A DNA stretch of 64,000 nt from Candidatus Giovannonibacteria bacterium (GTDB taxonomy: Bacteria > Patescibacteriota > Minisyncoccia > JACPKW01 > UBA11713): NCBI GenBank assembly GCA_016186825.1, contig JACPKW010000005.1, positions 66,025 through 130,024 on the forward strand. The letters run 5' to 3'. The position numbers were made by a program, and so were the translations under genes. The notes under the pieces were generated by a model, which saw nothing but the letters and a program-made list of their open reading frames with translations, did no database searches and was not told the origin of the DNA. Of the stretch, positions 1-64,000 are shown piece after piece. How positions within the stretch are numbered: position 1 is the first letter of the stretch; the number at the start of each line of letters is the position of its first letter.

Positions 1-859
1 CTATGCCGTCATCATGTGTTTTCAAAATACTTCCTGCGGCAATCGGTGTCAGAACAACAATGAGTGAAACAAATATTGACTCATCAAAAACTTTTAATTG
101 ATAATTCAAAAAAATAATCAGCGGGAAGATAAGAACTGTAATTAAATTTCCAACCCAATCGCCTTTTTGCCAGACGTATCCGTGCGCAAGTAAATGCATA
201 TGTCTCTGAATATTTCTTCTGCGCTCTGGCCAGCTTTGATGTTTTGCTTGCATAGGCATAAGCATAATCACATACCAAACATTTGAAATTATATAGAGAA
301 ATGCGGCGCCGGCGAGAATGAAACTCAGCAAAGATGACTCTCGATTTCCCGAAGATCCAAAAAAGATTTGATAAAAATCTCCGAAGGCAAAATGCATTAA
401 GCCGATTGCGATTACGATAAGCGAAAACCAAACGTAAAAAAATACCTGCCAATTGAAGGATGCGTCAATTCCCGAAAAGCCGTTTATTAATGTAATTAAT
501 GTCGGGATTAAAAACAGCCCGAAAAGAAAATATGAAAAACCAAATCTGTCGTAGATCAAATATAGTAAAAGAATATTGAAAATTAAAATTGTTCGAGCGC
601 CGATACGAGAGATCAGGCGATGGCGAAAAATTCCAGTGAAAAAGGATGCCCCGAGCAAAACTGTCAAAAATAAATGGAAACTTAAATTGTACTCATTCAA
701 ATTTTCACTCCTTGCGGGGATCATTCCTAAAAGTCCGCCTCCAAAAGCAATTAAAAAACCTTTCCAATCTTCTTTTTTTAAAGTCCCGCTGAGCATCAGA
801 AAGGCCTGAATAACCATTCCTATTGCGAACAAGAGCACTCCAAATAAATTAACATCCAT
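1..859 (-). CDS. Polytopic membrane protein of unknown function. Start ATG at 859-857; the ORF runs off the window at position 1, so the C-terminus is missing.
   Basis: Manual translation of the minus strand gives a continuous hydrophobic ORF (MDVNLFGVLLFAIGMVIQAFLM...). Frame checked at positions 481 and 61. It is absent from the ORF track, presumably because no stop codon falls in the window. Confidence 0.4.
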   Translation of the reverse strand, partial: MDVNLFGVLLFAIGMVIQAFLMLSGTLKKEDWKGFLIAFGGGLLGMIPARSENLNEYNLSFHLFLTVLLGASFFTGIFRHRLISRIGARTILIFNILLLYLIYDRFGFSYFLFGLFLIPTLITLINGFSGIDASFNWQVFFYVWFSLIVIAIGLMHFAFGDFYQIFFGSSGNRESSLLSFILAGAAFLYIISNVWYVIMLMPMQAKHQSWPERRRNIQRHMHLLAHGYVWQKGDWVGNLITVLIFPLIIFLNYQLKVFDESIFVSLIVVLTPIAAGSILKTHDDGI

Positions 860-1022
860 GCCTAAATTATAGCATTTTTTCGGGAATTTTCAAATTTTTT
901 TATCCATAAAAATGAGTGGCGATCGCAATTCATTCCGCTGCTTTTTGTCTTGAAAAAATGAAAAGCCCGCGCGGTTGTGACCGGCGCGGGCTGTGTTTCG
1001 TTCGAAACCCGTCCTCAAACGG

Positions 1023-1448
1023 TTACGGAAAAATGGGACGGATAGACTTGGTCTCGCAAATCTCATTAACAATCGCTTGTAGTGAGACGTGCCTGCAGCA
1101 GGCGTGAAGCGAGAGTTCCTGAATCAAGCGCCGCGAGCGCCAAGCGAAACTCGCAACCGCTGGATCGTAATCGAAAAGGTCATTGAGCTCTATCGTAATA
1201 TCTTCAGGCAAGGCTTTATAAATTTGCCTTAAAAAGTTAGGCCCTCTGTGAAGATTTTTTTTAATCGTTTCATCTATGCAGGACCTACAAGTCGTTCCGA
1301 TTGGCCAATATTCGGAGTGGCCAATTCGATGTAGTTCACAATAAACTCCATTCGCCCTTGCACAAGAGATGCAGCTAAATGGACCACCGCCTGAAACATT
1401 AAGCAAAACAACGCAATCAGGATTAGCTCCACAAAATCTGCAATTCAT
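1023..1448 (-). CDS. Hypothetical Cys/His-rich protein (141 aa), possibly a small hydrolase or peptidase-like protein
   Basis: ORF with multiple Cys and His (CGANPDC, CISCARANGVYCELHRIGH). No confident family assignment from the sequence alone. Confidence 0.35.
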   Translation of the reverse strand: MNCRFCGANPDCVVLLNVSGGGPFSCISCARANGVYCELHRIGHSEYWPIGTTCRSCIDETIKKNLHRGPNFLRQIYKALPEDITIELNDLFDYDPAVASFAWRSRRLIQELSLHACCRHVSLQAIVNEICETKSIRPIFP

Positions 1449-1650
1449 CGCTCCTCCTTACTTTTGAAAGCTCGCCAATAATTAAAATCTTAAGGCAACT
1501 AACTCAAAAAGAATTCTCTATCATAAGAAGCCGAAAGTCAATCAAAAAACATTCGAGGGGAACTGCGCTATACGGTTCCGCTCATTAGGACAATGGTAAA
1601 AGATGAGATTTTTTGCTAAAATTTTATTATAATGGGATTGCTTATTTCTG

Positions 1651-3192
1651 ATGGGAATTTTCCGTTCAAAAACTAAATTAAAGATATTGTTCATCACTTC
1701 CGAAGAAACCCCTTTTGCGAAAGCGGGCGGATTGGGCGAGGTAATGTTTTCATTGCCGAGAGCTCTGCGCGATCTCGGACACGACGCTAGAGTAATGACC
1801 CCACGCTACGCCGGAATTGAAGTTCGTTCCGGTTTGGATAATTTTAAATTGGCTTACGAAGATCTGACTGTTCCTACTGCTCCGGAAAATAAAGGCAAGG
1901 AACTTTTATGCAACGTCTGGCGGTATGATCCGAACAGCGACCAAAAAAGCCCCGTCACATCATACTTTCTTGAAAATCAAGAATACTACGAACTACGCTC
2001 CAATGTTTATGGGTATGTAGATGACGCGCTCCGTTTTGCCTTATTGTCTCGGGGATGCCTTGAATTCCTAAACAGCTCGCAGGATTGGCTTCCTGATATA
2101 ATAGTCGCCTCTGACTGGATGACTGGATTTCTGCCGAATTTTTTAAAGACCGACTACAAAGAATACGTCCGCCTAAGTTCGATAACGACTGTTTTTTCTA
2201 TACATAACATTGCCATGCAGGGAATTAAACATAAGTATGTGGCGGAAATGGATCGGGACGACGGGCATGGACCGATTCCAGATTTTTTCAGCCCGAGAAT
2301 GAAAAAAATAAACGCCTTAAGGAGAGGCATAATGCATGCGAATGTTATTAATACAGTCTCTCCCACTTACGCGCAGGAAATTATGACTGAAGAATTCGGA
2401 GAGGGGCTCGACGCGCTTCTTCGCGAGAGGCGTTCAAGAGTATACGGAATTCTGAATGGAATTGACTATGACACAAATAATCCCGCCGAAGATCCTTTTT
2501 TGGAGAAAAAATTTGATGCAAATTTTAATGATGAAAGGGTCGAAAACAAAGTAGCGCTTCAAAAACGCTTTGGGCTTTCAGAAAACAAAAATGTTTTTGT
2601 TGCGGGGATAGTTTCGCGCCTAACAAAACAGAAAGGCTTCGATCTTTTGAAAGAAGCAATGGATCACTTTTTAAAAATTTCAGGCGCCCAGCTTATCGTA
2701 GTCGGATCGGGAGAAACGACATATATGGACTATTTCCAGGCGCTTGAGAAAAAATTTCCAGACCAAGTTCGCGCGCATATGCAATTCGACGAAAGCATGC
2801 CGCATCTTGTATATGGCGGGGCGGACGTGGCGCTCATACCTTCTTATTTTGAACCGTCCGGGTTGACGCAAATGGAAGCAATGCGTTTTGGGGCGATTCC
2901 AGTCGCGCGCAAAATAGGCGGGCTCGCGGACTCAATCAAAGATTACTCGCCCGAAAAAGACGAGGGAGACGGATTTTTGTTTGAAGATTTTGATTCAATT
3001 TCTTTTCTAATGGCTTTGACTCGCTCGTATGTTAACTGGCGCCACCATGACAGCTGGAAGCGGATGCAAAAACGCGCCATGCAAAAAGATTTTTCGTGGA
3101 TTAGGTCGGCGAAAGAGTATGAAAAAGTTTTCAATCGAGCCATAGAAATTCATAAAGAAGACTCGGAAAAAATCGAAACTCCGGTAAACTAA
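1651..3192 (+). CDS. glgA: Glycogen/starch synthase (GT5 family)
   Basis: N-terminal KILFITSEETPFAKAGGLGEV motif (the K-x-GGL ADP-glucose binding motif). About 510 aa with a GT-B C-terminal region. Confidence 0.9.
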   Translation: MGIFRSKTKLKILFITSEETPFAKAGGLGEVMFSLPRALRDLGHDARVMTPRYAGIEVRSGLDNFKLAYEDLTVPTAPENKGKELLCNVWRYDPNSDQKSPVTSYFLENQEYYELRSNVYGYVDDALRFALLSRGCLEFLNSSQDWLPDIIVASDWMTGFLPNFLKTDYKEYVRLSSITTVFSIHNIAMQGIKHKYVAEMDRDDGHGPIPDFFSPRMKKINALRRGIMHANVINTVSPTYAQEIMTEEFGEGLDALLRERRSRVYGILNGIDYDTNNPAEDPFLEKKFDANFNDERVENKVALQKRFGLSENKNVFVAGIVSRLTKQKGFDLLKEAMDHFLKISGAQLIVVGSGETTYMDYFQALEKKFPDQVRAHMQFDESMPHLVYGGADVALIPSYFEPSGLTQMEAMRFGAIPVARKIGGLADSIKDYSPEKDEGDGFLFEDFDSISFLMALTRSYVNWRHHDSWKRMQKRAMQKDFSWIRSAKEYEKVFNRAIEIHKEDSEKIETPVN

Positions 3193-3218
3193 AAAAGCGG
3201 GCTTGCCCCGCTTTTTTA
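3191..3218. terminator. Bidirectional rho-independent terminator between the convergent glgA and 3237..5156 genes
   Basis: Sequence AAAAAA-GCGGG-CTTGC-CCCGC-TTTTTT. It has a 5-bp GC stem, a 5-nt loop and flanking A and T runs. Confidence 0.6.
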
Positions 3219-3236
3219 GTTTCTAATTTACAAGTG

Positions 3237-5156
3237 TTAGGGAGTAATTTCACGCACGCTCATTTTTTTATAGATGAGCCCATTCGTTCCAACATTGTCG
3301 CTTCTCCAATAAACGGAGATGTTAGGTTTTCCTGATTCTGTGCCGGGACGTGCGTCCGAATTCGTCAGACGGAGCGCCGGATCAATTCCGGATTTGCAAG
3401 CTGTTCCGCCAATGCCGAAGTTAGAACCATTATCAATCAACTCGTTTATTTTTCGCCATGTTCCGCCATTTGCGCCGTCGGTTTCATCGAGCCACAATTC
3501 GAGTTTTACATTTCCGTCCGGCATATCATAGACAACATATTTGTATCCGATCCAAACGCTTTTTGGAAGTCCGGAAGACCATTGCGTTTTATTTAATGTC
3601 GGGCGCGAATTCGGATGGCTTGTTTCTTTCTCGAAGTCGATATGTCCGTCATAGCGCATCCGCGCCCCGATTCCCCGTGTATCGCAAAGATTCGCGGTCT
3701 CGCTTCCGGTTATTCCGTGGTTCGTTCGCGCGATCCCAACGATTCCGCCGTAAGCCGTTCCTCTGTCGGCAATACGTTTTGCATAAACGGTCATCTCAAC
3801 ATTGCGCCAGCTTGAGACTTTTGCGGGATCATGAATGTACATCCGCGGAACGGATCCGGATATTTTGAAAAGACCTTGGCCATCCACGCTGTAGAACGCA
3901 TTGCCATGATTTGCATCAAACCAGGAATCGTAAGGATCAACGCCGGTGAAATTTCTTACAATACCGTTATCCCATTTCGATACCCATTCCTTCCCACCCG
4001 AAATGGTTGGATATAATCTTTTAATTCCGAATTTGTCTGTCGCAGTTGAAGTTACTGGTTCCGGAGCAGGCGCGGAAATCAGAGTTGCCACGGGAGTCAC
4101 GGAGATATTGCAGACCCAATGAGATCCGCTCGAAGCGTAGAGATTTATTTTTGAGAGACTCGTTACATTAGCCTGTTCCGTTCTGAAAGCATAACCTAGC
4201 CCGAGAGTTTTTTCAGTTGATCCGGGAGAGGTTACGTATATATCGTAGAGGTGATTAGGAATATCCACGACAAGACGAAACTTGTACGAATTTCCGGCAG
4301 AGTAACTTATAACTTGAGACGCTTTGTAGGTTGAGCCGGAGCGCGCATCAATTTTTCCTAAGTTGTTGAAGCGAACGATTGCAGCCATATCTGGATAATC
4401 AGAGACAACCCCGCTCGAAAGTCCTGTAACGCCGTCCATGTAATTTGATTTCGGGGTGCTGTCGAAAGTCAATACAAATTTTCCCGTTTGCGTAGAGATA
4501 GTGTTTGCTTGCCAGCTTGAAGCGCTCGAGACAGTGCATGAAGTTCCTGCATCACTCGAAACCAAAGCGAGCGAGGGATCCGAAACTGTCGAGACTGTTT
4601 GAGTAACTTCAGACCCAACCGCTAAATTGCAAACTGCATGGCCGCCGCTTGAAGCAAAGACATTTACTTTAGAAAGGCTCGTTATATTAGCTTGTTCCGT
4701 TCTGAATGAATAATCGAGGCCGACAGTTTTTTCATCCGAATTCGGCGGCGTAACATAAATGTCATAGAGATGATTTGCTAAATCAACTTCAAGACGGAAT
4801 TTATACGTGTTCCCCGCAAAATACGGGAGCGCATTTGCTGCGCCGTAGGTTGAGCCGGAACGCGCATCAATATTGCCGGAAGCGTTGAAACGCACAATCG
4901 CAGCGAGATCCGTGTAGTCGGAAGCGGGCAAATTCGATAATCCCGTAATGGCATCGATATTATTTGCGCTGGGAGTGGCGTCGAACACGACAGTAAATTT
5001 ACCCGTCTCGGTAGCAAAAGACTGCGCCTGCCAACTCGATTTGGAATCAAGACAGGAGTTATCCGCTGCGGATAATTTTTGATTTAGATTTGTGAAAGTG
5101 CTGAATAAAAGAATTAATGTTAATAATGATACAGATGATTTTTTTACGATTTCCAT
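3237..5156 (-). CDS. Secreted protein (639 aa). It has an N-terminal signal peptide, two tandem ~170-aa internal repeats and a C-terminal beta-jelly-roll/polysaccharide-lyase-like domain.
   Basis: Signal-like N-terminus [21 protein letters not shown]. Two near-identical repeats ([22 protein letters not shown]... and [22 protein letters not shown]...). C-terminal segment [13 protein letters not shown]...[11 protein letters not shown]. Confidence 0.55.
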
Positions 5157-5426
5157 CGAACAATTTCTAATTCTGAATTAAGCAAGCCCTGACATTCTGA
5201 ATTAATCAAGACATTTACATCTTAATGAATTAGTGTCGAAGACGCTCTAGGTGCTCGAAATTGCTTACCAATTCTTTGTTTAAAGATAATAGAATTACAG
5301 CTTACGACCGAGCATAAGTTTAACAGCACGAACTGAATTGTCTTGTGGAAAACTCGTTAAAAACATTTTGACAAAAATAATTTTTAAAATTATAAAAAAT
5401 TCGGAAATTTTTCTAAAAAACGGGTC

Positions 5427-6197
5427 TCATTCCACAAGGATTGAACCGGACATTATTTCGGCATGTGCTGAACAGTGATAAGTATATATTCCCGATTCGT
5501 CGAAAACTAAACTAAAGCGATCTCCTATTTTAAGCAATCTGGAATTTTGCTCGGAATAATAAGTGTGGGCGGGATGAGAATCAGTGTTTACGTAATGTCC
5601 TTCGCTGTCATCATTAATCCAAGTAATTTTGGTTCCCTTGCTTGCGCGGATATTGTTTGGATTAAACTGGATATTCGACATTTTAATTTCAACTTCTGCC
5701 TTTCCGCGCTCATCTTTAAAACTTTCAGCCTTAGCACGATCCAGCGCGAACTGAAATTTTCCATCATGGCAGCTCCCATCCGGCCAGCACGCCTTGTATT
5801 CAACCGTGTAAAGCCCGTCTGGAGAATCCGCTTTCATTTTCCTTCTCATGGCGAGCTTGTTTTGGTCGATTGTAGTTTCGCCGAATCCATAATCTTTGCC
5901 GCTTTTGAGAATTCTTATTTCAGAAGATTTCGCGAGATCAAAATTAAAATCAATTACGATATTAACCGGAACACCCGCTAAAGTTGATCCGTGTGCAGGC
6001 GTATTAGATTCGTAATGCGCGCTTTTTTTGGGATTCGAAAAATTTATTTCGGAAGCACTATCCCCAGAAGGAGTTTGATTATTATTTTGATCATCCAAAG
6101 CTTTGTCGATATTTTCTTGACTCTGGTTGAAAAAGTAAAAACCGCCAAGAGCGAGAAGAATTACGAGTAGAACGGCAGAAATAATATATTTTTTCAT
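5427..6197 (-). CDS. Copper-binding protein: CopC-like domain fused to a C-terminal type-1 cupredoxin (plastocyanin-like), N-terminally anchored
   Basis: TM/signal segment MKKYIISAVLLVILLALGGFYFF. CopC-like segment HYESNTPAHGSTL. The C-terminus carries an H...YHCSAHAEIMSG copper site (H, C, H, M ligands). Confidence 0.65.
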   Translation of the reverse strand: MKKYIISAVLLVILLALGGFYFFNQSQENIDKALDDQNNNQTPSGDSASEINFSNPKKSAHYESNTPAHGSTLAGVPVNIVIDFNFDLAKSSEIRILKSGKDYGFGETTIDQNKLAMRRKMKADSPDGLYTVEYKACWPDGSCHDGKFQFALDRAKAESFKDERGKAEVEIKMSNIQFNPNNIRASKGTKITWINDDSEGHYVNTDSHPAHTYYSEQNSRLLKIGDRFSLVFDESGIYTYHCSAHAEIMSGSILVE

Positions 6198-6234
6198 ACA
6201 TTAAATAACTAGCGTGGATGAAAAACGGTCTTGA

Positions 6235-7011
6235 TTAAGAAATCTTTTCCGATCCGCTTTGTTTCGATTTTTTAACAAATCCCGTGAACGCCTGCAAAAC
6301 TTCCAAAGGCACCGTAAATACGATGGTATTCGACTGGTCCGAAGAAATATCGTTTATGGCCTGCAGTGTTCTTAAATGAAGCGCTCCTTCAGAAGCGGCC
6401 AATGTACCGGCTGCGCGCGCGATATTTTGGGATGCCGCGAGTTCCCCTTCGGATGTAATAATAACGGCTCTTTTTTCACGCTCCGCTTCCGCTTGCTTCG
6501 CAATTGTTCGTTCCATAGTTCCCGGTAATTTTATATCTTTTAATTCAACATTGTTAACTTTGAGCCCCCAGGCGTCAGTTTCTTTATCAACTATTTCTTT
6601 GATGCGGTTTGCAATCGTCTCGCGCCCGCTCAAAAGTTCGTCCAAAGTAACTTCGCCGACGATATTTCGCATGGTCGTTTGCGCGTATTGTGAAATCGCG
6701 TAGAAAAAATTTTCAACTTCGAGAATCGCCTTTTCTGCAGAGGACACCCTATAATAAATGACCGCGTTCACGGCTACCGAAACGTTGTCTTTCGTAATCG
6801 CATTCTGATCGGGAACATCAACGGCTTTCACGCGCATGTCGACGGATTTATAAAATTGAAAAATCGGAAAAACCAAACGCCAACCGGGGTCCATGATCCC
6901 AGTGTATTTTCCGAATGTGAATTTCACGCCGCGCTCATACTGATTAATCTGCTTGATGCTGACAAGAATAATTACAATTACGGCTATTCCCGAAATATAA
7001 TAGATTTCCAT
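6235..7011 (-). CDS. SPFH/band-7 (stomatin/prohibitin-like) membrane protein
   Basis: N-terminal TM, then QYERGVKFTFGKY...AVIYYRVSSAEKA, typical of stomatin/QmcA-family proteins. Confidence 0.85.
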   Translation of the reverse strand: MEIYYISGIAVIVIILVSIKQINQYERGVKFTFGKYTGIMDPGWRLVFPIFQFYKSVDMRVKAVDVPDQNAITKDNVSVAVNAVIYYRVSSAEKAILEVENFFYAISQYAQTTMRNIVGEVTLDELLSGRETIANRIKEIVDKETDAWGLKVNNVELKDIKLPGTMERTIAKQAEAEREKRAVIITSEGELAASQNIARAAGTLAASEGALHLRTLQAINDISSDQSNTIVFTVPLEVLQAFTGFVKKSKQSGSEKIS

Positions 7012-7073
7012 ATTCCGAGTATATCTCCAGACTATTAAATTGTCTAATTGTCAACAATAGCTAAGCCACCGTT

Positions 7074-7556
7074 TCAATCTGCGGCTTTTTTCAATTGATC
7101 AATATCAATTTTTTTCATCTGAAGCATAGCTTTCGAAACTCTTTTGGCTTTTTCAGGATCCGGATCGCTCATAAGCTCGCCTAAAATTGCCGGAACAATT
7201 TGCCAGGAAAGTCCGAATTTGTCCTTCAGCCACCCGCACTGCTCCGCCTCTTTCACCGCAGAAAGTTTTTCCCAGAAATAATCTATGTCTTTCTGCGAGT
7301 CACAATTTACAACAAAAGATATTGATTCGTTGAATTTGAAAACGGGGCCGCCATTAAATGCAAGAAATTGCTGCCCTTCAATTTCGAAGGGAATTACCAA
7401 CGCAGATCCAACGGGCATTTTGGCCGCCTTCGCAATTTCTTCGTCATAGTAAGTTACCTTGCCTTTTTTTGAATTTTTAAAAATAGAAATGTAAAAATTC
7501 ACCGCCTCCTCGGCATTATCGTCAAACCACAAAAATGGAGTAATTTTTTGTTGCAT
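7074..7556 (-). CDS. VOC-superfamily protein, PhnB/3-demethylubiquinone-9 3-methyltransferase-like (PF06983-like)
   Basis: ITPFLWFDDNAEEAVNFYISIF N-terminus characteristic of the PhnB-like family. About 160 aa. Confidence 0.65.
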   Translation of the reverse strand: MQQKITPFLWFDDNAEEAVNFYISIFKNSKKGKVTYYDEEIAKAAKMPVGSALVIPFEIEGQQFLAFNGGPVFKFNESISFVVNCDSQKDIDYFWEKLSAVKEAEQCGWLKDKFGLSWQIVPAILGELMSDPDPEKAKRVSKAMLQMKKIDIDQLKKAAD

Positions 7557-7696
7557 ATAAATATTCTTAACTATAAATATGCAAAAAAAGTTTTTCTTCG
7601 CATTTGCATAAATTGAAAAGAAGCCCGCCTAAGTATAGAACATAAGCGGGCCAACTTTTTAAATTTTTTATCATCTTACGGAGAAACCGTCTTGAG

Positions 7697-9007
7697 TTAG
7701 AACTGATATTTTCGCGGAAAATAGAGCAAGTCTTTAGTAAGCAAAACTGGCATATCCGGAACTGTGCCCTTAATTTCCTTCGCCTGCTCAAGCGCGACAG
7801 TCCCAGGAGGCGGCCTTTCGGGTGTTAACTTACTCCCCAGTGGAATGTGGAGATTTTTTTCGATGATAACGCGGTCTAGTGTAGAGCCCGCTCCGACTTC
7901 GACGCCGTCAAACAGAACCGAGTTTGTGATAAAGCTGCCGGCACCGATTATACATCTGCTAATGACGCTGTGGCTTACAAAAATATTATCCTGAAAGATC
8001 GACCCGAATGAGAGCACCTCGTTGCAGGTAATATTATCTGCTTTCGTCGGAAATGCGGCGGCTTGCGTTACGCCGAAAAGCGGCCACTTTTCGGAAAACA
8101 TATCAAAGATGGGGTTTCGGCGGCACACTTCCATCTGCGCCGCATACCAGCTTTCAAGCGTTCCGACGTCCCGCCAATATCCGCGGCCTTGCGCTGTCAT
8201 ACCGGGATACTCGTTATCCACAAGGTTATAGCCAATCAGACTTTTTTCATGATGTATCAGCCACTGTAAACCCGCACTGCTTAACTTTTGAGCGGGATCT
8301 TTCGCGCGCAGTTTCTCAAGGTAGCCAAGCATTCCAAAAAACTCTTCCGATCTGATGACATACATCGCCAGATTAGCCAGGCAATAACCCGGCCGATCCG
8401 CGAGTTCCAATGGCTTCTCTGGTTTTTCTATGAGGTCGGCAACATTGCCATGTCTGTCCAATTCTAATACGCCAAAGTTATTTTTTGCCTCATTAACAGG
8501 TACAGCTTTATAAACCAGGAGAGCGCACGCTCCAGATTGAAATAGTTTTAACACCATCTGGCGATAATCACACTTAACTATTTGATCGCCCATCGCAATG
8601 ATGACGACGGCAGGGTTTTCATCTTCAAAGTATCGGCGCAATTGCAAGAGCGAATCTGCATCACTCTGGAAAAACCCGTTGGCTTCATGCAATGGCGGCG
8701 TCAAGTGACGAATAAAGTGACCGCGCTGGTGCCCGAGCGTTCCGCCGAACGCATCGCCCACATGTCTCATCAAAGATTGCGGGCGGTACTGGACTGCCAA
8801 AAAAATCCTGGAGCACCATGAATTGATAAGATTTGAGAGCTGAAAATCGACGAGGCGATATTTGGCGCCGAAAAAAAGCGCTGGTTTCGCGCGCTCGCTC
8901 GTCAACGGCCATAATCTTGTCCCAGATCCTCCAGCCAGAACAACTCCCAGAACATTTTCCATATTGACAACAAGAAAATCTTCCTTATTCATAATGTTTT
9001 GCGTCAT
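7697..9007 (-). CDS. glgC: Glucose-1-phosphate adenylyltransferase (ADP-glucose pyrophosphorylase)
   Basis: LGVVLAGGSGTRLWPLTSERAKPAL nucleotidyltransferase motif. C-terminal left-handed beta-helix region. About 436 aa. Confidence 0.88.
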   Translation of the reverse strand: MTQNIMNKEDFLVVNMENVLGVVLAGGSGTRLWPLTSERAKPALFFGAKYRLVDFQLSNLINSWCSRIFLAVQYRPQSLMRHVGDAFGGTLGHQRGHFIRHLTPPLHEANGFFQSDADSLLQLRRYFEDENPAVVIIAMGDQIVKCDYRQMVLKLFQSGACALLVYKAVPVNEAKNNFGVLELDRHGNVADLIEKPEKPLELADRPGYCLANLAMYVIRSEEFFGMLGYLEKLRAKDPAQKLSSAGLQWLIHHEKSLIGYNLVDNEYPGMTAQGRGYWRDVGTLESWYAAQMEVCRRNPIFDMFSEKWPLFGVTQAAAFPTKADNITCNEVLSFGSIFQDNIFVSHSVISRCIIGAGSFITNSVLFDGVEVGAGSTLDRVIIEKNLHIPLGSKLTPERPPPGTVALEQAKEIKGTVPDMPVLLTKDLLYFPRKYQF

Positions 9008-9180
9008 TCTTTCCTCCTTCGCCTTGGATATGTTTTTAACGATCCCAGCCGTTTATATCTAATCCCATATTTATAACGCTTCACAGCAAAACAAGTTCAC
9101 GCTTAAAAAGCTTTTCATAAAATCAAAAGCAGTGAAGATTTCGTCAGAAAACATCTAAAAAAGCTGTTATAAAAGCGGCT

Positions 9181-9318
9181 TTAAATTTTTCTATATTTCC
9201 GCTTTCGATTTAACGCTTTCGCTTCGAGCATGAGGCGTTTAACCTCGAGCCTCTTTTTTGTTTTGTGAGAATGTTTTGATTTTTTATACGGTCTAAGGCC
9301 GGTAGCTCTTTTTGCCAT
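9181..9318 (-). CDS. Small, very basic protein (~45 aa if it starts at MAKRATGLRPYKK...); possibly ribosome-associated
   Basis: Lys/Arg-rich short ORF. The track ORF 9181..9378 probably starts at the internal Met. No family recognised. Confidence 0.25.
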   Translation of the reverse strand: MAKRATGLRPYKKSKHSHKTKKRLEVKRLMLEAKALNRKRKYRKI

Positions 9319-9358
9319 GAAATAATGATAATGAATAAAATGTATAGTTGGCGGCAGT

Positions 9359-9730
9359 TTATTTTTCGTCGTAATCAAAAAAAACGCATTCTATATTATG
9401 CCCGTCGGGATCAAAAACAAACGCGGCATAATATCCCGGCCAATATTCCTTTCGATACCCGGGCGAGCCGTTGTCTTTGGCGCCCGCTTCAAGCGCCGCT
9501 TTGTAAAATGCGGCCACTTCCGCTTTATTTTTCGCTTCGAAGGCGACGTGCGACTTTATGACCCCATTCTTATTTGTTCCAATCCAAAAATCAGTGTTTT
9601 TGCCGTCGTTGAAGCCGGCGGATTCTCCAAACTCCATATTTTGCGTATACCCCAGCGGCTTTAAGGCTTTGATGTAAAATTCTTTCGATCTCTTATAATC
9701 ACTGACTGAAATTGTTGTATGCGCAATCAT
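9359..9730 (-). CDS. Glyoxalase/bleomycin-resistance (VOC) family protein
   Basis: About 123 aa with paired beta-alpha-beta-beta-beta modules; FVFDPDGHNIE C-terminal motif. Confidence 0.75.
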   Translation of the reverse strand: MIAHTTISVSDYKRSKEFYIKALKPLGYTQNMEFGESAGFNDGKNTDFWIGTNKNGVIKSHVAFEAKNKAEVAAFYKAALEAGAKDNGSPGYRKEYWPGYYAAFVFDPDGHNIECVFFDYDEK

Positions 9731-9855
9731 AATTAAATATTAAAACAAAGCTAAATGGCGATTTGTTTTCGATAAATATAGTTTTGCATAAAAATAAGTA
9801 GCCCGCCAGGAGATTCTCCCGACGGGCTCTTACGTTAAGGCCCTGTTGGCACTTG

Positions 9856-10230
9856 TCAAACGCGCCCCTTGGGTTGGCGATCCCGACAAAGTGCTTGCCA
9901 CTGAAACTCGCTTGTAACTTGTTGCCAGAGATGAAAAAAAGTATTCGATTGCCACCACCTTCTTCCATCCTTTGGACATGTATAAAGTATGGTATTGACG
10001 GTGCCTCCTAATGGCACGGCCGGTTTTTGGTCATAACTTCTGCGAAGCGAATTACAATTCTCGCAATCGCTGACACATGGAGCGAGAGTCAATTCCGCTT
10101 CCGCTTCGGAAATCTCAAATGCGTGAGCGTATGTTATGCACCTCTGGCACTTAACCATGAAGCGGCCGTTGATGTCCTTGCCAACGATTTCAGTCAACTT
10201 ATGAGGCCCAATTTGTTTCACTTCACTCAT
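9856..10230 (-). CDS. Hypothetical Cys-rich protein (124 aa)
   Basis: Strong RBS AAGGAG 7 nt upstream of the ATG. Cys pairs CQRC, CVSDCENC suggest a zinc-ribbon-like fold. Confidence 0.5.
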   Translation of the reverse strand: MSEVKQIGPHKLTEIVGKDINGRFMVKCQRCITYAHAFEISEAEAELTLAPCVSDCENCNSLRRSYDQKPAVPLGGTVNTILYTCPKDGRRWWQSNTFFHLWQQVTSEFQWQALCRDRQPKGRV

Positions 10231-10242
10231 GATATGTACTCC

Positions 10243-10449
10243 TTATATTCTCTCCAGCGCCTCTTTTATTTTTATCGCCACATGCGGGCGATGTTTTTCA
10301 TAAAGAGCAAAAATCCCTTCCTTAATATCTTTCCGGCACATCTTCGTAAATTCGTAATATTCTATCTCGGCGCTTTCGTCCGAGAATGCGGGGTTCGTGA
10401 GCTCCATTTCGAAGTAGTTCAGAAACTTTACTTTGGTTAGGTCTTCCAT
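10243..10449 (-). CDS. Hypothetical small acidic protein (68 aa), co-transcribed with 9856..10230
   Basis: RBS AAGGAGG upstream. A 12-nt gap separates it from the downstream gene. Confidence 0.5.
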   Translation of the reverse strand: MEDLTKVKFLNYFEMELTNPAFSDESAEIEYYEFTKMCRKDIKEGIFALYEKHRPHVAIKIKEALERI

Positions 10450-10655
10450 AAAGCCTCCTTGTTAAATTGTCTGCCGGGAACGTTACAAAATTGAAACTAG
10501 CATATGCAAAATACTAAATCAAGAATTCTGACGTTCTATCGGGGTTAAAAAATTTGCATTAAAAAATAGGCGTAAAATAGAAGCTCCGAGCTATGCGAGC
10601 GACAGTTTTTTGATGTTTGTTACATATCCTTTCATATTTATATTTTAAAAGCTAA

Positions 10656-11156
10656 TTAATTTAGTACCCAAATGGAGTAGTTGAGATATGCGGCAAAGCT
10701 GACCCAAAGAATGTACGGAACGAGAAGCCAAGCGGCCGGTTTGGAGATTTTTGCAAAAGCGATGATGGTGGCGAGAATGGCGAGCCAGAGGAAGATGATC
10801 TCGACAAACGCGATGCCAATGTTGTTAAGACCGTTTAAGGTGAGCGAAGTCGAACCGAAAAAAATAATTGACCAGAGCATGTTTAAGACAAGCTGACCGA
10901 GGAATATGCCGAGAGCGATTTTTACATCCCTGCGATCCAGTCCCTTTTTCCAAACAAGGAACGCCGCGATGCCCATAAGCACGAACAGCGTCGTCCAGAC
11001 AGGTCCGAACACCCACGCGGGAGGATTAAGCGCAGGCTTCACGAGCCCGCCATACCAGTTCGGAATTACTGAGACAGTAAAAAACGAACCGATTATACCG
11101 GCCAATTCCGAAACACCAATCGCAATTATTAATTTAAAAAAATTATTAAGCTTCAT
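10656..11156 (-). CDS. tspO: TspO/MBR tryptophan-rich sensory protein
   Basis: Five TM helices. Conserved NPPAWVFGPVWTTLFVLMG and WLLVPYILWVSFAAYLN motifs. Confidence 0.85.
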   Translation of the reverse strand: MKLNNFFKLIIAIGVSELAGIIGSFFTVSVIPNWYGGLVKPALNPPAWVFGPVWTTLFVLMGIAAFLVWKKGLDRRDVKIALGIFLGQLVLNMLWSIIFFGSTSLTLNGLNNIGIAFVEIIFLWLAILATIIAFAKISKPAAWLLVPYILWVSFAAYLNYSIWVLN

Positions 11157-11169
11157 AAATTTGATTTGT

Positions 11170-11211
11170 TACAATATCCTTAAAAACTGGAGTTTTTAAG
11201 GATATTGTAAT
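11170..11211. promoter_or_regulatory. Perfect 19-bp inverted repeat with a 5-nt spacer: TTACAATATCCTTAAAAAC-TGGAG-GTTTTTAAGGATATTGTAA. Candidate operator upstream of tspO.
   Basis: Seen directly in the sequence. It overlaps the 3' end of the ArsR ORF and lies 15-55 bp upstream of the tspO start. A half-site recurs at 11514-11541 and 13079-13105. Confidence 0.5.
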
Positions 11212-11492
11212 GTCTTTTGAAACGACTGCAGAAAGTGGGCAAATGTTTTGCCATATGGTGACAGGGTGTGCTCCACAAATTTACCGCGGTACTTTTTATT
11301 CAGAAGTCCTGCCTGACAAAGTCGGCGTGTGTGTTCGCCAATAGTTTTTTCGTTGGCACCAAGTGCCTCAATAATATCCTCGAGCGTTATCCCGTTACGT
11401 TTCGCAATAAGAAGAAGTATATCAATCCGGTAATGATTGGCCAACCCCTTCAGATGCCGCTCCATTTGTTTCGCCGTCTTTATTTTTACCAT
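11196..11492 (-). CDS. ArsR/SmtB-family winged-helix transcriptional regulator
   Basis: HYRIDILLLIAKRNGITLEDIIEALGANEKTIGEHTRRLCQAGLL HTH segment typical of the ArsR family. About 98 aa. Confidence 0.8.
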   Translation of the reverse strand: MVKIKTAKQMERHLKGLANHYRIDILLLIAKRNGITLEDIIEALGANEKTIGEHTRRLCQAGLLNKKYRGKFVEHTLSPYGKTFAHFLQSFQKTLQYP

Positions 11493-11513
11493 AGTTATAT
11501 TATATACAATACA

Positions 11514-11541
11514 CTTACATTCTCAAGTTTTTAAGGATGTC
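11514..11541. promoter_or_regulatory. Half-site copy of the tspO-upstream palindrome (ACATTCTCAAGTTTTTAAGGATGT), located upstream of the ArsR gene
   Basis: Shares GTTTTTAAGGAT with 11170-11211. Lies 20-50 bp upstream of the ArsR start. Confidence 0.4.
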
Positions 11542-11753
11542 AGTTGGGTTTATTTTCTTCTGCATGAGCCGTGATCTAGATATTGCAACTCTTGTGCTCC
11601 CGACACCACGCTTCGCATTTCTCCGCGCACTTCTTCTTGAAGTAAGTGATTGACCTCGGGCCAGAGCTTTACACCTCCACACCAAAATTTTGGTGTATTG
11701 AGACGAGTTTGACAAGCTGGCGAAGTGTAGCAAAAAACTCCCGTCTTCTAATT

Positions 11754-13019
11754 TTATTTTAAGCAAGACCGATAAAGTTTCAGATGATCCAAAACCAGAC
11801 GCGGGAATAAAAAATTCTCCAAAACGGTTTTTCTCGCAGTTTTACCCATTATTCTTTTCTTTGACGGATGGGATAAAAGAAAAATTATTTTTTGAGCCAT
11901 TTCCTCGGGAGATTTCACAATAAAGCCGTTTTCCCCATTTTGTATCTGTTTTCTGATTCCCGAAGCCGGGCTGCCGATTATCGCCTGGCGTTTCCACATT
12001 GCTTCCGTGACCACCAAGCCAAAACCTTCTTTGACGGAATTTTGAACGATGACATCAGCCGCGTTTTGCGCCATAACGGTAAACTCTAAAACATCTTTTC
12101 CTTTTGGATCAAAAAATAAATAAATATCGCGGGATTTGCCGGCAATAGCAGCAATATCTTTATAAACTACCATTGCTGCTGGATTATCTTTGGCAGTGTT
12201 GAAGCCAACCAAAGCCAGTTGCGCGCCCGGGTAGGTATTTTGAACTATTCGGAAGGCCTGGATAACTCCCATCGGGTTTTTCCAAACATCAAAGCGCGAT
12301 ACCTGCGCAACGAGAGGACAACTTGCTGGAATGCCGCCGTGTTTTTTTAAATACAGACGGGCAACTTTTTGGGAAACAATCTTTTGCTTGGGAGCCAGAG
12401 GATCTATGGCCGGCGTGAAAACTTTTATTTTGCGTCCCGGCAAACTGCCGCTAACAAAATTGCGATTACTGAAAACAATTCGATGATAGGATGCAACGGC
12501 AGGAAGAAGTTTTTTCCAAACCTGTCTAAAAACAGAAGAGGTGTCAATATGACTGAAATATATTTTATGCTTATGAAGACGCGCGAGATGTCCAGCCAAA
12601 AGAAGTTGGGGATCATTTACGGCCAAAACATCACAATCAATTTTATCAAGCTCGGCGGCGATGCGCCCGCTTAACCTTTCATATTCAGTCCATTCCCGAC
12701 CGCTGATTTTTACCGGCGCGCCTTGCAAAGCGTTGTGAATTTTGTTGGTTACCTCAAAAAACTTTTTGCTGACGTCGGGATTGATAAAATACCAGTCGCT
12801 TTCAACACCTAAAGAACGAAAATACAGGACGAGACTTGCAAGTATTTCCGCGACGCCTCCGCCATCCGCTACAGCATTGATATGCACCACTCTTTTCCCC
12901 CGAAGATAAGAGGCCTGCTTCAATAATTCCCCTTTTTGCCCCTCCGGCATAAATCTCAAAAAGTCTGCTCGGCGTACTTGTTTTGAAAGAATGATTTTTC
13001 GGATATTTAAATTTTTCAT
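11754..13019 (-). CDS. treT: GT4-family glycosyltransferase, TreT-like (trehalose glycosyltransferring synthase) by motif
   Basis: N-terminal HINAVADGGGVAEILASLV ... KIHNALQG resembles TreT/trehalose-synthase GT4 enzymes. C-terminal EGFGLVVTEAM GT-B motif. Confidence 0.55.
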   Translation of the reverse strand: MKNLNIRKIILSKQVRRADFLRFMPEGQKGELLKQASYLRGKRVVHINAVADGGGVAEILASLVLYFRSLGVESDWYFINPDVSKKFFEVTNKIHNALQGAPVKISGREWTEYERLSGRIAAELDKIDCDVLAVNDPQLLLAGHLARLHKHKIYFSHIDTSSVFRQVWKKLLPAVASYHRIVFSNRNFVSGSLPGRKIKVFTPAIDPLAPKQKIVSQKVARLYLKKHGGIPASCPLVAQVSRFDVWKNPMGVIQAFRIVQNTYPGAQLALVGFNTAKDNPAAMVVYKDIAAIAGKSRDIYLFFDPKGKDVLEFTVMAQNAADVIVQNSVKEGFGLVVTEAMWKRQAIIGSPASGIRKQIQNGENGFIVKSPEEMAQKIIFLLSHPSKKRIMGKTARKTVLENFLFPRLVLDHLKLYRSCLK

Positions 13020-13078
13020 AACTCCTTATTTTCTTTTTGAATCACTTTGACCATATTTTTGATTGTACACAATACCCC

Positions 13079-13105
13079 AACATTCTCAAGTTTATAAGGA
13101 TGTTA
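13079..13105. promoter_or_regulatory. Third copy of the ArsR-box-like motif (ACATTCTCAAGTTTATAAGGATGT), upstream of the TreT-like gene
   Basis: Lies 60-85 bp upstream of the minus-strand start at 13019. Confidence 0.4.
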
Positions 13106-13283
13106 CGCGCTGGATGCGGACTAACGGACGGATGCTCTAAATTTTCCACCGAAAACCTTTCGGACACTCTAAAATTTTTCCTCTCCGGACTCAAAACCAC
13201 CAAAGGAATTGAAAGAAATCTTTTTGCTAAAAAGTTTCTTTCAAACATTTTCTATTCCCCCGAAAGCATTAAAATCCGCTTCA

Positions 13284-13415
13284 CCCCGTTAGAAAATTCT
13301 TTTCTAACGGGGGTTCATTTCTCGCCAAAGCGTCCCGCCGTGGCGGGACGCGGAGCGAAGCCCAGCCCCGCTTGTAGCGGGGCTGGGCGACCTGCCTGCC
13401 GGCAAGGCAGGGCGA
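13284..13415. repeat. Cluster of four strong GC-rich hairpins, including the CCTGCCTGCCGGCAAGGCAGG member of a dispersed palindromic repeat family
   Basis: Perfect 13-bp hairpin CCCCGTTAGAAAA/TTTTCTAACGGGG. Also CGTCCCGCC-GTG-GCGGGACG, CCCAGCCCCGC-TTGTA-GCGGGGCTGGG and CCTGCCTGCCGGCAAGGCAGG. The last of these recurs at 56900-57030. Confidence 0.55.
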
Positions 13416-13440
13416 ACCCTCTCGTCTTCAAAAAATGAGT

Positions 13441-13660
13441 TCGTATCTAGTTTCTTGGCTCCATACCCTGAACGAAATCCGAACGCATTTTCAGGAAACC
13501 TCCGACGAATGAAGCCGCCCCGCCGCCGCTCGCTAACGCTCGCCAGCCAGCAAAAAAGTTTTCTCTGCATTTCTGATTTTGCGCGCGCCGGATTTCTCCC
13601 CCCAACCCCCTCCTGCCGAGCCGTCCTCACGGTTGGCGGTGGCGTTTATTTCTAAATTAT
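13441..13660. repeat. Left terminal inverted repeat (~200 bp) of the cassette; outer terminus TGGCTCCATACCCTGAACG
   Basis: Its reverse complement matches 19010-19265 almost exactly, apart from an ~85-nt insertion in the right copy. Confidence 0.8.
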
Positions 13661-15147
13661 AAAGTTTTATGAAGTGCCTGCCAAATTGAATACATCGCAT
13701 ACGTATCAAGCCCACAATATATTTTTAGATCGTTTATGGATTTCTCTTTTTGGGCGTCGTTAAAACCGCCACTTACGATTTTATTCCAAGTATCTGCGGC
13801 ACTTCCACCATCTCGTATTTCAAGCTCTTTGTATGATAATTCAGGAACTAAAACAGGCAAAATTCTTTTTATGGAAGTGCCGCCCCTAAAGTCTCGGTGT
13901 ATATGATATTGTTTTCTAAAAATATCTTCCAAGTCATACACGCGTCCTTTCAAGGAATCCATAAACGATTTCATTTCGGGAATTCTAATCGCAATCTCGT
14001 CGTTTCTTCCACACTCAAATCCTTTGTGCCAAACAATAATACTCCCAGTCGTACCCAAATGTTTTTGTAACGATTCAGCAAATGATTTACTCGGATCATC
14101 GGACGCAACGTGTAAAAACTCATAATGTTCCGGTTTGCTTTCCGGCGACTTCAAAACATCAACGGAATATTGGAACGGTATTTGATGGTAGGGGGAAAAC
14201 CCGTCAAATCTTGGAATTGCCGCTGGAAACGTTTCGTAATCTAAAAAATATAAGGGGAATGTTAAAGCATCAAACTCTGCTTTGATTTTTTCTTTTTCAA
14301 CCAAAACTTTATTCAGAATATATGTGTCAACCTGGCCCTGTTGAATATCGGTTAGCTTGATATGGGAAGGAATTTTATCGAGGTGAAAAATATTATTATC
14401 AATCAATTCCTTCAGTTTTGCTTTACTGTTTCCTATGCGCGCTATATCGTGGACGCTATATTCTGGAACTTCTGGATTTGAATGCTGAAAGGTTGAACAA
14501 TGCTTGGAGCGTCCTTTATAAACACAACAGCAATATCCGTTTGGTTTAGTCTCTTGAGAAAGATATTCAAGTGCCCCTTGCGATTCATTGGATACTTCTG
14601 TTGTTAAACTTTCAACTTCGCTAGTGACATCGACAATCTTAAATAAATTTTGAATGTCAAGATCATTCGTTCGCACATATTCCGAATTCAAATGTATTAT
14701 GTATGCCTTGTCGATTTGTAAACCATGCTTTCTTAGTAAGTTAACTTGAAAAGCTAGGTCGTGATAATGAGTTTTGTTATCTACGTCGCTTGTTGATTTT
14801 ATTTCGTATACAAAATAACCACCGCTCTCCGGATTAAACTTCAAAACATCTATTGCCGCCAAAAGATTACCACCAACAAAGACAGGTTGAAACAGGATTT
14901 CTTGATGCTTTGCAATGTAATCCTGCGTAACTTTTTGCCCTTCCTCATCTCGCCGTTCAATTAAAACGCCGCCTGGAAATAATTTCCGCGCTATCAATTC
15001 AACTTCATTACCTGTCTCCATGATGGACTTTTCAAATTCAGATAATTCAGATTCAGAATAAATGTCTGGTCTATGTATTTTATACCAGACATTTTGAGGG
15101 CATTCTCTATAAAGAATATAATCAGTTTTTGTAAGTGTAATAGTCAT
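13657..15147 (-). CDS. DUF2779-family protein: N-terminal Cas4/RecB-like PD-(D/E)xK nuclease with a Cys cluster plus a C-terminal DEDD (RNase H-like) exonuclease-like domain
   Basis: N-terminus TKTDYILYRECPQNVWYK (DUF2779-like). CCCVYKGRSKHCSTF cysteine cluster. YFLDYETFPAAIPRFDGFSPYHQIPFQYS (D-x-E) and YCGLDTYAMY at the C-terminus. Confidence 0.65.
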   Translation of the reverse strand: MTITLTKTDYILYRECPQNVWYKIHRPDIYSESELSEFEKSIMETGNEVELIARKLFPGGVLIERRDEEGQKVTQDYIAKHQEILFQPVFVGGNLLAAIDVLKFNPESGGYFVYEIKSTSDVDNKTHYHDLAFQVNLLRKHGLQIDKAYIIHLNSEYVRTNDLDIQNLFKIVDVTSEVESLTTEVSNESQGALEYLSQETKPNGYCCCVYKGRSKHCSTFQHSNPEVPEYSVHDIARIGNSKAKLKELIDNNIFHLDKIPSHIKLTDIQQGQVDTYILNKVLVEKEKIKAEFDALTFPLYFLDYETFPAAIPRFDGFSPYHQIPFQYSVDVLKSPESKPEHYEFLHVASDDPSKSFAESLQKHLGTTGSIIVWHKGFECGRNDEIAIRIPEMKSFMDSLKGRVYDLEDIFRKQYHIHRDFRGGTSIKRILPVLVPELSYKELEIRDGGSAADTWNKIVSGGFNDAQKEKSINDLKIYCGLDTYAMYSIWQALHKTL

Positions 15148-15148
15148 A

Positions 15149-18100
15149 TTAAGATTGTATCCATCCTTTATCTTCTAGCTTTCCAATGACAATGCGTCCG
15201 ATTGTCGCATTATCTTGAAATGAGTAGATCAATCCAGCATGGCGTGTTTTCAAGCCAATCCATGTTTTTACTTCTAGCGCAACCGCCAAATTTTTACCAT
15301 CAGGTGATAGCTCGGCCGCCTCAACTTTGCATTTTCCACCCTTTAGCGAAGCGGACACATAATCGTTTATCGTCTGCCATAACTCCGGCTTATCAGATTT
15401 TTTCCTTGTTCCATTCAAAAGATTGAATAACAAATCTAGATGAAATGGGGCTTGCGTGGAAATAAATTCTGAATATACAGGTACCCCTGTCAGCTCGCAA
15501 TCTTTTAGATCTTCGGGATGACATTTGCGACCACTCCACGAACAAGACCTTGCTTCCGAAGGAGAACAGAAATTCCCAATAATAGAACGAACGGCTTCAG
15601 TTTCAAGGAGGGGCGCACCAGACAAGTTGCTGAATATAAATTCTTGCTTATGGCCCGTCTTGCCAGAAACAACAGATTTTAGCTGTTCATCGTTTCGATA
15701 TTTTTTCCCCGATATTTGGCTAACTGCCAATTCACTTTCAAGAACTTCTGATTTAGTGAATTCACATATTCCAAAATATTGCGCTTCGGCACGCTTCCCA
15801 CTTAGAACCGATGTCTTTAAAAATTTTTTAGCAACCATCTCTCCGGTTACAGCTGATTTTTCCGCCTCATCAACCAAAACTCGCTTCTGGCTGAATGCAC
15901 AGAGAACAGTGTGCTCTGGATATGCGAACCGACTACTTATCTCCGATTGGACCAGAAAATGTCGAAGTGCAACTTGTTTAGTAATAGCGCATTGACCGAG
16001 ACAGTCGCGGGGTACTACCTTGCCGGATTTCATACATTTATCCATTTCAGGCGATATCACCTTTGTCGAAAAAGGAGTTATGGTCAATAGACTTCTATAT
16101 TCGCCGCCCTCATCAAATTTGTATGACACTCTTGTTTTCAAATCTCTATGAACGGTGCCTTCAAGACCAACCAATGAAATTTCTAATCTGGGAGTAAATT
16201 CGTCTTCAAGTTTTTTCTTTTTGCGTAGATCGTTACCCGCCGAGGCCATTTCCTGCTCTCTCCTCTCGGTATAAAAGCGACAGAAATCCAAAATATTTGG
16301 ATCTTGCATTGCTTTTTCTGCTAACTTTTTAGAAATTGCACCTATTGTCGTGGGGTTTTCTATTTGAGCACCTATCGGCTCAAGTCCAATCTTGGTAACA
16401 AAGTTGAAATGTTCTTCTGGAGAACATTCAACCTCAACCAATCGCTCATAACTATCATGAGCCACGGTTGCACGAACTCTTAACAACGCCTTACCTGCAA
16501 AATGCCTCGATACGTCTTGTATATCAATTTCTCTAAAATCTGCCCCGAAATTTTTGACCCAATCATTTGCAATTTTCTCGGCTCCCATGTGAGGATTTTG
16601 ATCGTTATCGTCCACGAGATGCAATCCGACATTTGTAACCTTACTCACAAGGCGTTCAAATACTGCCGTACCGGGAGCGTACAAAATACTTTCTTCTTTG
16701 CCGCTCAAGGTATTGTTATCAAATCGAATTAACTCTCTTTTTCCACCGAGATGCGACACGACCATATTGCCATCTTCCTTAAGTTTCGCACCAAAATCAG
16801 ATAGAGCAGTTAATACAAAAGTGCGAGCATCTATGGTGTGCTCTGTCTGCGGTAGTTTAGGACAGCGCGGACCAAAATCCTGCATGTCTCCCATACCGCC
16901 GAGAAGTGAATTAATGTTCTTTTCTTCTTTTTCTAGCTCTGATTTTGCGTTTTTTATACTTTCTTCGGCTTGCTTGGTTGCTCGCTCCACGTCCTTACCC
17001 GCTAGCGAAGCAACGACTAATTGTCTTATCTTCTCCTCAAAGCCACTCGATCCATTTTCCTCTCCCTCGTCGATTCCCGACGCTTCAAGCAGAGCCTCAA
17101 TGTCTCCGATTGCATGAGATGCCAACTGCAATTTTTCCATTAATCTGCCAACAATGTACTCCTCAAAAGTATTTTTTAAGACGATGTTAAAAATAGATAC
17201 GTTTTCAAAATTAGAAGACAATCGTTGAATACGACCGATACGTTGTTCAACGATCATCGGATTCCATGGTAAATCATAATTAACTAGAACGTTTGCGGCT
17301 TGTAGATTGATACCCTCTGAACCAGCTTCGGTTGATACAATAACGTGAATTTCGGGTAAATCCTTCTTAAACTTCGCAATAGTTTCTTGGTTCCTAGTAT
17401 TAGAATCACCGTTTATAAGTCCGCAAGAAATTTTTTCTTTTTCAAGAAAACTTTGTATTGCTGTTTGAGTTTCGCGCCATCGAGTGAACACAACTAACCG
17501 CCACGTGTCTGGTTGTTCCACTCTTAGTTTTTCAATCAAAGCACTAAGTCCTTTTAATTTTGTCGTTGTCTTAATGTCTTTCGCAATTTCTTTAACATCC
17601 TTTGCTAAAGATTTTGGCGCGGTATCCTTTTTCGCCATTCCTTCTAGTAGTTTAACTAGCGCCTCGGGGCTACTTACAAGTGCTTGTAAGATTACTATCT
17701 GCGAAAGGTAATTTAGTTCTTGGATTGGTTTCGCAATTACCCTGAAAAGATCTAACTCCTTTTCAGATGGTTCAACTTTATGCATCAGAACTTTTCTTTC
17801 AGGGAAGTGGAGCTTTGCGTCTCCTCTGCGCACACGAGACATATATCCATAGACAATCGAGCGAAATTCATCACGCATTTCCGGTTTAAGTTGGCGTGCA
17901 GTAGTCCGACTATCGGCTATAAATTTTCGAGCGAATGTACCTTGATTGCCAAAGGGATTTTCATGACCTCGTGCAACGGTTAATAAATCCACCAAGGAGT
18001 AAAGATCCCAGAGACGATTTTGTATTGGGGTAGCAGTTAGCATCAGAACATATTTGAATAACCTATCAGAAAGCGCCTTGCGAAATCTTTGTGCAACTTG

Positions 18101-18667
18101 TGGTGTAGGGTCAACGCCGTAAAGATTTCGCAGTTTGTGTGCCTCATCAAGTATCAGCATGTCGAAGCCGTCCTGTTTGATTCTATCGAGATACAATCTA
18201 GCGGTGTTATAAGTTGTTATCACTGCTCCCGTCTCCTCGGGAGGTTCTGCAGTGATAAGTTCTCTGCCGGTAACAATCACTGAAGGGATATCGAATTTAA
18301 CATCCAATTCCTCTTTCCACTGCTCGCGGAGTATTTTCGGGCAGACCACCAATATTTTCGAAATCCTTCCTCGTGAAATGAGTTCACTTACAACCAATCC
18401 GGCACTTATTGTTTTTCCAAGACCAACATCATCTGCCAACAAAGTGACCGGAAGACGACGGCAGAAAGAAATAAGATTTGTAACTTGATGATGGTAGGGC
18501 TCAACACGATCGCGCCATTTACTTTCCGATCGCATATCCTCCCTATCTTCAATAACGATAGGTTCAACCAAGTCCCACTCAAGAGCAGCCCGATACAAAC
18601 CATACTTTTCTGGAGTAGAAGCTCTCTTTAGTGTTCTTGTCTGAAATGGTAGCTGAGATAAATCCAT
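15149..18667 (-). CDS. SNF2/Swi2-family helicase (N-terminal ~530 aa) fused to an uncharacterised ~640-aa Cys-containing C-terminal region
   Basis: Motif I LADDVGLGKTI, motif II LILDEAHKLRN, motif III LTATPIQN, motif VI QRIGRIQR. The C-terminal half has no recognisable motifs. Confidence 0.85.
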   Translation of the reverse strand: MDLSQLPFQTRTLKRASTPEKYGLYRAALEWDLVEPIVIEDREDMRSESKWRDRVEPYHHQVTNLISFCRRLPVTLLADDVGLGKTISAGLVVSELISRGRISKILVVCPKILREQWKEELDVKFDIPSVIVTGRELITAEPPEETGAVITTYNTARLYLDRIKQDGFDMLILDEAHKLRNLYGVDPTPQVAQRFRKALSDRLFKYVLMLTATPIQNRLWDLYSLVDLLTVARGHENPFGNQGTFARKFIADSRTTARQLKPEMRDEFRSIVYGYMSRVRRGDAKLHFPERKVLMHKVEPSEKELDLFRVIAKPIQELNYLSQIVILQALVSSPEALVKLLEGMAKKDTAPKSLAKDVKEIAKDIKTTTKLKGLSALIEKLRVEQPDTWRLVVFTRWRETQTAIQSFLEKEKISCGLINGDSNTRNQETIAKFKKDLPEIHVIVSTEAGSEGINLQAANVLVNYDLPWNPMIVEQRIGRIQRLSSNFENVSIFNIVLKNTFEEYIVGRLMEKLQLASHAIGDIEALLEASGIDEGEENGSSGFEEKIRQLVVASLAGKDVERATKQAEESIKNAKSELEKEEKNINSLLGGMGDMQDFGPRCPKLPQTEHTIDARTFVLTALSDFGAKLKEDGNMVVSHLGGKRELIRFDNNTLSGKEESILYAPGTAVFERLVSKVTNVGLHLVDDNDQNPHMGAEKIANDWVKNFGADFREIDIQDVSRHFAGKALLRVRATVAHDSYERLVEVECSPEEHFNFVTKIGLEPIGAQIENPTTIGAISKKLAEKAMQDPNILDFCRFYTERREQEMASAGNDLRKKKKLEDEFTPRLEISLVGLEGTVHRDLKTRVSYKFDEGGEYRSLLTITPFSTKVISPEMDKCMKSGKVVPRDCLGQCAITKQVALRHFLVQSEISSRFAYPEHTVLCAFSQKRVLVDEAEKSAVTGEMVAKKFLKTSVLSGKRAEAQYFGICEFTKSEVLESELAVSQISGKKYRNDEQLKSVVSGKTGHKQEFIFSNLSGAPLLETEAVRSIIGNFCSPSEARSCSWSGRKCHPEDLKDCELTGVPVYSEFISTQAPFHLDLLFNLLNGTRKKSDKPELWQTINDYVSASLKGGKCKVEAAELSPDGKNLAVALEVKTWIGLKTRHAGLIYSFQDNATIGRIVIGKLEDKGWIQS

Positions 18668-18672
18668 AGTTA

Positions 18673-18873
18673 TTACAGCAATTCACTCGGTTTGACCCCA
18701 AGTGCTTTGGCCAATTTTTCAATATTTTTTAAAGCCATATTTCTGACCCCGCGCTCAATGCCGGAAATATAGGTTGGATGCACACCTAAAATCTTCGCGA
18801 GGTCTCCTTGCGACATCTTCTTCTGTAGACGCAACTCTTTTACTTTTTTGCCAAACTTAACGGAAATATCCAT
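18673..18873 (-). CDS. XRE-family (Cro/CI-type) HTH transcriptional regulator, first gene of the operon
   Basis: LRLQKKMSQGDLAKILGVHPTYISGIERG is a canonical XRE HTH. 66 aa. Its stop lies 6 bp from the SNF2 start. Confidence 0.85.
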   Translation of the reverse strand: MDISVKFGKKVKELRLQKKMSQGDLAKILGVHPTYISGIERGVRNMALKNIEKLAKALGVKPSELL

Positions 18874-18906
18874 AGTTTTTCCACTTTATCACATATTGCA
18901 ATATTT

Positions 18907-18932
18907 TTCTATATAGAATAATATTTCTATAT
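18907..18932. promoter_or_regulatory. Candidate operator/promoter of the XRE-SNF2-DUF2779 operon
   Basis: Perfect 12-bp palindrome TTCTATATAGAA followed by a direct repeat ATTTCTATAT, 35-60 bp upstream of the XRE start. Confidence 0.35.
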
Positions 18933-19009
18933 GAGTATCAATGGGAGTTCCAAAAACTTGTCCGCGCACTGGGAGGGTGGGGCAAGGACAAGAAAAGAAA
19001 TAAACGCCA

Positions 19010-19265
19010 CCGCCAACCGTGAGGACGGCTCGGCAGGAGGGGGTTGGGGGGAGGAATGCCGAGCCGTCCGAGCGAATAGAAAAGAGGCCAGCCCCGCCGC
19101 CTGCTCTGTTAGGAGCAGAAGCCAGCCAAAAAGTTTCGCAAAATCAGAAATGCAGAGAAAACTTTTTTGCTGGCTGGCGAGCGTTAGCGAGCGGCGGCGG
19201 GGCGGCTTCATTCGTCGGAGGTTTCCTGAAAATGCGTTCGGATTTCGTTCAGGGTATGGAGCCAA
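19010..19265. repeat. Right terminal inverted repeat of the cassette (copy of 13441-13660 with an ~85-nt insertion)
   Basis: Reverse-complement identity to the left TIR over about 200 nt. Ends in GGAGCCA. Confidence 0.8.
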
Positions 19266-19332
19266 ATTGTATGATACGAGTTCACCGCCTCGGGGCTTCG
19301 CCCCTCGGCGGGCACATCAGCAAGAATTTTCC
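19258..19332. repeat. 75-bp inverted repeat, left copy (GGAGCCAAATTGTATGATACGAG...CAGCAAGAATTTT), flanking the recombinase gene
   Basis: Identical in reverse complement to 20878-20952. Confidence 0.85.
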
Positions 19333-19479
19333 ACGACTTTTTGGGTTCAAAGCAAATCGCTTGCGAGCGCAAAACGTGGTTCGCCGCGCAAAGCGCGGAG
19401 TAAATGGAAATTTACAGCCAATTCTTTTTCTTCCGCCTTCGGCGGAAAGCAAAGCGATAATTTTTAGCCCAAAAGCGAT

Positions 19480-21000
19480 ATGAAATACTTTTTATACATC
19501 AGAAAATCAACGGACGAGGACGACAGACAAGTTTTGTCGCTGGAAGCGCAGGAAACGGAATTGAAAGAATTTGCCTTGCGGGAAAATCTTTTGATCGCCG
19601 CGACTTTCCGCGAATCGCAGACCGCCAAAGAGCCGGGCAGACCGATTTTTAACGATATGCTCAAACGAATGGAGCGCGGCGAGGCCGAGGGGATTTTAGC
19701 GTGGCATCCAGACCGATTGGCGAGAAACAGCATAGACGGCGGACGGATTATTTTCTTGGTAGACACTGAAAAAATCAGATCGCTAAAATCCCCGACATTT
19801 TGGTTTGAGCCGACCCCGCAAGGCAAATTCATGCTCAATATCGCTTTTGGGCAATCCAAATACTTTGTGGATAATCTTTCAGTGAATACCAAAAGAGGGT
19901 TGCGTCAAAAATTGCGCCGAGGCGAATTGCCCGGCTATGCGCCGCTTGGCTATTTGAACGACTTGCTAAAACACACAATCTACAAAGACCCCGAACGTTT
20001 TCGCCTCGTCCGCAAACTTTTTGAACTTTACGCAACCGGAAATTATTCTCTGAAAGATTTGCGGAAGTTGATAACTTCCGCCGGCTTGTTGAGCCGCAAA
20101 GGAAATATGCTTTCCGTCTCCAATATCCAAAATATACTCTCTACTTCATTTTATTATGGCGTATTCAAATACAATGGCGAACTCTACGACGGAAAGCATG
20201 AGCCAATGATTGCAAAGAAACTTTTTGAAGCGTGCCAAAAAGTGATGGCGGATCGTTCGCGCCCGAAAAAGCCGAGCCAAAAGGAATATCCGTTTAGAAA
20301 CTTGCTCAAGTGCGGCGAGTGCGGGTGCGCTATCACTTCCGAAACGCAAAAAGGACATAACTACTACCGCTGTACCAAAAAGAAAGACAAGCAATGTTCG
20401 CAAAAATATATCCGCGAGGAAGTTTTGGCACGCCAGATTTCGGACGAGATTCAAAAAGTTTCTTTGCCTCCCGCTTGGGCGGAGTGGATGTTAGCAGAAC
20501 TCAACAAGGAAGAAGCAGAAGCCGCCCAAGCGGGCGCCGTTTTCGCTCAAAATCTCAAAAACAAAATAAAAGAGCTTGAAGGAAAGCTCGACCTGCTTTT
20601 AGATGCACATTTAGCCAGCACTATTTCGCGCGAGGAATACACCGCCAAAAAAGAGAAATTGATAATTGAAAAGGCCGAGCTTTCCGAAAAATTGAAGGAT
20701 TTTGAGCGAAACGGCAATCATTGGCTCGAACCGGCCCGGCAATTCATTTTAGCGGCTCAACAAGCCAAAATTATCGCTTTGCAAGAAAATCCCGTCACGG
20801 GACGGGATTTTCTAAAAAGAATTGGCTCGAACCACGTTTTGCGCTCGCAAGCGATTTGCTTTGAACCCAAAAAGTCGTGGAAAATTCTTGCTGATGTGCC
20901 CGCCGAGGGGCGAAGCCCCGAGGCGGTGAACTCGTATCATACAATTTGGCTCCCCGGGCAGGATTCGAACCTGCGACCCACTCCTTACACTTATCCCTAA
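19480..21000 (+). CDS. Large serine recombinase (resolvase/invertase catalytic domain, recombinase domain, zinc ribbon and coiled-coil). The last ~40 codons read through the right IR and the tRNA 3' exon.
   Basis: YIRKSTDEDDRQ catalytic Ser motif. CGECGCAITSETQKGHNYYRC zinc ribbon. The ORF end overlaps 20878-20952 and tRNA 20947-20987. Confidence 0.85.
   Translation: MKYFLYIRKSTDEDDRQVLSLEAQETELKEFALRENLLIAATFRESQTAKEPGRPIFNDMLKRMERGEAEGILAWHPDRLARNSIDGGRIIFLVDTEKIRSLKSPTFWFEPTPQGKFMLNIAFGQSKYFVDNLSVNTKRGLRQKLRRGELPGYAPLGYLNDLLKHTIYKDPERFRLVRKLFELYATGNYSLKDLRKLITSAGLLSRKGNMLSVSNIQNILSTSFYYGVFKYNGELYDGKHEPMIAKKLFEACQKVMADRSRPKKPSQKEYPFRNLLKCGECGCAITSETQKGHNYYRCTKKKDKQCSQKYIREEVLARQISDEIQKVSLPPAWAEWMLAELNKEEAEAAQAGAVFAQNLKNKIKELEGKLDLLLDAHLASTISREEYTAKKEKLIIEKAELSEKLKDFERNGNHWLEPARQFILAAQQAKIIALQENPVTGRDFLKRIGSNHVLRSQAICFEPKKSWKILADVPAEGRSPEAVNSYHTIWLPGQDSNLRPTPYTYP
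20878..20952. repeat. 75-bp inverted repeat, right copy. It overlaps the 3' end of the intron-containing tRNA.
   Basis: Reverse complement of 19258-19332. Confidence 0.85.
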
Positions 21001-21271
21001 GTTTCCTTGGGGGGTGGACTATATCATCATCCCTGTTTTTGGATGCGAGGCGCTTCGACCGTCGCTTGTGACGGGCTACTCTCTTTCGAGATAGTCTCTG
21101 AACCTTCCTTCATCTTGCTTCGCAATCCGAAGCTTTAGCGAAAGATTGGCTGCGGATTACCTTAGAAAAATTCTTTAGGCTTCCCGCAATTCACCTCGTT
21201 TTTCAACCGGAATTACTTCCGGAAGCTGCCATTTTTGACAGGGAGTCGCTCTACCGCTGAGCTACCGGGGA
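20947..21271 (-). tRNA. tRNA, best read as Asn(GUU), interrupted by a ~250-nt group I-like intron in the anticodon loop. Exons 21238-21271 and 20947-20987; intron 20988-21237; CCA encoded. Asp(GUC) is the alternative if the boundaries are shifted.
   Basis: 5' exon TCCCCGGTAGCTCAGCGGTAGAGCGACTCCCTGT. 3' exon TAAGGAGTGGGTCGCAGGTTCGAATCCTGCCCGGGGAGCCA, giving a perfect cloverleaf. The intron follows a U and ends in G, and contains P7-like CAGAGACTA ... ATATAGTCC elements. Confidence 0.65.
20988..21237 (-). other. Putative group I self-splicing intron within the tRNA anticodon loop (no ORF)
   Basis: Lies between anticodon positions 35 and 36. Contains GACUA/UAGUC P7-like motifs. Boundaries are a 5' U and a terminal G. 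Confidence 0.5.
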
Positions 21272-21389
21272 ATATCTGCTGATATTATAACTTTCTGATT
21301 CCGTTTTCAACATTTCAGCTCAAAATTGCTCTGAAATTTGCTTTCATATAGAATAAAAAGATAAAAAATTAGCTCTGTTAAACGCATAT

Positions 21390-22745
21390 ATGAAAGTCCT
21401 ACTTCTTAATATTGAAGCTCGGTCCGATAAAAAATGTATAAATAAAGACCTCGCAGGCGGAATGGGGACGGGAACATGGATTGGAAATTCGCTTCGAGCG
21501 CGCATTTTTGAGAAAACAAAAAAATCTAATGTCGTTTTGCCTGTAATAACTTCGCCTTATCTCGCGGCAATTTTTAAGAAAGGAGGCTGGGAAGTTAAAG
21601 TTCTTCATATCGGCAAGGGCACTGACGTGCCCGACAAAAAGGCGGATTTGGCGCTCGTACCGACTTCGATCGTTGACTGCACTCACGAAAAAGAAATCGC
21701 TCGAATATTGAAAGACCGCGGAATTTGCACGGGCGTATACGGAACATTCGCAACGACCGTCCCCGAATTTTTCAAAAACGATTCAAATTTTGTCATGCAG
21801 GGAGAGCCTGAAGCAGTCGCGATGCAAATTATCGCGAGCGGGAAACTTCCGGAAGGAAACATCTTTGCTCCTCCAGTTGAAAATCCGGATGTTCTCCCCT
21901 TTCCGGACTGGGACCAATTTCCAGTCGAAAAATATTCATATTCGCCTGCACTGAACAAGCGTCCCGTCCTTACGATGCTCGCCTCGCGGGGATGCCCCTA
22001 CAGCTGCTTTTTTTATTGCCCTTACCCGATCAACGCTGGAAGAAAATGGCGCATGCGTTCCGTTGGGAACGTTATTGATGAGATGGTTTATTTAAAAGAG
22101 AGGTACGGCATTAAGGCCGTCGATTTTCGAGACGCAAATTTTTCAGTCGACATGAAAAGGGCGGCAGAATTTTCCGAGAGGCTGCGCGAAAAAAATCTCG
22201 GGGTGATTTGGTCCGCTGAAACACGGATTGATCGCCTGGACAAGCCGCTGATCGATAAAATGTATGAAGCGGGACTCCGTCACTTTAACTTCGGAATTGA
22301 GTCTTCAGATGTGGGAGTTTTGAAAAGCTCCAATCGCATGCCTGTAGAATATCGGCACCAGGAAGATATCCTAGCTTACTGCAGAAAAAAAGGGATTACT
22401 GTCGCGGCTTTTTATATTCTTGGGCTTGAAAGTGACACTGTTGAAAGCTTCAAAGAAACAGTAAGCTATGCGAAAAAACTTAATACGCTTGTTGCGCAGT
22501 TTTCGATCTCAACGCCTTATCCCGGAACACAGTTTTACCAAAAAATGAAGGAAGAAAACCGGATCATTTCTAAAAACTGGGAAGATTACGATGAATACAC
22601 TCCGACATTCAAGCACGCGCATCTATCAGCAGACGAATTATTAAGCTTGAAGGAATACGCCTTTACGTCATACTATTTCCGCCCGGGATATCTTTTAAAG
22701 TACATGCCTAAGTATTTTTTTGAAAAATATTTGTGGCGATTTTGA
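21390..22745 (+). CDS. B12-binding-domain/radical SAM domain protein
   Basis: N-terminal B12-binding-like region, then LASRGCPYSCFFYCPYP Cys cluster. About 450 aa, typical of class B radical SAM enzymes. Confidence 0.65.
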   Translation: MKVLLLNIEARSDKKCINKDLAGGMGTGTWIGNSLRARIFEKTKKSNVVLPVITSPYLAAIFKKGGWEVKVLHIGKGTDVPDKKADLALVPTSIVDCTHEKEIARILKDRGICTGVYGTFATTVPEFFKNDSNFVMQGEPEAVAMQIIASGKLPEGNIFAPPVENPDVLPFPDWDQFPVEKYSYSPALNKRPVLTMLASRGCPYSCFFYCPYPINAGRKWRMRSVGNVIDEMVYLKERYGIKAVDFRDANFSVDMKRAAEFSERLREKNLGVIWSAETRIDRLDKPLIDKMYEAGLRHFNFGIESSDVGVLKSSNRMPVEYRHQEDILAYCRKKGITVAAFYILGLESDTVESFKETVSYAKKLNTLVAQFSISTPYPGTQFYQKMKEENRIISKNWEDYDEYTPTFKHAHLSADELLSLKEYAFTSYYFRPGYLLKYMPKYFFEKYLWRF

Positions 22746-23548
22746 TCACCGGAGAACGGGGATTCATCGGATCGCACCTCGTCCAGTATCTTCAAAAACT
22801 GGATTTTGAAATTGTTTTCTTTAATAGAGACATTTCGGACAGAAAAAATTTTGAAACATTTGAAACGGATAAAAAAATTTCTGCCGTAATTCACTTGGCA
22901 GCAGCCGTAAACAAGAGAAGCTCCGAAGCTTTCAAAAAAACCAACGTTGAAGGAACAAAAAATATCATTGAGTTATGCAAGCACATTCAGGCCGAACGCC
23001 TGATTTTTTTATCAAGCATCCGCGCGCTTTCATCGAGAAGCGATCCTTACATTGACTCAAAAAAAGAAGCGGAAAAGATTATTAGAGATTCGGGCCTGCC
23101 GCATATAATTCTCCGCCCGAGCATCGTTTATGGTCCGGGTGATAAGAAAAATCTAACTTTATTAGTCAAAAGACTAAAACAGCTGCCATTCTGGCCGGTT
23201 TTTAAATTTCGCATGCAGCCGCTCTACATTGGCGACTTGGTTCAAGTGATCCACAAAAGTCTCGACTTGCCCCCAAACTCAATCCTAAAAATAACCGGAA
23301 AGGAAGTTATAAGTTATACAGATCTGCTTGATTATATGGCAGAACTTGGTTATAAACGCGCAAGAATTAACTCTCCGAGTTTTTTTAATTTTTTAATTAA
23401 GGCTATGTCGCGCCTGCCATTTTCCCCTTTCCCCCGCTGGCAGGTGGAAACGCTTTTTGCCGATGAAATTTATGAAGGCGACCAGTGGTCCGAAAAATTT
23501 AATATAAAACCTACCCTTTTTTGCGAGGGAATAAGGCAAATTGTTTAA
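22733..23548 (+). CDS. NAD-dependent epimerase/dehydratase (SDR family)
   Basis: MAILITGERGFIGSHLVQYL Rossmann GxxGxxG motif. Overlaps the upstream gene by 13 nt. Confidence 0.75.
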   Translation: MAILITGERGFIGSHLVQYLQKLDFEIVFFNRDISDRKNFETFETDKKISAVIHLAAAVNKRSSEAFKKTNVEGTKNIIELCKHIQAERLIFLSSIRALSSRSDPYIDSKKEAEKIIRDSGLPHIILRPSIVYGPGDKKNLTLLVKRLKQLPFWPVFKFRMQPLYIGDLVQVIHKSLDLPPNSILKITGKEVISYTDLLDYMAELGYKRARINSPSFFNFLIKAMSRLPFSPFPRWQVETLFADEIYEGDQWSEKFNIKPTLFCEGIRQIV

Positions 23549-23568
23549 GCCGACGCGCGCAAAGCAGA

Positions 23569-24414
23569 TTAAATTCCGAGCCCCATTTCTTCAACAAATT
23601 CATTTATCGCTTCCACTGGGATTGCATAGCTTACGCTGTCGCCAATCGTAGTCGCAACATTTATCCCAATCGCCTCGCCCGCTTTGTTCAAAAGCGGCCC
23701 ACCCGAATCGCCCGGATAAAGTTTTGCAGAGGTCTGAATCAGCCCCTCCATTCTTTCAAGATCAAATTCGTTTGTAATATAAATCTCACGGTTTAAATTC
23801 AAAATTTTCCCGTTTGAAACTGAATCTAAATATTTTCCGAGAGCGTTGCCAATTCCGAGAACATCTACACCCACATTCGTTTTCGAGGAATGCGCCAATT
23901 TAATTGTTGGAAAATCTCCCCGATGTTTTTCGCTAATTTTTAATATCGCGAGATCATGATTTTTGTCTTTGTAAATTACTAGCGCAGGAAGCTCGCGCTC
24001 GCCGGTGTTTACTCTATATTCCGCGAGAGGATCGTCAACAACATGCTTATTGGTAATTATGTAGCCGTCACTGGAAATAAAAAATCCTGAACCTGAAGAA
24101 ATTTTCTGTCGCACGGGAATTTCTCCGGTTATGCTGATTGTATAAAATTGTCCGCCTCTGATATGGTAAACCGATCTTTCGACATTCCGATAGGCGCTGA
24201 TCAAGATCACCGCGGGTGCTGCCTCGGCGATAATGTCATTTGACGATTTGCTAGATTTAAGTTTATTATCAACGCCAAGATTTTCAACTCTTCCTTGAAT
24301 TGTCTGGTGAAAATAAAAAGCTGCTTTCGCAATGTTTTCTGTGTCTGCAAGTTGGAATAATAAACCGAAAAATAGCGCAAATGTGAGAACTTTCCTTATA
24401 GATCCCATATCCAC
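23569..24414 (-). CDS. Secreted trypsin-like serine protease (S1 family, HtrA-like protease domain without PDZ)
   Basis: Signal peptide present. Catalytic HVVDD and GDSGGPLLN motifs. Confidence 0.8.
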   Translation of the reverse strand: MDMGSIRKVLTFALFFGLLFQLADTENIAKAAFYFHQTIQGRVENLGVDNKLKSSKSSNDIIAEAAPAVILISAYRNVERSVYHIRGGQFYTISITGEIPVRQKISSGSGFFISSDGYIITNKHVVDDPLAEYRVNTGERELPALVIYKDKNHDLAILKISEKHRGDFPTIKLAHSSKTNVGVDVLGIGNALGKYLDSVSNGKILNLNREIYITNEFDLERMEGLIQTSAKLYPGDSGGPLLNKAGEAIGINVATTIGDSVSYAIPVEAINEFVEEMGLGI

Positions 24415-24560
24415 GTATATATTGATACACCTTAATGGCTAAAAAGTTTCCAAAGCCTCAAATTTGAGAACGGTATATAATGAAGTCGCAAGCTCATGCA
24501 AGCTTGGAGGGAAGATGATCGCAGATGGCGACATTTCTCATTATTGGGCTGTTATAAAAT

Positions 24561-24764
24561 TTGAACTTAATTATGCTTAAGGGCGAAGAAAAAATCGGAG
24601 GGCACCGCGATCCGGTCTGCGGCATGCAAGTTGATCCGGAAAAAACAAAATTTTCCGCCAAGCAAGGCGATGAAATTTGCTATTTTTGCTCGGAATACTG
24701 CTACAAAAGATTTCTCGCGGAGCCCGAGAAATTTACAGCTGAAGCAGAAAAGGAAGAAGAATAG
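24561..24764 (+). CDS. YHS/TRASH-domain metal-binding protein
   Basis: DPVCGMQVD motif typical of YHS domains. 67 aa. Confidence 0.6.
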   Translation: MNLIMLKGEEKIGGHRDPVCGMQVDPEKTKFSAKQGDEICYFCSEYCYKRFLAEPEKFTAEAEKEEE

Positions 24765-24857
24765 CGAGAAATCGCTCAAACTTATCTAGAAACTCAAAGT
24801 TAAAAACTCCGCTTATAAATGGAAAGGTCGTCTTATATGTATTTTAAATAAGATCTT

Positions 24858-25079
24858 ATGACAAAGTTCTCGATAACTTGCACCTGCGGCGATCCCCTCT
24901 CTGTAGAGGCGGCAAACCGTGAGGAAGCGGTGATAAAAATGAAAAATATGATGACGCAGGATGCGATCGATAAGCATTTTGAAGAAAAACACCCCGAGGA
25001 AGTTCCTCCGGACAAAAATACGCTGCATGCGATGATCGAAAGGGATTTGGATTTGGCAAAAGAAAAGCTTGCAGGGTAA
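24858..25079 (+). CDS. Small DUF1059-like protein (73 aa)
   Basis: ITCTCGDPLSVEAANREEAVIKMKNMMTQDAIDKH resembles the DUF1059 small metal-binding family. Confidence 0.4.
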   Translation: MTKFSITCTCGDPLSVEAANREEAVIKMKNMMTQDAIDKHFEEKHPEEVPPDKNTLHAMIERDLDLAKEKLAG

Positions 25080-25120
25080 AAATTGTAAGAAATCCAGCCG
25101 AGAGGCGTTACTAAATTAAT

Positions 25121-26824
25121 ATGACAATAGAGAAAGCCGAACAGAACTTCGTTGTTTTTATTTACGGCTCGATTATCCTTTTTGCACTTTTGACCTCCCA
25201 TCCGGCTGAAGCAGAAGCCAACCTTATCCTAAATCCGGGGTTCGAGAATACAGGAGCAAATGGGCTGCCCGTCGATTGGGCAAAGGGGAACTACGGAACA
25301 AATAGCGCACTTTTCGATTATCCCGTCGCAGGCGTGGGAGACTCTAAAGCCGCTCGGGTCAGAGTTTCAGCTTATACGTCCGGCGATGCCAAATGGGCGT
25401 TTAAAGACGTCGCGGTCATCCCCGGAAAAGAGTACGAATTTTCTTCAACATATAGTTCTGATATAGGAAGCTATATCACCGTCCAATTTAGAAAATCGGA
25501 CGGTTCGCTTTCTTGGACGGATATTGCAAACCCAAGCGCATCAGCAGAATTTACAACCCTGACAGCGAGGTTTGTTGTACCTGCAAATGTTCAGTCTGTC
25601 ACAGTTTTTCATTTGATAAAAAATGTCGGGAGCCTCACGACGGATAATCTTTCTTTAACAGAAGTTTCCGCGCCTCCGCCGCCGCCAAGCGATCCGGCTA
25701 ATTTGATCCAGAATCCGTCTCTCGAGACAGCGAACGCCTCCGGCCTCCCTGCAAATTGGCTTACCGGAAGATTCGGATCAAACACAGCTTCGTTTATCTA
25801 TCCCGTAGCAGGGTCGGCGAGCGCACGCGCCGCCCGGGTTTCGATCAGTAATTATGTTTCGGGGGATGCCAAATGGTACTTTTCTGAAATTTCCGTCGCG
25901 TCGGGGGAATCATATTCTTTTTCGGACGAGTTTAAATCAAATTCCAAAAGTTATATTACTGCGCAATTCCGGAATTCAGACGGCAATTTTTCCTACCTAG
26001 ATATAGGGACAGTAAACGCAGCTTCTAACTGGCAGAGATTTGAAACATTTTTCACTATTCCCGCCGGCGTTACGCAGCTGACAATTTTTCATCTCATTAA
26101 ATCGGACGGAATACTTGAGGTGGATAATTATTCCCTGAAAAAAACATTTTTCGACCCGACGCATTTCGACAAAGGATATATTTCCCTCAATTTCGACGAC
26201 GGGTGGCTTTCGACATTTCAAAACGCGATCCCAATTCTTGACTCGGCTGGATTCAAAAGCACTCAATTTATTGTAACCGGCAGGATGAATCCGCAATTTC
26301 CCGCGTATGTCCAGCCCGATCAAGTTTTGCAAATGCAGTCGAGCGGGCATGAAATAGGAGCGCACGGCCGCACACATGATTCGCTGACTCTAATGTCTCC
26401 CGCCGAGGCCGAACAACAAATTGCGGGCTCGCGCAGCGACTTGCTTCAAATTGGCGTAACCCCGGCAAATTTTTTCTCATATCCTTTCGGTGATTATAAT
26501 GATGCCGTCAAGCAGATAGTCCGAGACGCAGGATTTAAAGGAGCGCGGTCTTCCGACGGAGGCATGAATTTAAAAAATTCCGATCCTTACGCGCTTAAAA
26601 GACAATCGGTAACTTCCGCCACCACGCTGGGGCAGATGGAAAGCTATGTCTCCGAAGCGATATCTCAAAAGGCGTGGTCCATTATTGTTTTCCACGAAAT
26701 TAACGACAGCAGGCGCCAATACAGCACGAGCCCCGCGATTTTCAGCCAATTTGTGGATTACTTAAAACAGAATAATATTACCCCGATCACGATGGACCAG
26801 GGTTTTTCGCTTATAAATAACTGA
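25121..26824 (+). CDS. Secreted polysaccharide deacetylase (NodB homology domain) with two N-terminal tandem CBM-like ~190-aa repeats
   Basis: Repeats beginning NLILNPGFENTGANGLP and NLIQNPSLETANASGLP. NodB motif ISLNFDDGW followed by His-rich motifs. Confidence 0.75.
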   Translation: MTIEKAEQNFVVFIYGSIILFALLTSHPAEAEANLILNPGFENTGANGLPVDWAKGNYGTNSALFDYPVAGVGDSKAARVRVSAYTSGDAKWAFKDVAVIPGKEYEFSSTYSSDIGSYITVQFRKSDGSLSWTDIANPSASAEFTTLTARFVVPANVQSVTVFHLIKNVGSLTTDNLSLTEVSAPPPPPSDPANLIQNPSLETANASGLPANWLTGRFGSNTASFIYPVAGSASARAARVSISNYVSGDAKWYFSEISVASGESYSFSDEFKSNSKSYITAQFRNSDGNFSYLDIGTVNAASNWQRFETFFTIPAGVTQLTIFHLIKSDGILEVDNYSLKKTFFDPTHFDKGYISLNFDDGWLSTFQNAIPILDSAGFKSTQFIVTGRMNPQFPAYVQPDQVLQMQSSGHEIGAHGRTHDSLTLMSPAEAEQQIAGSRSDLLQIGVTPANFFSYPFGDYNDAVKQIVRDAGFKGARSSDGGMNLKNSDPYALKRQSVTSATTLGQMESYVSEAISQKAWSIIVFHEINDSRRQYSTSPAIFSQFVDYLKQNNITPITMDQGFSLINN

Positions 26825-26922
26825 TGAAAACAATAAAACCGCCGCAAGGTTATAGTAATTAAATGTTATAAAAAAACTATTATCAGCATGTAAGATAGAA
26901 AAAATATCTGCGTCATAAAAAC

Positions 26923-27732
26923 ATGGCAGCATCTTTCAAAAAAAACCAATCCATAGGGATTATCGGCCAGGGCTTCGTAGGCAGAGTCCTTAAAAGTTAT
27001 TATCCAGATGCAAAAGTATACGATATCGCACCGGGAAATTGGGATAACTTGGAAAACGTGCTCGCACAAAATTATATTTTTATCGCGGTCAATTTTAAAG
27101 ATAACGGACTTAGCGATAAAAGCAGAGGCGAGCTCGAAAAATATTTTTCCAAAATGCCCGCGGGAAGAAAAGTCATATTCAAATCAACCTTAGTCCCCGG
27201 GGTAACAGATTATTTTCAAGAGCTATATCCGAAATTATTTTTCTGCTTTAATCCGGAATTTTTAACAGAGGCTACAGCCTGGGAAGACTTTACTCAGCCC
27301 CAATTTCAGATTTTGGGATTCCCGAAATCCGCGCCCGAGTTTTCAGACGAATTATTTGAATTGCTTCCAGATGCGGCCGAAAAAAAAGTAATGAGCGCGC
27401 GCGAGGCGGAGACGTTGAAACATGCCCAGAATTCTTACTATGCAATGAAGGTTGTTTTTTTCAATCAATTATATGACGCCTGCCTCAATCTCGGCGCCGA
27501 TTACGAAAAAATCAGAGAAATTCTCATTAAGAATCCTTGGATCGGTGACAGCCACACGATAATCTGGCACAAGGGCTACCGAGGTTTTTCAGGAAAGTGT
27601 CTGCCGAAAGACATCAAAGCTTTCTTAACAGTGACAGATTTGCCGCTTCTCAAAACAGTCCTGGAAATAAATTCCTCGCTTACTTCCCAAACTCCCCTTG
27701 AGCTCCCCGAAAAAACAAGCGAGAAGCTCTGA
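26923..27732 (+). CDS. Nucleotide-sugar dehydrogenase family protein (UDP-glucose/GDP-mannose DH-like). It is short and lacks the C-terminal nucleotide-sugar-binding domain.
   Basis: IGIIGQGFVG Rossmann motif, STLVPGVTD, NPEFLTEATAWEDF and a catalytic-Cys-like GKCLPKD. Only 269 aa, against about 400 for full-length family members. Confidence 0.6.
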   Translation: MAASFKKNQSIGIIGQGFVGRVLKSYYPDAKVYDIAPGNWDNLENVLAQNYIFIAVNFKDNGLSDKSRGELEKYFSKMPAGRKVIFKSTLVPGVTDYFQELYPKLFFCFNPEFLTEATAWEDFTQPQFQILGFPKSAPEFSDELFELLPDAAEKKVMSAREAETLKHAQNSYYAMKVVFFNQLYDACLNLGADYEKIREILIKNPWIGDSHTIIWHKGYRGFSGKCLPKDIKAFLTVTDLPLLKTVLEINSSLTSQTPLELPEKTSEKL

Positions 27733-27759
27733 TAAAATTATCAAACTAATTTATCTAGT

Positions 27760-29103
27760 ATGGATGCGAGAGCGCACTCACCGTTTGTTGCTATTTCTAG
27801 CGCCAAAGTTACAAACTCTCAGCGGAGCCAACGTTTTAAATTTAGCTTGTTAATTTTTTTCGCGCTCTGTATTTTATCCCTGATTGTTCTGATAAAAGCA
27901 AAGACCACTTCAACGCTTCGCGAAAATGCCCTCTTATTTTTTTACGGTATATTTGTTACAAGCTTCCAGCTTTCGCGGCTTGCAGGCGCGCTCTTATATC
28001 AGCGCAAAGCGCAACAGGACTTTATAAAACCTAATTATGAGCCTTATGTTTCAGTCGTAGTTCCATGTAAAAACGAGGAGGGCGCGATTGAGAAAACCGT
28101 TCTTATGTGCGCTGGGGCAGATTACCCTCTTGAAAAGCTGGAACTCATATTTATTAACGACGGAAGTACGGATAATACATATAAAGTTCTTTTGAACGTT
28201 AAGAAAAAACTGCGTCCCGAATTCGCGCAACGCCTTACGATAATAAATTTCGAAAAAAATCGTGGCAAGCGACATGCCATGGCGGAGGGATTCAGGCGTG
28301 CAAAAGGTGACATTGTCGTCCAGCTTGATTCAGACAGCTATATTGTCCCCGAGACTTTTCGCGAATTAATTTTGCCTTTCGCAGATTCGGAAATCGGCGC
28401 TGTTACAGCGCACGCCGAGCCGGAAAATGCCGAGAAGAACTTCTGGACTAAAATGCAGGCCGCCTACTACTTTGTTTCCTTTCGAATAATGAAAGCGGCG
28501 GAGTGCACATTCGGGCTCGTGCTTTGTTGCAGCGGATGCTCATCAAGCTATCGCAAATCCACAGTGCTTCCTATTTTAGACCAGTGGTTAGGCGAAAAAT
28601 TTTTGGGTTTGCCCGTCACATGGGGCGACGACCGCTCGCTTACGAGCTGGGTAATAAGACGCGGCTACAAAACAACTTATGTTGAAAATGCAAAAGCCAT
28701 GACTGTGGTTCCTGAAAACTCTAAACAGCTTATTAAACAGCAACTCCGCTGGAAAAAATCATGGATAATTAATTCTTATCTGACTTCCCGCTTTATTTTC
28801 AGGGCGGACTCCTTTTTTGCGGCCGCATATTTTTTTCCGCTTGCGATTATTACGATCCTTACGCCTTTTGTCGCCGTCAGCGCCCTGATTGTCTCGCCGC
28901 TGCAGGGGCTCTGGCCTCTTTACTATCTGATCGGCTTGATACTTATTAACTCGCTGCTCGTGCTCTATTATCGCTCTCTTTCGCCGGGCAACCGATTCTG
29001 GCCGTATTTTTATGCCTGGACATTATTTAATACTTTTTTCCTTTCATTCCTGCTTTTCTGGGCAGTGATAAAAATTCAGGATAGAGGCTGGGGAACAAGA
29101 TAA
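27760..29103 (+). CDS. Processive GT2 glycosyltransferase (NodC/chitin-synthase/PgaC/HasA-like polysaccharide synthase)
   Basis: VVVPCKNEE, DGSTDNT, QLDSDS and QQLRWKKSW (QxxRW) motifs with flanking TM helices. Confidence 0.8.
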   Translation: MDARAHSPFVAISSAKVTNSQRSQRFKFSLLIFFALCILSLIVLIKAKTTSTLRENALLFFYGIFVTSFQLSRLAGALLYQRKAQQDFIKPNYEPYVSVVVPCKNEEGAIEKTVLMCAGADYPLEKLELIFINDGSTDNTYKVLLNVKKKLRPEFAQRLTIINFEKNRGKRHAMAEGFRRAKGDIVVQLDSDSYIVPETFRELILPFADSEIGAVTAHAEPENAEKNFWTKMQAAYYFVSFRIMKAAECTFGLVLCCSGCSSSYRKSTVLPILDQWLGEKFLGLPVTWGDDRSLTSWVIRRGYKTTYVENAKAMTVVPENSKQLIKQQLRWKKSWIINSYLTSRFIFRADSFFAAAYFFPLAIITILTPFVAVSALIVSPLQGLWPLYYLIGLILINSLLVLYYRSLSPGNRFWPYFYAWTLFNTFFLSFLLFWAVIKIQDRGWGTR

Positions 29104-29104
29104 T

Positions 29105-30691
29105 ATGGCTTTCACCCGCAATTTCAAAAAAACTGTTTTGATTCTGCTTTTTATTTCGACCACAATTGTAATTGCAGCCGGAATCATATTTTTCAGGAAT
29201 AACCCTTACTTAACTCCTCAATATCTCCAGACTTATTTTTCATATTTCCGCTACCGTTTGGAATTCGCAGCTTCGAGCGGACAGGGCGCGCTCGCGGCAG
29301 TTTTTTTCTCAAATAGAAATCAAACGTATGTAAATAACGGCGAAGCCAAAGCCGTCCCCGTATTGCTTTATCACGGAGTAGTGCCCAAAGAAGATGGCAC
29401 AAATATCAGTGCAGAGAAATTTAAGGAGCAAATGTTTGCGCTTAAAAAAGCTGGCTATGAAACCGTGTCCTTAGCGGATCTCTACGCCTTTTTGAAAGGT
29501 GAAAAAAAATTGCCGGACAAATCATTTGTTCTGACCTTCGATGACGGCAGAAAAGACAGCTATTATCCCGTAGATCCGATTCTCCGCGCTCTGGATTATA
29601 GAGCAGTGATTTTTGTCGTCGCCAGTTTTTCAATAACGGATAAAAGTTCCTACTATCTGACAAAGGAAGAGGTAAAACAGATGATAAATTCCGGTCGCTG
29701 GGAAATAGGGTCGCACGGCAATAATTCGCATGAGCTCTATCCAGTCGACGCAGACGGAAAATCTGGGCAATTTTTTGCAAACCGCCTCTGGCTTGCTCGA
29801 GAAAGGCGCCTTGAAACACCCGAGGAATTCGAAACAAGAATCAAAAACGATTTAAGCGAGTCAAAAAAAGAACTGGCAAGTACTTTCGGAATCGAAATAA
29901 ATGAATTTGCTCTTCCTTTTGGCAATCTGGATTTAAACAGCGAAAACTTTCCAGAGTCTTCAAAAAAAGTTACAGCCGCGATAAAAGAAAACTATAGGCT
30001 CGCTTTCGTACAGTTTAATACCGATCTACGGTTCGAACAAAACACGCCCGCGCAAAGCCTTAAGCCCGCTGATAATTTTTTGGTAAAGAGAATCGAGCCT
30101 CATTTTGACTGGGACGGCAAAAAGCTTTTGGACAAGTTAAACCGCGGCAGTCCGAAACAGCTCCCGTTTGAAGATGATTTTTTTTCAGATCAGGGCTGGT
30201 ATTTTACCTGGGGCGAAGCAAATCAGCAAAACGGAATAATGGAGTTAAAACCGGCGCCGCGCGATACGGGAAGCGCCGCAATTCTCGACGGTACGGAAGT
30301 CTGGCAGAATTATACTTTCAAAGCCAGCGTTGATAACTTTTTAGGATCAAATATTTATCTTTGGGCAAGGTATAGGAACGATGATAACTATGTCGCCTGT
30401 AATTTCGGACGAGATAGGACGCATATCGATCAAAGAATCGCCGGCGAGACTCGAGTCATCAGAGGAGAACTTCTGGGAGTTCCGGTCCCCAGCAAAAATT
30501 TTGAAATCGCGATTGAGGCCAATGGACGGGATATTAAATGCCTGCTTAACGGGACGGTAATGGTAGAAAGTTTCTTCCTAAACCCCGAGTTATTCTCCGG
30601 TGGAATAGGAATTAAAGCCTGGGATGCTCTCCCTGAAAAAAGCTATGTAAAAATTAAATCTGTTGGAGTAAAAGAAATCCCGAAATCATGA
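29105..30691 (+). CDS. Membrane-anchored polysaccharide deacetylase (NodB domain) with a C-terminal beta-rich domain
   Basis: N-terminal TM, LTFDDGRKDSYYPV NodB motif and an HGNNSHE His motif. Start overlaps the GT2 stop. Confidence 0.7.
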   Translation: MAFTRNFKKTVLILLFISTTIVIAAGIIFFRNNPYLTPQYLQTYFSYFRYRLEFAASSGQGALAAVFFSNRNQTYVNNGEAKAVPVLLYHGVVPKEDGTNISAEKFKEQMFALKKAGYETVSLADLYAFLKGEKKLPDKSFVLTFDDGRKDSYYPVDPILRALDYRAVIFVVASFSITDKSSYYLTKEEVKQMINSGRWEIGSHGNNSHELYPVDADGKSGQFFANRLWLARERRLETPEEFETRIKNDLSESKKELASTFGIEINEFALPFGNLDLNSENFPESSKKVTAAIKENYRLAFVQFNTDLRFEQNTPAQSLKPADNFLVKRIEPHFDWDGKKLLDKLNRGSPKQLPFEDDFFSDQGWYFTWGEANQQNGIMELKPAPRDTGSAAILDGTEVWQNYTFKASVDNFLGSNIYLWARYRNDDNYVACNFGRDRTHIDQRIAGETRVIRGELLGVPVPSKNFEIAIEANGRDIKCLLNGTVMVESFFLNPELFSGGIGIKAWDALPEKSYVKIKSVGVKEIPKS

Positions 30692-30792
30692 GCTGATAAC
30701 GCATATTTTTCATTAAACTGCGCGAGAGACCCCAAGCTACGGGGGTATTATTTCTTACAGGATAAAATTATAATGGGTGAAAGACTATTTTC

Positions 30793-31404
30793 ATGCTTGA
30801 TTTGAACCCCATTCTCGCGCTCCCCGTTTACTACCGCTATCTTGCGATCCTTCCAATCGCGATGCTGGAAGGCCCAATGATATCGGTGGCGTCAGGATTT
30901 CTTGTCAGTTTCGGAATATTAAATCCTTTTTTAATATATGCTGTTTTGGTTTTGGGTGATGTCCTGCCTGACATTGCATATTATTTTATTGGCCGCTTCG
31001 GCAAGAACAGAAAATTTTTCATAAATTATGTTTCCCGCCATGATACACTAGCGCGCCATTTGGCGCTCGCGGAAAAACTCTGGCGAGGGCACCCCGGAAA
31101 AACCATGCTTTTTACAAAGCTTGCATATGGACTCTCAACTCCGCTTTTGATCAGCGCGGGATTTACGAACATGAGCCCCAAAAAATTTATTTCAAAAGCA
31201 TTCCCCGTCACGCTCGGACAGCACTTGGTTACGATGTCAATCGGATATTATTTGGGCGAATCTTATGAAATTGCGTCGAAATATCTGGAAGGCGCGGGCT
31301 ATCTTGCGGCGGGCATCGTACTAATTTTTGCTCTCGCGTATTTGATTTTACAAAAATATGCCGCGCGCCAGATTAGGAAAATGGAAGAAAAAGACAAAGA
31401 GTAA
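30793..31404 (+). CDS. DedA/VTT-domain membrane protein
   Basis: Multi-TM protein with a DedA-like G-rich re-entrant region (FIGRFG). Confidence 0.55.
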   Translation: MLDLNPILALPVYYRYLAILPIAMLEGPMISVASGFLVSFGILNPFLIYAVLVLGDVLPDIAYYFIGRFGKNRKFFINYVSRHDTLARHLALAEKLWRGHPGKTMLFTKLAYGLSTPLLISAGFTNMSPKKFISKAFPVTLGQHLVTMSIGYYLGESYEIASKYLEGAGYLAAGIVLIFALAYLILQKYAARQIRKMEEKDKE

Positions 31405-32591
31405 TGAAAATAGCTTTTTTTGCAGACAATTTCTACCCCGAATTAAGCGGGATAGCGGATACCATCAGCTTAACCGGAGCGGAGCTCGCTAGGCGGGGGC
31501 ATGAAATTCATTTTTTTGTTCCGCGTTACTCCGCTAAAGATTATGAAATTGCCAAGGCTCCGCGAATCGAACTATTCTCTCGAGAAAAAAATATTCTAAT
31601 CCACCGAATGCGTTCGTTTAAATATCCCACACCCACCATGCAGGGACGATCCGTAATTCCGCGCTTATTTGCGGGATTTTTTTCTAAAGAAAAATTCGAT
31701 ATTCTGCACACTCACAGTTTTTTCGGCCCCGGGCTTGATGCTTTTTTTTATTCCAGAATCAAAAAAATCCCGCTTGTGGGCACAAACCACACCATCATCG
31801 AGGAATTCATGGACTATAGTCCGATAAAAGCGGCCTGGATGAAAGAAGCAATGCGGAAATACGTGCGCTGGTATTACAGCCGCTGTAAAAAAATTTCCAC
31901 GCCTTCCAATTTTCTTGCAAATGATATGAGGGACAACGGCTTTAAAGTTCCAAGCGAGGTAATTTCAAATCCGATCGCGCCCGAATTTTACGGAAATAAA
32001 ATGCCAAATCTCAAAGAAAAATTCGGGTTTAAACCTTTTACAACTCTATATGCCGGAAGAATTTCAGAAGAAAAAGGGGTTTTGACCCTATTTGATGCTT
32101 TTATTCCGTTCGCAAAAAAAAATCCTGAAGTAGGCCTGGTGCTCGTAGGTCAAGGCACGCTTAGAAAAATTCTTGAAAAAAAAGCTAAAGAAAGCGCTGT
32201 TTCAAGCCAGATAACATTCAGAGGGCCATTCTGGGGCGAGCAGAAAAAAGATTTTTTCGACATTTTCAGGGCATGCGATCTTTTTGTCGCGCCGTCGAGA
32301 GCTGAAAGCCAATGTATGAGCATGTTTCAAGCCATGGCTTCCGGAACTGCTGTAATCGGCGCTAACGCCGCGGCAATCCCCGAGTTCATTACTTCCGAGC
32401 GGGGCTTATTATTTACTCCTGGAAATGCGCGAGAGCTTGAAGCACGCCTTGACGCAATTTATAAAAATCCAAAACTTCGCTCCGATTTGTCAAAAAATGC
32501 CGAAAGTTTCGCAAAAAATTTTTCAGTCGATCAAATAGCAAATAAGTGGGAAAACTTTTATAGTGAGGTAGTGTCTCAATATGGAAAATAA
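31404..32591 (+). CDS. GT4-family glycosyltransferase
   Basis: MKIAFFADNFYPELSGIADTI N-terminus. C-terminal GT-B region with E-x7-E-like motif. Confidence 0.85.
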   Translation: MKIAFFADNFYPELSGIADTISLTGAELARRGHEIHFFVPRYSAKDYEIAKAPRIELFSREKNILIHRMRSFKYPTPTMQGRSVIPRLFAGFFSKEKFDILHTHSFFGPGLDAFFYSRIKKIPLVGTNHTIIEEFMDYSPIKAAWMKEAMRKYVRWYYSRCKKISTPSNFLANDMRDNGFKVPSEVISNPIAPEFYGNKMPNLKEKFGFKPFTTLYAGRISEEKGVLTLFDAFIPFAKKNPEVGLVLVGQGTLRKILEKKAKESAVSSQITFRGPFWGEQKKDFFDIFRACDLFVAPSRAESQCMSMFQAMASGTAVIGANAAAIPEFITSERGLLFTPGNARELEARLDAIYKNPKLRSDLSKNAESFAKNFSVDQIANKWENFYSEVVSQYGK

Positions 32592-33306
32592 GCTTAGAGT
32601 CAGCCTCGTTATTCCCGCTCATAACGAAGAAAAATATATTGCCAACTGCTTAAGCGCCGCGATAAAAAACTCACGAGGGCGATTTTTCGAAATTATGGTT
32701 ATCGACAATGCATCATCCGACCGGACAGGCGATGAAGCCAGTAAATTCCCCGGCGTTAGAGTCGTGCGCGAAGAAAAAAAAGGGTTGACGCAAGCGCGAG
32801 AGCGCGGCTTTCAGGAAGCAAGGGGCGATATTCTCGCCTATATTGACGCGGACACTCTGATGCCGGAACATTGGTTCGAAATACTTGAAAAGGAATTTGA
32901 AACGCACAAGAATCTCGCCGCTTTGAGCGGTCCTTACGATTATTACGACGTGCCAAAGTGGCAAAGGCTGCTCATAAAATGTTACTGGACTATTTCTGGG
33001 CTGCTTGCTTATCGCATTGCCGGCTATCTCGTTGTCGGAGGCAATTTCGCAATCAAAAGAGATATATTGGAAAAAATGCATGGGTTTGATACTTCAATTG
33101 CTTTCTACGGCGAGGACACAAATATTGCGCGCAGAGCCAGCAAATTCGGGAAGGTAAAATTCCTGCCAAAGTTTTTTATTTATACTTCGGGCAGAAGATT
33201 CCATGGGCAAGGGTTTTTTAAAACCGCAGTGATTTATACCGCAAACTTTTTTTCAGAAGCTATAATTCATAAACCCATTACCAAAAAATATAAAGATATC
33301 CGATGA
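32581..33306 (+). CDS. GT2-family glycosyltransferase (DPM1/GtrB-like)
   Basis: VSLVIPAHNEEKYI, DNASSDRT and YIDADT motifs. Confidence 0.85.
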   Translation: MENKLRVSLVIPAHNEEKYIANCLSAAIKNSRGRFFEIMVIDNASSDRTGDEASKFPGVRVVREEKKGLTQARERGFQEARGDILAYIDADTLMPEHWFEILEKEFETHKNLAALSGPYDYYDVPKWQRLLIKCYWTISGLLAYRIAGYLVVGGNFAIKRDILEKMHGFDTSIAFYGEDTNIARRASKFGKVKFLPKFFIYTSGRRFHGQGFFKTAVIYTANFFSEAIIHKPITKKYKDIR

Positions 33307-33950
33307 TACAAAAATTCAAATCAAAATACTTGCTTTACTTTAAAGATTCCGGTTTTTTAATTTCATTTATAGCAGGGATTTTAATGCTCGGGGCAAGCTT
33401 TGTGATAAATTTTTACGCCGCGATTTACTCGGCCACGCGGGCATCGAATTCAGTGACAGATATAGTTTTAAGCAATATTCCGGTTTATGACGTAGACGGC
33501 ACTTTTATTTACGGTCCGATGATTTTTTGGACATTCATAATTACTTTTTGCATCACAGAGCCTAAAAGAGCTCCCTTTGTTTTAAAAAGCATCGCTCTTT
33601 TTATTTTAATCCGTTCGATTTTTATAAGCCTTACGCATATCGGCCCAGACCCTACTCAAATTGAAATCAGCTCGAGCATTATAAGAAAATTTTCTTCGGG
33701 GGCTGACCTTTTCTTTTCCGCGCATACTGGTCTTCCCTTTTTAATGGCCCTCGTATTTTGGAACCACAAAGTTGTTAGAATTTTGTCCGTTCTCACAGCA
33801 ATTTTCTTCGGAATCGTTGTGCTCGCGGGGCATCTTCATTATTCAATTGATGTTGTCTCCGCTTTCTTTATAACTTATTCGATCTTCCGGCTTGCGGAAA
33901 TATTTTTTCCAAAAGACCGTGTTCTTTTGTCAGATGGAATTCAAACTTAA
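33303..33950 (+). CDS. PAP2-superfamily-like membrane protein
   Basis: FFSAHTGLPF (PSGH-like) and GHLHYSIDVV (SRxxxxxHxxxD-like) motifs in TM context. Confidence 0.5.
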   Translation: MIQKFKSKYLLYFKDSGFLISFIAGILMLGASFVINFYAAIYSATRASNSVTDIVLSNIPVYDVDGTFIYGPMIFWTFIITFCITEPKRAPFVLKSIALFILIRSIFISLTHIGPDPTQIEISSSIIRKFSSGADLFFSAHTGLPFLMALVFWNHKVVRILSVLTAIFFGIVVLAGHLHYSIDVVSAFFITYSIFRLAEIFFPKDRVLLSDGIQT

Positions 33951-34025
33951 ATTAAAATACAACAAAGAAACAAGAAAATTCAGTCAAGGATTGTAATTAT
34001 AAAAATTGGCAACTAAAGTGCAAAC

Positions 34026-36452
34026 ATGAAGAGGATCGTGAATCTCGATAGAATTACTTCAGAGCAACTTCAAATAAAAAGCCGGAGCGCTTACGCCGGG
34101 CTGATCATTCTGATTGCCGTCGCGTATTTTTTAGCTGGAAAATTGGGTCTCCGTTCCGCATTAATTAACCCGCATACGAGCGCGCTCTGGCCTGTTTCTG
34201 GTATCGCGCTCTCGACCGTTTTGCTTCTGGGCTACAAAGTTCTGCCGGGAATTTTTTTAGGAGCGTTTTTTGTTTTCCTCACAACATCAGGAAGTGTTTA
34301 CGCTTCTTTCGCAATCGCTGTAGGAAACACCCTCGAAATTCTCGTTGCTTCTTTTCTCGCCAATAAATACGGCGGAGGAAAATTCGCATTCACAAAGAGA
34401 AATAATATTTTTGTCTTCGCCTCACTCGCGGGCGCGTTGAGCCCCATCATCGGCGCAACTATTGGCACTGTAACGCTTGTGTCTTTCGGCTTCACCGATC
34501 TAGCGAATTTTTGGGTGATTTGGGTTACATGGTGGGTCGGAACTATGGGTGGCATCTTGGTCGTAAGTCCTCTTATACTTCTTTGGACTACCTGCGGCCG
34601 AGTTAAATGGACCTACGAAGATGCTATAAAAGACATCCTGGTTCTGATTCTAACTTTTTTTATCTCGTTTGGCATTTTCGGCGGATATTTCAACTTAAGC
34701 TCTTACAACTACCCTCTTTCATATGTATTATTTCCAATTTTGATCTTGGCGGCTTTCAAATCCGGACGACGTGTAACGATAACTGCGAATGTAATAGTGT
34801 CTACTATCGCGATTTGGGGGACACTGCAGGGCTACGGCCCTTTTGGAAGCATTACCTATAACTATTCGGTTATTCTGCTTGCAGGATATTTAGCGACAAT
34901 CACGCTCACCTCAACCGCAGTCGCGGCAGAAGTTTCCACCCGCCATAGGCATGAAAAACGCTTCCAGGCATTGATTGAGAACAGTTTCGATGCCATGCTC
35001 TTAGTTGAGCGTAAGAAAATAAAATATGCGAGCCCTTCATCTTTAAATGTCCTTGGACACAAATCTGATAAACTAATAGACACAGATCTAATCGAGATAA
35101 TCCACGAAAGCGACCGAGAACTTGTTTTGAAAGTATTAGAGGATATCGAGAAAAATCATACAGACGACTTCGAAGTTTTTGAAGCGCGGGTAGAAAAACC
35201 CAACGGTTCCTGGATCTGGACCGAAGCAACAGCTGCAAACCTGATAAAGGATCCCTTCGTGCGCTCAGTTGTTATAAACTTTCACGATATAACCGATGAA
35301 AAAGAAGCAAAAGAAATTTTTCTGAAATATTACGACGCGCTGGTCCAAGAAAAAGCAAAAATTGAAACTTTGCTTGCAAGCATAGGAGATATAATAGTTG
35401 CGACCGACCACAGCGGAAAAATCATTCTCGCAAACAAGGCATTTGAAGAACAAATGGGTTGGAAAGTTGAAGAAGTCCTAAATGAGCAAATTCACGATGT
35501 TATTCCAATGGATTTAGTCGAAACTCCCGATGAAGAAATTTATGAGAACCTGCGGCCGCTGGAAAAGGCGTTAAGTTCTCAAAAAAAGTTTTCGGGTTCG
35601 TATTATATTTCGCGTAAAAACGGATCTAAATTTCCTGCGATTGTTACAGCTTCCCCCGTGATATTTGAAGGCAACCTGATCGGTGGTATAAAAGTTATTC
35701 ATGATGTCTCGCGGGAAAAAGAAATCGACCGCGCGAAAAGCGAATTCATCGCGCTTGCTTCCCATCAGCTTAGAACGCCCCTAACGATTGTAAGCTGGAG
35801 CGCAGAAATGGTTCTAAAAAATTTCAAAACTCTTGACTCTAGAAAGAAAAAAGAATATCTTCAAAAAATTTATGATGCGAACCAACGGATGATTCATCTT
35901 ACAGACGCGCTCCTGAATGTTTCAAGAATCGAAATGGGCACTTACATACTGGAGCCTGTCCCAACAAATATAGTAAAAATAGCAAAGACAGTGCTCGATG
36001 AAAGTTCGCGCGAGATTGAAACCAAAAAAATAAAAGTGGAGACTAGTTTTGCAAAAATGCCCCGTTTGAACGTGGATCCGAATCTCACGAGGATTATTTT
36101 TCAAAATTTAATTTCCAATGCCGCCAAATATACTCCGGCCAAAGGACGCATAAAAATTTCAGTTGAACTGAAAGAGGAAGAAGAGCAGGAGGTGCTAATT
36201 CGCGTTGAAGATACGGGCTACGGCATTCCATTAAACCAGCAGCCGATGATTTTAACGAAACTTTTCCGCGCAGATAACATCAAAGAAGTTGATACAAACG
36301 GGACCGGGCTCGGACTTTACATCGTTAAGTCCATTTTGGAGCGAATCGGCGGAAAAATATGGTTCGAATCAATGGAAAACAGAGGCAGTACATTTTATGT
36401 AACCATGCCGCTTTCTATGCCGGAGAAAAAAGGCACAAAAGCTTTGATTTGA
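34026..36452 (+). CDS. Sensor histidine kinase with an N-terminal polytopic (MASE1-like) membrane domain, PAS domains, HisKA and HATPase_c
   Basis: H-box FIALASHQLRTPL. N/G boxes NLISNAAKYT and GTGLGLYIVKSILE. Confidence 0.85.
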   Translation: MKRIVNLDRITSEQLQIKSRSAYAGLIILIAVAYFLAGKLGLRSALINPHTSALWPVSGIALSTVLLLGYKVLPGIFLGAFFVFLTTSGSVYASFAIAVGNTLEILVASFLANKYGGGKFAFTKRNNIFVFASLAGALSPIIGATIGTVTLVSFGFTDLANFWVIWVTWWVGTMGGILVVSPLILLWTTCGRVKWTYEDAIKDILVLILTFFISFGIFGGYFNLSSYNYPLSYVLFPILILAAFKSGRRVTITANVIVSTIAIWGTLQGYGPFGSITYNYSVILLAGYLATITLTSTAVAAEVSTRHRHEKRFQALIENSFDAMLLVERKKIKYASPSSLNVLGHKSDKLIDTDLIEIIHESDRELVLKVLEDIEKNHTDDFEVFEARVEKPNGSWIWTEATAANLIKDPFVRSVVINFHDITDEKEAKEIFLKYYDALVQEKAKIETLLASIGDIIVATDHSGKIILANKAFEEQMGWKVEEVLNEQIHDVIPMDLVETPDEEIYENLRPLEKALSSQKKFSGSYYISRKNGSKFPAIVTASPVIFEGNLIGGIKVIHDVSREKEIDRAKSEFIALASHQLRTPLTIVSWSAEMVLKNFKTLDSRKKKEYLQKIYDANQRMIHLTDALLNVSRIEMGTYILEPVPTNIVKIAKTVLDESSREIETKKIKVETSFAKMPRLNVDPNLTRIIFQNLISNAAKYTPAKGRIKISVELKEEEEQEVLIRVEDTGYGIPLNQQPMILTKLFRADNIKEVDTNGTGLGLYIVKSILERIGGKIWFESMENRGSTFYVTMPLSMPEKKGTKALI

Positions 36453-36458
36453 ATCAAC

Positions 36459-37655
36459 TCAATATCCCTCAAGCCTTTTTGCCTTTTCGTGATCGCGAAT
36501 GCGCATCAAAGCTTTAGCTTCAATCTGCCGTATGCGCTCGCGCGTAACCCCGAATTCCTTGCCCACTTCTTCCAGCGTGTGAGATATCCCATCGTCTAGA
36601 CCGAAACGCATGCGCAAAATTTTCTGCTCGCGCGGCGAAAGATCGTTTAATATTTCTTTTACCTGGTCTCTTAAGAGACGCCGCGCCGCTTCCTGCACAG
36701 GGGAAAGAATTTTTTCATCTTCAATAAAATCGCCCAAAAGGGAATCTTCTTCGTCCTCTCCCACAGGCTGTTCCAAAGAAACCGTATCCTGCGAAATTTT
36801 TTGAATATGTCGGATTTTCGAAACATCGATGTTCATTTCTGTCGCGATCTCTTCGGCAAGCGGCTCGCGTCCCAAATCTTGAGTTAGTCTACGGACAACC
36901 TGCTGATATTTTGAAATCGTCTCAACCATGTGCACTGGAATTCGAATCGTTCGCGCCTGATCGGCGAGCGCGCGCGTGATTGCCTGTCTAATCCACCAAG
37001 TGGCATACGTTGAAAATTTAAAGCCTTTGCGCCAGTCAAATTTTTCGACCGCTCTGAAAAGGCCAAGGTTCCCTTCCTGAATTAAATCCAGAAGCGTTAA
37101 ATTCGCCGAACGGCCAACATACTTTTTTGCGATAGAAACAACGAGACGCAAATTGGCCTGGGCAAGTTTGTTTTTTGCTTCCTCGTCACCCTTTTCAATT
37201 CTTTTTGCAAGTTCTTTCTCTTCATCCGCTTTAATCAACGAAATCCGTCCAATTTCACGCAGGTACATTTGAACGGAATCGGAAGTAAATTGGTCAGTGC
37301 TTTCCTCCGCACGAGCTTCTCCGCGTTTCGGTTTTTCCTTAACCTCAAGAACTTCCCTCCCTTCGAGCACATCAACTCCTGCAGTTTGGAGCTGATTATA
37401 GAGACCATCCAAAAAAACAATATTGTCTTCAATGTTCGGAAAATTGTTCAGAATCTCGGCGTAAGTTACAAACCCGCGCGTTTTACCACGAGTAATCAGT
37501 TCAGTAATTTTTCCCTGTGAAAATTCATCTTTCTTCTTCTTTGCGGGCGTAGCTGCACCTTTTTGGGTTCTTTTTTTGGGAACGGTCTTATTGGGTTTTT
37601 TTGCGGAAATCCGTTTCGTTTTTTTATGGATTTTTTTCTTTTTTGTCTTTGGCAT
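36459..37655 (-). CDS. rpoD: RNA polymerase sigma-70 factor RpoD with a Lys-rich N-terminal extension
   Basis: [40 protein letters not shown] region 2 motif. Regions 3 and 4 present. Confidence 0.9.
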
Positions 37656-39376
37656 TACTTATTTAAATTTTTTGATAAAACTTTAAATTCCTCAAGAGCT
37701 CGCTCTAACTTTGCCGAGTCTTTGAGAGCCTCGAATTTTTTTATGTCAACGGCAAGCGCTTCAAGTTTTGCCTTTAACTCCTCTTTCTTGAGCCCTTCCA
37801 TCAGTATAGCGAATTCTTTGTCTAAATGCTCCATCTCACCATAAAGAAGTTCGGCTTCAAGCGCAAGCTTATCAAGCTCTGTGCAAGTTTCCGGCTTCGC
37901 ATCTTCAACCCCAAACGCCGCCTTAAGTAATTCGCGGCGGGGAAAAGAAAAAAATTCAATCATCTCTGAAATATTGGTGGATATGGATGCTCCTTTTTTC
38001 CAAAAAATAATTCCAATAATCTGCTCTTCCAAAAGATCGCGGCGGTTCTTAATTTTTTTTATCTCGGAGAAGGTCTCGGGATAATCTTCAGTTTTGATCT
38101 GAATTTTTTTCACTTCGCTCCAAACCGGCTCCTCTTTGATGCCTAAACTTTTCGCGATCTCCGCAACCCAGTGCGCCTTTTCAATTTCATTTTGAACTGC
38201 TTTCACATACGGCAGCACAAGCGCACTTACTTTGCTTTTATATTCGAGCGGATTCGAGGAAAATTTTTTCTGCAGGCTCGAGAGAAAAAAAGAAATTACC
38301 GGCACCGCTTTTTTAACTGCCGCCACCCACGCTTCGGAATTATCTTTAATTAAGTCAGCCGGATCCTTGCCATGTTCGATTTCTATTATATTGACTGAAA
38401 AACTTTCTTTAAGCGCGAGGTCCACTCCCCGCTTTGTCGCAAGCCCTCCGGCCTCATCAGTATCAAACGCTAAAAGCAGTCTTGAGGTCAGCCGCTTAAT
38501 CAACTGTAAATGGCCTTGCCCTAGGGCTGTTCCGGAAACCGCGATTACATTTTTGATTCCCGCCTGATGCGACATTAGCGCGTCCATCTGTCCTTCCACG
38601 ATGATGCAAGCATCCTCTTTTCTTATTTCGCCTTTCGCGCGATCCCAGAGATAAAGTACCCGCGATTTATCGTAAAGCATTGTCTGCGGGGTGTTGATGT
38701 ATTTAGCTTCGTCATCCGCGCCTTCGCCGAAGATGCGTCCCGAAAAACCGACTGTTCTCCCGGCCCCGTCAGCAATAGGGAACATGATGCGGCCGCGAAA
38801 ACGATCGTAAAATTTTCTGCGTTCGCTTGAGGGCGCTTGGCTTATTATCGCGAGTCCAGCTTTTTCAATTTCTTCATCCCGGAATCCCTTCGAATTCAAA
38901 TAATTTAATACCCCTTCCCAGCTTTTTTCCGCGTAACCCAAAGAATAAGAAGATATGGTCTCTTCTTTTAATCCCCTTTTGATTAAATAATCTCTGACAT
39001 CCGGATATTTGTTTAGATTACCCGAAAAATATTTTTGCGCCGATTCCATTAAATCTAAAGAGCGCTTTCTTTGAGTAAGCAGTTTCGGATCGCTTCTTTT
39101 CAAAACCACGCCCGCTCTCGAGGCCAAAAGCTCAAGCGCTTCGGGAAATTCAACCCCCTCAATCTGCATTACAAATCTGAAAATATCTCCGCCTGCGCCA
39201 CACCCGAAACAATGCCAGATTTCCCGTGAAGGAGAGACATAAAAAGAAGGCGTTTTTTCCTTATGAAAAGGGCAAACCGCCTTAAAATTCGCTCCAGATT
39301 TAACAAGTCGAATATAAGAGCCCACAACATCTACTACCGAAAGCCGGGCTTTGATATCCTCCACTGGTGAAGCCAT
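37655..39376 (-). CDS. dnaG: DNA primase
   Basis: CHC2 zinc finger [30 protein letters not shown]. Toprim domain EGQMDALM. Classic dnaG-rpoD operon arrangement. Confidence 0.9.
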
Positions 39377-39407
39377 AGATAGATTTTAGACGATTATAAA
39401 AAGAAGT

Positions 39408-39752
39408 CTATTTCTTTTCATTCTTATCCTGATCTTTTTTATTCTCTTTTTTAATAAGAGTGGAAACGGCACCGCCAAAGATAACGAGCGCTACCAATAC
39501 GATGGAAATCTTTTTAAAATCTCCGAATGCGCTCAAAAATAAGCGGACTCCCGAATAGATTACAGCAAAATTGAGAACCCAGACTCCAAGCGCAAACATT
39601 CTGTATCCTTCTTCGAAGCGTTGTTTAAGGAGAGAGAATGTTTTAACAAAAAAAACCAGCGCGACGATAATAATTGCAGCCGCCCACAAAATGCCAAAAT
39701 AATATACGAGCGATCCCGCAAAATTCGGAGATTTTATTTCGATTCCGTTCAC
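39408..39752 (-). CDS. Small membrane protein (2-3 TM helices and a Lys-rich tail), hypothetical
   Basis: Hydrophobic ORF of 114 aa lying between alr and dnaG. Confidence 0.45.
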   Translation of the reverse strand: MNGIEIKSPNFAGSLVYYFGILWAAAIIIVALVFFVKTFSLLKQRFEEGYRMFALGVWVLNFAVIYSGVRLFLSAFGDFKKISIVLVALVIFGGAVSTLIKKENKKDQDKNEKK

Positions 39753-39817
39753 AATGCAATTATATCATTACCAGATAATGAGCCTAAATCTATTGTGCTG
39801 TAGAAAAAATCCCGTAT

Positions 39818-40969
39818 TCATTTCACATATCTCCGAATCCCGGGATTAATGCGGACCAAAATTTCATAGGGAATCGTGTTTGCGATACGTGCCGCATTTT
39901 CAATCGAATTTAATCTGGCAAGATCAGAAGAATAAACTTCAATATCATCCTCGATCTTGATTTCACCAGCATCGGTTAAATCAACCGCGGTCAGATTCAT
40001 GCTGATTCTTCCCAAAATTCTAAGCGGCTGATTTCCATAATAAACAAAGCCTTGATTCGAAAGCTCGCGCGGCAAGCCCTCGTAGTAACCGCAGGGCAGA
40101 ATCCCTACGCGCATTTTTTTATCCGCTTCAAATGTAAAATTGTATCCGATCTTCTCTCCCTTTTGGGCAGTTTTAATATTTACAAGTTTCGCCCAAAATG
40201 AAAGCACGGGCTTTAAATTTAAAGCGGGATTGGATGCGAGATTAAAACCATATATGCCAATTCCGGCTCTGATCAGATTGCTCTCGGCTGAAGCGAGATA
40301 TTTTGTAGCAGCGCTTGCGGAAAAATGCAGATCGAATTCAGCACTGTTTCCTTTAAAGTCACGAAATATTTTTAGAGCATCAGTCCAGCTCTGCAATTGC
40401 AAGAGCGTGCCTTCAGGCGTTGCGCCATCCGCATCAGCCAAGTGCGTCAAAAGCCCCGTTAAATTTATTTTTTTACAACGAGCTAAAATTTCCAAAGCAT
40501 ATTTCAATTCCGAAACCTTTATCCCTTGGCGATTCATGCCGGTATCCAATTTTATCTGCGCATTCAATAAAAATCCCGCCTTTGAAAAATACTTTGCATC
40601 TTCTAAGGAGTTTATTACGGGAGTCGCGGAAAAGCGTTTTAGACGATAAAAAACTTTTCTAGGAATGTAGCCTAAAATTATCACAGGTTTTTTTATTCCG
40701 AGATCATGCAATTTTTCCGCTTCGATAATCGAATCAACGGCAAAATATTTTATATCATTATTTTCCGCGAGTGCTAAACCGATTTCTTTCAATCCATGCC
40801 CATAAGCGTTTGATTTTAACACTGCGGCGATTTTGTGATTGGGATAAGCATTTCTGAATGAGGAAATGTTTGAAAGTAGAGCTGTGCTGTCTAGTTCAAC
40901 TCTTAAAAGATGATTTGCCGGATCATCGAATTTATCTAAAAATTTTCGATATAAATTCAAAATTCGCAC
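39818..40969 (-). CDS. alr: Alanine racemase
   Basis: AVLKSNAYGHGL PLP-lysine motif. About 383 aa with TIM-barrel and beta-domain organisation. Confidence 0.85.
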   Translation of the reverse strand: MRILNLYRKFLDKFDDPANHLLRVELDSTALLSNISSFRNAYPNHKIAAVLKSNAYGHGLKEIGLALAENNDIKYFAVDSIIEAEKLHDLGIKKPVIILGYIPRKVFYRLKRFSATPVINSLEDAKYFSKAGFLLNAQIKLDTGMNRQGIKVSELKYALEILARCKKINLTGLLTHLADADGATPEGTLLQLQSWTDALKIFRDFKGNSAEFDLHFSASAATKYLASAESNLIRAGIGIYGFNLASNPALNLKPVLSFWAKLVNIKTAQKGEKIGYNFTFEADKKMRVGILPCGYYEGLPRELSNQGFVYYGNQPLRILGRISMNLTAVDLTDAGEIKIEDDIEVYSSDLARLNSIENAARIANTIPYEILVRINPGIRRYVK

Positions 40970-41049
40970 GAGATCATTATATCCTGCTTGAGATTAGCTA
41001 CAAAATTGGGCTTTTTATCGCCAGAGCGCCAAAATAACTCAAATATATT

Positions 41050-41727
41050 TTACCAAGTATCTCCCGCAGATTTATCTGTCTTTCCAGAGTTATTGCCGTT
41101 AATTTTGAAACTTTCTTTAAGCTCGCTTAAAAAAGATCTATTCAAGCGAGAATTTATTATAAATATAATCAGCATAGCCAGAAGTGCGCCTAAGGCGGCG
41201 GCAAACATGTCTTTTTGGCTATCCCAAATATCCCCTTGCGCGCCCAAAAAAGTAATCCCAGCCGCCTGGCTTACATTGCGGACCGTGATCCATTCGATAA
41301 TTTCATAAATGGCGGAAAGTGAAAGAGTTAGGTCAAAAGGAATGTAATAGCCCCAGATGCCTTTAGCTCTGGTGATCCGCACAAAAACTTCGCGAATGGG
41401 ATATGCAAGCAAAAAACCGAAAGCGAAATGGACGAGGCGGTCATACATATTTCGTGTCTCGCCCATTAAATTCTCAAGGAAATAACCAAATGGCACTTTT
41501 TCATAGGTGAAATGCGCGCCAGTAATATGGAGCATCAAAAAAATAGTGATCAGAGTATAAGAGAAATCGGACAGCCTAAAATACCTTCCCGTAATCAAGA
41601 CGATCGGAACAAAAATAAATACGAGATAATTTTCTAAAAGCCATTCTTCGCGCGAATAAGGGTTTAACGCGCCCCAAACCCAAGCAAAGATAAAAACAAA
41701 AATTAAAAATAAATGATAACGGGACAT
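41050..41727 (-). CDS. Polytopic inner-membrane protein (YjdF/DUF2238-like), hypothetical
   Basis: Multiple TM helices. Family assignment is tentative. Confidence 0.45.
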   Translation of the reverse strand: MSRYHLFLIFVFIFAWVWGALNPYSREEWLLENYLVFIFVPIVLITGRYFRLSDFSYTLITIFLMLHITGAHFTYEKVPFGYFLENLMGETRNMYDRLVHFAFGFLLAYPIREVFVRITRAKGIWGYYIPFDLTLSLSAIYEIIEWITVRNVSQAAGITFLGAQGDIWDSQKDMFAAALGALLAMLIIFIINSRLNRSFLSELKESFKINGNNSGKTDKSAGDTW

Positions 41728-41748
41728 TCCAAATTAGTTTCGAGACAC

Positions 41749-42360
41749 TTATAGGTTTTTAATTTTTTCCAACCGCGCTTCGCTGAAATTGGACAAAGCC
41801 AGAAAGAAAGATAAAAACAAAACAACAAAATCAAGATTAACGCCTTCCTCAAAAACTTCCTCCGCATCAACAATCGGGAACGAAGCTCCGCTTGCCAAAA
41901 TAATATTTAAGACAAAAACGAAACTGATAACGCTTGCCCAAGCTAAGGCGTAGTGGGCAAAGCGCGAGTGAGAGATGAAATTCCAGATGCTCGCTAGAAC
42001 TAATATCGCTCCGATGAAAAACTCGGCGTACTGGATGCTGTTTGCCGCCAAAACGCTATTAGGCATTACGAAAGAACTTAAAAACGAATTATACCAAGGC
42101 ACGATGGGCGCTTCGGCGATTTGAAGACTGACGTAATCCGCGAACCCGGAAACAAACTCTCCGCTCAAAATTTTATCCAATCCCGAAACGAGCCATAAAT
42201 AGCCCAATACTAAAGTGATCGTATTTAACCAGCGGTCATGAACTGACGAAATGGTTTTATCCATATCTTTAACTTTAACACAAAATCGAAAGAGAGGGAA
42301 TCCATTCAATTTAGAGGAAAAAAAGATGTAAAGACCGACGATTGTGATAATAACTCCCAC
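41749..42360 (-). CDS. Hypothetical membrane protein (203 aa)
   Basis: Hydrophobic ORF. Its start codon overlaps, as ATGA, the stop of a 34-aa hydrophobic micro-ORF at 42362-42466. Confidence 0.45.
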   Translation of the reverse strand: MGVIITIVGLYIFFSSKLNGFPLFRFCVKVKDMDKTISSVHDRWLNTITLVLGYLWLVSGLDKILSGEFVSGFADYVSLQIAEAPIVPWYNSFLSSFVMPNSVLAANSIQYAEFFIGAILVLASIWNFISHSRFAHYALAWASVISFVFVLNIILASGASFPIVDAEEVFEEGVNLDFVVLFLSFFLALSNFSEARLEKIKNL

Positions 42361-42660
42361 AATCCAAACTCATAAAGCTGTCTGATCGATTTTGAAGCCA
42401 ATCAATGCGGAGATAAAAAGAAATATAACCGCATAAATTGCGAGCGGCGGAATAAGTAATGTTTTCAAATTCATAGTTTTAAATTTTATTTAATTCTTCG
42501 ACATTTACGATCTACACAAAGAGAAAATGCACTTTCGGGCATCTCTCTTATCACTTGGCTGTGTGTATTGGACAAAATTCAAAACTATTTCGGACAAAAT
42601 CCTGCGGATTTTGCCCGAAATACATTCGAACTTCGTCCGTTTCTTCTGATTCCGAATTTT

Positions 42661-42682
42661 GGCGGAGGGGGCGAGATTCGAA
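42661..42682. repeat. Direct-repeat copy of the tRNA-Ser 3' end (GGCGGAGGGGGCGAGATTCGAA), 127 bp downstream of the gene
   Basis: Matches 42788-42808 at 21 of 22 positions. The copy encodes CCA; the gene does not. Confidence 0.7.
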
Positions 42683-42788
42683 TTTCCTCCTTCGGAAATT
42701 ACGGGGAAGTCCCCCGGACTTCCCTTCGAACTCGCCTTTCAACAATGATGCCAAATTTCAATATCAAAAGATATTAAATTTGTCATAG

Positions 42789-42875
42789 CGGAGGGGGCGA
42801 GATTCGAACTCGCGATGCGGTTTCCCGCATACTTGCTTTCCAAGCAAGCGCACTAGACCACTATGCGACCCCTCC
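42789..42875 (-). tRNA. tRNA-Ser(GGA), type II with long variable arm; CCA not encoded
   Basis: GGAGGGG-TC-GCAT-AGTGGTCTA-GTGC-G-CTTGC-TTGGAAA-GCAAG-TATGCGGGAAACCGCATC-GCGAG-TTCGAAT-CTCGC-CCCCTCC-G forms a full cloverleaf. Confidence 0.8.
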
Positions 42876-43124
42876 AGTATCCAGTAATTTTTTAAAGGCT
42901 TCCCCACCTTTATAGCTTTTTATTTGCTTTTCTCTAAGCCACGCACTTTTTTTATGTGAAAAATACTCTTTATAGATCAGTTTCCAAGGTCTGCCACTCC
43001 TCGTAGATTTATTGGCTCCAGAATTATGATGGTTTACACGATCAAAAATATTAGAAGTAAAACCTACATAATATTTTTTATTCAGTTGACTCTGCAAAAT
43101 ATAAACAGCAAACATATTGACCAC
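42861..43124 (-). CDS. GIY-YIG nuclease-superfamily protein (UPF0213/YhbQ-like, 87 aa)
   Basis: YILQSQLNKKYYVGFTSNIFDRVNHHNSG GIY-YIG motif. Bracketed by 14-bp direct repeats TATGCGACCCCTCC (42862-42875 and 43160-43173). Confidence 0.7.
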   Translation of the reverse strand: MVNMFAVYILQSQLNKKYYVGFTSNIFDRVNHHNSGANKSTRSGRPWKLIYKEYFSHKKSAWLREKQIKSYKGGEAFKKLLDTGGVA

Positions 43125-43221
43125 CCACCGCTTTCAGCGGGGTCCCGCCAAAGGCGGTGATATGCGACCCCTCCGGATAGCCTAAATAGTAGCAAATTAT
43201 TGCGTCGAGTAAAGTTTTTAT

Positions 43222-45168
43222 TTAAAAACTTTTCAAATCATAGCAATAGCGGTTTGCTTCACCGCCGCAACCTTTGGAGTCTGCTCCGTTGAAACCTAAA
43301 TTACTGTCTGAATCGTTACTTAATTGTGTGGAAATTTTTTCTTCCAGGCTTGCTCCCACATGATAAGATTTACGGTCCGCGCTTACAGCGAATTTGTACG
43401 CTTTATTATCTAAAGTGTCTGTCGTATTAATTCCGGGGATTTGCGTAGTTAACTCTGCAAGCGTTTTTGGATACCTTCCTTGCGCATCTGCAGAAATCTC
43501 CATTGCCTTAGTTAAATTCTGAATATCTGCGACACGCTTTGCGTCGCGGCCTCTCATTCTTGCAGTTTCCACTCCACCGCCGATTGGACTCATACCTTGA
43601 GTAACAAAACTTGCAATCATCTGTTTTAATTCTTCATCGAATGAAATCGCATTCGAGGGTTTTTTAACTTCAGCTGTATCAAAATCCGAAAGCTCAAGAG
43701 TAATTTCTGTCCTCACGCCTATTCCGCCGTAATCCGCGAGCGGAATTGAGGCATTGAATCTTTCAAGGTAATTCGTATTTTTATTAACCCAAGCTTCGAT
43801 GGAAGCTTTTGAAAGTTTGTCTACAAATTGGTTAATGGCTTGTTCATCGCTTTTAGTAAGCGGGCGCTCCTGCTCAATTTTCATGATCTCCCCAAAGAAA
43901 TGTTTGATATCAGCAATATTGGCTATAAGCGTATAGTGGAAATTATCTCCGTCCTTACCAACAGAAGCGACTTCAAAAAGCGTGCTCTCTTTCAAAACAT
44001 TTCTGATTTTCTCCATTTTTTCCCGATCAACTTCTGTATCGTCTTTCGGAAGTAATTTCAAATCAGAAAGAGTTTTTGCCTTGAGCGAATACCAGTTTTT
44101 TAAGAGTTGCGAGGGATCGAGGGTGGAAAAAGGAGTCATCGACAGCATTGGGGACATAAGCTGGATCGGCAGTTCCACCAACCTAAAGTAATACACCTCA
44201 TTTACATCGCGAAACTCTGCTCCAAACCCGATCGACTGATCTTTCTGTTTAACGTTCATATCGAAAAGAATAGACACATTGCCGTTATCTTCATCAACCG
44301 ACTCGAAAGCGCCGCTCGCGCGGATTTCAATTTCAGAATCGGACAAATCCTGGGGCAATACTTGCGGAACGCCGGACGGAGGTGCCGCGGTCTCGGAGAT
44401 TACAGGGGGCAAAGGAATTTTGCCGGGCTCGAAAAAATTCAAAACAGATTGAAACACAGACGCGGGCGCAAGTTTTTCTAAACCGTCTTCAAGTTTTTTT
44501 CTTTCTTCATAATTTTGAGAAACACTCTCGTCAATATTTTGGGTCTTTAGTTTAATTCTTAAACTGTAAGTCAAGCTTTTTAAGTCAGACATCTTGGAAG
44601 GCATCGCAGTGAAAACCCGATTAGGCATTTCCTTGTAGTATGCCCACCCCGCGAAAACACCCGTTCCCCCAAGAATTAATACAACTAGCGTTAGAATAAA
44701 AACTCGATGCGCCTTAAAGCCCCCCATTTTAATTGCGCCAATACCGGAGGCAAACTTTGAATCGCCCTTAAAAAAAGAGTTTTGAGGGATGTTTTGGATT
44801 GCCGGGGCAGTCCCATTCGCGTTAGATAAAAATGTCGATTGAGCCGGCTGTCCTGACTCTAGTTTCGAATATTCTTTCGGAGATTCCTTTGTGACTATGC
44901 TCGATTGATTATTAACTTTAGGTTCATTTGCGGGAAGAGCGGGTGCAAAGGTTTGAAAAGATTTTGGCTCAACTTGCGGAAATTTTTTCACTTCTTCCGG
45001 CTGAAAAACTGAAGCGGGCTTCTGTTGAACTTTGTTGGCCTCTGAAAACGCGTTTGCAACATCTCCAAGTTTCCAGCCTGCGCCCTCCAGCTGATGCTGA
45101 ATTACGTCATCTTTTAAACCGGCCTCGCGGGCATCTTTTATAAATTTCACCGCATTCTGGTCTGCCAT
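43222..45168 (-). CDS. Large single-TM protein (648 aa) with a C-terminal pilin/pseudopilin-like globular domain
   Basis: TM segment RVFILTLVVLILGGTGVFAGWAYY. The C-terminus (RGRDAKRVADIQNLTKAMEISADAQGRYPKTL) resembles type IV pilin-like domains. No prepilin cleavage site. Confidence 0.45.
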   Translation of the reverse strand: MADQNAVKFIKDAREAGLKDDVIQHQLEGAGWKLGDVANAFSEANKVQQKPASVFQPEEVKKFPQVEPKSFQTFAPALPANEPKVNNQSSIVTKESPKEYSKLESGQPAQSTFLSNANGTAPAIQNIPQNSFFKGDSKFASGIGAIKMGGFKAHRVFILTLVVLILGGTGVFAGWAYYKEMPNRVFTAMPSKMSDLKSLTYSLRIKLKTQNIDESVSQNYEERKKLEDGLEKLAPASVFQSVLNFFEPGKIPLPPVISETAAPPSGVPQVLPQDLSDSEIEIRASGAFESVDEDNGNVSILFDMNVKQKDQSIGFGAEFRDVNEVYYFRLVELPIQLMSPMLSMTPFSTLDPSQLLKNWYSLKAKTLSDLKLLPKDDTEVDREKMEKIRNVLKESTLFEVASVGKDGDNFHYTLIANIADIKHFFGEIMKIEQERPLTKSDEQAINQFVDKLSKASIEAWVNKNTNYLERFNASIPLADYGGIGVRTEITLELSDFDTAEVKKPSNAISFDEELKQMIASFVTQGMSPIGGGVETARMRGRDAKRVADIQNLTKAMEISADAQGRYPKTLAELTTQIPGINTTDTLDNKAYKFAVSADRKSYHVGASLEEKISTQLSNDSDSNLGFNGADSKGCGGEANRYCYDLKSF

Positions 45169-45211
45169 ACATTCATTATATATACATAATCAGAAAAATA
45201 GTGTGTATTAA

Positions 45212-45904
45212 CTAGGATATAAGAGTGCCTTCGAAGTCTTTATTCGAGAGGAGCCTATCAAAGTTATCAAGATTAGTTCCTTTCAAGATTATCGCTTTTA
45301 TCCCGGAGCGATCAGCAAGACGCGCGCCAACCGGATCTACGGGAGAGTGGAATCCGGGAACCCATGCGGAAGGAATCAGATTCCGGTAACTTTTCCACGA
45401 AATTTCGTCAAAAGGTTTTGCGCTTTTATGAATTTTCGGATCCTTGTCAAAAACAAACGCAGGACTGCCGGCGATAACCACTTCGTTTATTTTAAATTGG
45501 CGCGCTAACTCAATCGCGATGTAATCCGTTGACCACCCCGGCCTCCAGCCCGACGCGATTGTAATCGAATACTTTAAATTTTTTATTTTTCCGCTCGAAT
45601 CGCAAACAATGGGGTTCGCATCGCGCCAAAAAATTGTCCGCAATAACTGGGCGTTTAAGCGCGTGGCGTGAATTCCGATCCAATCTATATCTTCGTCTGG
45701 GAGATCAACAATTGCGGAGGCGCTTTTTTGATATTTTCGGCACACTGACCCCCCGCCCGTAACAATCACAAACTTTTTCCCGCGGCGGATCCATTTCAAA
45801 ATAAATTTCCTGAAGTTTTTCAGGAAATTTACATCAATTTCATCCGGATACATTATGGAGCCTCCAAGGGCTATCACAATTGTATTCTTAAATTTATATT
45901 TCAT
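45212..45904 (-). CDS. Amino-acid-kinase-fold protein, most like archaeal-type UMP kinase
   Basis: IVIALGGSIM ... FVIVTGGGSVCRKYQ ... IGIHATRLNAQLL parallels archaeal PyrH. 230 aa. Confidence 0.55.
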   Translation of the reverse strand: MKYKFKNTIVIALGGSIMYPDEIDVNFLKNFRKFILKWIRRGKKFVIVTGGGSVCRKYQKSASAIVDLPDEDIDWIGIHATRLNAQLLRTIFWRDANPIVCDSSGKIKNLKYSITIASGWRPGWSTDYIAIELARQFKINEVVIAGSPAFVFDKDPKIHKSAKPFDEISWKSYRNLIPSAWVPGFHSPVDPVGARLADRSGIKAIILKGTNLDNFDRLLSNKDFEGTLIS

Positions 45905-45924
45905 TTATATTTATCCGAGGCGTC

Positions 45925-46830
45925 TCATATTCCCATCTCGCGAAGCTTCTTTATTCGATCTTCAATCGGCGGATGGGTCATAAAAAGTTTTGCAAACCAG
46001 CCAACGGTTTTCTTTTTGCCCTGATAGGGATCATCAAGCCAAAGATGGGCAGTCGCATGGCTCGCTTGCGTCATTGGCGTATTATCATTGGCGAGTTTTT
46101 CGAGCGCCGATGCAAGCCCTTCGGGATAGCGCGTCAAAAGCACCCCAGAAGCGTCAGCGAGATATTCGCGCTTTCTTGAAACCGCAAGCTGAATTAGCAT
46201 CCCCGCAATCGGAGCTAAAATCGCAAGCACAACTCCAACAACCAAAAGAATCACCTGCGCCTGTCCGCCTCTGTCGCGATCGCCCGATCCGCGAAACCAA
46301 AGCGACCTGATAAAAATATCCGAAAGAAGCTGAATCACACCGACTAAAACTACTACAACAGTAGAGACAAGCATGTCGCGGTTTCCAATATGGGACATCT
46401 CATGCGCGAGCACTCCTTCAAGTTCCGAACGGTTCATCATCTTCAAAATTCCCGAAGTTACTGCGACCACCGCATGTTCCGGATTTCTTCCGGTCGCAAA
46501 AGCATTGGGCTGAGGAGAACTTACAATGTATATGCGCGGCTTTGGAAGTCCTGCTGTGATCGCAAGATTTTCGACGATGTTATGAACCTCGGGAGCTTCA
46601 GCATCGGGAAGCGGCCGCGCGCCTGTTGCGGCAATTACAATTTTGTCCGAATACCAATAAGAAGCGATGCTCATCACGAAGCTCAAAATAAACGCGAAAA
46701 GAAATATCGCAGGGTTTCCATAAATCTGCGAGAACACCCAGCCGAGCGTCATGACGATCAGAAAAAATATCGTCATTAAAAGCCAAGTCTTGCGTATATT
46801 TGAATCGCGATGAGTCCAAGTTGTAGCCAC
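45925..46830 (-). CDS. htpX: Zinc metalloprotease HtpX (M48)
   Basis: HEMSHIGNRD HExxH motif. N-terminal TM helices. Confidence 0.9.
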   Translation of the reverse strand: MATTWTHRDSNIRKTWLLMTIFFLIVMTLGWVFSQIYGNPAIFLFAFILSFVMSIASYWYSDKIVIAATGARPLPDAEAPEVHNIVENLAITAGLPKPRIYIVSSPQPNAFATGRNPEHAVVAVTSGILKMMNRSELEGVLAHEMSHIGNRDMLVSTVVVVLVGVIQLLSDIFIRSLWFRGSGDRDRGGQAQVILLVVGVVLAILAPIAGMLIQLAVSRKREYLADASGVLLTRYPEGLASALEKLANDNTPMTQASHATAHLWLDDPYQGKKKTVGWFAKLFMTHPPIEDRIKKLREMGI

Positions 46831-46875
46831 GATAAAAAAAGTTTAAATGTTTAAACGTTTAATTTTGTGAAAATC

Positions 46876-47496
46876 CTAAAAAGAAACTTTGACGGGTTCT
46901 CTTTGAGCGGGAGTTTCGTCGAGATCGAAGAATTCTTCTTTCTTAAACCCAAAAGTGCCAGCGACAACATTTGAAGGGAACATCTCAATTCTTGTGTTGA
47001 GTTCCAAAACATTTGTGTTGTAAAAGCGGCGGGAAGCCTGAATTTTATTTTCCGTATCCGAGAGTTCGCGCTGCAGTTCAAGAAAATTCGTGTTCGCTTT
47101 TAATTCTGGATAAGCCTCGGCAACGGCAAAAATGCTTTTTAAAGCGCCCGAGAGCATATTTTCTTTCTCGGCCCGTTCGTGGAGCGATCCGCCCTGAAGC
47201 GCTTCGGCTCGTGCGCGGGTCACATTTTCAAAAGCCTGCGACTCATGCTTTGCATAACCCTTAACCGTTTCGACAAGATTCGGAATCAAGTCGTATCGGC
47301 GCTTTAGCTGGACCTCGATATCAGACCAGGCCTCTTTGGCCCTGTTTCGAAGCCGAACCAAGCCGTTGTACATGGCAACAAGCCACAGCACAAAGACAAT
47401 TATGATCGCAGGGATATTGAATGCCCACTGGATCCAATTAAAAAACCCGCTTAATAAAAGGAGCGCTACCGCAATGACGAAAATTATAGTTTCCAT
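46876..47496 (-). CDS. lemA: LemA-family protein
   Basis: N-terminal TM, then NGLVRLRNRAKEAWSDIEVQLKRRYDLIPNLVETVKGYAKHE. Confidence 0.85.
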   Translation of the reverse strand: METIIFVIAVALLLLSGFFNWIQWAFNIPAIIIVFVLWLVAMYNGLVRLRNRAKEAWSDIEVQLKRRYDLIPNLVETVKGYAKHESQAFENVTRARAEALQGGSLHERAEKENMLSGALKSIFAVAEAYPELKANTNFLELQRELSDTENKIQASRRFYNTNVLELNTRIEMFPSNVVAGTFGFKKEEFFDLDETPAQREPVKVSF

Positions 47497-47542
47497 ATTG
47501 GTTATATTATATCAATATCGATGGTAGAAATCAAGTAAATAG

Positions 47543-47572
47543 AAAAATCCACTTCTATAGAAGTGGATTTTT
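47543..47572. terminator. Rho-independent terminator downstream of groEL (perfect palindrome AAAAATCCACTTCTA/TAGAAGTGGATTTTT)
   Basis: 11-bp stem with flanking A and T runs. Confidence 0.6.
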
Positions 47573-47589
47573 CTATCATTGTTGTTATT

Positions 47590-49576
<1,987 letters not shown>

Positions 49577-49648
49577 AGTAGTTTTAGTTATTGGTTTATA
49601 AAGTTTTTGCTGCTAGTTTTTAGCTCGACTATAAACTAACAGCTGATT

Positions 49649-49675
49649 TTAGCACTTAACAACCGAGAGTGCTAA
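49649..49675. promoter_or_regulatory. CIRCE element (HrcA operator) upstream of groES-groEL
   Basis: TTAGCACTT-N9-GAGTGCTAA matches the CIRCE consensus TTAGCACTC-N9-GAGTGCTAA with one mismatch. Confidence 0.8.
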
Positions 49676-49733
49676 TACCATTTTAGGAATGTTTTTACGG
49701 ATGTCAACCCTGAAGATCACTGCTTCGGCGCGA

Positions 49734-52562
49734 TTACGTTCTTTTGAGCCAAGCGCCCGTAATACTCTTCGAATTTTTTTTGATATCTTCCGGTGTGCCC
49801 ACAGCAACAATTTGGCCCCCCCTATTCCCGCCTTCGGGGCCGAGATCAATGATCCAGTCAGCATTTTTTAAGACATCTAAATTATGTTCAATTACCAAAA
49901 CCGAATTTCCTTTTTCGACAAGCGCCCTCAAGACTAAAATAAGTTTTCGGATATCTTCAAAGTGAAGTCCCGTTGTAGGCTCGTCCAAAATGTAAAGCGT
50001 TCTCCCCGTCGCTTTCTTGGCAAGTTCCGTCGCAAGCTTTACGCGCTGGGCTTCCCCGCCGGAAAGCGTCGTCGCAGACTGTCCCAATTTCATATACCCG
50101 AGCCCGACTTCGTTCAAAGTTCTTAAGCGCTCGCTTATCTGCGGAATATTTTTGAAAAAATTTAGAGCTTCTTCAATAGAGAGATTTAATACTTCTGCTA
50201 TGTTCAAGCCATTGTATTGAATCGCGAGCGCTTCCTTGTTATAGCGCGTCCCTTTGCACTCCTCGCAATCCACATAAATATCCGGCAAGAAATACATTTC
50301 AATTTTTTTCACACCCTGCCCTTCGCAAGCTTCGCACCGGCCCCCCTTCACGTTGAATGAAAAACGCCCCGCTTTATAACCGCGCGCACGAGCCTCGCGC
50401 GTCCGCGAAAATATCTCGCGGACGAATGAAAAAGTTCCCGTGTAAGTCGCCGGATTTGAACGGGGCGTCCTTCCGATCGGAGATTGATCGACAACAACTA
50501 CTTTATCCAAATGTTCAAGGCCATCGATCCGATCATGTGCGCCGGGATTTTCGCGCGAATTATAAAAATATTTTTGAAGGGCGCGCGCGAGAATATCGCC
50601 AATCAAACTCGATTTGCCTGACCCGGATACGCCGGAGATGCAAACCAAATTTTCCAGCGGAATTTTTACATCAATGTTTTTCAAATTGTTCTCGCGAGCG
50701 CCTTTTATTTCGAGCATGGCTTCTTTTTTCATTACTGCGTGCTTTGGTTTCAGCTGCAAGGATTTTTTTCCTGAAAGATATTCGCCGGTCAGTGTTTTCG
50801 CTTTTTTTAATTCGGGAAATTTTCCTTCAAAGATTATTTTTCCGCCATGCCGCCCCGCGCCCGGCCCCAAATCCACAATCCAGTCCGATTCCTGCATCGT
50901 TTCCTTATCGTGCTCCACAACTAAAACTGTATTTCCGTAGTCACGGAGTTTTTTTAACGTTTTTATCAAACGCGAATGATCCCGCGCATGGAGTCCGATC
51001 GAGGGCTCATCTAAAACATAAATCACTCCGGAAAGACCGGAACCGATTTGCGTGGCAAGCCTGACCCGCTGAGCTTCACCGCCGGCCAACGTAGTCGAAG
51101 CGCGGTTTAAAGTAAGATATTCAAGCCCTACGTCCATCAAAAATTGCAGGCGGAGCGCGATCTCTTTTAAAAGCGGGCAGGCAATTTTATTCGCCTCTGT
51201 CAGCTTTGAAAAAATTGCCTGAATTTTTTTTACAAATTCAAGCAAGGCCTCAGAGGTCATAGCGCTCATTTCAGCAATATTTTTTTCTTCAATCAAAACC
51301 GCAAGCGCCTCCGGCTTCAATCTTTTGGCGTGGCATTCTGGGCAAGGCTCGAATGACATGTAGCGTTCGATTTCAGATCGCGTCCAATCGGAATCGGTTT
51401 CCTTCCAGCGGCGCTCAAGATTCGGAATAACGCCTTCATAATTCCCATCTAGATCGCCGTAAAGAATGATATCCGTAATTTTCTTTGGAAGAGCTCTCAC
51501 AGGCTCTGCAAGAGAAAAATTATATTTGTCCGCGAGATCAGAAATCATATACCAGTACCACGATTGCCGCCCGACACGATGTGAAGCGCGAGCCCAAGGC
51601 TGAATTGCGCCTTCTTCGATCGTTAAATTTCTATTTGGAAAAACAAGATTCGGATCTACTTCCAACGTATGCCCAAGCCCGGTACAGCGCGGGCAAGCGC
51701 CATATGGAGAGTTGAATGAAAACAGACGCGGCTCGATCGGGGGAAGCGAACGGAAGCAGTGTGGACATGAGAAATTTTCAGAAAAAAGATGATCATCTGC
51801 TTTTGAATCTTTGCCATTTCCCAAAACCGCAATCATAATCCCGCCTCCCTTTCTAAGCGCGGCCTCAATGGAATCAGCAAGGCGCGCGCGCTCTGTTTCC
51901 TTGTCCAAAATCAACCTGTCCACGATAACGTCAATCGAATGCTTTTTTTTCGGATCTAGACGGAGTTCTAATGCTTCGTCCAAACGCATGGAAGCGCCGT
52001 CAACTCGAACGCGTAAAAATCCTTCTTTCGCCAGATTCTCGAGTTCTCTTTTGTGTTCGCCTTTGCGGTCTCGGACAATCGGTCCCAAGATCAGAACCGA
52101 ACTTCCTTCTCCGAATTTCAAAATTCTCTTGGTGATTTTGTCCACGGATTGCCTCTCAACTTTTCTACCGCACTCTGGGCAATGCGGCTCCCCAACGCGC
52201 GCATAGAGAATTCGGAGATAGTCATAAACTTCCGTTATCGTTCCAACCGTCGAGCGCGGATTTTTCGAAGCGGACTTTTGATCAATCGCGATTGCGGGCG
52301 AAAGTCCGGAAATTTCATCCACATCCGGTTTCTCCGCAACTCCTAAAAACTGGCGCGCATAACTCGAAAGCGATTCCACAAAGCGTCTTTCCGCCTCCGC
52401 ATAAATAGTGTCAAAGGCAAGCGATGATTTCCCTGATCCGGAAAGACCGGTCAAAACAACAAGCTTGTTTTTCGGGATATCTAAATTGATGCTTTTAAGA
52501 TTATGCACCCGAGCGCCGCGGATTTTTATCAGGTCACGAGAATTGGAAATCTTTTTTGCCAT
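49734..52562 (-). CDS. uvrA: Excinuclease ABC subunit A
   Basis: Two ABC ATPase modules ([14 protein letters not shown] and [14 protein letters not shown]), zinc-finger Cys pairs, 942 aa. Confidence 0.95.
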
Positions 52563-52708
52563 AAAGTTCTTAATTATATCTCAAATGTCAAGACTTAATC
52601 AAGGGGCGGCTTGGCTCTGTTTAAGTTAAGATCGAGGTGAAAAGCATCTTACGAGGCGGTCTCCTTTATGAATTTTTTATTTTTTTGCGGTAAGTTGCAA
52701 AAACTTGA

Positions 52709-54049
52709 TTGCGAGCGCATTATGTCGGCATGCTTACCCGAGAAGATTTCAAGAAAGCGCCGTCGAGCCCGGGAATTTACTTTTTTAAAGATGGCGCCGG
52801 AAAAATAATTTATATCGGCAAAGCGCAAAATCTAAAATTGCGCCTTTTGAGCTATGCGAACGGAAATCTGGTCGAAGCCCGCAAAAAAACCATGCTCGAA
52901 GAAGCCGCCACAATAGAGTGGCGCGAACTTTCTTCAGACATTGAAGCCCTGATCGAGGAAGCGATCGCAATAAAAAGATACAAAACAAAATATAATATCG
53001 AGTTCCGTGATGACAAGCAATATTTTTTTGTAGTTTTTTTAAAACCTATGAAAATCTCAAAACAAAAATTTCCACGAGTTGTTATTACTCACCAACCACA
53101 AACTATAAATCATAAACTAAAAACTGTTTTCATAGGGCCATTCACGGACGGCGCGGCGTTAAAATCCGTATTGCGGATGCTGGAAAGAGCATTCCCCTAC
53201 TGCACCTGCAAAGTAATTCATATGCGGCCGTGCGTAAGATCGGAAATCGGCCGATGCCTCGGAATCTGCTGCGTTGAGGAAAAAGAAATGAAAAAATATT
53301 TTCCGGACTGGAAAAAACGTGAAAGAATTTATTTTAAAAATATCCGCAGAGTCAGAAGCATTTTGACGGGCCGGAAAAAAGATGTAATCACAGCACTCAC
53401 GCGGGAGATGAAGCAAGCAGCGAAAAACCAGAATTTTGAGAATGCAAAAATTTCTCGGGATCAGATAAGAGCTGTAGAAAATGTTTTTCGCCACCGACCA
53501 TTTATCAAGCGGGAAATAAATCCGGAGCGCCTGCATGCATTAGCCCTCGCAGAAGCGTTACTGAAACTTCCCGATATCCCGATCAGAATCGAGGGCTACG
53601 ACATGTCGAATCTCAAAGGAAAAGACGCGGTCGGATCCATGGTTGTTTTTGAGAATGGCGAACCCGCGAAATCCGAATACCGCCTTTTTAAAATCCGCAT
53701 GAAAAATCCCGAAACGGGCGGAGATGATACGGCGATGATCCAAGAAGTCCTTTCGCGCAGGCTTCGGCATGACGAGTGGCCTTTACCTGATATGATTATG
53801 ATTGACGGAGGGCTCGGCCAATGGAGCGCCGCAAAGAAAGTGCTCGATTTATATCAAATCCCGATTCCCCTAACCTCGCTCGCCAAAAGAGAAGAAGAGC
53901 TCTGGATCGGCCCGAGCGAAAAATATGCCCTGAAAAACTTGTCGCCCAAGCTTCTCCATCTTTTCGGGCATATTAGAAACGAAGCGCACCGATTTGCGAT
54001 TACTTTTCATAGAAATAGGCGCGCCAAATCTCTCTTTTTGCAAAATTGA
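52709..54049 (+). CDS. uvrC: Excinuclease ABC subunit C. Short form with GIY-YIG, UvrBC-interaction and RNase H-like endonuclease domains; the C-terminal HhH is apparently absent.
   Basis: GIYFFKDGAGKIIYIGKAQNLKLRLLSY GIY-YIG motif. C-terminal EGYDMSNLKGKDAVGSMVVF. 446 aa at most; the true start may be the Met at 52730. Confidence 0.75.
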   Translation: MRAHYVGMLTREDFKKAPSSPGIYFFKDGAGKIIYIGKAQNLKLRLLSYANGNLVEARKKTMLEEAATIEWRELSSDIEALIEEAIAIKRYKTKYNIEFRDDKQYFFVVFLKPMKISKQKFPRVVITHQPQTINHKLKTVFIGPFTDGAALKSVLRMLERAFPYCTCKVIHMRPCVRSEIGRCLGICCVEEKEMKKYFPDWKKRERIYFKNIRRVRSILTGRKKDVITALTREMKQAAKNQNFENAKISRDQIRAVENVFRHRPFIKREINPERLHALALAEALLKLPDIPIRIEGYDMSNLKGKDAVGSMVVFENGEPAKSEYRLFKIRMKNPETGGDDTAMIQEVLSRRLRHDEWPLPDMIMIDGGLGQWSAAKKVLDLYQIPIPLTSLAKREEELWIGPSEKYALKNLSPKLLHLFGHIRNEAHRFAITFHRNRRAKSLFLQN

Positions 54050-54082
54050 CCAAAAAGAGCTTTTAGGCTATATTCAGGATTA

Positions 54083-54313
54083 ATGTCATCTCTCGTTCTA
54101 GCGCTGCCCTATTTTCAGGTGGTGGTGTCAATCCTTCTTATTGTTGCAGTTTTGCTGCAGCAACGCGGCTCGGGCCTTTCGAGCACTTTCGGAGGCGAAG
54201 GGGGAGGCGCATATCAAACCAAACGCGGACTCGAAAAAATTCTTTTCGTTGCAACCATAGTGCTTGGCGCACTTTTTATTTTGACTGCCCTTCTGAATTT
54301 AATTCTTCAATAG
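54083..54313 (+). CDS. secG: Preprotein translocase subunit SecG
   Basis: Two TM helices flanking LLQQRGSGLSSTFGGEGGGAYQTKRGLE, typical of SecG. Confidence 0.7.
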   Translation: MSSLVLALPYFQVVVSILLIVAVLLQQRGSGLSSTFGGEGGGAYQTKRGLEKILFVATIVLGALFILTALLNLILQ

Positions 54314-54345
54314 TTAATCACTCTAAACAAAGGAACTGAAAAACA

Positions 54346-56067
54346 ATGCTCCCGTCGTGGGACCAAATTCGTTATACCGCCCGCCAAATGTCCAGAGGCG
54401 AAAGAATACTTTCTTTAATTCTGATCGCATCCGCTGTCATCGGTTTTTTAGGCACGGTTAGCATACTTAATGCTCGTTTTTCATTTCTCGCGCCTGCCAA
54501 AGGCGGAACGCTCCATGAGGGAATCATCGGAAACCCGCATTTTGTAAATCCGCTTTTGGCGATTTCAGATACAGATCGCGACTTAGTTTCGTTGGTTTTT
54601 TCAGGACTGATGCGCCCTGACGGCCAAGGGAATCTCATTCCCGACCTTGCCGAACGCTATGAAGTTTCAGAGGACAGACTTTCCTACACATTTTATTTAA
54701 AAAACGACGCTTTTTTTCACGATCAAAAGGAGCTCAAGGCGGATGATATTGTTTTTACGGTCGCGCTCGCAAAAAACCCAAATTTAAAAAGTCCACTAAG
54801 GGCAAGCTGGGAGGGAGTCGAAACAGAAAAGGTAAACGACCGCACAGTGCGTTTTTGGCTCAAGCGCCCCTACGCGCAGTTTCTTGAAAATACAACGCTT
54901 GGAATTTTGCCCGAGCACATCTGGAAAAGCATCGATCCGGAGCAAATTTCGCTCGCAAAGGCGAATCTTAGACCTGTCGGTTCGGGGCCCTATAAAGTTC
55001 AGAATGTCGCAATCAATGCAAACGATGTAATCGAATCTTACACGTTAGAATCTTTTTCAGATTTCATTTCTGGAAAGCCCTTCGTTCAAAAAATTGTAAC
55101 TCATTTCTATCCATCCGAAGATGAACTGCTGAAAGCTCACGACAAAGGCGCAATCGACAGCTTCGGCGCAATTTCTCCAAAGAATGTTTCGAAAATCAAA
55201 AAAAACAATGTGGTTTTAAAAAGCTTGACGCTTCCCAGGATTTTCGCGGTATTTTTTAATCAAAATGAAAAAAAGCTTTTTACCGACAAAGCAGTGAGAG
55301 AAGCGCTTAACCTTGCGGCTGATAAAGATAAAATCGTGAAGGAGGTGCTCGAGGGGCATGGCGTTGCAATTTCATCTCCCCTGCCGCCCGGAACACTTGG
55401 TGCGATTAGCGTGACCAGCACAGAATATAATATTGAAAAAGCCCGAGCGATACTGGAGAAAAACGGATGGATAAAAAATTCTGAAACGGGAATTTATGAA
55501 AAAATTGAAAAGAAAAAAGTAGTGGAAACGCTCTCATTCTCGCTTGCAACTTCGAATTGGCCGGATTTAATTAGAGCGGCCGATATTCTCCGCGCGAGCT
55601 GGGAGGAACTCGGCGCAAAAGTTGAAGTAAAAGTATTTGAAATCGGTGATCTGAATCAAAACGTAATAAGCCCAAGAAAATACGATGCGTTATTATTCGG
55701 CGAAGTAGTTGGACGTGATCCTGATCCTTTCGCTTTCTGGCACTCTTCCCAGAGAAACAACCCGGGTTTAAACATCGCTCTTTACACTTCCGCAAAAGTT
55801 GATAAAATCCTAGAGACGGCGCGCACTCTTTCTTCTGCCGAAGATCGGGAAAAAGAATACGCGGAATTCCAAGAAGAAATTCAGGCAGATCTGCCAGCGA
55901 TTTTCCTATATTCTCCCTATTATTTGTACGTAGTTCCCAACAACTTAAAAGGTTTTTCTACCGAACATATCACCGTTCCTTCGGAAAGATTTTCCGGAGT
56001 AAACAAGTGGCATTTTGACACGATTTATATCTGGAAAATTTTTAAGCGTTTTATTCCGAATTATTAA
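54346..56067 (+). CDS. ABC transporter substrate-binding protein, family 5 (peptide/nickel/oligosaccharide type)
   Basis: N-terminal TM/signal anchor. About 570 aa with SBP_bac_5-like organisation (FVNPLLAISDTDRDLVSLVFSGLMR). Confidence 0.7.
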   Translation: MLPSWDQIRYTARQMSRGERILSLILIASAVIGFLGTVSILNARFSFLAPAKGGTLHEGIIGNPHFVNPLLAISDTDRDLVSLVFSGLMRPDGQGNLIPDLAERYEVSEDRLSYTFYLKNDAFFHDQKELKADDIVFTVALAKNPNLKSPLRASWEGVETEKVNDRTVRFWLKRPYAQFLENTTLGILPEHIWKSIDPEQISLAKANLRPVGSGPYKVQNVAINANDVIESYTLESFSDFISGKPFVQKIVTHFYPSEDELLKAHDKGAIDSFGAISPKNVSKIKKNNVVLKSLTLPRIFAVFFNQNEKKLFTDKAVREALNLAADKDKIVKEVLEGHGVAISSPLPPGTLGAISVTSTEYNIEKARAILEKNGWIKNSETGIYEKIEKKKVVETLSFSLATSNWPDLIRAADILRASWEELGAKVEVKVFEIGDLNQNVISPRKYDALLFGEVVGRDPDPFAFWHSSQRNNPGLNIALYTSAKVDKILETARTLSSAEDREKEYAEFQEEIQADLPAIFLYSPYYLYVVPNNLKGFSTEHITVPSERFSGVNKWHFDTIYIWKIFKRFIPNY

Positions 56068-56083
56068 GATCGAAGAAACCAAA

Positions 56084-56872
56084 ATGAATCTTTTTTTGAA
56101 AACGGGGCTCGAACTCGAATACATAAACGGCGACATTGAGCTACCGGAGGACATATGCGTGCGCGATAAATGGGACCGCACTGTGGAAGCAATGAGCCCG
56201 GTATTATTCCTCTCGAACCCCGGAGACAAGCGCGCAATGTATCGGGTTTGGCGCGGTATCTACAAAAAAGAAGATGCTGAATTTTTTGATAATCTGAAAA
56301 TCAGCTACGACTTTACGGCCGTTTTCCCCGTAAAAATCAATAAAGAAATTGCAAAGACATTCGGGCATTATCATTCGCGCGACATGATGGGCGTTATGTA
56401 TCCTGAAATTCTGGAGGTCATATCCGGAAAAGTTTGGTGGATTTTGCAAAAACCCCGCCTCGATCCGAGCGAACTCGATGAAATCTATTTTGTGCAAATG
56501 GAGGCGGGAGAAAAAGTTATTATACCGGCGGGATACGGACACAATATTTCAAATCCCGCGGGCGAAGACCTAATTCTCGCAAATCTGCTCTGCACCGAGG
56601 ACAAACATGACTACAAAACTTACGAAAGTCTGCGGGGCGCAGGATATTATCTGATTGAAAGCGAAAACCAACAGGTAGAATTTAAAAAAAATACCTCCTA
56701 CAAATTCGTCCCTGAAATTATTAAATTGAAACCGAAAAATCCTCCGGGCCTGGGGCTCGATTTCAAAGAATCGCTTTATCAAATGGCCAAAAATCAAAAC
56801 TTGGAATTTCTTTCCAGGCCGCATAAATACGCCGCGCTTCTGACAATTGAAAATTGTTTTGAAAAAATCTAA
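56084..56872 (+). CDS. Cupin-type glucose-6-phosphate isomerase-like protein (archaeal cPGI-like)
   Basis: KTFGHYHS and IIPAGYGHNISNPAGEDL cupin metal-site motifs. The track ORF starts at 56015, but Met 56084 avoids overlap with the upstream gene. Confidence 0.5.
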   Translation: MNLFLKTGLELEYINGDIELPEDICVRDKWDRTVEAMSPVLFLSNPGDKRAMYRVWRGIYKKEDAEFFDNLKISYDFTAVFPVKINKEIAKTFGHYHSRDMMGVMYPEILEVISGKVWWILQKPRLDPSELDEIYFVQMEAGEKVIIPAGYGHNISNPAGEDLILANLLCTEDKHDYKTYESLRGAGYYLIESENQQVEFKKNTSYKFVPEIIKLKPKNPPGLGLDFKESLYQMAKNQNLEFLSRPHKYAALLTIENCFEKI

Positions 56873-56877
56873 GTATT

Positions 56878-57078
56878 GCTGGGCGAGTGGCGGAATCGGC
56901 AGACCTGCCTGCCGGCAGGCAGGCGCGCTGGTCCACCCTGTTAGAAATTTTAATAAATGAAATATTTATTCAGTCTGGTGCTGGGATGGCGGAATCGGCA
57001 GACCTGCCTGCCGGCAGGCAGGCGCGCTGGTCCACCCTGTTAGAAATTTTAATAAATGAAATATTTATTCAATCTGGT
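56878..57078. repeat. Two tandem ~100-nt direct repeats, each beginning with the first ~24 nt of tRNA-Leu (GCTGGGATGGCGGAATCGGCAGAC) followed by the GC palindrome CCTGCCTGCCGGCAGGCAGG and an AT-rich hairpin
   Basis: Units at 56878-56979 and 56980-57078 differ by a 3-nt indel and one substitution. The third repeat start is the real tRNA at 57079. Confidence 0.85.
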
Positions 57079-57162
57079 GCTGGGATGGCGGAATCGGCAG
57101 ACGCGCACGCTTCAGGAGCGTGTAGGAGAAATCCTGTGGGAGTTCAAATCTCCCTCCCAGCA
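57079..57162 (+). tRNA. tRNA-Leu(CAG), type II; CCA not encoded
   Basis: GCTGGGA-TG-GCG-GAATCGGCAGA-CGC-G-CACGC-TTCAGGA-GCGTG-TAGGAGAAATCCTGT-GGGAG-TTCAAAT-CTCCC-TCCCAGC-A. Discriminator is A73. Confidence 0.85.
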
Positions 57163-57275
57163 CAGGGTTTATCGATTTCTAGCGGGGCAAGGAAGCCAGT
57201 GGGAGCAATCTCGTGGAGGTTCAAATCCTCTCTCGCCCGCCTTTAAAAACTAATTATCAGCATTAATATAATAAA

Positions 57276-59027
57276 ATGACACCACAAAAAGAGCTGGTTC
57301 GACCGGTCGAAATTATCAGGCGCCGGCCGCAATATTTGGCAAAAAAGCCTCCAAAAATTGAGACGGGGGTTTTGAAATTCATCCCGCTCGGCGGCTGCGG
57401 AGAGGTTACCCGCAGCATGTACATCTATGAATATGGAGATGATATCGTAATTATCGACATGGGACTGCAGTTTCCTGAAGAAGACATGCCAGGCATAGAT
57501 TATTTGATCCCGAACATCGAATATCTTATTCCAAAAAAGAAAAATATCCGCGGAATTATTATTACCCATGGCCACTACGATCATATCGGCGCAATCCCCC
57601 ATCTTGTGGAACCGCTCGGCCATCCCCCCGTCTATACCATGCCTTTAACGCGCGGCATGATTTTGAAAAGACAGGAGGATTTCAAACATCTGGGAAAATT
57701 GAGCGTAGAAGTCATCCGGGAAGATTCCAAACTAAAATTCGGCTCCTTTGAAGTCGAATTCTTCCGGGTAAACCACAACATTCCTGATTCGATCGGTGTT
57801 ATCCTAAAAAGTCCTGCAGGGACAATCGTGCATACCGGCGACTGGAAATTCGATCATACTCCTGTGAACGAAAAGCCGATCGACGTGGAAAGATTAAAAG
57901 GAATCGGCGATAAAGGCGTGATGCTTTTAGTCTCCGACTCAACCGGCGCAAAAGACGCGGGACGGACAATTTCGGAATCTGAAATTCAAAAAAATCTTGA
58001 AGAAATATTCAAAAATGCGAAGGGGCGTATAATCTGCGCCACATTTTCTTCGCTTTTAACGCGCATTCAGCAACTGATCTGGCTTTCGGAAAAATACGGC
58101 AGAAAAGTCCTTGTGGAGGGCTATTCCATGAAATCAAATGTGGCAGTATCGCAGGAACTCGGCTATTTGAAAGTTAAGAGAGGAACATTCATTGGCCGCG
58201 AAGAGTTCGAGACCTTGCCGGACGAACAAGTTACCATAATCTGCACGGGCGCGCAGGGCGAAGACCACGCCGTTATGATGCGGATTGCAAACAGCGAACA
58301 TAAGTTTTTGTCGCTTAAGGGAAGCGACTCGGTAGTGTTCTCTTCTTCGGTCGTGCCTGGAAACGAAGCCTCGGTCCAGCGCTTAAAAGATCTTCTTTAC
58401 AAAAAGGCCGGAAAAATTTATCACTCCGAGTCCATGGATATTCATGCTTCTGGGCACGCAAAGAGCGAAGATATAAAAGATATGATCCGGCTGATCCGGC
58501 CGCGTTATTTTATTCCGATGCACGGAAATTATTTCATGCTCCGGATCCACGCGGAGCTCGCGATAGAAGCGGGAGTGAAAGGCGAACATGTTGCGATCGC
58601 GGAAGACGGCGAAATAATTGAGATGAATTCAAATCAATTCAGAAAATCAAAAGAAAAAGCGCCTACAAGTTATGTAATGGTGGACGGCCTTGGTGTAGGC
58701 GATATTAAAGAAGTCGTGCTTCGCGACAGGCAGATGTTATCGGAAGACGGCATCTTTGTGATTATTGCCGTTGTTGACTCGCAAAGCGGGAAAATTAAGG
58801 GCTCGCCCGATATCATCTCGCGCGGCTTTGTTTATCTGAAAGAATCCAGAGAGCTTCTGGCTTCAGCGCGGCATTTGGTCAAAAAAGTTACGGAAGAAAC
58901 CACAAGCCAAATGCACCCGATCAACTGGGCGTTTTTGCGGGACGAAATCAGGGAGGAACTAGGCAAATTCTTGTTCAGAAAGACCAAACGCCGCCCAATG
59001 GTCCTTCCAGTTATAATCGAGATTTAA
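57276..59027 (+). CDS. rnj: Ribonuclease J (metallo-beta-lactamase/beta-CASP)
   Basis: ITHGHYDHIGA motif, beta-CASP region, C-terminal domain. 583 aa. Confidence 0.9.
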   Translation: MTPQKELVRPVEIIRRRPQYLAKKPPKIETGVLKFIPLGGCGEVTRSMYIYEYGDDIVIIDMGLQFPEEDMPGIDYLIPNIEYLIPKKKNIRGIIITHGHYDHIGAIPHLVEPLGHPPVYTMPLTRGMILKRQEDFKHLGKLSVEVIREDSKLKFGSFEVEFFRVNHNIPDSIGVILKSPAGTIVHTGDWKFDHTPVNEKPIDVERLKGIGDKGVMLLVSDSTGAKDAGRTISESEIQKNLEEIFKNAKGRIICATFSSLLTRIQQLIWLSEKYGRKVLVEGYSMKSNVAVSQELGYLKVKRGTFIGREEFETLPDEQVTIICTGAQGEDHAVMMRIANSEHKFLSLKGSDSVVFSSSVVPGNEASVQRLKDLLYKKAGKIYHSESMDIHASGHAKSEDIKDMIRLIRPRYFIPMHGNYFMLRIHAELAIEAGVKGEHVAIAEDGEIIEMNSNQFRKSKEKAPTSYVMVDGLGVGDIKEVVLRDRQMLSEDGIFVIIAVVDSQSGKIKGSPDIISRGFVYLKESRELLASARHLVKKVTEETTSQMHPINWAFLRDEIREELGKFLFRKTKRRPMVLPVIIEI

Positions 59028-59073
59028 TAATCAGAACGCAATACTTCCTAAAACAAAAACGCTTCTGTAGAAT

Positions 59074-60072
59074 ATGAAAATGGCGGTAAATAAAAAAATA
59101 GCCGTAAGCGGAGTTCGCCCTTCAGGCGAGCTTCATCTTGGCAACTATTTGGGGGCAATAAAACAGTTTGTTGAACTGCAAAAAAAATATAAAACCTTCT
59201 TTTTCATCGCTGATCTCCATGCTATTACCGAGCCTCAAGACCCTAAAAATTTAAGCAAGCAGACTTTGGATATTGCCACTCTTTACCTCGCTTGCGGACT
59301 CAAAGCTAAAGAAACTGTTTTATTTGTCCAATCACACGTTCCGGCGCATGTTGAACTAGGCTGGATGCTAAACACAATAACACCGCTGGGAGAGCTCGAA
59401 CGAATGACCCAATTTAAAGAAAAAAGTGAAAGACAAGGACTTTTGGCAGGACTCCTGAATTACCCGGTTCAAATGGCCGCAGATATTTTGCTGTATCAAG
59501 CTGAAATAGTGCCGGTAGGCGAAGACCAGGTTCAGCATTTGGAACTCGCGAGAACACTCGCGAGAAAATTTAATACACGCTTCGGAAATACTTTTAAGGA
59601 GCCCCAGGCGCTTCTTAGAAAAGAGGGTGCAAGAGTAATGGGCCTCGATGATCCCTCAAAAAAAATGTCGAAATCAGCACCGAGCGCGAATAACTATATC
59701 GGCGTGTTTGACGACCCCGAAAACATTCGGCGCAAAATTAAAATAGCGGTGACTGATTCCGGAAAAGAAATTGTTTATGACCCGACCAAAAAGCCGGGGA
59801 TTTCAAATCTGCTCGTAATTATGAGCCAAATCAGCGATACCTCCGTAAAAGAACTCGAGGCAAAATACAAAAATAAAAGCTACGGCGAATTTAAAAACGA
59901 TCTCGCTGAAGCTTTGGTTCAAAAATTGTCGCCGATCCAGAAAAAATATCGGGAACTTTCAAAGAACCCCAAAAAAATTCTAACGATACTGAAAAGGGGG
60001 GCCGAAGACGCAAATAAAATTGCTTCGCAAACGCTTCTTGAAGCAAAAAGGAAAATGGGCTTTTTAATTTAG
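59074..60072 (+). CDS. trpS: Tryptophanyl-tRNA synthetase
   Basis: SGVRPSGELHLGNYLGA (HIGH-class motif) and KMSKS. 332 aa. Confidence 0.9.
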   Translation: MKMAVNKKIAVSGVRPSGELHLGNYLGAIKQFVELQKKYKTFFFIADLHAITEPQDPKNLSKQTLDIATLYLACGLKAKETVLFVQSHVPAHVELGWMLNTITPLGELERMTQFKEKSERQGLLAGLLNYPVQMAADILLYQAEIVPVGEDQVQHLELARTLARKFNTRFGNTFKEPQALLRKEGARVMGLDDPSKKMSKSAPSANNYIGVFDDPENIRRKIKIAVTDSGKEIVYDPTKKPGISNLLVIMSQISDTSVKELEAKYKNKSYGEFKNDLAEALVQKLSPIQKKYRELSKNPKKILTILKRGAEDANKIASQTLLEAKRKMGFLI

Positions 60073-61445
60073 ACTCTCTCGGCGCCTAAATCTGTGAGAA
60101 AACCCAGAAGTTCTTTTTCTTTTTCGCCAAACGTTTTTCTGTTCTCCGCTTCAAAAACAAGGCGTAATATATCTTCCGTGTTCGAAGGCCTGATATTGAA
60201 CCACCAATTTGAAAAATCCACAGTCAGGCCGTCGAGATAATTCCTCTCGCCTGCCCCATACTTTTCTTCAAGTTTTTTGAGAATTTGATCTTTACCTTTA
60301 GCCTTAAAATTTATTTCTCCCGAATGAGCGTAGCGGAAAAAAGTCTTCACAAGAGCCGAAAGCTTTTTTTTTGATTCAGATAGAATCTCCAAAATTTTCA
60401 TCGCTGCAAAAAGCGCGGAATCCGAATTAAAAAAATCTCTGAAGAAAAAATGGCCGGATAGTTCTCCACCCAATAACGCCTTATGCTCGCGCATAACCGT
60501 ATTCATGAATGTGCGGCCGACACGCGATTTTTCGGACTTTATGCCAAGCTCCTCAAGATCCTCCCTCAACGCCCTTGAAGACCGCAGGTCAAAAACGACT
60601 GTGTCCCCCCTTTTTGCGATTCTCGAAGCAAGCAGCCATAAAACAGCATCGCTCCTGACTTCTTCTCCCATTTCATTCAAAACCACCACGCGGTCGCCGT
60701 CCACATCAAAAATAAAACCGGCCTCTGCTCCAGTTTCTAATATTTTCTCGCGGGCCGGAATTTGAGCTTCCTTAGAAAGAGGATTTGGCAAATGGTTTTT
60801 CAGGTAAGAATCTTTTTCTAAAAAAAGGCAGTCTGATTCCAAATTTATTTTTTTTAAAATATCAGGGAGAATCGCGCCCACCGAACCGCCTGCTGCGTCG
60901 AAAACCACTTTAGGCTTTCTTTTGAACCGGGCATTCGACGCAATAAAATCGACATATTCCGAGCGATAATCTTTTTTTGTTAAGAAGCCGCCGGCGCTGT
61001 CTTCGGCTATTTTGCCCGAATTGACAATTCGAATAATTTCTTTTAGGCCTACATCTTCGCTCATTGCCCTAAATCCTTCAAATAATTTCAGCCCGTTGTA
61101 TTCTACTGGATTGTGCGAAGCCGTAATCATGATTCCTCCTTTTGCTTTGCTTTTCGCAAGCGAAAAAGTGAATTGCGGCGTCGTAGACAAGCCGAGATCC
61201 CAAACTTCCGCCCCGCATGCGACAAGCGTTTTTGTAACTTCTTTCGAAATTTCGGGTGAACTCCAACGCACATCCCCGCCAACCAAAATAACATTTTTTC
61301 CAGGAAATTTATCTAGAAATTTTATAAACCCCCGCACAATAAGTTCAACATTATTTGGATCGAGATCTTCAGGATAGCGCCCTCTGATGTCATAGGCGTG
61401 AAATACTTTCGAATTAAAAGCTTGCAGTTTATGATTGATATCCAT
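60069..61445 (-). CDS. Phosphoglucomutase/phosphomannomutase (alpha-D-phosphohexomutase)
   Basis: GGIMITASHNPVEYNGLK active-site Ser loop; four-domain length of 458 aa. Confidence 0.85.
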   Translation of the reverse strand: MDINHKLQAFNSKVFHAYDIRGRYPEDLDPNNVELIVRGFIKFLDKFPGKNVILVGGDVRWSSPEISKEVTKTLVACGAEVWDLGLSTTPQFTFSLAKSKAKGGIMITASHNPVEYNGLKLFEGFRAMSEDVGLKEIIRIVNSGKIAEDSAGGFLTKKDYRSEYVDFIASNARFKRKPKVVFDAAGGSVGAILPDILKKINLESDCLFLEKDSYLKNHLPNPLSKEAQIPAREKILETGAEAGFIFDVDGDRVVVLNEMGEEVRSDAVLWLLASRIAKRGDTVVFDLRSSRALREDLEELGIKSEKSRVGRTFMNTVMREHKALLGGELSGHFFFRDFFNSDSALFAAMKILEILSESKKKLSALVKTFFRYAHSGEINFKAKGKDQILKKLEEKYGAGERNYLDGLTVDFSNWWFNIRPSNTEDILRLVFEAENRKTFGEKEKELLGFLTDLGAERV

Positions 61446-61501
61446 GTCTTTTCATAATAACATGAAGAAACTTTCGAATTTATCAACTTTTACGCGAAAA
61501 T

Positions 61502-62527
61502 ATGTCCTTAAAGATTGGAATTGTAGGACTCCCGAACGTTGGGAAATCCACGCTGTTTCAAGCGCTCACGAAAAAAGCGGTTGACCGTTCAAATTATCCA
61601 TTTGCAACTATTGATCCGAATATCGGCGTAGTTGCCGTGCCCGATGGGCGGCTCGAAAAGTTAGCCATTTTGTCCAAATCCGCGAAAATAATTCCTGCCA
61701 TTGTTGAATTTGTCGATATCGCAGGGCTTGTCAAAGGCGCGGCCGCGGGCGAAGGGCTCGGAAATCAATTCCTCACGCACATAAAAAATGTGGACGCAAT
61801 CGTTGAGGTAGTCAGAGTTTTTAAAGACGCTTCCGTTACGCATGTGGAAGGCGAGCCGAATCCGAAGCGAGATATTGAAATTATCGAAGCCGAACTTATT
61901 TTAAAGGATCTTGAAGTTTTGGAAAAAGCGCTGCAAAAGCTAGGACGAGAATCTAAATCCGGGGATAAAAAGATTGCTGAAAAATTCGAAAAGCTCAAGA
62001 CGCTGATTTCAAAACTAAATGGCGGATCTTTAGAATTTTCTCCGGAAGAAAAAACACTCGCCGGCGAGTATGAACTGCTGGTTTCAAAGCCGCGTCTCTA
62101 CTGCTTTAACGCCAAATTCGCGCACGAGATCCCGGCGGGCTATGAAAAAAATTCAGTCATTCTGGATTTAAAACAAGAATTCGAAGTGAGCGAACTTTCT
62201 AAAGAAGAAAAAAGAGAGCTCGGGGTTGCATCCGATCTCGGCAAACTCATAGTAAAAGCTTATGAGATTTTGAATTTGATCAGTTTTTTTACAACGGGCG
62301 AAGACGAAACCCGCGCCTGGACAATCCCGAAAGGATCCAAAGCGCCGCGCGCCGGACGCGCGATTCACGGCGATTTCGAGAATAAATTCATCAGAGCAGA
62401 GGTAATAGGCGCCGAAGACCTGCTCGCCTCAGAAAGCATCGCTAAAGCGCGAGAAAAGGGCCTAATGCGGATTGAGGGAAAAGATTACGTGGTAAAAGAC
62501 GGAGATGTGATTGAATTTAGAATTTAG
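61502..62527 (+). CDS. ychF: Ribosome-binding ATPase YchF (Obg-family GTPase with C-terminal TGS domain)
   Basis: IGIVGLPNVGKSTLFQALT P-loop. C-terminal YVVKDGDVIEFRI. Confidence 0.9.
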   Translation: MSLKIGIVGLPNVGKSTLFQALTKKAVDRSNYPFATIDPNIGVVAVPDGRLEKLAILSKSAKIIPAIVEFVDIAGLVKGAAAGEGLGNQFLTHIKNVDAIVEVVRVFKDASVTHVEGEPNPKRDIEIIEAELILKDLEVLEKALQKLGRESKSGDKKIAEKFEKLKTLISKLNGGSLEFSPEEKTLAGEYELLVSKPRLYCFNAKFAHEIPAGYEKNSVILDLKQEFEVSELSKEEKRELGVASDLGKLIVKAYEILNLISFFTTGEDETRAWTIPKGSKAPRAGRAIHGDFENKFIRAEVIGAEDLLASESIAKAREKGLMRIEGKDYVVKDGDVIEFRI

Positions 62528-62569
62528 AGCGAGCTTGCCTCCCATCGCATTATCCACTATAATCTTCCA

Positions 62570-62971
62570 ATGACCCAAGAATCAAAATTATACGAAATTT
62601 CATTTTTTTTCGAAAGTGAGGCAGACGAAGACAGGGAAAAAATCGCCTCCGCGATAAGAAAAGAAATAGAGGACCGAAAAGGGATGATATTGGAAGAACG
62701 AATTTCTTCAAGAAAACTGCGCCTCGGCTATCTGATTCAAAAGAAAAGAGAGGCCTTTCTTGGCTGTTTTAAATTCTTATTGCTACCTTTGGAAATCGCA
62801 AGTTTAAAAAATTCACTTCAAAACGCGCAAATTTTGCGTTTTGAAATTGTAAAAAGCGCTAAGACCGAGCCTGAAAGAAGCGCATCGGCAAGAAAAATTA
62901 AAAAAACGGCCGAAACTCCGGCAAACCCCGAAGAAATCGATAAAAAATTGGAAGAGATATTGGGGAAATAA
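62570..62971 (+). CDS. rpsF: 30S ribosomal protein S6 with a C-terminal extension
   Basis: LYEISFFFESEADEDREKIASAIRKEIEDRKGMILEERISSRKLRLGY matches the bS6 fold pattern. Sits in the conserved rpsF-ssb-rpsR order. Confidence 0.65.
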   Translation: MTQESKLYEISFFFESEADEDREKIASAIRKEIEDRKGMILEERISSRKLRLGYLIQKKREAFLGCFKFLLLPLEIASLKNSLQNAQILRFEIVKSAKTEPERSASARKIKKTAETPANPEEIDKKLEEILGK

Positions 62972-63034
62972 TTGTCTCTTAAGTCTCAATAGTTTAAATT
63001 TACTTAATGCGGCTAATGAGTTATATTTTACAAT

Positions 63035-63475
63035 ATGAATCTAAATAAGGTATTTTTAATCGGCAACCTTACTCGGGATCCCGAAATGCGCTCTCTCCCG
63101 AGCGGCCAACCCGTAACGACTTTCGGGATAGCAACAAACAGAACCTGGACTTCAAACGGGAAAAAAGAATCAAGGGCTGAATTTCATAACATCGTCATGT
63201 TCGGAAGATTAGCTGAAATAGCGAGCCAGTATTTAAATAAAGGGAAAATGGTTTTTATTGAAGGAAGAATGCAAACGCGGAGTTGGGACGGCAAAGATGG
63301 GACTAAGAAGAATCGGACGGAAATTGTGGCCGAAGCCATGCAGCTCGGGCCGCGTGGCGGCGATGGAAGTTATCGCGGCAAGAACGAACAGGAACCAGAA
63401 AAGAGCGAAAAAGAAGAGATCAGCACCATTGAATATCCCGCGGAAGACATTAATCCAGATGATATACCATTCTGA
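63035..63475 (+). CDS. ssb: Single-stranded DNA-binding protein
   Basis: MNLNKVFLIGNLTRDPEMR OB-fold start. Acidic C-terminal tip DDIPF. Confidence 0.9.
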   Translation: MNLNKVFLIGNLTRDPEMRSLPSGQPVTTFGIATNRTWTSNGKKESRAEFHNIVMFGRLAEIASQYLNKGKMVFIEGRMQTRSWDGKDGTKKNRTEIVAEAMQLGPRGGDGSYRGKNEQEPEKSEKEEISTIEYPAEDINPDDIPF

Positions 63476-63508
63476 CTTTAAAATTGTATTATGGAATAAA
63501 TTTAAATT

Positions 63509-63715
63509 ATGGCCGATAAACAGTGCTATTTTTGCACATCAAACATAAAAAATATTGACTATAAAGACAACGAAAGCCTAAAAAAGTTTACTGATCCTCA
63601 AGCCCGAATTATGCCGAGAAAAAGAACCGGCATTTGCGCGCTTCATCAGCGAAAACTGTCCCGCTCGATTAAACGCGCGCGGGTTTTAGGATTGATGCCT
63701 TTTTTGACTGAATAA
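63509..63715 (+). CDS. rpsR: 30S ribosomal protein S18
   Basis: CYFCTSNIKNIDYKDNESLKKF...RKLSRSIKRARVLGLMPF. Confidence 0.9.
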   Translation: MADKQCYFCTSNIKNIDYKDNESLKKFTDPQARIMPRKRTGICALHQRKLSRSIKRARVLGLMPFLTE

Positions 63716-63727
63716 ATCCCGTTAGAA

Positions 63728-63800
63728 ATCTCGCGGGGTATTTGTATCCCCGCGGGAATTGGACCCAGCGGGCAACCCGCGCCGCAAGCGGCGGGGTATT
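63728..63800. terminator. Cluster of GC-rich hairpins downstream of rpsR (probable terminator region)
   Basis: CGCGGGG-TATTTGTAT-CCCCGCG, then GCGGG-CAA-CCCGC and CCCGCGCCGC-AAGC-GGCGGGG imperfect stems. Confidence 0.4.
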
Positions 63801-63837
63801 ATTTCTGACGGGATAAAATCAGATCAAATTAATTTAA

Positions 63838-64000
63838 ACTGTCGAGTTCTTTTTTGATTGAGAAATTTTCCGGATCTATTTTAAGGGCTTCCGTAAAATA
63901 CTGGCGCGCTTTAGCTTTGTCAGTCGTTTTATAATAGTCTCCCAGCCAAATTAACACCTGGACATTCCCCGGATTTTTTTGGAGCGCTTCTAACAAAACG
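63838..64000 (-). CDS. C-terminal fragment of a TPR-like repeat protein (runs off the window)
   Basis: Minus-strand translation ...VLLEALQKNPGNVQVLIWLGDYYKTTDKAKARQYFTEALKIDPENFSIKKELDSLN-stop. Confidence 0.35.

Follow-up and report, generated by a model that had tools for sequence, protein, structure and literature searches.

ArsR/SmtB autorepressors, such as SmtB, CzrA, CadC and ArsR and the non-metal members HlyU, SqrR/BigR, PagR and SdpR, are small, dimeric-type winged-helix regulators without a separate sensor domain, and their operator is a 12-2-12 palindrome lying over their own promoter. HrcA, a winged-helix repressor of another protein family, recognizes the CIRCE operator (TTAGCACTC-N9-GAGTGCTAA), a perfect inverted repeat that is conserved across phyla and precedes the operon of its regulator as well as a few others. 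Once transcribed, the CIRCE palindrome can also act at the RNA level, as a hairpin. Controller (C) proteins, which have at most about 100 amino acids, autoregulate via palindromic C-boxes placed over the -35, and their transcript is often leaderless. On the Sulfolobus plasmid pNOB8, the small ArsR-like centromere-binding protein AspA binds a palindrome just upstream of its own gene. Finally, genes of the RAYT type are bracketed by REP palindromes, of which there are hundreds of copies, solitary intergenic copies included.

The locus described here has features in common with all of these systems. In the window, i.e., the whole 64-kb stretch of DNA that was analyzed, a 98-aa ArsR/SmtB-like winged-helix protein of subfamily A, identified with Pfam and predicted to be a site-binding regulator, is encoded on the minus strand at 11196..11492. 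Copies of a 34-bp motif precede this gene, tspO and a gene for a TreT-like glycosyltransferase, all in register and all where the original prediction had put a shared operator-like motif. We propose that the three copies are probably full-length binding sites of the protein encoded between them, that protein and site form a cassette of the CPR/Patescibacteria, and that the protein represses its own gene.

The fold, the Pfam HTH_5 assignment, the small dimeric-type protein without a separate sensor domain and the palindrome with a 2-bp centre over its own promoter all recall the ArsR/SmtB autorepressors. Unlike these, the locus has a longer operator (34 bp, 16-2-16, with four ACAnnC boxes, as opposed to 12-2-12), a second operator at the stop codon, a predicted leaderless transcript, two specificity classes, extreme conservation across a whole radiation and neighbours that are not metal or sulfide genes. 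As with HrcA/CIRCE, a palindrome conserved throughout a phylum stands before the operon that encodes the regulator and before a few others, but protein family and sequence are different, there is no chaperone regulon and the targets are heterogeneous. AspA is a structural neighbour (TM 0.63-0.70, rmsd 2-3 Å) with the same arrangement of palindrome and gene; unlike AspA, the present system has no adjacent parA or parB in the loci inspected, lies in a chromosomal context and shares no detected sequence similarity with it beyond the fold. The likeness to RAYT/REP consists in a gene bracketed by palindromes that its product presumably recognizes and in the solitary intergenic copies; the differences are that the presumed binder is a winged-helix protein and not an HUH/Y1 transposase, that the upstream copy is integral to the promoter, and that there is only an estimated handful of copies per genome (three in 64 kb). 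With C proteins the regulator shares its small size, palindromic boxes over the -35 and a predicted leaderless transcript, but it has a winged helix where they have an Xre-type HTH, and no restriction-modification genes are adjacent.

The Regulator Protein

The assignment to the ArsR/SmtB fold rests on sequence and structure comparisons. The protein scores 24.2 bits against Pfam HTH_5 (cut-off 22) and 25.8 bits against HTH_24, and 37 bits against NCBIfam HTH_metalloreg, which is below the cut-off of 55; its best sequence matches in the PDB are ArsR (E = 0.003), SmtB and HlyU. An AF2 model (pLDDT 80.9) has the a1-a2-a3-aR-b1-b2-a5 topology of ArsR/SmtB winged-helix proteins, with helices at residues 7-18, 21-32, 37-44, 48-60 and 79-95 and strands at 64-69 and 72-77, and the top Foldseek matches of this model in the PDB are HlyU, SqrR, CadC, AntR, SmtB and CzrA. 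The canonical topology, with autorepressors nearest to it in structure, speaks for the operator reading. Homologues number 2111, the top 120 of which are more than 80% identical, and identity across deeply divergent CPR lineages is unusually high (70-88%).

Unlike ArsR/SmtB sensors, the regulator has neither the a3 or a3N cysteines nor the a5 Asp/His/Glu metal site: inspection of the alignment revealed no a3 CxC, no a3N site and no a5 DxHx10Hx2E. Its sole cysteine, C59, is not conserved, homologues having Y, F or V at this position, and the consensus of the C-terminal helix, YGKTFVRFLKSFQ, holds no conserved set of Asp, His or Glu in the alignments. Because the metal-binding motifs of the family's sensors are absent, the metal cue that had been suggested has no basis, and the cue to which the regulator responds, oxidative stress included, is not inferable from sequence. 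H13, H20, H54, H75 and E11 are invariant in the protein and are candidates for sensing positions.

Three Full-Length Sites in the Window

With a weight matrix built from related genomes, three copies of the 34-bp motif are found in the 64-kb window at 42-46 bits, and everything else scores below 0 bits. Site O1 (GACATCCTTAAAAACTTGAGAATGTAAGTGTATT; 11508..11541, minus strand; 43.7 bits) overlaps the regulator's own promoter, site O2 (TTACAATATCCTTAAAAACT GG AGTTTTTAAGGATATTGTAA; 11169..11210, with no strand assigned; 42.0 bits) lies ahead of tspO, and site O3 (AACATCCTTATAAACTTGAGAATGTTGGGGTATT; 13071..13104, minus strand; 46.2 bits) lies upstream of the TreT-like glycosyltransferase gene. A repeat search returned the same three places as in-register 42-nt copies at 11164-11205, 11499-11540 and 13062-13103, with 74-100% identity (86% across 42 nt between the O3 and O1 regions), and in an alignment the three keep the same register as far as an ATG that comes 15-16 nt past the site. 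The exact 13-mer ATCCTTAWAAACT occurs four times in the 64 kb, each time inside 11176-13101, and the pattern AYATCCTTAWAAACT-N2-AG-N10-TATTGTR matches the three sites only, with none expected from 100 shuffles; an extra half-site at 44777 (14.8 bits) falls inside the shuffle range.

Each site is a 16-2-16 palindrome with four ACAnnC-like boxes, in which C7, A10, A12, C15, T16 and their mirror positions are invariant. The "half-sites" that had been described before the regulator and TreT-like genes are actually full-length sites, and the 19-bp perfect inverted repeat reported before tspO is indeed a perfect palindrome, with 20-nt arms and a 2-nt spacer instead of the length originally given. 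The right halves of the regulator and glycosyltransferase copies, AGAATGTAAGTGTATT and AGAATGTTGGGGTATT, represent a common variant with a -35-like TTGAGA. A length of 34 bp is long for one ArsR dimer, a point that was counted against reading the sites as operators.

The two strongest sigma-70-like promoter matches of the region fall inside motif copies, as they would if the motif were a generic promoter, a UP-like element or a common genome repeat with no specific regulator. However, the window holds many other genes and only three copies, all less than 2 kb from the regulator gene, most sites in other genomes have no in-register -10, and site type tracks regulator subfamily (see below). A generic element or repeat, the outcome that a check attached to the original prediction was meant to detect, is practically refuted by the three sites per 64 kb and the tie between site type and subfamily, and is scarcely credible.

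The Regulator Promoter

The regulator promoter (11499..11526, minus strand) comprises a -35 TTGAGA (11526-11521), a 16-nt spacer and a -10 TATAAT (11504-11499), and matches 11 of 12 consensus positions. The TTGAGA forms the centre of O1, the TATAAT follows 3 nt past the site, and the ATG (11492) comes 6 nt further, so close to the -10 that the mRNA is predicted to be leaderless.

This geometry recurs in other genomes. A perfect TATAAT follows 34 of 64 upstream sites, at offset +3 in 30 of them; there are exactly 6 nt between -10 and ATG in 38 cases; and a good in-register -10 accompanies 72% of A-type and 41% of B-type upstream sites, as against 0-2% at control offsets. A TTGAGA 16 nt from the TATAAT, and thus a complete sigma-70-type promoter, is present at 38 of 63 regulator promoters. 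At the regulator gene, TTGAG points toward the gene in 33 cases and away from it in one. As in ArsR/SmtB systems, the putative operator overlaps the promoter of its own gene in the window and at every other genome locus examined (31 of 31), the overlap being one of position, and the predicted autoregulation is in this positional sense strongly indicated. In the most probable mechanism, dimers of the protein sitting on the site would cover the -35 and the spacer, and would thereby repress the regulator's own gene.

The same protein and site might instead serve activation, in a class II-like arrangement over the -35 position that would recruit RNA polymerase to promoters lacking a -35, the regulator's own included. 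At some regulator promoters the centre is CTGGAG or CTGCAG and a -35 is absent, which activation would fit too. Many sites have one of these centres or CTTAAG, with no -35-like hexamer, and such sites still precede a perfect TATAAT at the regulator gene (e.g., in L009, L012, L019, L036, and L094); the tspO site of the window has no -35 either, and the top structural neighbour is entered in the PDB as 'Transcriptional activator HlyU'. On the other hand, the complete promoters need no activator, the site lies 10-22 nt off the -10 in L004, L022, L028, L101, and L061, which is incompatible with a fixed class II geometry, and ArsR/SmtB proteins are overwhelmingly repressors. We regard activation as having a real but small chance of being the correct reading.

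A Cassette of the CPR/Patescibacteria

The regulator-plus-site pair recurs in dozens of ultra-small (CPR/Patescibacteria) genomes, and no description of it was found in the literature searched. All 31 Patescibacteria genome loci that encode the 98-aa protein have a site some 16 nt ahead of its ATG, and at 27 of them a second one begins at or in the regulator stop codon; at a 28th, the stop-codon site is broken by a GC-rich insertion. The full set of 151 loci contains 248 sites in 966 kb, with none in shuffles; 63 of the sites precede a regulator gene and 58 follow one. In about 60 loci the regulator gene has its own sites on either side, and elsewhere there is about a handful of sites per genome, as roughly estimated from this sample.

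Site type and regulator subfamily change together. A-type sites (ACATCCTTACAAACT) accompany regulators at least about 68% identical to the window protein, and nearly all regulators at most about 69% identical to it carry B-type sites (ACATTCnnACATTCT). The residues diagnostic of the subfamilies lie in the recognition helix (E48F, G52S) and in the wing (K71R, F72x, E74x), and also include L14F and Y21R. The switch of site type with subfamily speaks indirectly for binding of the motif by the protein, and an operator of the adjacent ArsR-like protein, as originally predicted, is the best explanation of the motif, binding itself being what we infer from these comparisons.

Bracketing of the gene by its own sites would also suit a cassette that is semi-autonomous or selfish, or else a centromere-like system, in the manner of RAYT/REP or AspA of pNOB8, rather than a gene-specific regulator. 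The neighbouring genes are highly variable, the protein is, as noted above, unusually conserved between deeply divergent CPR lineages, sites cluster near the regulator gene (five A-type sites within 3.4 kb in L009), AspA is among the structural neighbours of lowest rmsd (2.0-2.9 Å), and two orphan sites, one in L032 and one being the glycosyltransferase site of the window, are followed by apparent remnants of a regulator 5' end. However, an unsystematic look at the loci inspected found no transposase, recombinase or ParA/ParB consistently adjacent, copy number is low, and the promoter geometry at the regulator gene is exactly what a plain autoregulator needs. Moreover, the motif occurs in 1 of 2.9 million viral contigs and the phage and plasmid collections contain no close homologue, on which grounds a phage or plasmid origin was rejected. 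A selfish or centromere-like nature is very improbable.

The tspO Site

The tspO gene (10656..11156, minus strand) encodes a TspO/MBR family protein of 166 aa (Pfam TspO_MBR, 2e-47) and has no Shine-Dalgarno sequence before it. O2 ends 12 nt ahead of its ATG (11156), which in the alignment stands 16 nt past the 34-bp site core, the register of the regulator's own ATG, and the right arm of O2 holds the stop codon of the ArsR-like gene (11196-11198). O2 lacks a -35, and its -10 (ACAAAT) is a poor one. Under the repressor reading, protein bound there would either stop transcription that reads through from the promoter of the regulator or keep a weak promoter of tspO itself in check.

As a downstream neighbour of the regulator, tspO is recurrent, being found at six loci (the window, L005, L015, L017, L150, and L023). 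Four distinct further CPR tspO loci, picked by TspO similarity (L152-L157), have no site of at least 10 bits and no regulator, and tspO was therefore rejected as a conserved regulon member. The absence of site and regulator at these loci confines the link between tspO and the regulator to particular lineages; the stress regulon originally proposed is supported in part.

Hairpin Potential of the Sites

As RNA, the perfect palindrome of O2 would fold into a hairpin of -23.9 kcal/mol (z = -9.0), with an A+T-rich stem in which 4 of 20 pairs are G-C. The hairpin could be the functional entity, as an RNA 3' end, terminator or stabilizer or as a REP-like DNA palindrome, with the link to the regulator secondary, or it could have a dual DNA/RNA role as in CIRCE. 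In most loci a site starts at the regulator stop codon, the arms of the sites covary more than column frequencies would give (287 complementary cells vs. 212 ± 8), and the flanks prolong the palindrome beyond chance, by as much as about 4 nt. On the sense strand, G-U-type mismatches outnumber A-C-type ones by 33 to 15 downstream of the regulator, as compared with 29 to 25 upstream; this bias at transcribed sites hints at a CIRCE-like dual role.

What the three window sites have in common, however, is a sequence pattern and not hairpin potential. O2 alone folds well, and the other two fold without significance (z = -2.3 and -1.0). No intrinsic terminator is found at O2, where the minus (sense) strand continues ACAAATCAAATTT with no U-run and a scan gave a single terminator-like match at the palindrome, which lies on the plus (antisense) strand; U-tracts are likewise absent after the hairpins in the sequences inspected. 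An Rfam 15 scan of 9000-14000 gave no family at the sites, and only spurious sub-threshold HepC_CRE matches in a GC-rich stretch (13276-13495). Conservation alternates between invariant and free positions and does not follow pairing alone, and the covariation of the arms is mostly a lineage effect, since complementary positions number 3.64 in a within-locus cross-site control and 4.11 within the site. Palindrome perfection does not clearly distinguish upstream, downstream and orphan sites, the difference being small or not significant. A pure RNA hairpin was rejected on the two background-level folds and the lineage effect, and a hairpin alone also leaves the switch of site type with recognition-helix changes unexplained; with its dual form included, we give a hairpin-centred explanation little chance.

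The Glycosyltransferase Site

The third site precedes a GT4 glycosyltransferase gene (11754..13019, minus strand; 421 aa; Pfam TreT_GT1 N-terminal domain, 1e-34) with a Shine-Dalgarno sequence AAGGAG. Because its product scores 246.8 bits against NCBIfam TreT_Thcocales, far under the cut-off of 775, it can be called TreT-like but cannot be taken for an established trehalose synthase. In and after O3 lies a promoter-like element (13062..13089, minus strand; -35 TTGAGA, 16-nt spacer, -10 TACAAT) that matches 10 of 12 consensus positions and is in register with the regulator promoter. A 12-codon mini-ORF, MVKVIQKENKEL* (13016..13054, minus strand), begins 16 nt past O3; it starts ATGGTCAAA where the regulator starts ATGGTAAAA, and its stop overlaps the glycosyltransferase ATG (ATGA). 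The mini-ORF is plausibly what is left of a second copy of the regulator gene's 5' end, and the site before the glycosyltransferase gene has the look of a duplicate of the regulator promoter that is peculiar to this genome; in this genome, a Giovannonibacteria-like MAG, the duplicated promoter-operator would be repressed in the same way as the original.

A homologue of the glycosyltransferase occurs in only one of the 151 loci (L094), where it is 72% identical and lies 2 kb downstream of a regulator. On that 5.3-kb contig nothing reaches 5 bits besides the regulator's own upstream site, and no site stands before the glycosyltransferase gene, which was accordingly rejected as a conserved member. 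The original assignment of the TreT-like gene to the regulon thus gives way to a genome-specific link.

Sites Away from the Regulator

Elsewhere, the genes adjoining sites are heterogeneous (mnmA, a helicase, ftsK, rtcB, trpS, a glycosylase and others), and this heterogeneity leaves the coherent stress or osmoprotection circuit of the original prediction without confirmation. A promoter of the same geometry accompanies 15% and 0% of the sites downstream of regulators and 5-7% of orphan sites, which is the control rate; since few of the sites located away from the regulator have a promoter, such sites may have a dual DNA/RNA-hairpin role or act as roadblocks. By counts that are approximate because they come from a crude ORF-based gene call, 16 orphan sites lie between convergent genes and 5 between divergent ones, and the TTGAG orientation of orphan sites is unrelated to gene starts. 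Both traits are odd for simple promoter operators, and the lack of promoters and the convergent bias are also what the hairpin explanation would lead one to expect. Decay of former regulator genes was rejected as the origin of orphan sites, a regulator-like N-terminus following only 2 of about 185 non-regulator sites.

The tspO site without a -35, the heterogeneous neighbours, the tspO loci without a site and the promoter-poor orphan sites were all counted against the operator reading.

A bolder proposal would make site, gene and site an autonomous, self-insulating module that has spread through the CPR, which seeds operator copies before or after arbitrary genes and whose palindrome is both DNA operator and RNA hairpin. 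If it were true, operator copies would sometimes take the promoter and the initial codons along, as before the glycosyltransferase gene, the RNA hairpin formed by the palindrome would lie at the 3' end of the regulator mRNA, and the module would be a winged-helix analogue of RAYT/REP with at least two orthogonal classes (A and B) within single genomes. We consider this quite unlikely.

Implications for the CPR/Patescibacteria

Most CPR/Patescibacteria are uncultured, their genomes have very few genes for transcription factors, and no description of their cis-regulatory code was found in the literature searched. Read as an autorepressor with its operator, the regulator and its site provide a testable regulator-operator pair across many CPR lineages, with a consensus of 34 bp and two variants of natural origin that differ in specificity and whose diagnostic residues indicate which positions contact DNA, and they define a leaderless promoter architecture, TTGAGA-16-TATAAT-6-ATG. 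In this genome, TspO and a TreT-like sugar transferase are linked to the regulator through the sites. The pair could be a first handle on promoter and operator prediction in CPR genomes, and could be of use in heterologous reporter assays and in the search for the signal that these reduced cells sense.

Copies of a Palindromic Site in the Window

An ArsR-family regulator gene, tspO and a TreT-like glycosyltransferase gene had been predicted to share an operator-like motif, and the three copies are confirmed at the positions originally reported. The whole region is encoded on the minus strand and comprises tspO (10656–11156; Pfam TspO_MBR, 2e-47), the gene of the regulator, a 98-aa winged-helix protein (11196–11492; HTH_24 and HTH_5, barely over threshold), and the TreT-like GT4 glycosyltransferase gene (11754–13019; TreT_GT1, 1e-34), next to which lie a DUF2779 gene and an SNF2 helicase gene. 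A repeat search of the window returned three in-register 42-nt copies, at 11164–11205 (O2, the tspO site), 11499–11540 (O1, before the regulator) and 13062–13103 (O3, before the glycosyltransferase). All three are full-length and align in register, so that the description of O1 and O3 as half-sites is not tenable. O2 is a perfect palindrome (11169–11210; 20-nt arms, 2-nt spacer), which holds the regulator stop codon in its right arm and ends 12 nt from the tspO ATG. An exact 13-mer of the motif occurs four times in 64 kb, always in this region, a 36-nt in-register pattern matches only these sites in the window (expected number, 0), and a weight-matrix scan of the 64 kb found no further site.

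Pairing of Sites and Regulator across Genomes

The genome scan comprised 31 regulator loci with record titles mostly from Patescibacteria (Candidate Phyla Radiation, CPR) lineages; some titles read Gammaproteobacteria (few TPA assemblies) or Saccharibacteria (many) and were taken as automatic names. A 34-bp palindromic site lies ~16 nt before the regulator ATG in 31/31 loci, and an intact second site begins at or in the regulator stop codon in 27 of the 31, the stop-codon site of a 28th (L023) being broken by a GC-rich insertion. In the consensus, AACATCCTTACAAACT-KG-AGWWTGTAAGGATGTT, free positions alternate with invariant ones. A degenerate-pattern scan of metagenome contigs, many of them short, added 120 loci, 34 with a regulator homologue and 86 with none. 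At a 20-bit cut-off, weight-matrix scanning detected 248 sites in 966 kb and 0 in shuffles: 63 lie upstream of a regulator gene and 58 downstream, 25 at other positions in regulator loci and 102 in loci lacking a regulator. Judged roughly from this sample, each regulator copy in a genome is accompanied by the two flanking sites and a few others; with this small set, and only three sites in the window, the motif does not behave as a high-copy repeat. The motif is essentially absent from the viral contigs scanned, and no close homologue of the regulator was found in phage or plasmid collections. The sole viral-collection contig with the motif, L158 (IMGVR_UViG_3300025323_000435, 40,750 bp), has three sites at 577–1205, two of them at the 335-nt spacing of the regulator cassette; it is probably CPR genomic DNA misassigned as viral.

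Homologues of the regulator number 2111, and the best 120 are >80% identical; the top ones are named from Uhrbacteria, Parcubacteria, Liptonbacteria, Sungbacteria and Minisyncoccales. Its AF2 model (pLDDT 81) adopts the canonical ArsR/SmtB topology, with HlyU, SqrR, CadC, AntR, SmtB and PagR, and also the centromere-binding AspA, as nearest solved structures. The fold and a Pfam match point to the ArsR/SmtB family; its NCBIfam score is below threshold and the metal sites of the family are missing. Inspection of aligned sequences revealed no metal-binding motif in the regulator, which removes the basis for the metal cue once proposed.

Site Type Follows Regulator Subfamily

Ordering the loci by regulator identity reveals a switch in the type of the flanking site: regulators at least ~68% identical to the window protein are flanked by A-type sites (ACATCCTTACAAACT...), as in the window, and nearly all those at 43–69% identity by B-type sites (ACATTCnnACATTCT-NN-AGAATGTnnGAATGT). 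The residues that discriminate the two subfamilies lie in the recognition helix (E48F, G52S) and the beta-wing (K71R, F72x, E74x), with further differences at L14F and Y21R. Both types occur together on one contig in L036, L009 and L006. This covariation is the key support, of an indirect kind, for binding of the motif by the regulator. The B-type palindrome (AACATTCCAACATTCT-NN-AGAATGTTGGAATGTT) forms a second family, related to the A-type; paired with its own regulator subfamily (43–69% identity), it is common in CPR metagenome contigs (L033–L151, e.g., L038, L052, L054, L132) and is also found at L006 1390 and 6068 and at L009 8270. Multiple B-type copies, mostly without promoters, can part consecutive genes, as do four within 2 kb in L052.

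Promoters in or beside the Sites

The best two sigma-70-like matches within 9000–14000 sit inside motif copies, the regulator having TTGAGA-16-TATAAT and the glycosyltransferase TTGAGA-16-TACAAT; the regulator mRNA is predicted to be leaderless because its ATG is only 6 nt past the -10. The in-register alignment of the three window regions extends past each site to an ATG 15–16 nt beyond it. The tspO copy lacks a -35 (CTCCAG) and has only a weak -10 (ACAAAT). Among 64 sites upstream of regulator genes, 34 are followed by a perfect TATAAT (at offset +3 in 30), and 38 have exactly 6 nt between -10 and ATG. The TTGAG centre of regulator-upstream sites is oriented toward the gene by 33 vs. 1. A good in-register -10 accompanies 72% (A-type) and 41% (B-type) of regulator-upstream sites, 15% and 0% of regulator-downstream sites, and 5–7% of orphan sites (those not flanking a regulator gene), which is the control rate. 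Such an arrangement is specific to the site upstream of the regulator itself. In several loci the site has moved 10–22 nt from an unaltered -10/ATG unit, which argues that it is a separable protein-binding element and not a promoter part.

The in-register ATG after O3 opens a 12-codon mini-ORF, MVKVIQKENKEL (13016–13054, minus strand), which is predicted to begin where the glycosyltransferase mRNA begins. Since its start, ATGGTCAAA, resembles that of the regulator, ATGGTAAAA, O3 has the look of a regulator promoter that was duplicated along with the first codons, and the mini-ORF could be a mere leftover of this duplication. Alternatively, the mini-ORF could be an upstream ORF that is leaderless and translationally coupled to the glycosyltransferase gene; its stop codon overlaps the start of that gene (ATGA), and it contains the gene's Shine-Dalgarno sequence.

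Stop-codon and Orphan Sites

The stop-codon site is followed by a heterogeneous set of genes: tspO in five loci (in a sixth adjacency, L023, the site is disrupted), mnmA and GT4 transferases in three each, a RecD-like helicase in two, and ftsK, rarA, rtcB, trpS, a DNA glycosylase and others once each. A crude gene call puts orphan sites in 52 tandem, 16 convergent and 5 divergent intergenic regions, against a background of 72, 14, and 14%. The stop-codon site might be an RNA 3′-hairpin, and hairpin-type signals are present but modest. Site arms covary above column frequencies (287 complementary cells vs. 212 ± 8), but a within-locus cross-site control accounts for most of this (3.64 vs. 4.11); the palindrome carries on into the flanks ~4 nt beyond chance; and on the sense strand G-U-type and A-C-type mismatches number 33 vs. 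15 at regulator-downstream sites and 29 vs. 25 at regulator-upstream sites. RNA folding is strong for the tspO site only (-23.9 kcal/mol, z = -9) and not for the other two window sites, and no Rfam family matches the sites. The stop-codon site might also be a roadblock or, with the two flanking sites ~335 bp apart, a DNA looping partner. On our reading, protein binding would be the common denominator.

In L006, directly past the regulator stop (~1855–1915), the stop-codon site is split exactly at its centre by a ~60-nt G+C-rich insertion (ACAAACTTG, then CCTGCCCGCC...GGCGGG, then AGAATGTAAGGATG), and that of L023 is also split by a G+C-rich insertion, at ~6300–6440. The L006 insertion contains CCTGCC motifs resembling GC-rich repeats of the window; the centre of the palindrome may be a target, or a tolerated position, for a small insertion element.

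tspO and Glycosyltransferase Neighbourhoods

The TspO of the window matches, at 100% identity, a protein on a 138,753-bp contig of a Candidatus Giovannonibacteria MAG. Its gene is the one immediately after that of the regulator in the window, and tspO has this position also in L005, L015, L017, L150 and L023 (the last with the GC-rich insertion in the intervening site), its ATG lying 14–24 nt past the site in such loci. Site and regulator are both absent at four distinct other CPR tspO loci, picked by TspO similarity, which have their own leaderless-type promoter (TAAAAT, 6–7 nt, ATG). A glycosyltransferase homologue was found in one among 151 loci (L094), 2 kb downstream of the regulator and with no site of its own. 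The window holds no further site, and the three-gene set is thus real for this genome but does not constitute a conserved stress regulon; the coherent stress circuit originally envisaged is not upheld.

In L152–L157 the TAAAAT promoter precedes tspO at locus position ~4001. The next gene after tspO in L157 is mnmA (4493–5671), which comes straight after the regulator at three other loci, suggesting an older regulator-tspO-mnmA order. In a Taylorbacteria locus, a high-scoring A-type site (~46 bits) falls inside the coding sequence of tspO, 235 nt from its start (L017, 5567–5600). In the window, an NTP_transferase gene (glucose-1-phosphate adenylyl/nucleotidyl-transferase-like, 436 aa; 7697–9007), 2.7 kb from the TreT-like gene and with no site before it, could provide the NDP-sugar donor for the TreT-like transferase.

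Repeats near O3

Near-perfect inverted repeats of ~200 nt (13455–13653 and 18996–19265; 129 nt at 100%, 69 nt at 94%) enclose the genes for DUF2779 (Cas4-like) and the SNF2 helicase (13657–18667), starting only ~200–350 nt from O3. The adjoining large serine recombinase gene (506 aa, 19480–21000) is bracketed by 126-nt perfect inverted repeats (19258–19383 and 20828–20953). An invertible segment, a mobile element that has integrated, or an artefact of assembly could each account for this arrangement. G+C-rich stretches in this A+T-rich genome lie at 13330–13650, 13374–13404 and 56888–57085; weak Rfam HepC_CRE matches at 13276–13495 are spurious. Two tandem copies of a 99-nt unit (99% identity) lie directly before tRNA-Leu (57079–57163) and overlap its start; the unit shares GACCTGCCTGCCGGCA with 13374–13404.

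Relation to Known Systems

With a site over the regulator's own promoter and a site type that tracks the regulator, the sequence evidence favours the operator and autoregulation part of the original prediction; no support was found for half-sites, for a metal cue or for a coherent stress circuit. The regulator would act as an ArsR/SmtB-type autorepressor, for which an x-2-x palindromic operator would be placed over its own promoter. CIRCE/HrcA, AspA, RAYT/REP and C-protein/C-box resemble the cassette by functional analogy only. No description of this regulator-site pair was found in the literature searched, the coverage of which was limited and is no proof of novelty. Unlike known ArsR/SmtB members, the cassette has a 34-bp operator of four boxes, a gene bracketed by two sites, a leaderless promoter incorporated in the site, exceptional conservation across CPR and two specificity classes. 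The best explanation, and in our judgement a fairly probable one, is a conserved CPR regulator-operator cassette.

What the first reader, a model, noticed from the sequence alone, without database searches (positions are those of the whole stretch)
13441..19265. TIR-bounded cassette with an XRE regulator, an SNF2 helicase carrying a 640-aa unknown C-terminal region, and a DUF2779 nuclease: candidate undescribed defence or DNA-surveillance system
Three tightly coupled minus-strand genes sit between ~200-bp terminal inverted repeats whose tips read TGGCTCC...GGAGCCA. The XRE-to-SNF2 gap is 6 bp and the SNF2 stop overlaps the DUF2779 start. The island lies next to a serine recombinase and an intron-containing tRNA. 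An ATP-dependent SNF2 translocase paired with a predicted dual nuclease (Cas4/RecB-like PD-(D/E)xK with an Fe-S-like Cys cluster plus a DEDD exonuclease-like domain) under a Cro-like repressor is the usual architecture of phage-defence modules such as DISARM-like or helicase-nuclease systems. I do not recognise this exact gene pair as a named system. The cassette also contains no transposase, which suggests mobile cargo.
Basis: partly seen in the sequence, partly recalled or inferred. Interest (0 to 1): 0.9.

Follow-up and report, generated by a model that had tools for sequence, protein, structure and literature searches.

The report
Helicase–nuclease cargo on tRNA-integrated element
A 7.5-kb mobile element, inserted by a serine recombinase into a tRNA gene of a Candidatus Giovannonibacteria genome, carries a regulator, an SNF2 motor protein with a large unknown tail and a two-headed nuclease; the motor–nuclease pair recurs across many bacterial phyla and matches no named system, so it is a credible but untested new DNA-degrading (probably defence) module.

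Summary
Three tightly packed minus-strand genes (XRE, 1172-aa SNF2, 496-aa DUF2779) lie between real inverted repeats: 129 nt are perfect, and a further ~58 nt follow a 71-nt indel.

The "TIR tips" are not transposon ends. TTGGCTCC is the 3' end (plus CCA) of the adjacent intron-containing tRNA, and it serves as the crossover core of a large serine recombinase. A second perfect 126-nt inverted repeat brackets the recombinase gene and shares that core. The unit is therefore a 7.5-kb integrative element (13455-20953) with an internal, inverted attP-like copy.

The gene pair is the real finding:
- The SNF2 tail defines a family of at least 600 clusters at 50% identity.
- Its confident model has no solved structural relative.
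- In 19 of 28 independent, well-flanked loci the helicase sits next to a Cas4/RecB-like + RNase-H-like exonuclease fusion, of either DUF2779 or TM0106 type.
- No third partner is conserved.
- No PADLOC, NCBIfam or literature name fits.

DUF2779 also pairs with other helicases, and occurs alone in defence islands and once in a housekeeping context. Defence is the likeliest function (about 0.5). An MrfAB/AddAB-like repair role is the main rival. Nothing has been tested experimentally.

The parts
13455..13462 (.). Core TTGGCTCC, site S1 (attL-like: chromosomal flank X + element arm P')
   Evidence: Flank X shares TCGTATC with the recombinase-side arm at the same distance from the core.
13455..13656 (.). 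Left inverted-repeat arm of the cassette (core + P' arm + inner block)
   Evidence: I1 129 nt at 100%; I3 69 nt at 94%.
13657..15147 (-). Dual nuclease, 496 aa: N-terminal Cas4/RecB-like PD-(D/E)xK domain with conserved Cys, C-terminal DUF2779 DEDDy 3'-5' exonuclease-like domain
   Evidence: Pfam DUF2779 1e-37 and Cas_Cas4. Invariant C16, D100, E115, K117, C206, C208, C217, D303, E305, D405, Y477, D481. AF2 pLDDT 85.5. Foldseek hits to Cas4 7mi4/4r5q, MGME1, Dna2, AdnAB, the DinG exonuclease domain and Maelstrom.
15149..18667 (-). SNF2-family ATPase, 1172 aa: helicase core about residues 56-530 (GLGKT, DEAH) and a conserved C-terminal region about residues 533-1172
   Evidence: Pfam SNF2-rel_dom and Helicase_C. 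The C-terminal region has no Pfam or PDB sequence hit. AF2 pLDDT 88. No fold match. Family of 603 representatives.
18673..18873 (-). XRE/Cro-type HTH regulator, 66 aa, most like restriction-modification controller (C) proteins
   Evidence: HTH_3 2.5e-18; PADLOC Control_protein 1.4e-23 over the full length.
18892..18933 (.). AT-rich palindrome just upstream of the XRE start, a candidate operator/promoter
   Evidence: I8, 24-nt arms, 88% complementary. Its function is inferred.
18996..19265 (.). Right inverted-repeat arm of the cassette, with a 71-nt insertion (about 19063-19133) that the left arm lacks
19137..19383 (.). Internal attP-like site S2 in inverted orientation (rc P' arm - GGAGCCAA at 19258-19265 - Q arm)
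19480..21000 (+). Large serine recombinase. The ORF runs through the right Q arm and the core into the tRNA.
   Evidence: Resolvase, Recombinase and Zn_ribbon_recom. Distant CcrB/XisF-like hits. The C-terminal motif encoded by the Q arm aligns with the L096 homologue.
20828..20953 (.). Right arm of the second inverted repeat (rc Q + core TTGGCTCC at 20946-20953), site S3 (attR-like)
20947..21271 (-). Target tRNA gene with a ~250-nt group I intron in the anticodon loop. Its 3' end GGAGCCA lies in the core.
   Evidence: Rfam RF00028, 89.3 bits. ARAGORN with introns calls tRNA-Thr(TGT) i(33,250); an Asn(GTT) splice variant also folds.

Best explanation
Window 13455-20953 is one integrative element. 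A large serine recombinase inserted it into the 3' end of an intron-containing tRNA gene of a Candidatus Giovannonibacteria genome.

Its cargo is a three-gene operon:
- a C-protein-like XRE repressor that probably gates expression;
- an SNF2-family dsDNA translocase, whose ~640-aa C-terminal region is a conserved, structurally unprecedented module (alpha/beta domains plus an array of 15-residue beta-hairpin knuckles);
- a nuclease with two active sites, a Cas4/RecB-type PD-(D/E)xK domain and a DEDDy 3'-5' exonuclease domain.

The helicase and the nuclease form a conserved two-gene module that moves horizontally.

Most likely mechanism (inferred): the SNF2 motor loads on and tracks along target DNA, with its tail acting as the recognition or coupling domain. 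It then hands DNA ends or unwound strands to the nuclease, which degrades both polarities. This resembles RecBCD/AddAB-type helicase-nuclease machines and is used here against invading DNA.

The 'terminal inverted repeats' are duplicated arms of the recombinase attachment site. The element holds attL, an internal inverted attP-like copy and attR. The cassette and the recombinase gene are therefore each bracketed by inverted crossover sites and could flip.
For: Shown:
- Gene content and domains.
- Nuclease catalytic residues are invariant in 35 homologues, and the fold matches Cas4, MGME1, Dna2 and AdnAB plus DEDD exonucleases.
- The C-terminal-region family has 603 representatives at 50% clustering, with lengths 1230-2100 aa.
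- Of 80 metagenome loci that encode the helicase, 37 have an adjacent DUF2779-type or TM0106-type (TIGR03491) dual nuclease. That is 19 of the 28 independent loci with at least 1.8 kb on both flanks.
- No other neighbour family recurs in more than 3 independent loci.
- The whole cassette is 85-87% identical between Giovannonibacteria and a Uhrbacteria contig, which indicates horizontal spread.

Context is accessory or mobile:
- AbiEi/AbiEii and Bro-N lie beside the cassette in L013.
- A tyrosine integrase and Wadjet lie beside the helicase in L002.
- Serine or tyrosine recombinases lie near six further loci.
- DUF2779 homologues sit beside Qat + dGTPase, WYL + PLD + helicase, GmrSD, type I/III R-M and STAND genes.
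- The helicase tail found no relative in IMG/VR, and neither protein found one in 50,697 phage genomes.

Attachment-site reading:
- The core equals the tRNA 3' end.
- A TCGTATC motif is shared at equal distance in flank X and the rc-Q arm.
- The homologous recombinase in L014 also reads into a tRNA gene.
Against: - No phenotype, biochemistry or interaction data exist.
- A census of 150 neighbouring ORFs shows heterogeneous, partly housekeeping surroundings and no clear enrichment of known defence genes.
- About one third of well-flanked helicase loci lack the nuclease.
- DUF2779 is promiscuous. At 84% identity it follows an SF1 helicase-REase fusion (L012). At 69% it follows a methylase + PF18766 helicase + AAA_21 operon (L014). 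At 59% it lies between dsbA-like and rpoD/dnaG/rpoBC genes (L097).
- A DUF2779 member is quasi-essential in a minimal Mycoplasma (PMC13621843), which fits a DNA-maintenance role.
- The Fe-S cluster is inferred only from conserved Cys, in a low-confidence loop.
- Inversion of the segments was not observed.
Confidence: 0.5

Rival explanations
1. The SNF2-tail helicase and the dual nuclease are a DNA repair or recombination module. It would be a helicase plus exonuclease pair in the manner of B. subtilis MrfA/MrfB, or an AddAB/AdnAB-like end processor. It would be carried as useful cargo and would not be aimed at foreign DNA.
For: - The C-terminal domain of DUF2779 proteins is closest to the MrfB DEDDh exonuclease, and a family member is quasi-essential in JCVI-syn3.0 (PMC13621843).
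- The N-terminal domain matches the nuclease domains of AdnAB, Dna2 and MGME1.
- A 59%-identical DUF2779 gene lies among rpoD, dnaG, rpoB/C and hisS.
- The split helicase gene in L003 lies among housekeeping genes.
- Neighbour census: no dominant defence signal, with several housekeeping families.
- TM0106-type nucleases are also fused to SF1 helicases.
Against: - The helicase family is rare and patchy: 603 clusters among 1.84 billion representatives.
- It is 43-54% identical across unrelated phyla and 85-87% identical between CPR lineages. That is the pattern of a horizontally moving accessory gene, not a core repair factor.
- Here it sits on an integrase element under a controller-protein-like repressor.
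- Many DUF2779 contexts are classical defence islands.
Confidence: 0.3
2. The two genes are functionally independent. DUF2779 is a stand-alone defence-island or cargo nuclease that tends to lie at the 3' edge of whatever operon is nearby, and the SNF2-tail protein works alone.
For: - The helicase occurs alone in about one third of well-flanked loci and in L001-L003.
- DUF2779 occurs beside many unrelated partners or alone.
Against: - Adjacency holds in 19 of 28 independent loci with two different nuclease subfamilies (DUF2779 and TM0106). The arrangement may be co-directional, convergent or upstream, often with gaps of 30 nt or less. This is far beyond chance for rare families.
- A 1-nt spacer separates the genes here.
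Confidence: 0.12
3. The cassette is a non-autonomous TIR transposon, or the inverted-repeat layout is an assembly artefact.
For: - Long perfect terminal inverted repeats and no transposase inside the cassette.
- Arm lengths of 126-129 nt are near common assembler k-mer sizes.
- Related cassettes in L010, L011, L013 and L016 lack such repeats.
Against: - The repeat tips are the tRNA 3' end and are shared with the repeats around the recombinase gene.
- No further copies of the arms exist in the window.
- The arms differ by a 71-nt indel and a diverged stretch before identity resumes. A graph mis-traversal cannot create that.
- Unitig assemblies of several runs end in the inner repeat at both cassette ends.
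- The left Q copy is followed by unique sequence leading to the recombinase start.
Confidence: 0.08

Closest known systems
DISARM DrmD, BREX BrxHI, Hma HmaA and Dpd DpdE (SNF2-type defence helicases)
   Same: The SNF2 ATPase core is shared. The best PADLOC and NCBIfam hits are to these families, over residues ~56-590.
   Different: Scores are far below the family cut-offs (209 bits against 610 for DrmD). The C-terminal 640 aa is not matched. None of the obligatory partners is present (DrmA/B/C, methylases, PglZ, BrxC, Dpd genes).
B. subtilis MrfA/MrfB (helicase + DEDDh exonuclease repair pair)
   Same: A two-gene helicase + RNase-H-like exonuclease unit. The exonuclease domain of DUF2779 proteins is most similar to MrfB according to PMC13621843. 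The alternative partners found here are of the PF13482 type.
   Different: From my own knowledge, MrfA is a DExH/DUF1998 helicase, not SNF2. MrfB lacks the Cas4-like domain. The module here is patchy and mobile.
AddAB / AdnAB / RecBCD and Dna2 helicase-nucleases
   Same: A motor plus a RecB-family PD-(D/E)xK nuclease, with Cys residues placed as in iron-sulfur nuclease domains. Foldseek matches to AdnAB and Dna2.
   Different: The motor is an SNF2 dsDNA translocase, not an SF1 helicase. The nuclease is a separate protein with an added DEDDy domain.
Cas4 (CRISPR adaptation nuclease) and solo-Cas4 / ACE1
   Same: The N-terminal domain fold and the D...ExK motif.
   Different: Pfam Cas_Cas4 scores 20.7 bits, below the 22.7 cut-off. 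No cas genes or CRISPR array lie nearby. The domain is fused to an exonuclease.
TM0106 family RecB-like putative nuclease (TIGR03491; COG2251/PF13482)
   Same: The same two-domain architecture. It takes the place of DUF2779 next to the SNF2-tail helicase in 13 independent locus clusters. Majorek et al. 2014 place both families in the exonuclease clade with DUF83.
   Different: Only remote sequence similarity (cross-HMM E about 1e-6). The window protein belongs to the DUF2779 branch.
tRNA-targeting large serine recombinase elements (CcrAB/XisF/phage-integrase type) and multiple-inversion systems (Gin/Min-type)
   Same: A recombinase with Resolvase + Recombinase + Zn-ribbon domains, insertion at a tRNA 3' end, and a short common core. 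The alternating orientation of the three cores mirrors multi-site inversion regions.
   Different: An internal inverted attP-like copy with 118-121-nt perfect arms. I know of no other serine-integrase element described with this layout. Classical invertases are small serine recombinases with ~26-bp sites.

Membership tests
DISARM (DrmD as SNF2 component) | SNF2 helicase reaches the DrmD family threshold | tested here: not met
   NF038317 scores 208.9 bits against a cut-off of 610, and only the helicase core aligns. PADLOC DrmD hits cover residues 56-583 only.
DISARM (DrmD as SNF2 component) | Presence of DrmA, DrmB (DUF1998) and DrmC or a methylase in the locus | tested here: not met
   The element holds only XRE, SNF2, DUF2779 and the recombinase. 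The flanks are a glycosyltransferase and a tRNA.
Hma / BREX / Dpd / Zorya (other SNF2-containing systems) | Partner genes (methylase + ATPase; PglZ/BrxC/PglX; Dpd cluster; ZorABC) | tested here: not met
   None is encoded in 13000-21400.
Cas4 / RecB-family PD-(D/E)xK nuclease | D...E-x-K catalytic motif and the Cas4-like fold | tested here: met
   D100, E115 and K117 are invariant in 35 homologues. Foldseek 7mi4 E 1.9e-4 and 4r5q E 4e-4, both probability 1.0.
Cas4 / RecB-family PD-(D/E)xK nuclease | Four Cys that bind an Fe-S cluster | tested here: inconclusive
   C16, C206, C208 and C217 are invariant, but the spacing CxCx8C differs from the usual Cas4 pattern. The loop has pLDDT 51-68. Metal binding is not testable here.
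CRISPR-associated Cas4 | Association with cas1/cas2 or a CRISPR array; Pfam gathering score | tested here: not met
   Cas_Cas4 scores 20.7 bits, below the 22.7 cut-off. No cas genes are in the window region.
DEDD(y) 3'-5' exonuclease (RNase H-like, DUF2779) | Four acidic residues plus Y/H-x4-D, and an RNase H-like fold | tested here: met
   D303, E305, D405, Y477 and D481 are invariant. PF11074 1.1e-37. Fold matches to the DinG exonuclease domain, Maelstrom and 3'hExo. Classified as such by Majorek 2014.
SNF2 family ATPase | SNF2-related N lobe with Walker A/B (DEAH) and a Helicase_C lobe | tested here: met
   PF00176 5.9e-29 and PF00271 4.8e-20. GLGKT and DEAH are seen in the translation. The profile matches INO80/RapA C lobes.
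Large serine recombinase integrative element | Resolvase catalytic domain + Recombinase domain + zinc ribbon | tested here: met
   PF00239, PF07508 and PF13408.
Large serine recombinase integrative element | Element bounded by hybrid sites that share a short core with the target (here a tRNA 3' end) | tested here: met
   TTGGCTCC is at 13455-13462 and 20946-20953, the latter inside the tRNA 3' end. The L014 homologue also abuts a tRNA.
Large serine recombinase integrative element | Empty attB and circular attP junctions exist; the recombinase acts on the sites | not testable with these tools
Contigs of the neighbouring gene end before the junction. The recombinase product is not on record. The attP and arm patterns are absent from IMG/VR.
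TIR transposon / MITE-like non-autonomous element | Terminal inverted repeats with target-site duplication, and multiple copies or a cognate transposase | tested here: not met
   The arms occur only at the three att-type junctions. No transposase is present. The repeat tip is the tRNA end. Related cassettes lack the repeats.
R-M controller (C) protein-regulated operon | Small HTH protein of the C-protein family upstream of the controlled genes, with a palindromic operator | tested here: inconclusive
   PADLOC Control_protein 1.4e-23. A palindrome lies at 18892-18933. Binding and regulation were not tested, and the regulator is not conserved in related cassettes.

The most novel reading that the evidence does not exclude
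The SNF2 helicase, with its structurally unprecedented C-terminal sensor region, and a Cas4/RecB + DEDDy dual nuclease (of DUF2779 or TM0106 type) together form a widespread, so far unnamed two-gene anti-mobile-element defence system. In this genome it rides on a serine-integrase element whose duplicated, inverted attP lets both the cargo and the recombinase gene flip.
Probability: 0.35. Interest if true: 0.75.

Novelty: new variant of a known kind. Interest (0 to 1): 0.6.

Why it matters
If the pair is a defence system, it adds a new helicase-nuclease family. The family is present in CPR bacteria, Proteobacteria, Acidobacteria, Nitrospirae and others, and it has a recognition domain with no structural precedent. 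That would be a useful entry point for working out how SNF2 motors select foreign DNA.

It would also give a first functional setting to DUF2779 and TM0106. These are large, uncharacterised nuclease families, one member of which is quasi-essential in the minimal Mycoplasma cell.

If the pair is instead a repair module, it would be a new MrfAB-like pathway.

The element's layout (attL, inverted attP, attR) would be a new way for a serine integrase to arrange its cargo.

Tried and rejected
- attP-junction and P'-arm patterns found nothing in IMG/VR.
- Look-up of the recombinase product: not on record.
- Contigs of the neighbouring glycosyltransferase end ~130-160 nt upstream of the gene, before the junction, so no empty site could be seen.
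- PDB sequence searches with single proteins and with profiles gave nothing for the C-terminal region or for DUF2779; only SNF2 C lobes were hit.
- Literature searches for DUF2779, TM0106/TIGR03491, PF13482/COG2251 and SNF2 + Cas4/RecB + defence found no paper that links the pair.
- Rfam HepC_CRE hits at 13276-13495 are far below the gathering score and reflect GC-rich hairpins.
- I considered that the repeats were an assembler artefact. I rejected this because of the 71-nt indel and the diverged block between identical segments, and because of the independent unitig breaks.
- I considered a third conserved component, such as a methylase or regulator. I rejected it because no neighbour family recurs in more than 3 independent loci.
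- The promoter/terminator scan gave counts near the shuffled expectation.

Full report
**What is in the sequence.** Between 13455 and 19265 lie three minus-strand genes: a 66-aa XRE/HTH protein (18673-18873), a 1172-aa SNF2-family ATPase (15149-18667) and a 496-aa DUF2779 protein (13657-15147). The spacing is tight.

The flanking inverted repeats are real. Coordinates 13455-13583 and 19137-19265 are 129 nt long and 100% complementary, and an inner block follows. A pairwise alignment shows 132 identical nt, then a 71-nt insertion present only in the right arm, then about 12 diverged nt, then ~58 identical nt. Each arm occurs exactly twice in the window, against 0 expected by chance. An exact DUF2779 protein match names the organism as Candidatus Giovannonibacteria, on a contig of 138,753 nt.

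**What the repeats are.** The tip TTGGCTCC is not a transposon end. A second perfect 126-nt inverted repeat (19258-19383 against 20828-20953) brackets the adjacent large serine recombinase gene (19480-21000; Resolvase + Recombinase + Zn ribbon). The same 8-nt core ends both repeat pairs.
- Site S1 is TTGGCTCC at 13455-13462.
- Site S2 is GGAGCCAA at 19258-19265.
- Site S3 is TTGGCTCC at 20946-20953.

S3 lies in the 3' end (GGAG + CCA) of a minus-strand tRNA at 20947-21271. That tRNA carries a ~250-nt group I intron (Rfam RF00028, 89 bits).

Read as half-sites, S1 is chromosomal flank X + arm P'. S3 is arm rc-Q + tRNA. S2 is P' + Q in reverse orientation, which is an inverted attP-like copy. 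Flank X and rc-Q share TCGTATC at the same distance from the core, as attB and attP half-sites of a serine integrase often do.

The right Q arm encodes a recombinase C-terminal motif (NHVLRSQAICFEPKKSWKILA) that aligns with the L096 homologue. The right copy is therefore genuine coding sequence, and the left copy is an inverted duplicate. A related recombinase in L014 likewise reads into a tRNA-His gene.

The unit is therefore a 7.5-kb integrative element (13455-20953) and the recombinase is part of it. The layout attL - cassette - inverted attP - recombinase - attR means that the cassette and the recombinase gene are each flanked by inverted crossover sites. Formally, both are invertible. A circle excised through S1 x S3 would carry two opposed attP sites.

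Whether flipping happens is not shown. The layout cannot be an assembler artefact, for three reasons:
- The arms differ internally.
- The left Q copy leads into unique sequence before the recombinase start.
- Unitig assemblies from several runs end in the inner repeat at both cassette ends.

Related cassettes elsewhere lack these repeats, so the repeats belong to this element and not to the gene module.

**The proteins.**

*XRE.* It matches restriction-modification controller proteins best (PADLOC Control_protein 1.4e-23). A palindrome at 18892-18933 lies just upstream.

*SNF2.* It has GLGKT and DEAH motifs and both helicase lobes. Its defence-database hits (DrmD, BrxHI, HmaA, DpdE, ZorD) cover only residues ~56-590 and fall far below family cut-offs.

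Residues ~533-1172 have no Pfam or PDB sequence match. With 54 homologues, AlphaFold gives a confident model (pLDDT 88). It shows a long helix, alpha/beta domains with long hairpins, about a dozen 15-residue beta-hairpin "knuckle" repeats with a C/S-x2-S/T-G motif, and a terminal beta domain.

*DUF2779.* It has invariant D100/E115/K117 and C16/C206/C208/C217 in the N-terminal half, and D303-x-E305, D405 and Y477-x3-D481 in the C-terminal half. Its model (pLDDT 85.5) matches Cas4, MGME1, Dna2 and AdnAB at the N terminus and DEDD exonucleases at the C terminus. This agrees with Majorek et al. 2014 (PMC3985635) and with a 2026 analysis of the quasi-essential Mycoplasma member (PMC13621843).

**Is the pair a unit?** The cassette recurs at high identity on other contigs: L010, a Candidatus Uhrbacteria contig (L011) and JGI metagenome contigs (L013, L016). 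There the SNF2 protein is 87% identical, its C-terminal region 78-81%, and DUF2779 80-86%. That shows horizontal spread, but it is one cassette.

The stronger test used 80 metagenome loci that encode the helicase tail at 41-81% identity. HMM searches of all their ORFs found an adjacent two-domain nuclease in 37 of them. The nuclease is either DUF2779-type (20-86% identical to ours by tblastn) or a PDDEXK/Cas4 + RNase_H_2 protein of the TM0106 family (TIGR03491). It lies downstream on the same strand, convergent, or upstream.

After collapsing near-identical loci and requiring at least 1.8 kb on both sides, 19 of 28 independent loci are positive (my count from the per-locus table). Among 468 neighbouring ORFs, no other family recurs in more than three independent loci. 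The recurrent ones include serine recombinases and tyrosine integrases.

The conserved unit is therefore the helicase with or without the dual nuclease. The two nuclease branches are interchangeable, and XRE is a local addition: it has no homologue in the Uhrbacteria-type cassette.

The relation is not exclusive. About a third of well-flanked helicase loci lack the nuclease. DUF2779 at 84% identity follows an SF1 helicase-REase fusion (L012). At 69% it closes a methylase + PF18766 helicase + AAA_21 operon in another serine-recombinase island (L014). At 59% it sits between housekeeping genes (L097).

**Function.** Several observations favour a conflict or defence role.
- The helicase family is rare and patchy, and it crosses phyla.
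- Here it sits on an integrase element under a controller-like repressor.
- AbiE and Bro-N lie beside the cassette in L013, and an integrase plus Wadjet lie beside the helicase in L002.
- Annotated DUF2779 neighbourhoods are classical defence islands: Qat + dGTPase on an Aliarcobacter plasmid; WYL + PLD + helicase + macro domain in Rhodoferax; GmrSD; type I and III R-M; STAND.
- The helicase tail found no relative in IMG/VR, in 72,556 plasmids or in 50,697 phage genomes. DUF2779 is absent from the phage genomes.

Against this, a census of 150 neighbours is heterogeneous and has no dominant defence signal. The closest characterised analogues of the nuclease (MrfB, AddB/AdnB, Dna2, MGME1) are repair enzymes.

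I therefore put a helicase-nuclease DNA-degrading defence module at about 0.5, an MrfAB/AddAB-like repair module at about 0.3, and independent genes or other roles at the remainder.

The proposed mechanism is inference: SNF2 translocation, the tail as recognition or coupling domain, and two-polarity degradation by the nuclease.

**Known or new.** No PADLOC v2.0 or NCBIfam 20.0 (June 2026) model names the helicase or the pair. The searchable literature does not link SNF2 with DUF2779 or TM0106. DefenseFinder could not be run.

The module belongs to a familiar class, helicase + nuclease. It has an unprecedented accessory domain and an unnamed, conserved pairing, so I rate it a new variant of a known kind. 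The attachment-site layout with an inverted internal attP is, to my knowledge, unusual and remains unexplained.

Noticed in passing
window 20947-21271 (minus strand): tRNA gene interrupted by a ~250-nt group I intron in the anticodon loop (RF00028, 89 bits). Default ARAGORN misses it. With introns allowed it is called Thr(TGT), but an Asn(GTT) splice variant also folds.
   Followed up: partly
window 19258-19383 and 20828-20953: A second perfect 126-nt inverted repeat brackets the serine recombinase gene. The left copy is an inverted duplicate of the recombinase 3' coding end plus the att arm, so the ORF keeps its C-terminus in either orientation.
   Followed up: partly
window 13300-13420: Three consecutive GC-rich perfect hairpins lie in the chromosomal flank just outside the element. 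They produce spurious sub-threshold Rfam HepC_CRE hits. Logan contigs of the neighbouring glycosyltransferase gene stop shortly before this stretch, which may mean it is repeated elsewhere in the genome.
   Followed up: no
window 13684-13656 (minus strand): A strong sigma-70-like promoter match (TTGGCA-17-TATAAT, 11 of 12) lies at the very end of the DUF2779 gene. It points out of the cassette through the left repeat towards the glycosyltransferase gene. If the cassette flipped, it would face the recombinase gene.
   Followed up: no
window 13441-13454 and 20932-20945: Chromosomal flank X and the recombinase-side arm share TCGTATC at the same distance (-14 to -8) from the core. This is a candidate integrase half-site motif.
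   Followed up: partly
L014 3094-17334 (GCA_009712145.1): Another CPR serine-recombinase island abuts a tRNA-His gene. It carries XRE + N6_N4 methylase + PF18766 SWI2/SNF2 helicase + AAA_21 ATPase (Hma-like), followed by a 69%-identical DUF2779 gene and a second methylase.
   Followed up: partly
L097 10001-11509 (GCA_964349945.1): A 59%-identical DUF2779 gene lies in a purely housekeeping neighbourhood (hisS, an RNase_H_2 protein, bacA, a dsbA-like gene, then rpoD, dnaG, rpoC, rpoB). It is a core-genome version of the same nuclease.
   Followed up: no
L034 2154-5738; L072 2760-6152; L075 2762-6154: Beside the SNF2-tail helicase, the TM0106-type nuclease is fused to an SF1 (IGHMBP2/Mokosh MkoA-like) helicase, giving 1131-1195-aa proteins. 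These loci therefore hold two different motors.
   Followed up: no
proteins P0248, P0252, P0259, P0265: Homologues of the helicase reach 1900-2100 aa and match the tail in 7-9 separate stretches. The beta-hairpin knuckle array therefore varies widely in copy number. The CPR version lacks about four repeats that are present in the proteobacterial homologue compared (P0051).
   Followed up: partly
L112 (Aliarcobacter cryaerophilus plasmid pACRY43158, record 1191-16713): On an annotated plasmid, a DUF2779 gene sits directly after a Qat anti-phage operon (QatC, TatD hydrolase) and before an AAA protein and a dGTPase.
   Followed up: no

Follow-up and report, generated by a model that had tools for sequence, protein, structure and literature searches.

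An SNF2-family ATPase and a predicted dual nuclease of the DUF2779 family form a recurring gene pair: an island-borne operon of Candidatus Giovannonibacteria compared with known motor-nuclease systems

SNF2 enzymes are double-stranded DNA translocases, not proven unwinding helicases, and ZorD of the Zorya system consists of an SNF2 ATPase fused to an Mrr nuclease. The MrfAB pair combines a helicase with a DEDDh exonuclease and removes mitomycin adducts. Exonucleases of the DEDD type are characterized by an RNase H-like fold with the ExoI (DxE), ExoII and ExoIII (Y/H-x3-4-D) motifs, and the DEDD 3'-5' exonucleases reportedly constitute clade F of the RNase H-like classification of Majorek et al. 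For the DUF2779 family, a Cas4-like PD-(D/E)xK domain followed by a DEDD domain has been predicted in print, in 2014 and again in 2026 (PMC3985635, PMC13621843). The two-nuclease architecture is therefore not a new prediction, and the new part of the present analysis is the partnership of such a nuclease with an SNF2 ATPase.

The window analysed here is a stretch of 64,000 nucleotides from Candidatus Giovannonibacteria bacterium. At 13657..15147 on the minus strand it carries an open reading frame of 496 aa, the product of which includes the peptides TKTDYILYRECPQNVWYK, CCCVYKGRSKHCSTF and YFLDYETFPAAIPRFDGFSPYHQIPFQYS and is identical to an NCBI entry named 'DUF2779 domain-containing protein [Candidatus Giovannonibacteria bacterium]'. 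Its membership in the DUF2779 family, proposed in an earlier note from the letters of the window, was confirmed by a Pfam scan, in which aa 300-425 matched the full PF11074 model (positions 1-126) with 129.5 bits (E 1.1e-37) against a gathering threshold of 23.3 bits; all 30 of 30 aligned homologues matched the same model. The same note considered the family to lack an assigned function; this holds for experimental evidence on any DUF2779 protein, whereas the combination of a Cas4-like and a DEDD domain was already in print. In an alignment of 30 DUF2779 homologues sharing 58-86% identity, the putative catalytic residues proved invariant, including every position on which the published architecture rests (D100, E115, K117, D303, E305, E378, Y477 and D481). 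An AlphaFold 2 (AF2) model of the protein reached a pLDDT of 85.3 and a pTM of 0.80. A PDB sequence search with the single protein returned no match, and the A1 profile returned only a spurious match to ribosomal protein S8. Because no homologue was found among 50,697 phage records, a phage-encoded recombination exonuclease was rejected as an identity for the protein.

The N-terminal domain (aa 1 to about 235; 14443..15147, minus strand) is supported by structure prediction and residue conservation as a Cas4/RecB-like PD-(D/E)xK nuclease domain, as the earlier note had suggested. Its best Foldseek matches are the Cas4 protein Pcal_0546, Cas4-Cas1, MGME1, ACE1, Dna2 and AdnAB, and D100, E115, K117 and Q134 are invariant among the 30 homologues. 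Matches to Cas4 profiles are weak, with scores below the cut-offs of PF01930 (20.7 vs 22.7 bits) and TIGR00372 (20.8 vs 65) and an E-value of 2e-07 for the PADLOC Cas4 model. Four conserved cysteines do exist in this domain, but the earlier reading of them as a consecutive "CCC" run was mistaken: the invariant set comprises C16, C206, C208 and C217, and C207 is variable (C/S/D/A/L). Together with the RecB-like D..ExK motif, one N-terminal and three C-terminal cysteines make up the Cas4-type signature, and the domain probably binds an iron-sulfur cluster. The cysteine loop (aa 204-233) is the sole low-pLDDT stretch of the model. The neighbouring genes encode the SNF2 protein, an HTH protein, a glycosyltransferase and a serine recombinase, and no match to a cas gene was observed among the flanking genes scanned.

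The C-terminal domain (aa ~296-496; 13660..14262, minus strand), which includes the PF11074 match, may be a DEDDy 3'-5' exonuclease domain, as its motifs and some weaker fold matches suggest. Its conserved residues are D303, E305, E378, D405, Y477 and D481, with D303/E305 (in FLDYET), E378 and the Y477-x3-D481 pair invariant in the homologue alignment. Full-length profile alignment of DUF2779 by hhalign reached the TM0106 family (PDDEXK_1 + RNase_H_2), and the published classification agrees with an RNase H-like exonuclease at this end (PMC3985635, PMC13621843). Foldseek matches to the DEDD nucleases MAEL, 3'hExo, ORN, RNase T and ERI2 were weaker (E 0.01-0.15). Of the two nuclease folds expected earlier, the model recovers the Cas4-like one and, more weakly, the RNase H-like one.

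The nuclease gene is the third of a three-gene operon in the order HTH, SNF2, DUF2779, the genes being separated by 5 nt and 1 nt, respectively. The stop codon TAA of the SNF2 gene is followed by a single base and the ATG of the nuclease gene, a spacing compatible with translational coupling. The first gene, missing from the earlier note, encodes a 66-aa XRE/HTH_3 regulator (18673..18873, minus strand; PF01381, 2.5e-18). It resembles the controller (C) proteins of restriction-modification systems (PADLOC Control_protein, 1.4e-23), although XRE HTH domains are generic. Just upstream lies an imperfect palindrome (inverted repeat I8; 18892..18933) with 24-nt arms that are 88% complementary, which may serve as an operator or promoter; scans of the cassette for promoters and terminators gave nothing above shuffled expectation. 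Neither a methyltransferase nor any other evident means of telling self from non-self is encoded in the cassette, and its GC3 is low (0.32 and 0.35 vs 0.40-0.52 in neighbouring genes).

The middle gene (15149..18667, minus strand) encodes an SNF2-family ATPase of 1172 aa (PF00176, 5.9e-29; PF00271, 4.8e-20) with the motifs GLGKT (aa 82), DEAH (aa 174), TATP (aa 211) and QRIGR (aa 475). Pfam covers only aa 75-483 of this protein. Its C-terminal module (aa 601-1172, about 570 aa; 15152..16867, minus strand) is modelled by AF2 with a pLDDT of 85, has no Pfam match and no Foldseek match in the PDB at E<=1e-3, and belongs to a family of 596 representatives. Within the module, a phased listing reveals 13 consecutive 15-residue repeats of the form [C/S]xx[S/T]G[K/R].. 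(aa 878-1072; 15452..16036, minus strand), with autocorrelation peaking at lag 15 (0.29 vs a background of ~0.13); in the model the repeats are predicted to form stacked beta-hairpins. Assignment of the ATPase to DISARM, Zorya, Dpd, BREX helicases, Hma or RapA was ruled out by low equivalog scores (DrmD 208.9 vs a cut-off of 610; DpdE 179.6 vs 500; ZorD 67.6 vs 1500; RapA 121.8 vs 576) and by missing partner genes, as the cassette contains no DrmA/B/C, ZorA/B/C or Dpd genes.

A survey of DUF2779 neighbours showed the SNF2 partnership, seen earlier only at this locus, to be real and recurrent. Genes of this SNF2 family, including the C-terminal module, adjoin DUF2779 genes in both orders, with SNF2 first at loci L002, L005 and L085 and the nuclease first at L049 and L070-L072, and the SNF2-linked DUF2779 genes fall into at least five lineages. 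The two genes either overlap or stand between 1 and about 30 nt apart. In a reciprocal survey of 80 SNF2 loci (78 scorable), a dual nuclease of the DUF2779 or TM0106 type adjoined SNF2 in 31 of the 78; where both flanks were visible (28 loci), such a nuclease was adjacent in 18, again in both gene orders, and about a third of the well-sampled loci had none. The SNF2-linked C0 cluster scored 222.6 against the TIGR03491 cut-off of 97.45. Three further neighbourhoods (P0142, P0168 and P0178) held only SNF2 genes that were cut off or disrupted by transposons. Literature searches turned up no publication that connects SNF2 with DUF2779 or TM0106, and the SNF2-dual nuclease combination is a recurring, previously undescribed gene pair.

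The cassette lies within a horizontally acquired island of 7.5 kb that is bounded by att-like junctions and also carries a large serine recombinase (19480..21000, plus strand; PF00239, PF07508, PF13408). In the assembled sequence, perfect inverted repeats stand on either side of the cassette: the left arm (13455..13653) consists of segments A (129 nt) and B (69 nt) and begins with the 8-mer TTGGCTCC, and the right arm (18996..19265) consists of B', a 71-nt insertion and A' and ends with GGAGCCAA. The inner 30 nt recur, in inverse orientation, at the ends of Logan unitig L001. None of six homologous cassettes examined has the flanking repeats, which are specific to this genome. Scanned against Rfam by E-value, the left flank yielded only spurious GC-hairpin matches, and ARAGORN detected neither a tRNA nor a tmRNA within the A/B repeats. 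The recombinase gene is itself flanked by perfect inverted repeats of 126 nt (19258-19383 and 20828-20953), the sequence of which encodes recombinase aa 449-491. Junction comparison showed that the island adjoins the 3' end of a tRNA Thr-UGU gene (20947..21271, minus strand) that is split by a group I intron of 250 nt (Rfam RF00028, 89 bits; ARAGORN run with its intron option). Group I introns require a 5' exon ending in U and an intron ending in G; this is the case with the Thr(UGU) assignment by ARAGORN, which was preferred to Asp(GUC).

Like the window copy, its closest relatives (at least 65% identity) occur in islands that also carry serine recombinases and defence genes. Contexts recorded for homologues at individual example loci include AbiE with Bro-N; type III restriction-modification-like genes with AAA_21; an MTES_1575 helicase with NYN and a serine recombinase; HsdR, GmrSD and DUF87; Gabija-like genes with Vsr and a restriction enzyme; and plasmids with helicase, PLD and WYL genes. 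Relatives are sporadic in distribution and cross phyla at high identity. Most DUF2779 orthologues in Patescibacteria lie among housekeeping genes (HisRS, DsbA, RNase T, RpoD, DnaG) with no helicase, and a Mycoplasma homologue is quasi-essential (PMC13621843); taken as a whole, the DUF2779 family is therefore not restricted to defence.

Given the acquired island with its serine recombinase and the presence of relatives in defence islands, defence is the most likely role of the operon, which is read with moderate confidence as a helicase-nuclease module degrading the DNA of invaders such as phages and plasmids. The SNF2 motor would engage its target, perhaps by way of the 15-residue repeats in the C-terminal module, move along the DNA with ATP, and deliver or expose it to the nuclease, with which it may form a physical complex. 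The two active sites of the nuclease could then each act on a strand of different polarity, as in AddAB with its two nuclease domains, and the C-protein-like HTH regulator might limit expression of a potentially self-toxic enzyme. Counting against this reading are the missing self/non-self discriminator, the failure of PADLOC to match either protein beyond generic cores, the housekeeping settings of most patescibacterial orthologues, the SNF2 loci that have no nuclease, the translocase rather than proven helicase nature of SNF2 enzymes and the weak fold matches of the DEDD domain.

The main rival, a DNA-repair or recombination module acting on the host chromosome in the manner of MrfAB or of end resection by AddAB/Dna2, is rather unlikely but has several points in its favour. 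In the study that found the Mycoplasma homologue quasi-essential, HHpred places the C-domain of one DUF2779 homologue closest to MrfB (PMC13621843); a transposon mutant of Mycoplasma bovis shows a phenotype in cell culture; many CPR orthologues stand beside dnaG, rpoD and other exonucleases; and nucleases of DNA repair (MGME1, Dna2 and AdnAB) are among the fold matches. However, these housekeeping settings are not those of the window copy and its closest relatives, which sit in recombinase and defence islands, and the sporadic distribution across phyla, the low GC3 of the cassette and the C-protein-like first gene also argue against a repair role.

It is improbable that the cassette serves the mobile element itself, for example by processing DNA when the element is excised or replicated or by counteracting the defences of the host, rather than host immunity. 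Its location beside the recombinase between att-like junctions, the recurrence of serine recombinases near close homologues and the perfect flanking repeats are compatible with such a service, but those repeats are missing from homologous cassettes elsewhere, the SNF2-nuclease pair mostly occurs with no recombinase, and the phage genomes searched contain no homologue. Moreover, defence genes commonly travel as cargo on islands of this kind. Least probable of all is mere co-residence of an independent SNF2 protein and a stand-alone DUF2779 nuclease in variable or defence islands: DUF2779 genes do occur alone or beside unrelated NTPases (the SF1-type MTES_1575 helicase, AAA_21, DUF87, HsdR), and SNF2 genes at times lack the nuclease or adjoin GmrSD, but the short or overlapping spacing, the retention of the pairing in both orders, across at least five lineages of DUF2779 and also with TM0106, its sister family, and a frequency in fully visible loci far above chance for two rare families all speak against it.

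Extending the defence reading beyond this operon, the HTH-SNF2-dual nuclease combination may tentatively be regarded as an undescribed, widespread phage and plasmid defence system, in which the repeat-array SNF2 protein would act as sensor and motor and DUF2779 and TM0106 proteins as interchangeable Cas4 plus DEDDy effectors. The nuclease families DUF2779 and TM0106 are both large and uncharacterised, and one of their proteins is quasi-essential in the minimal cell JCVI-syn3.0; the conserved SNF2 partnership provides a testable hypothesis of a helicase-nuclease machine with one nuclease per strand polarity, encoded in a compact, clonable three-gene cassette. If the cassette protects against phages or plasmids, it would be a further helicase-nuclease system of defence, new and common among bacteria of soil and groundwater, CPR organisms with their little-known immunity among them, and would bring the first functional assignment for DUF2779 and TM0106 as well as a new SNF2 repeat-array domain. 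A repair module would instead explain the retention of DUF2779 in minimal genomes.

Among described proteins, the closest are those of the PF11074/DUF2779 family itself (MMSYN1_0389 and the UU173 family), which share the predicted Cas4-like plus DEDDy fusion with the D..ExK motif, the DEDD acidic residues and the tyrosine. The window protein differs from them in being shorter (496 vs ~650 aa) and in its island-borne SNF2 operon in place of a housekeeping context; it scores 65.4 bits against the cut-off of 225 for the UU173 family (NF045869) and keeps all four cysteines, of which MMSYN1_0389 has two. TM0106 (TIGR03491; COG2251) has the same two-domain architecture, a similar length of ~500 aa and the same SNF2 family as partner, and hhalign aligns the two over their full length (probability 86%, E 5e-6) with every catalytic and cysteine position matched. 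TM0106 belongs to a different Pfam/NCBIfam family, however, and the kinship is at profile level only, the window protein having no TIGR03491 match. With CRISPR-associated and solo Cas4 proteins (Pcal_0546, Cas4-Cas1, ACE1), which are its best fold matches, the N-terminal domain shares the D-ExK motif, a QxxxY-like Q134 and the 1+3 cysteine arrangement for an Fe-S cluster; unlike Cas4, it gives sub-cut-off profile scores, has no cas genes nearby, is joined to an additional exonuclease domain and is partnered by an SNF2 ATPase rather than by Cas1/Cas2 or Argonaute.

At the level of whole systems, PADLOC matched neither the SNF2 nor the DUF2779 protein to anything beyond generic Cas4 and SNF2 cores. 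Zorya ZorD, DISARM DrmD, Hachiman HamAB and Gabija GajAB likewise pair an NTP-driven DNA motor with a PD-(D/E)xK-type nuclease; the SNF2 core of the window resembles DrmD, BrxH, ZorD and HmaA, and the defence-island setting is shared as well. The operon differs from ZorD, DrmD, HamAB and GajAB in its far lower equivalog scores, the absence of their other components, the separate dual-domain nuclease and the unique 15-residue-repeat module of its SNF2 protein. From AddAB/RecBCD and MrfAB the operon differs in its motor, which is SNF2 (SF2) and not UvrD-like SF1 or DEXH, in having both nuclease domains in one small protein, and in its sporadic, island-borne distribution. The operon resembles these machines, as far as sequence and models tell, in joining a motor to nucleases of putatively opposite strand polarity, with an AddB-like, probably Fe-S-binding PD-(D/E)xK domain and a putative MrfB-like DEDD domain.

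The DUF2779 dual-nuclease gene (13657..15147, minus strand; 496 aa) lies directly downstream of a co-directional gene for a 1172-aa SNF2-family ATPase (15149..18667, minus strand), which in turn follows a co-directional HTH_3 gene (18673..18873, minus strand; 66 aa). Since the spacers measure only 5 nt (HTH-SNF2) and 1 nt (SNF2-nuclease, with one base between the SNF2 TAA and the ATG), the three genes form a compact operon, and the second spacing is compatible with putative translational coupling from SNF2 to nuclease. This 5.3-kb cassette is led by a putative C-protein-like regulator: the HTH protein matches PADLOC R-M 'control protein' models at 1.4e-23, and a palindrome is located directly upstream of its gene.

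All peptides quoted in the earlier note are present in the nuclease reading frame, and an identical protein is recorded in NCBI as 'DUF2779 domain-containing protein [Candidatus Giovannonibacteria bacterium]', which places the window in a Patescibacteria (CPR) genome. The proposed family assignment is borne out by Pfam, with PF11074 covering residues 300-425 (E 1.1e-37). The N-terminal half matches Cas4 profiles weakly (PF01930, 20.7 bits, cut-off 22.7; TIGR00372, 20.8, cut-off 65; PADLOC Cas4 profile, 2e-07), and sequence searches of the PDB returned nothing detectably similar. An AF2 model generated with 30 homologues as input is confident (mean pLDDT 85.3, pTM 0.80), the Cys-rich loop at residues 204-233 being its only ill-defined stretch. 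When compared with the PDB using Foldseek, the N-domain matches Cas4 Pcal_0546, Cas4-Cas1, MGME1, ACE1 (an Argonaute-associated Cas4 protein), Dna2 and AdnAB (E 1.5e-4 to 1e-2, probability ~1.0), while the C-domain gives weaker DEDD-type matches, including MAEL, 3'hExo, oligoribonuclease, RNase T and ERI2. Across an alignment of 30 homologues (58-86% identity), D100, E115 and K117 of the D..ExK motif, Q134, D303 and E305 (FLDYET), E378 (WHKGFE), D405, and Y477 and D481 (YCGLD) are all invariant. Because C16, C206, C208 and C217 are invariant and C207 varies, the predicted metal-cluster ligands are arranged as in Cas4/AddB, with one N-terminal and three C-terminal cysteines, rather than as the 'CCC...C' run proposed in the earlier note. 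Taken with the invariant D100/E115/K117 and D303/E305/E378/Y477/D481, these matches support the suggested combination of a Cas4-like PD-(D/E)xK domain and a DEDDy exonuclease, with the Cas4-like fold well backed and the DEDD fold weakly so.

This architecture had already been predicted. Majorek et al. 2014 assigned PF11074 to the 3'-5' exonuclease clade and noted its co-occurrence with DUF83/Cas4 (PMC3985635), and a 2026 study of JCVI-syn3.0 predicted MMSYN1_0389 to be an active dual nuclease of the same kind (PMC13621843). A literature search found no experimental characterisation of DUF2779, and the window protein is a typical representative of this known but uncharacterised family.

The SNF2 partner retains intact ATPase motifs (GLGKT at 82, DEAH at 174, TATP at 211 and QRIGR at 475). 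Its core is similar to those of DrmD, BrxH, HmaA, ZorD, DpdE and RapA, but every score falls far short of its equivalog cut-off and the accompanying genes of those systems are all missing here, so that assignment to any of them is rejected. Residues ~600-1172, the C-module, have no match in Pfam. In an AF2 model (pLDDT 85, pTM 0.49), this module combines mixed alpha/beta domains with an extended series of short beta-hairpins, corresponding to thirteen 15-residue repeats in tandem, [C/S]xx[S/T]G[K/R].., at residues 878-1072 (window 15452-16036, minus strand), which are predicted to form stacked hairpins and whose autocorrelation peaks at lag 15. The repeats likewise lack a Pfam match, and Foldseek found no relative in the PDB at E<=1e-3, making this a novel module. 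An exhaustive phmmer search recovered 596 representatives of 50%-identity clusters, of which 233 reach E<=1e-30. The majority are 1200-2100 aa long, and the module mostly begins near residue 570, as in the window SNF2. Relatives of 1900-2100 aa probably carry longer repeat arrays, since the C-module is matched in up to nine separate stretches. At one locus (L169; contig_11041, 1.62 Mb), a 765-aa C-module remnant adjoins a phage integrase, with Wadjet-like JetC/JetD and Fic genes upstream, a case of the family disrupted inside a defence island.

The added value of this analysis lies in the conserved, directly testable pairing of this repeat-bearing SNF2 with the dual nuclease. In a DUF2779-based survey of 80 genome loci, extended by separate look-ups (L002 and L085), the same SNF2, including its C-module, was found adjacent to DUF2779 in both gene orders, upstream at L005, L002 and L085 and downstream at L049 and three Terriglobales loci (L070-L072). 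A reverse survey from the C-module covered 80 metagenome loci, 78 of them scorable: a nuclease of the DUF2779 type or the TM0106 family (TIGR03491) adjoins SNF2 in 31/78, and in 18/28 loci with both flanks visible, at times convergently and with gaps of -16 to a few hundred nt. The partnership put forward in the earlier note thus recurs from either gene. The TM0106-type partner is a ~504-aa PDDEXK_1 and RNase_H_2 protein that aligns full length with the DUF2779 type in hhalign (probability 86%, E 4.9e-6), all catalytic and Cys positions corresponding. An NJ tree distributes the SNF2-linked DUF2779 genes over at least five distinct lineages, the basal ones inflated by ascertainment via the SNF2 search. 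No record of the pairing was found in PADLOC 2023 or in the searchable literature.

That the cassette acts in defence is, in our estimate, about an even proposition. The closest nuclease relatives (>=65% identity) span Omnitrophota, Margulisiibacteriota, Planctomycetota and Chlamydiia and sit in variable or defence regions, with AbiEi/AbiEii and Bro-N at one locus, HTH, N6/N4 methyltransferase, ResIII and AAA_21 at another, and elsewhere a 1900-aa DUF4011-AAA_11/12-MTES_1575 helicase-nuclease, NYN and serine recombinase, or HsdR, GmrSD, PIN-TPR and DUF87, or Gabija-like genes, Vsr, RE_EcoO109I and Dcm. In contrast, distant Patescibacteria orthologues (<=60% identity; thirteen loci) occupy a conserved, housekeeping-looking neighbourhood ordered HisRS, small RNase_H_2 exonuclease, DsbA-like thioredoxin, DUF2779, RNase T/ExoX-like exonuclease and RpoD/DnaG; at least two lifestyles can therefore be distinguished within the DUF2779 family. 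These orthologues, together with a reported MrfB similarity (PMC13621843), favour a MrfAB- or AddAB-like repair pair, which we nevertheless consider unlikely.

Two further features of these neighbourhoods were observed. The housekeeping-looking order places three predicted exonucleases in a row. Besides SNF2, the giant SF1 helicase-nuclease (DUF4011-AAA_11/AAA_12-MTES_1575, 1600-1900 aa) also recurs next to DUF2779, at nine loci that include the window protein's nearest relatives, an arrangement paralleling SF1 fusions reported for COG2251.

The cassette resides in an island. GC3 is 0.32 for DUF2779 and 0.35 for SNF2, and higher (0.40-0.52) in neighbouring genes. Inverted repeats (arms at 13455..13653 and 18996..19265) flank the cassette, comprising one pair of 129 nt (100% identity) and an adjoining pair of 69 nt (94%), with a 71-nt indel between arms. 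Next comes a gene for a large serine recombinase (19480..21000), which has perfect inverted repeats of 126 nt on both sides, and the island terminates at the 3' end of a tRNA (20947-21271, minus strand) whose anticodon loop contains a 250-nt group I intron (Rfam RF00028, 89 bits; 5' exon ending in U, intron in G); default ARAGORN missed this gene, which was called as tRNA-Thr(UGU) with the intron option. The predicted recombinase ORF extends antisense into the split tRNA. The 8-mer GGAGCCAA from the tRNA 3' end occurs at three repeat boundaries (13455-13462, 19258-19265 and 20946-20953), with junctions A-core-X, A-core-C and tRNA-core-C that resemble, respectively, attR, an internal attP-like copy in inverted orientation, and attL; inversion, nested elements or an assembly path through both integrated and excised forms may lie behind this pattern. 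An independent Logan unitig consists of exactly the cassette and its ends share the same 30-mer in inverse orientation, so the inner inverted repeat is not confined to a single assembly. It is improbable that the cassette serves the mobile element itself: no flanking repeats were found at homologous cassettes elsewhere, and no homologue was found in 50,697 phage records. Plasmid-borne homologues adjoin DEAD/DEAH helicases, ATP-binding proteins, PLD nucleases and WYL regulators.

Other repeats are scattered through the window. Between a glycosyltransferase gene and the island, a GC-rich hairpin cluster (13284-13420) includes CCCCGTTAGAAAAT..CTAACGGGG, GTCCCGCCGTGGCGGGAC, GCCCAGCCCCGC..GCGGGGCTGGGC and CCTGCCTGCCGGCAAGGCAGG, and its CCTGCCTGCCGGCAGGCAGG hairpin recurs at 56905-56924. 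The latter falls within 56881-57163, where the first ~24 nt of tRNA-Leu(CAG) (GCTGGGATGGCGGAATCGGCAGAC) are joined by a GC hairpin and AT-rich spacer in a 99-nt unit. Two tandem copies of this unit, 99% identical, immediately precede the intact tRNA-Leu gene and could be scars of integration or the result of partial duplication. A 42-nt intergenic motif, ATTnTAnACAATAC..CTCAAGTTTnTAAGGATGT (74-86% identical; 11164-11205, 11499-11540 and 13062-13103), precedes TspO-like, ArsR-like and trehalose-synthase-like glycosyltransferase genes and may represent a promoter or operator common to them. Within ORF 3237..5156 (minus strand), direct repeats at 4107-4922, spaced with a period of 519 nt (198 nt, 72%; 78 nt, 76%), indicate that the 639-aa protein contains a duplicated domain.

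Least probable of all is that SNF2 and nuclease are merely co-resident: the pairing is not obligatory, and about one third of SNF2 loci with both flanks visible lack a dual nuclease, some having GmrSD instead, but the persistent adjacency of two rare families in different lineages, in both gene orders and after a switch to the sister family argues for a functional pair.

In the most likely mechanism, the SNF2 motor would engage target DNA, translocate along it and hand it to a nuclease that would act 5'-3' at its Fe-S PD-(D/E)xK site and 3'-5' at its DEDDy site, allowing degradation of both strands. The proposed motor-nuclease logic is that of AddAB/RecBCD and, among defence systems, is shared with ZorD, Hachiman and Gabija, with the SNF2-dual nuclease pair constituting a new form of this helicase-nuclease theme.
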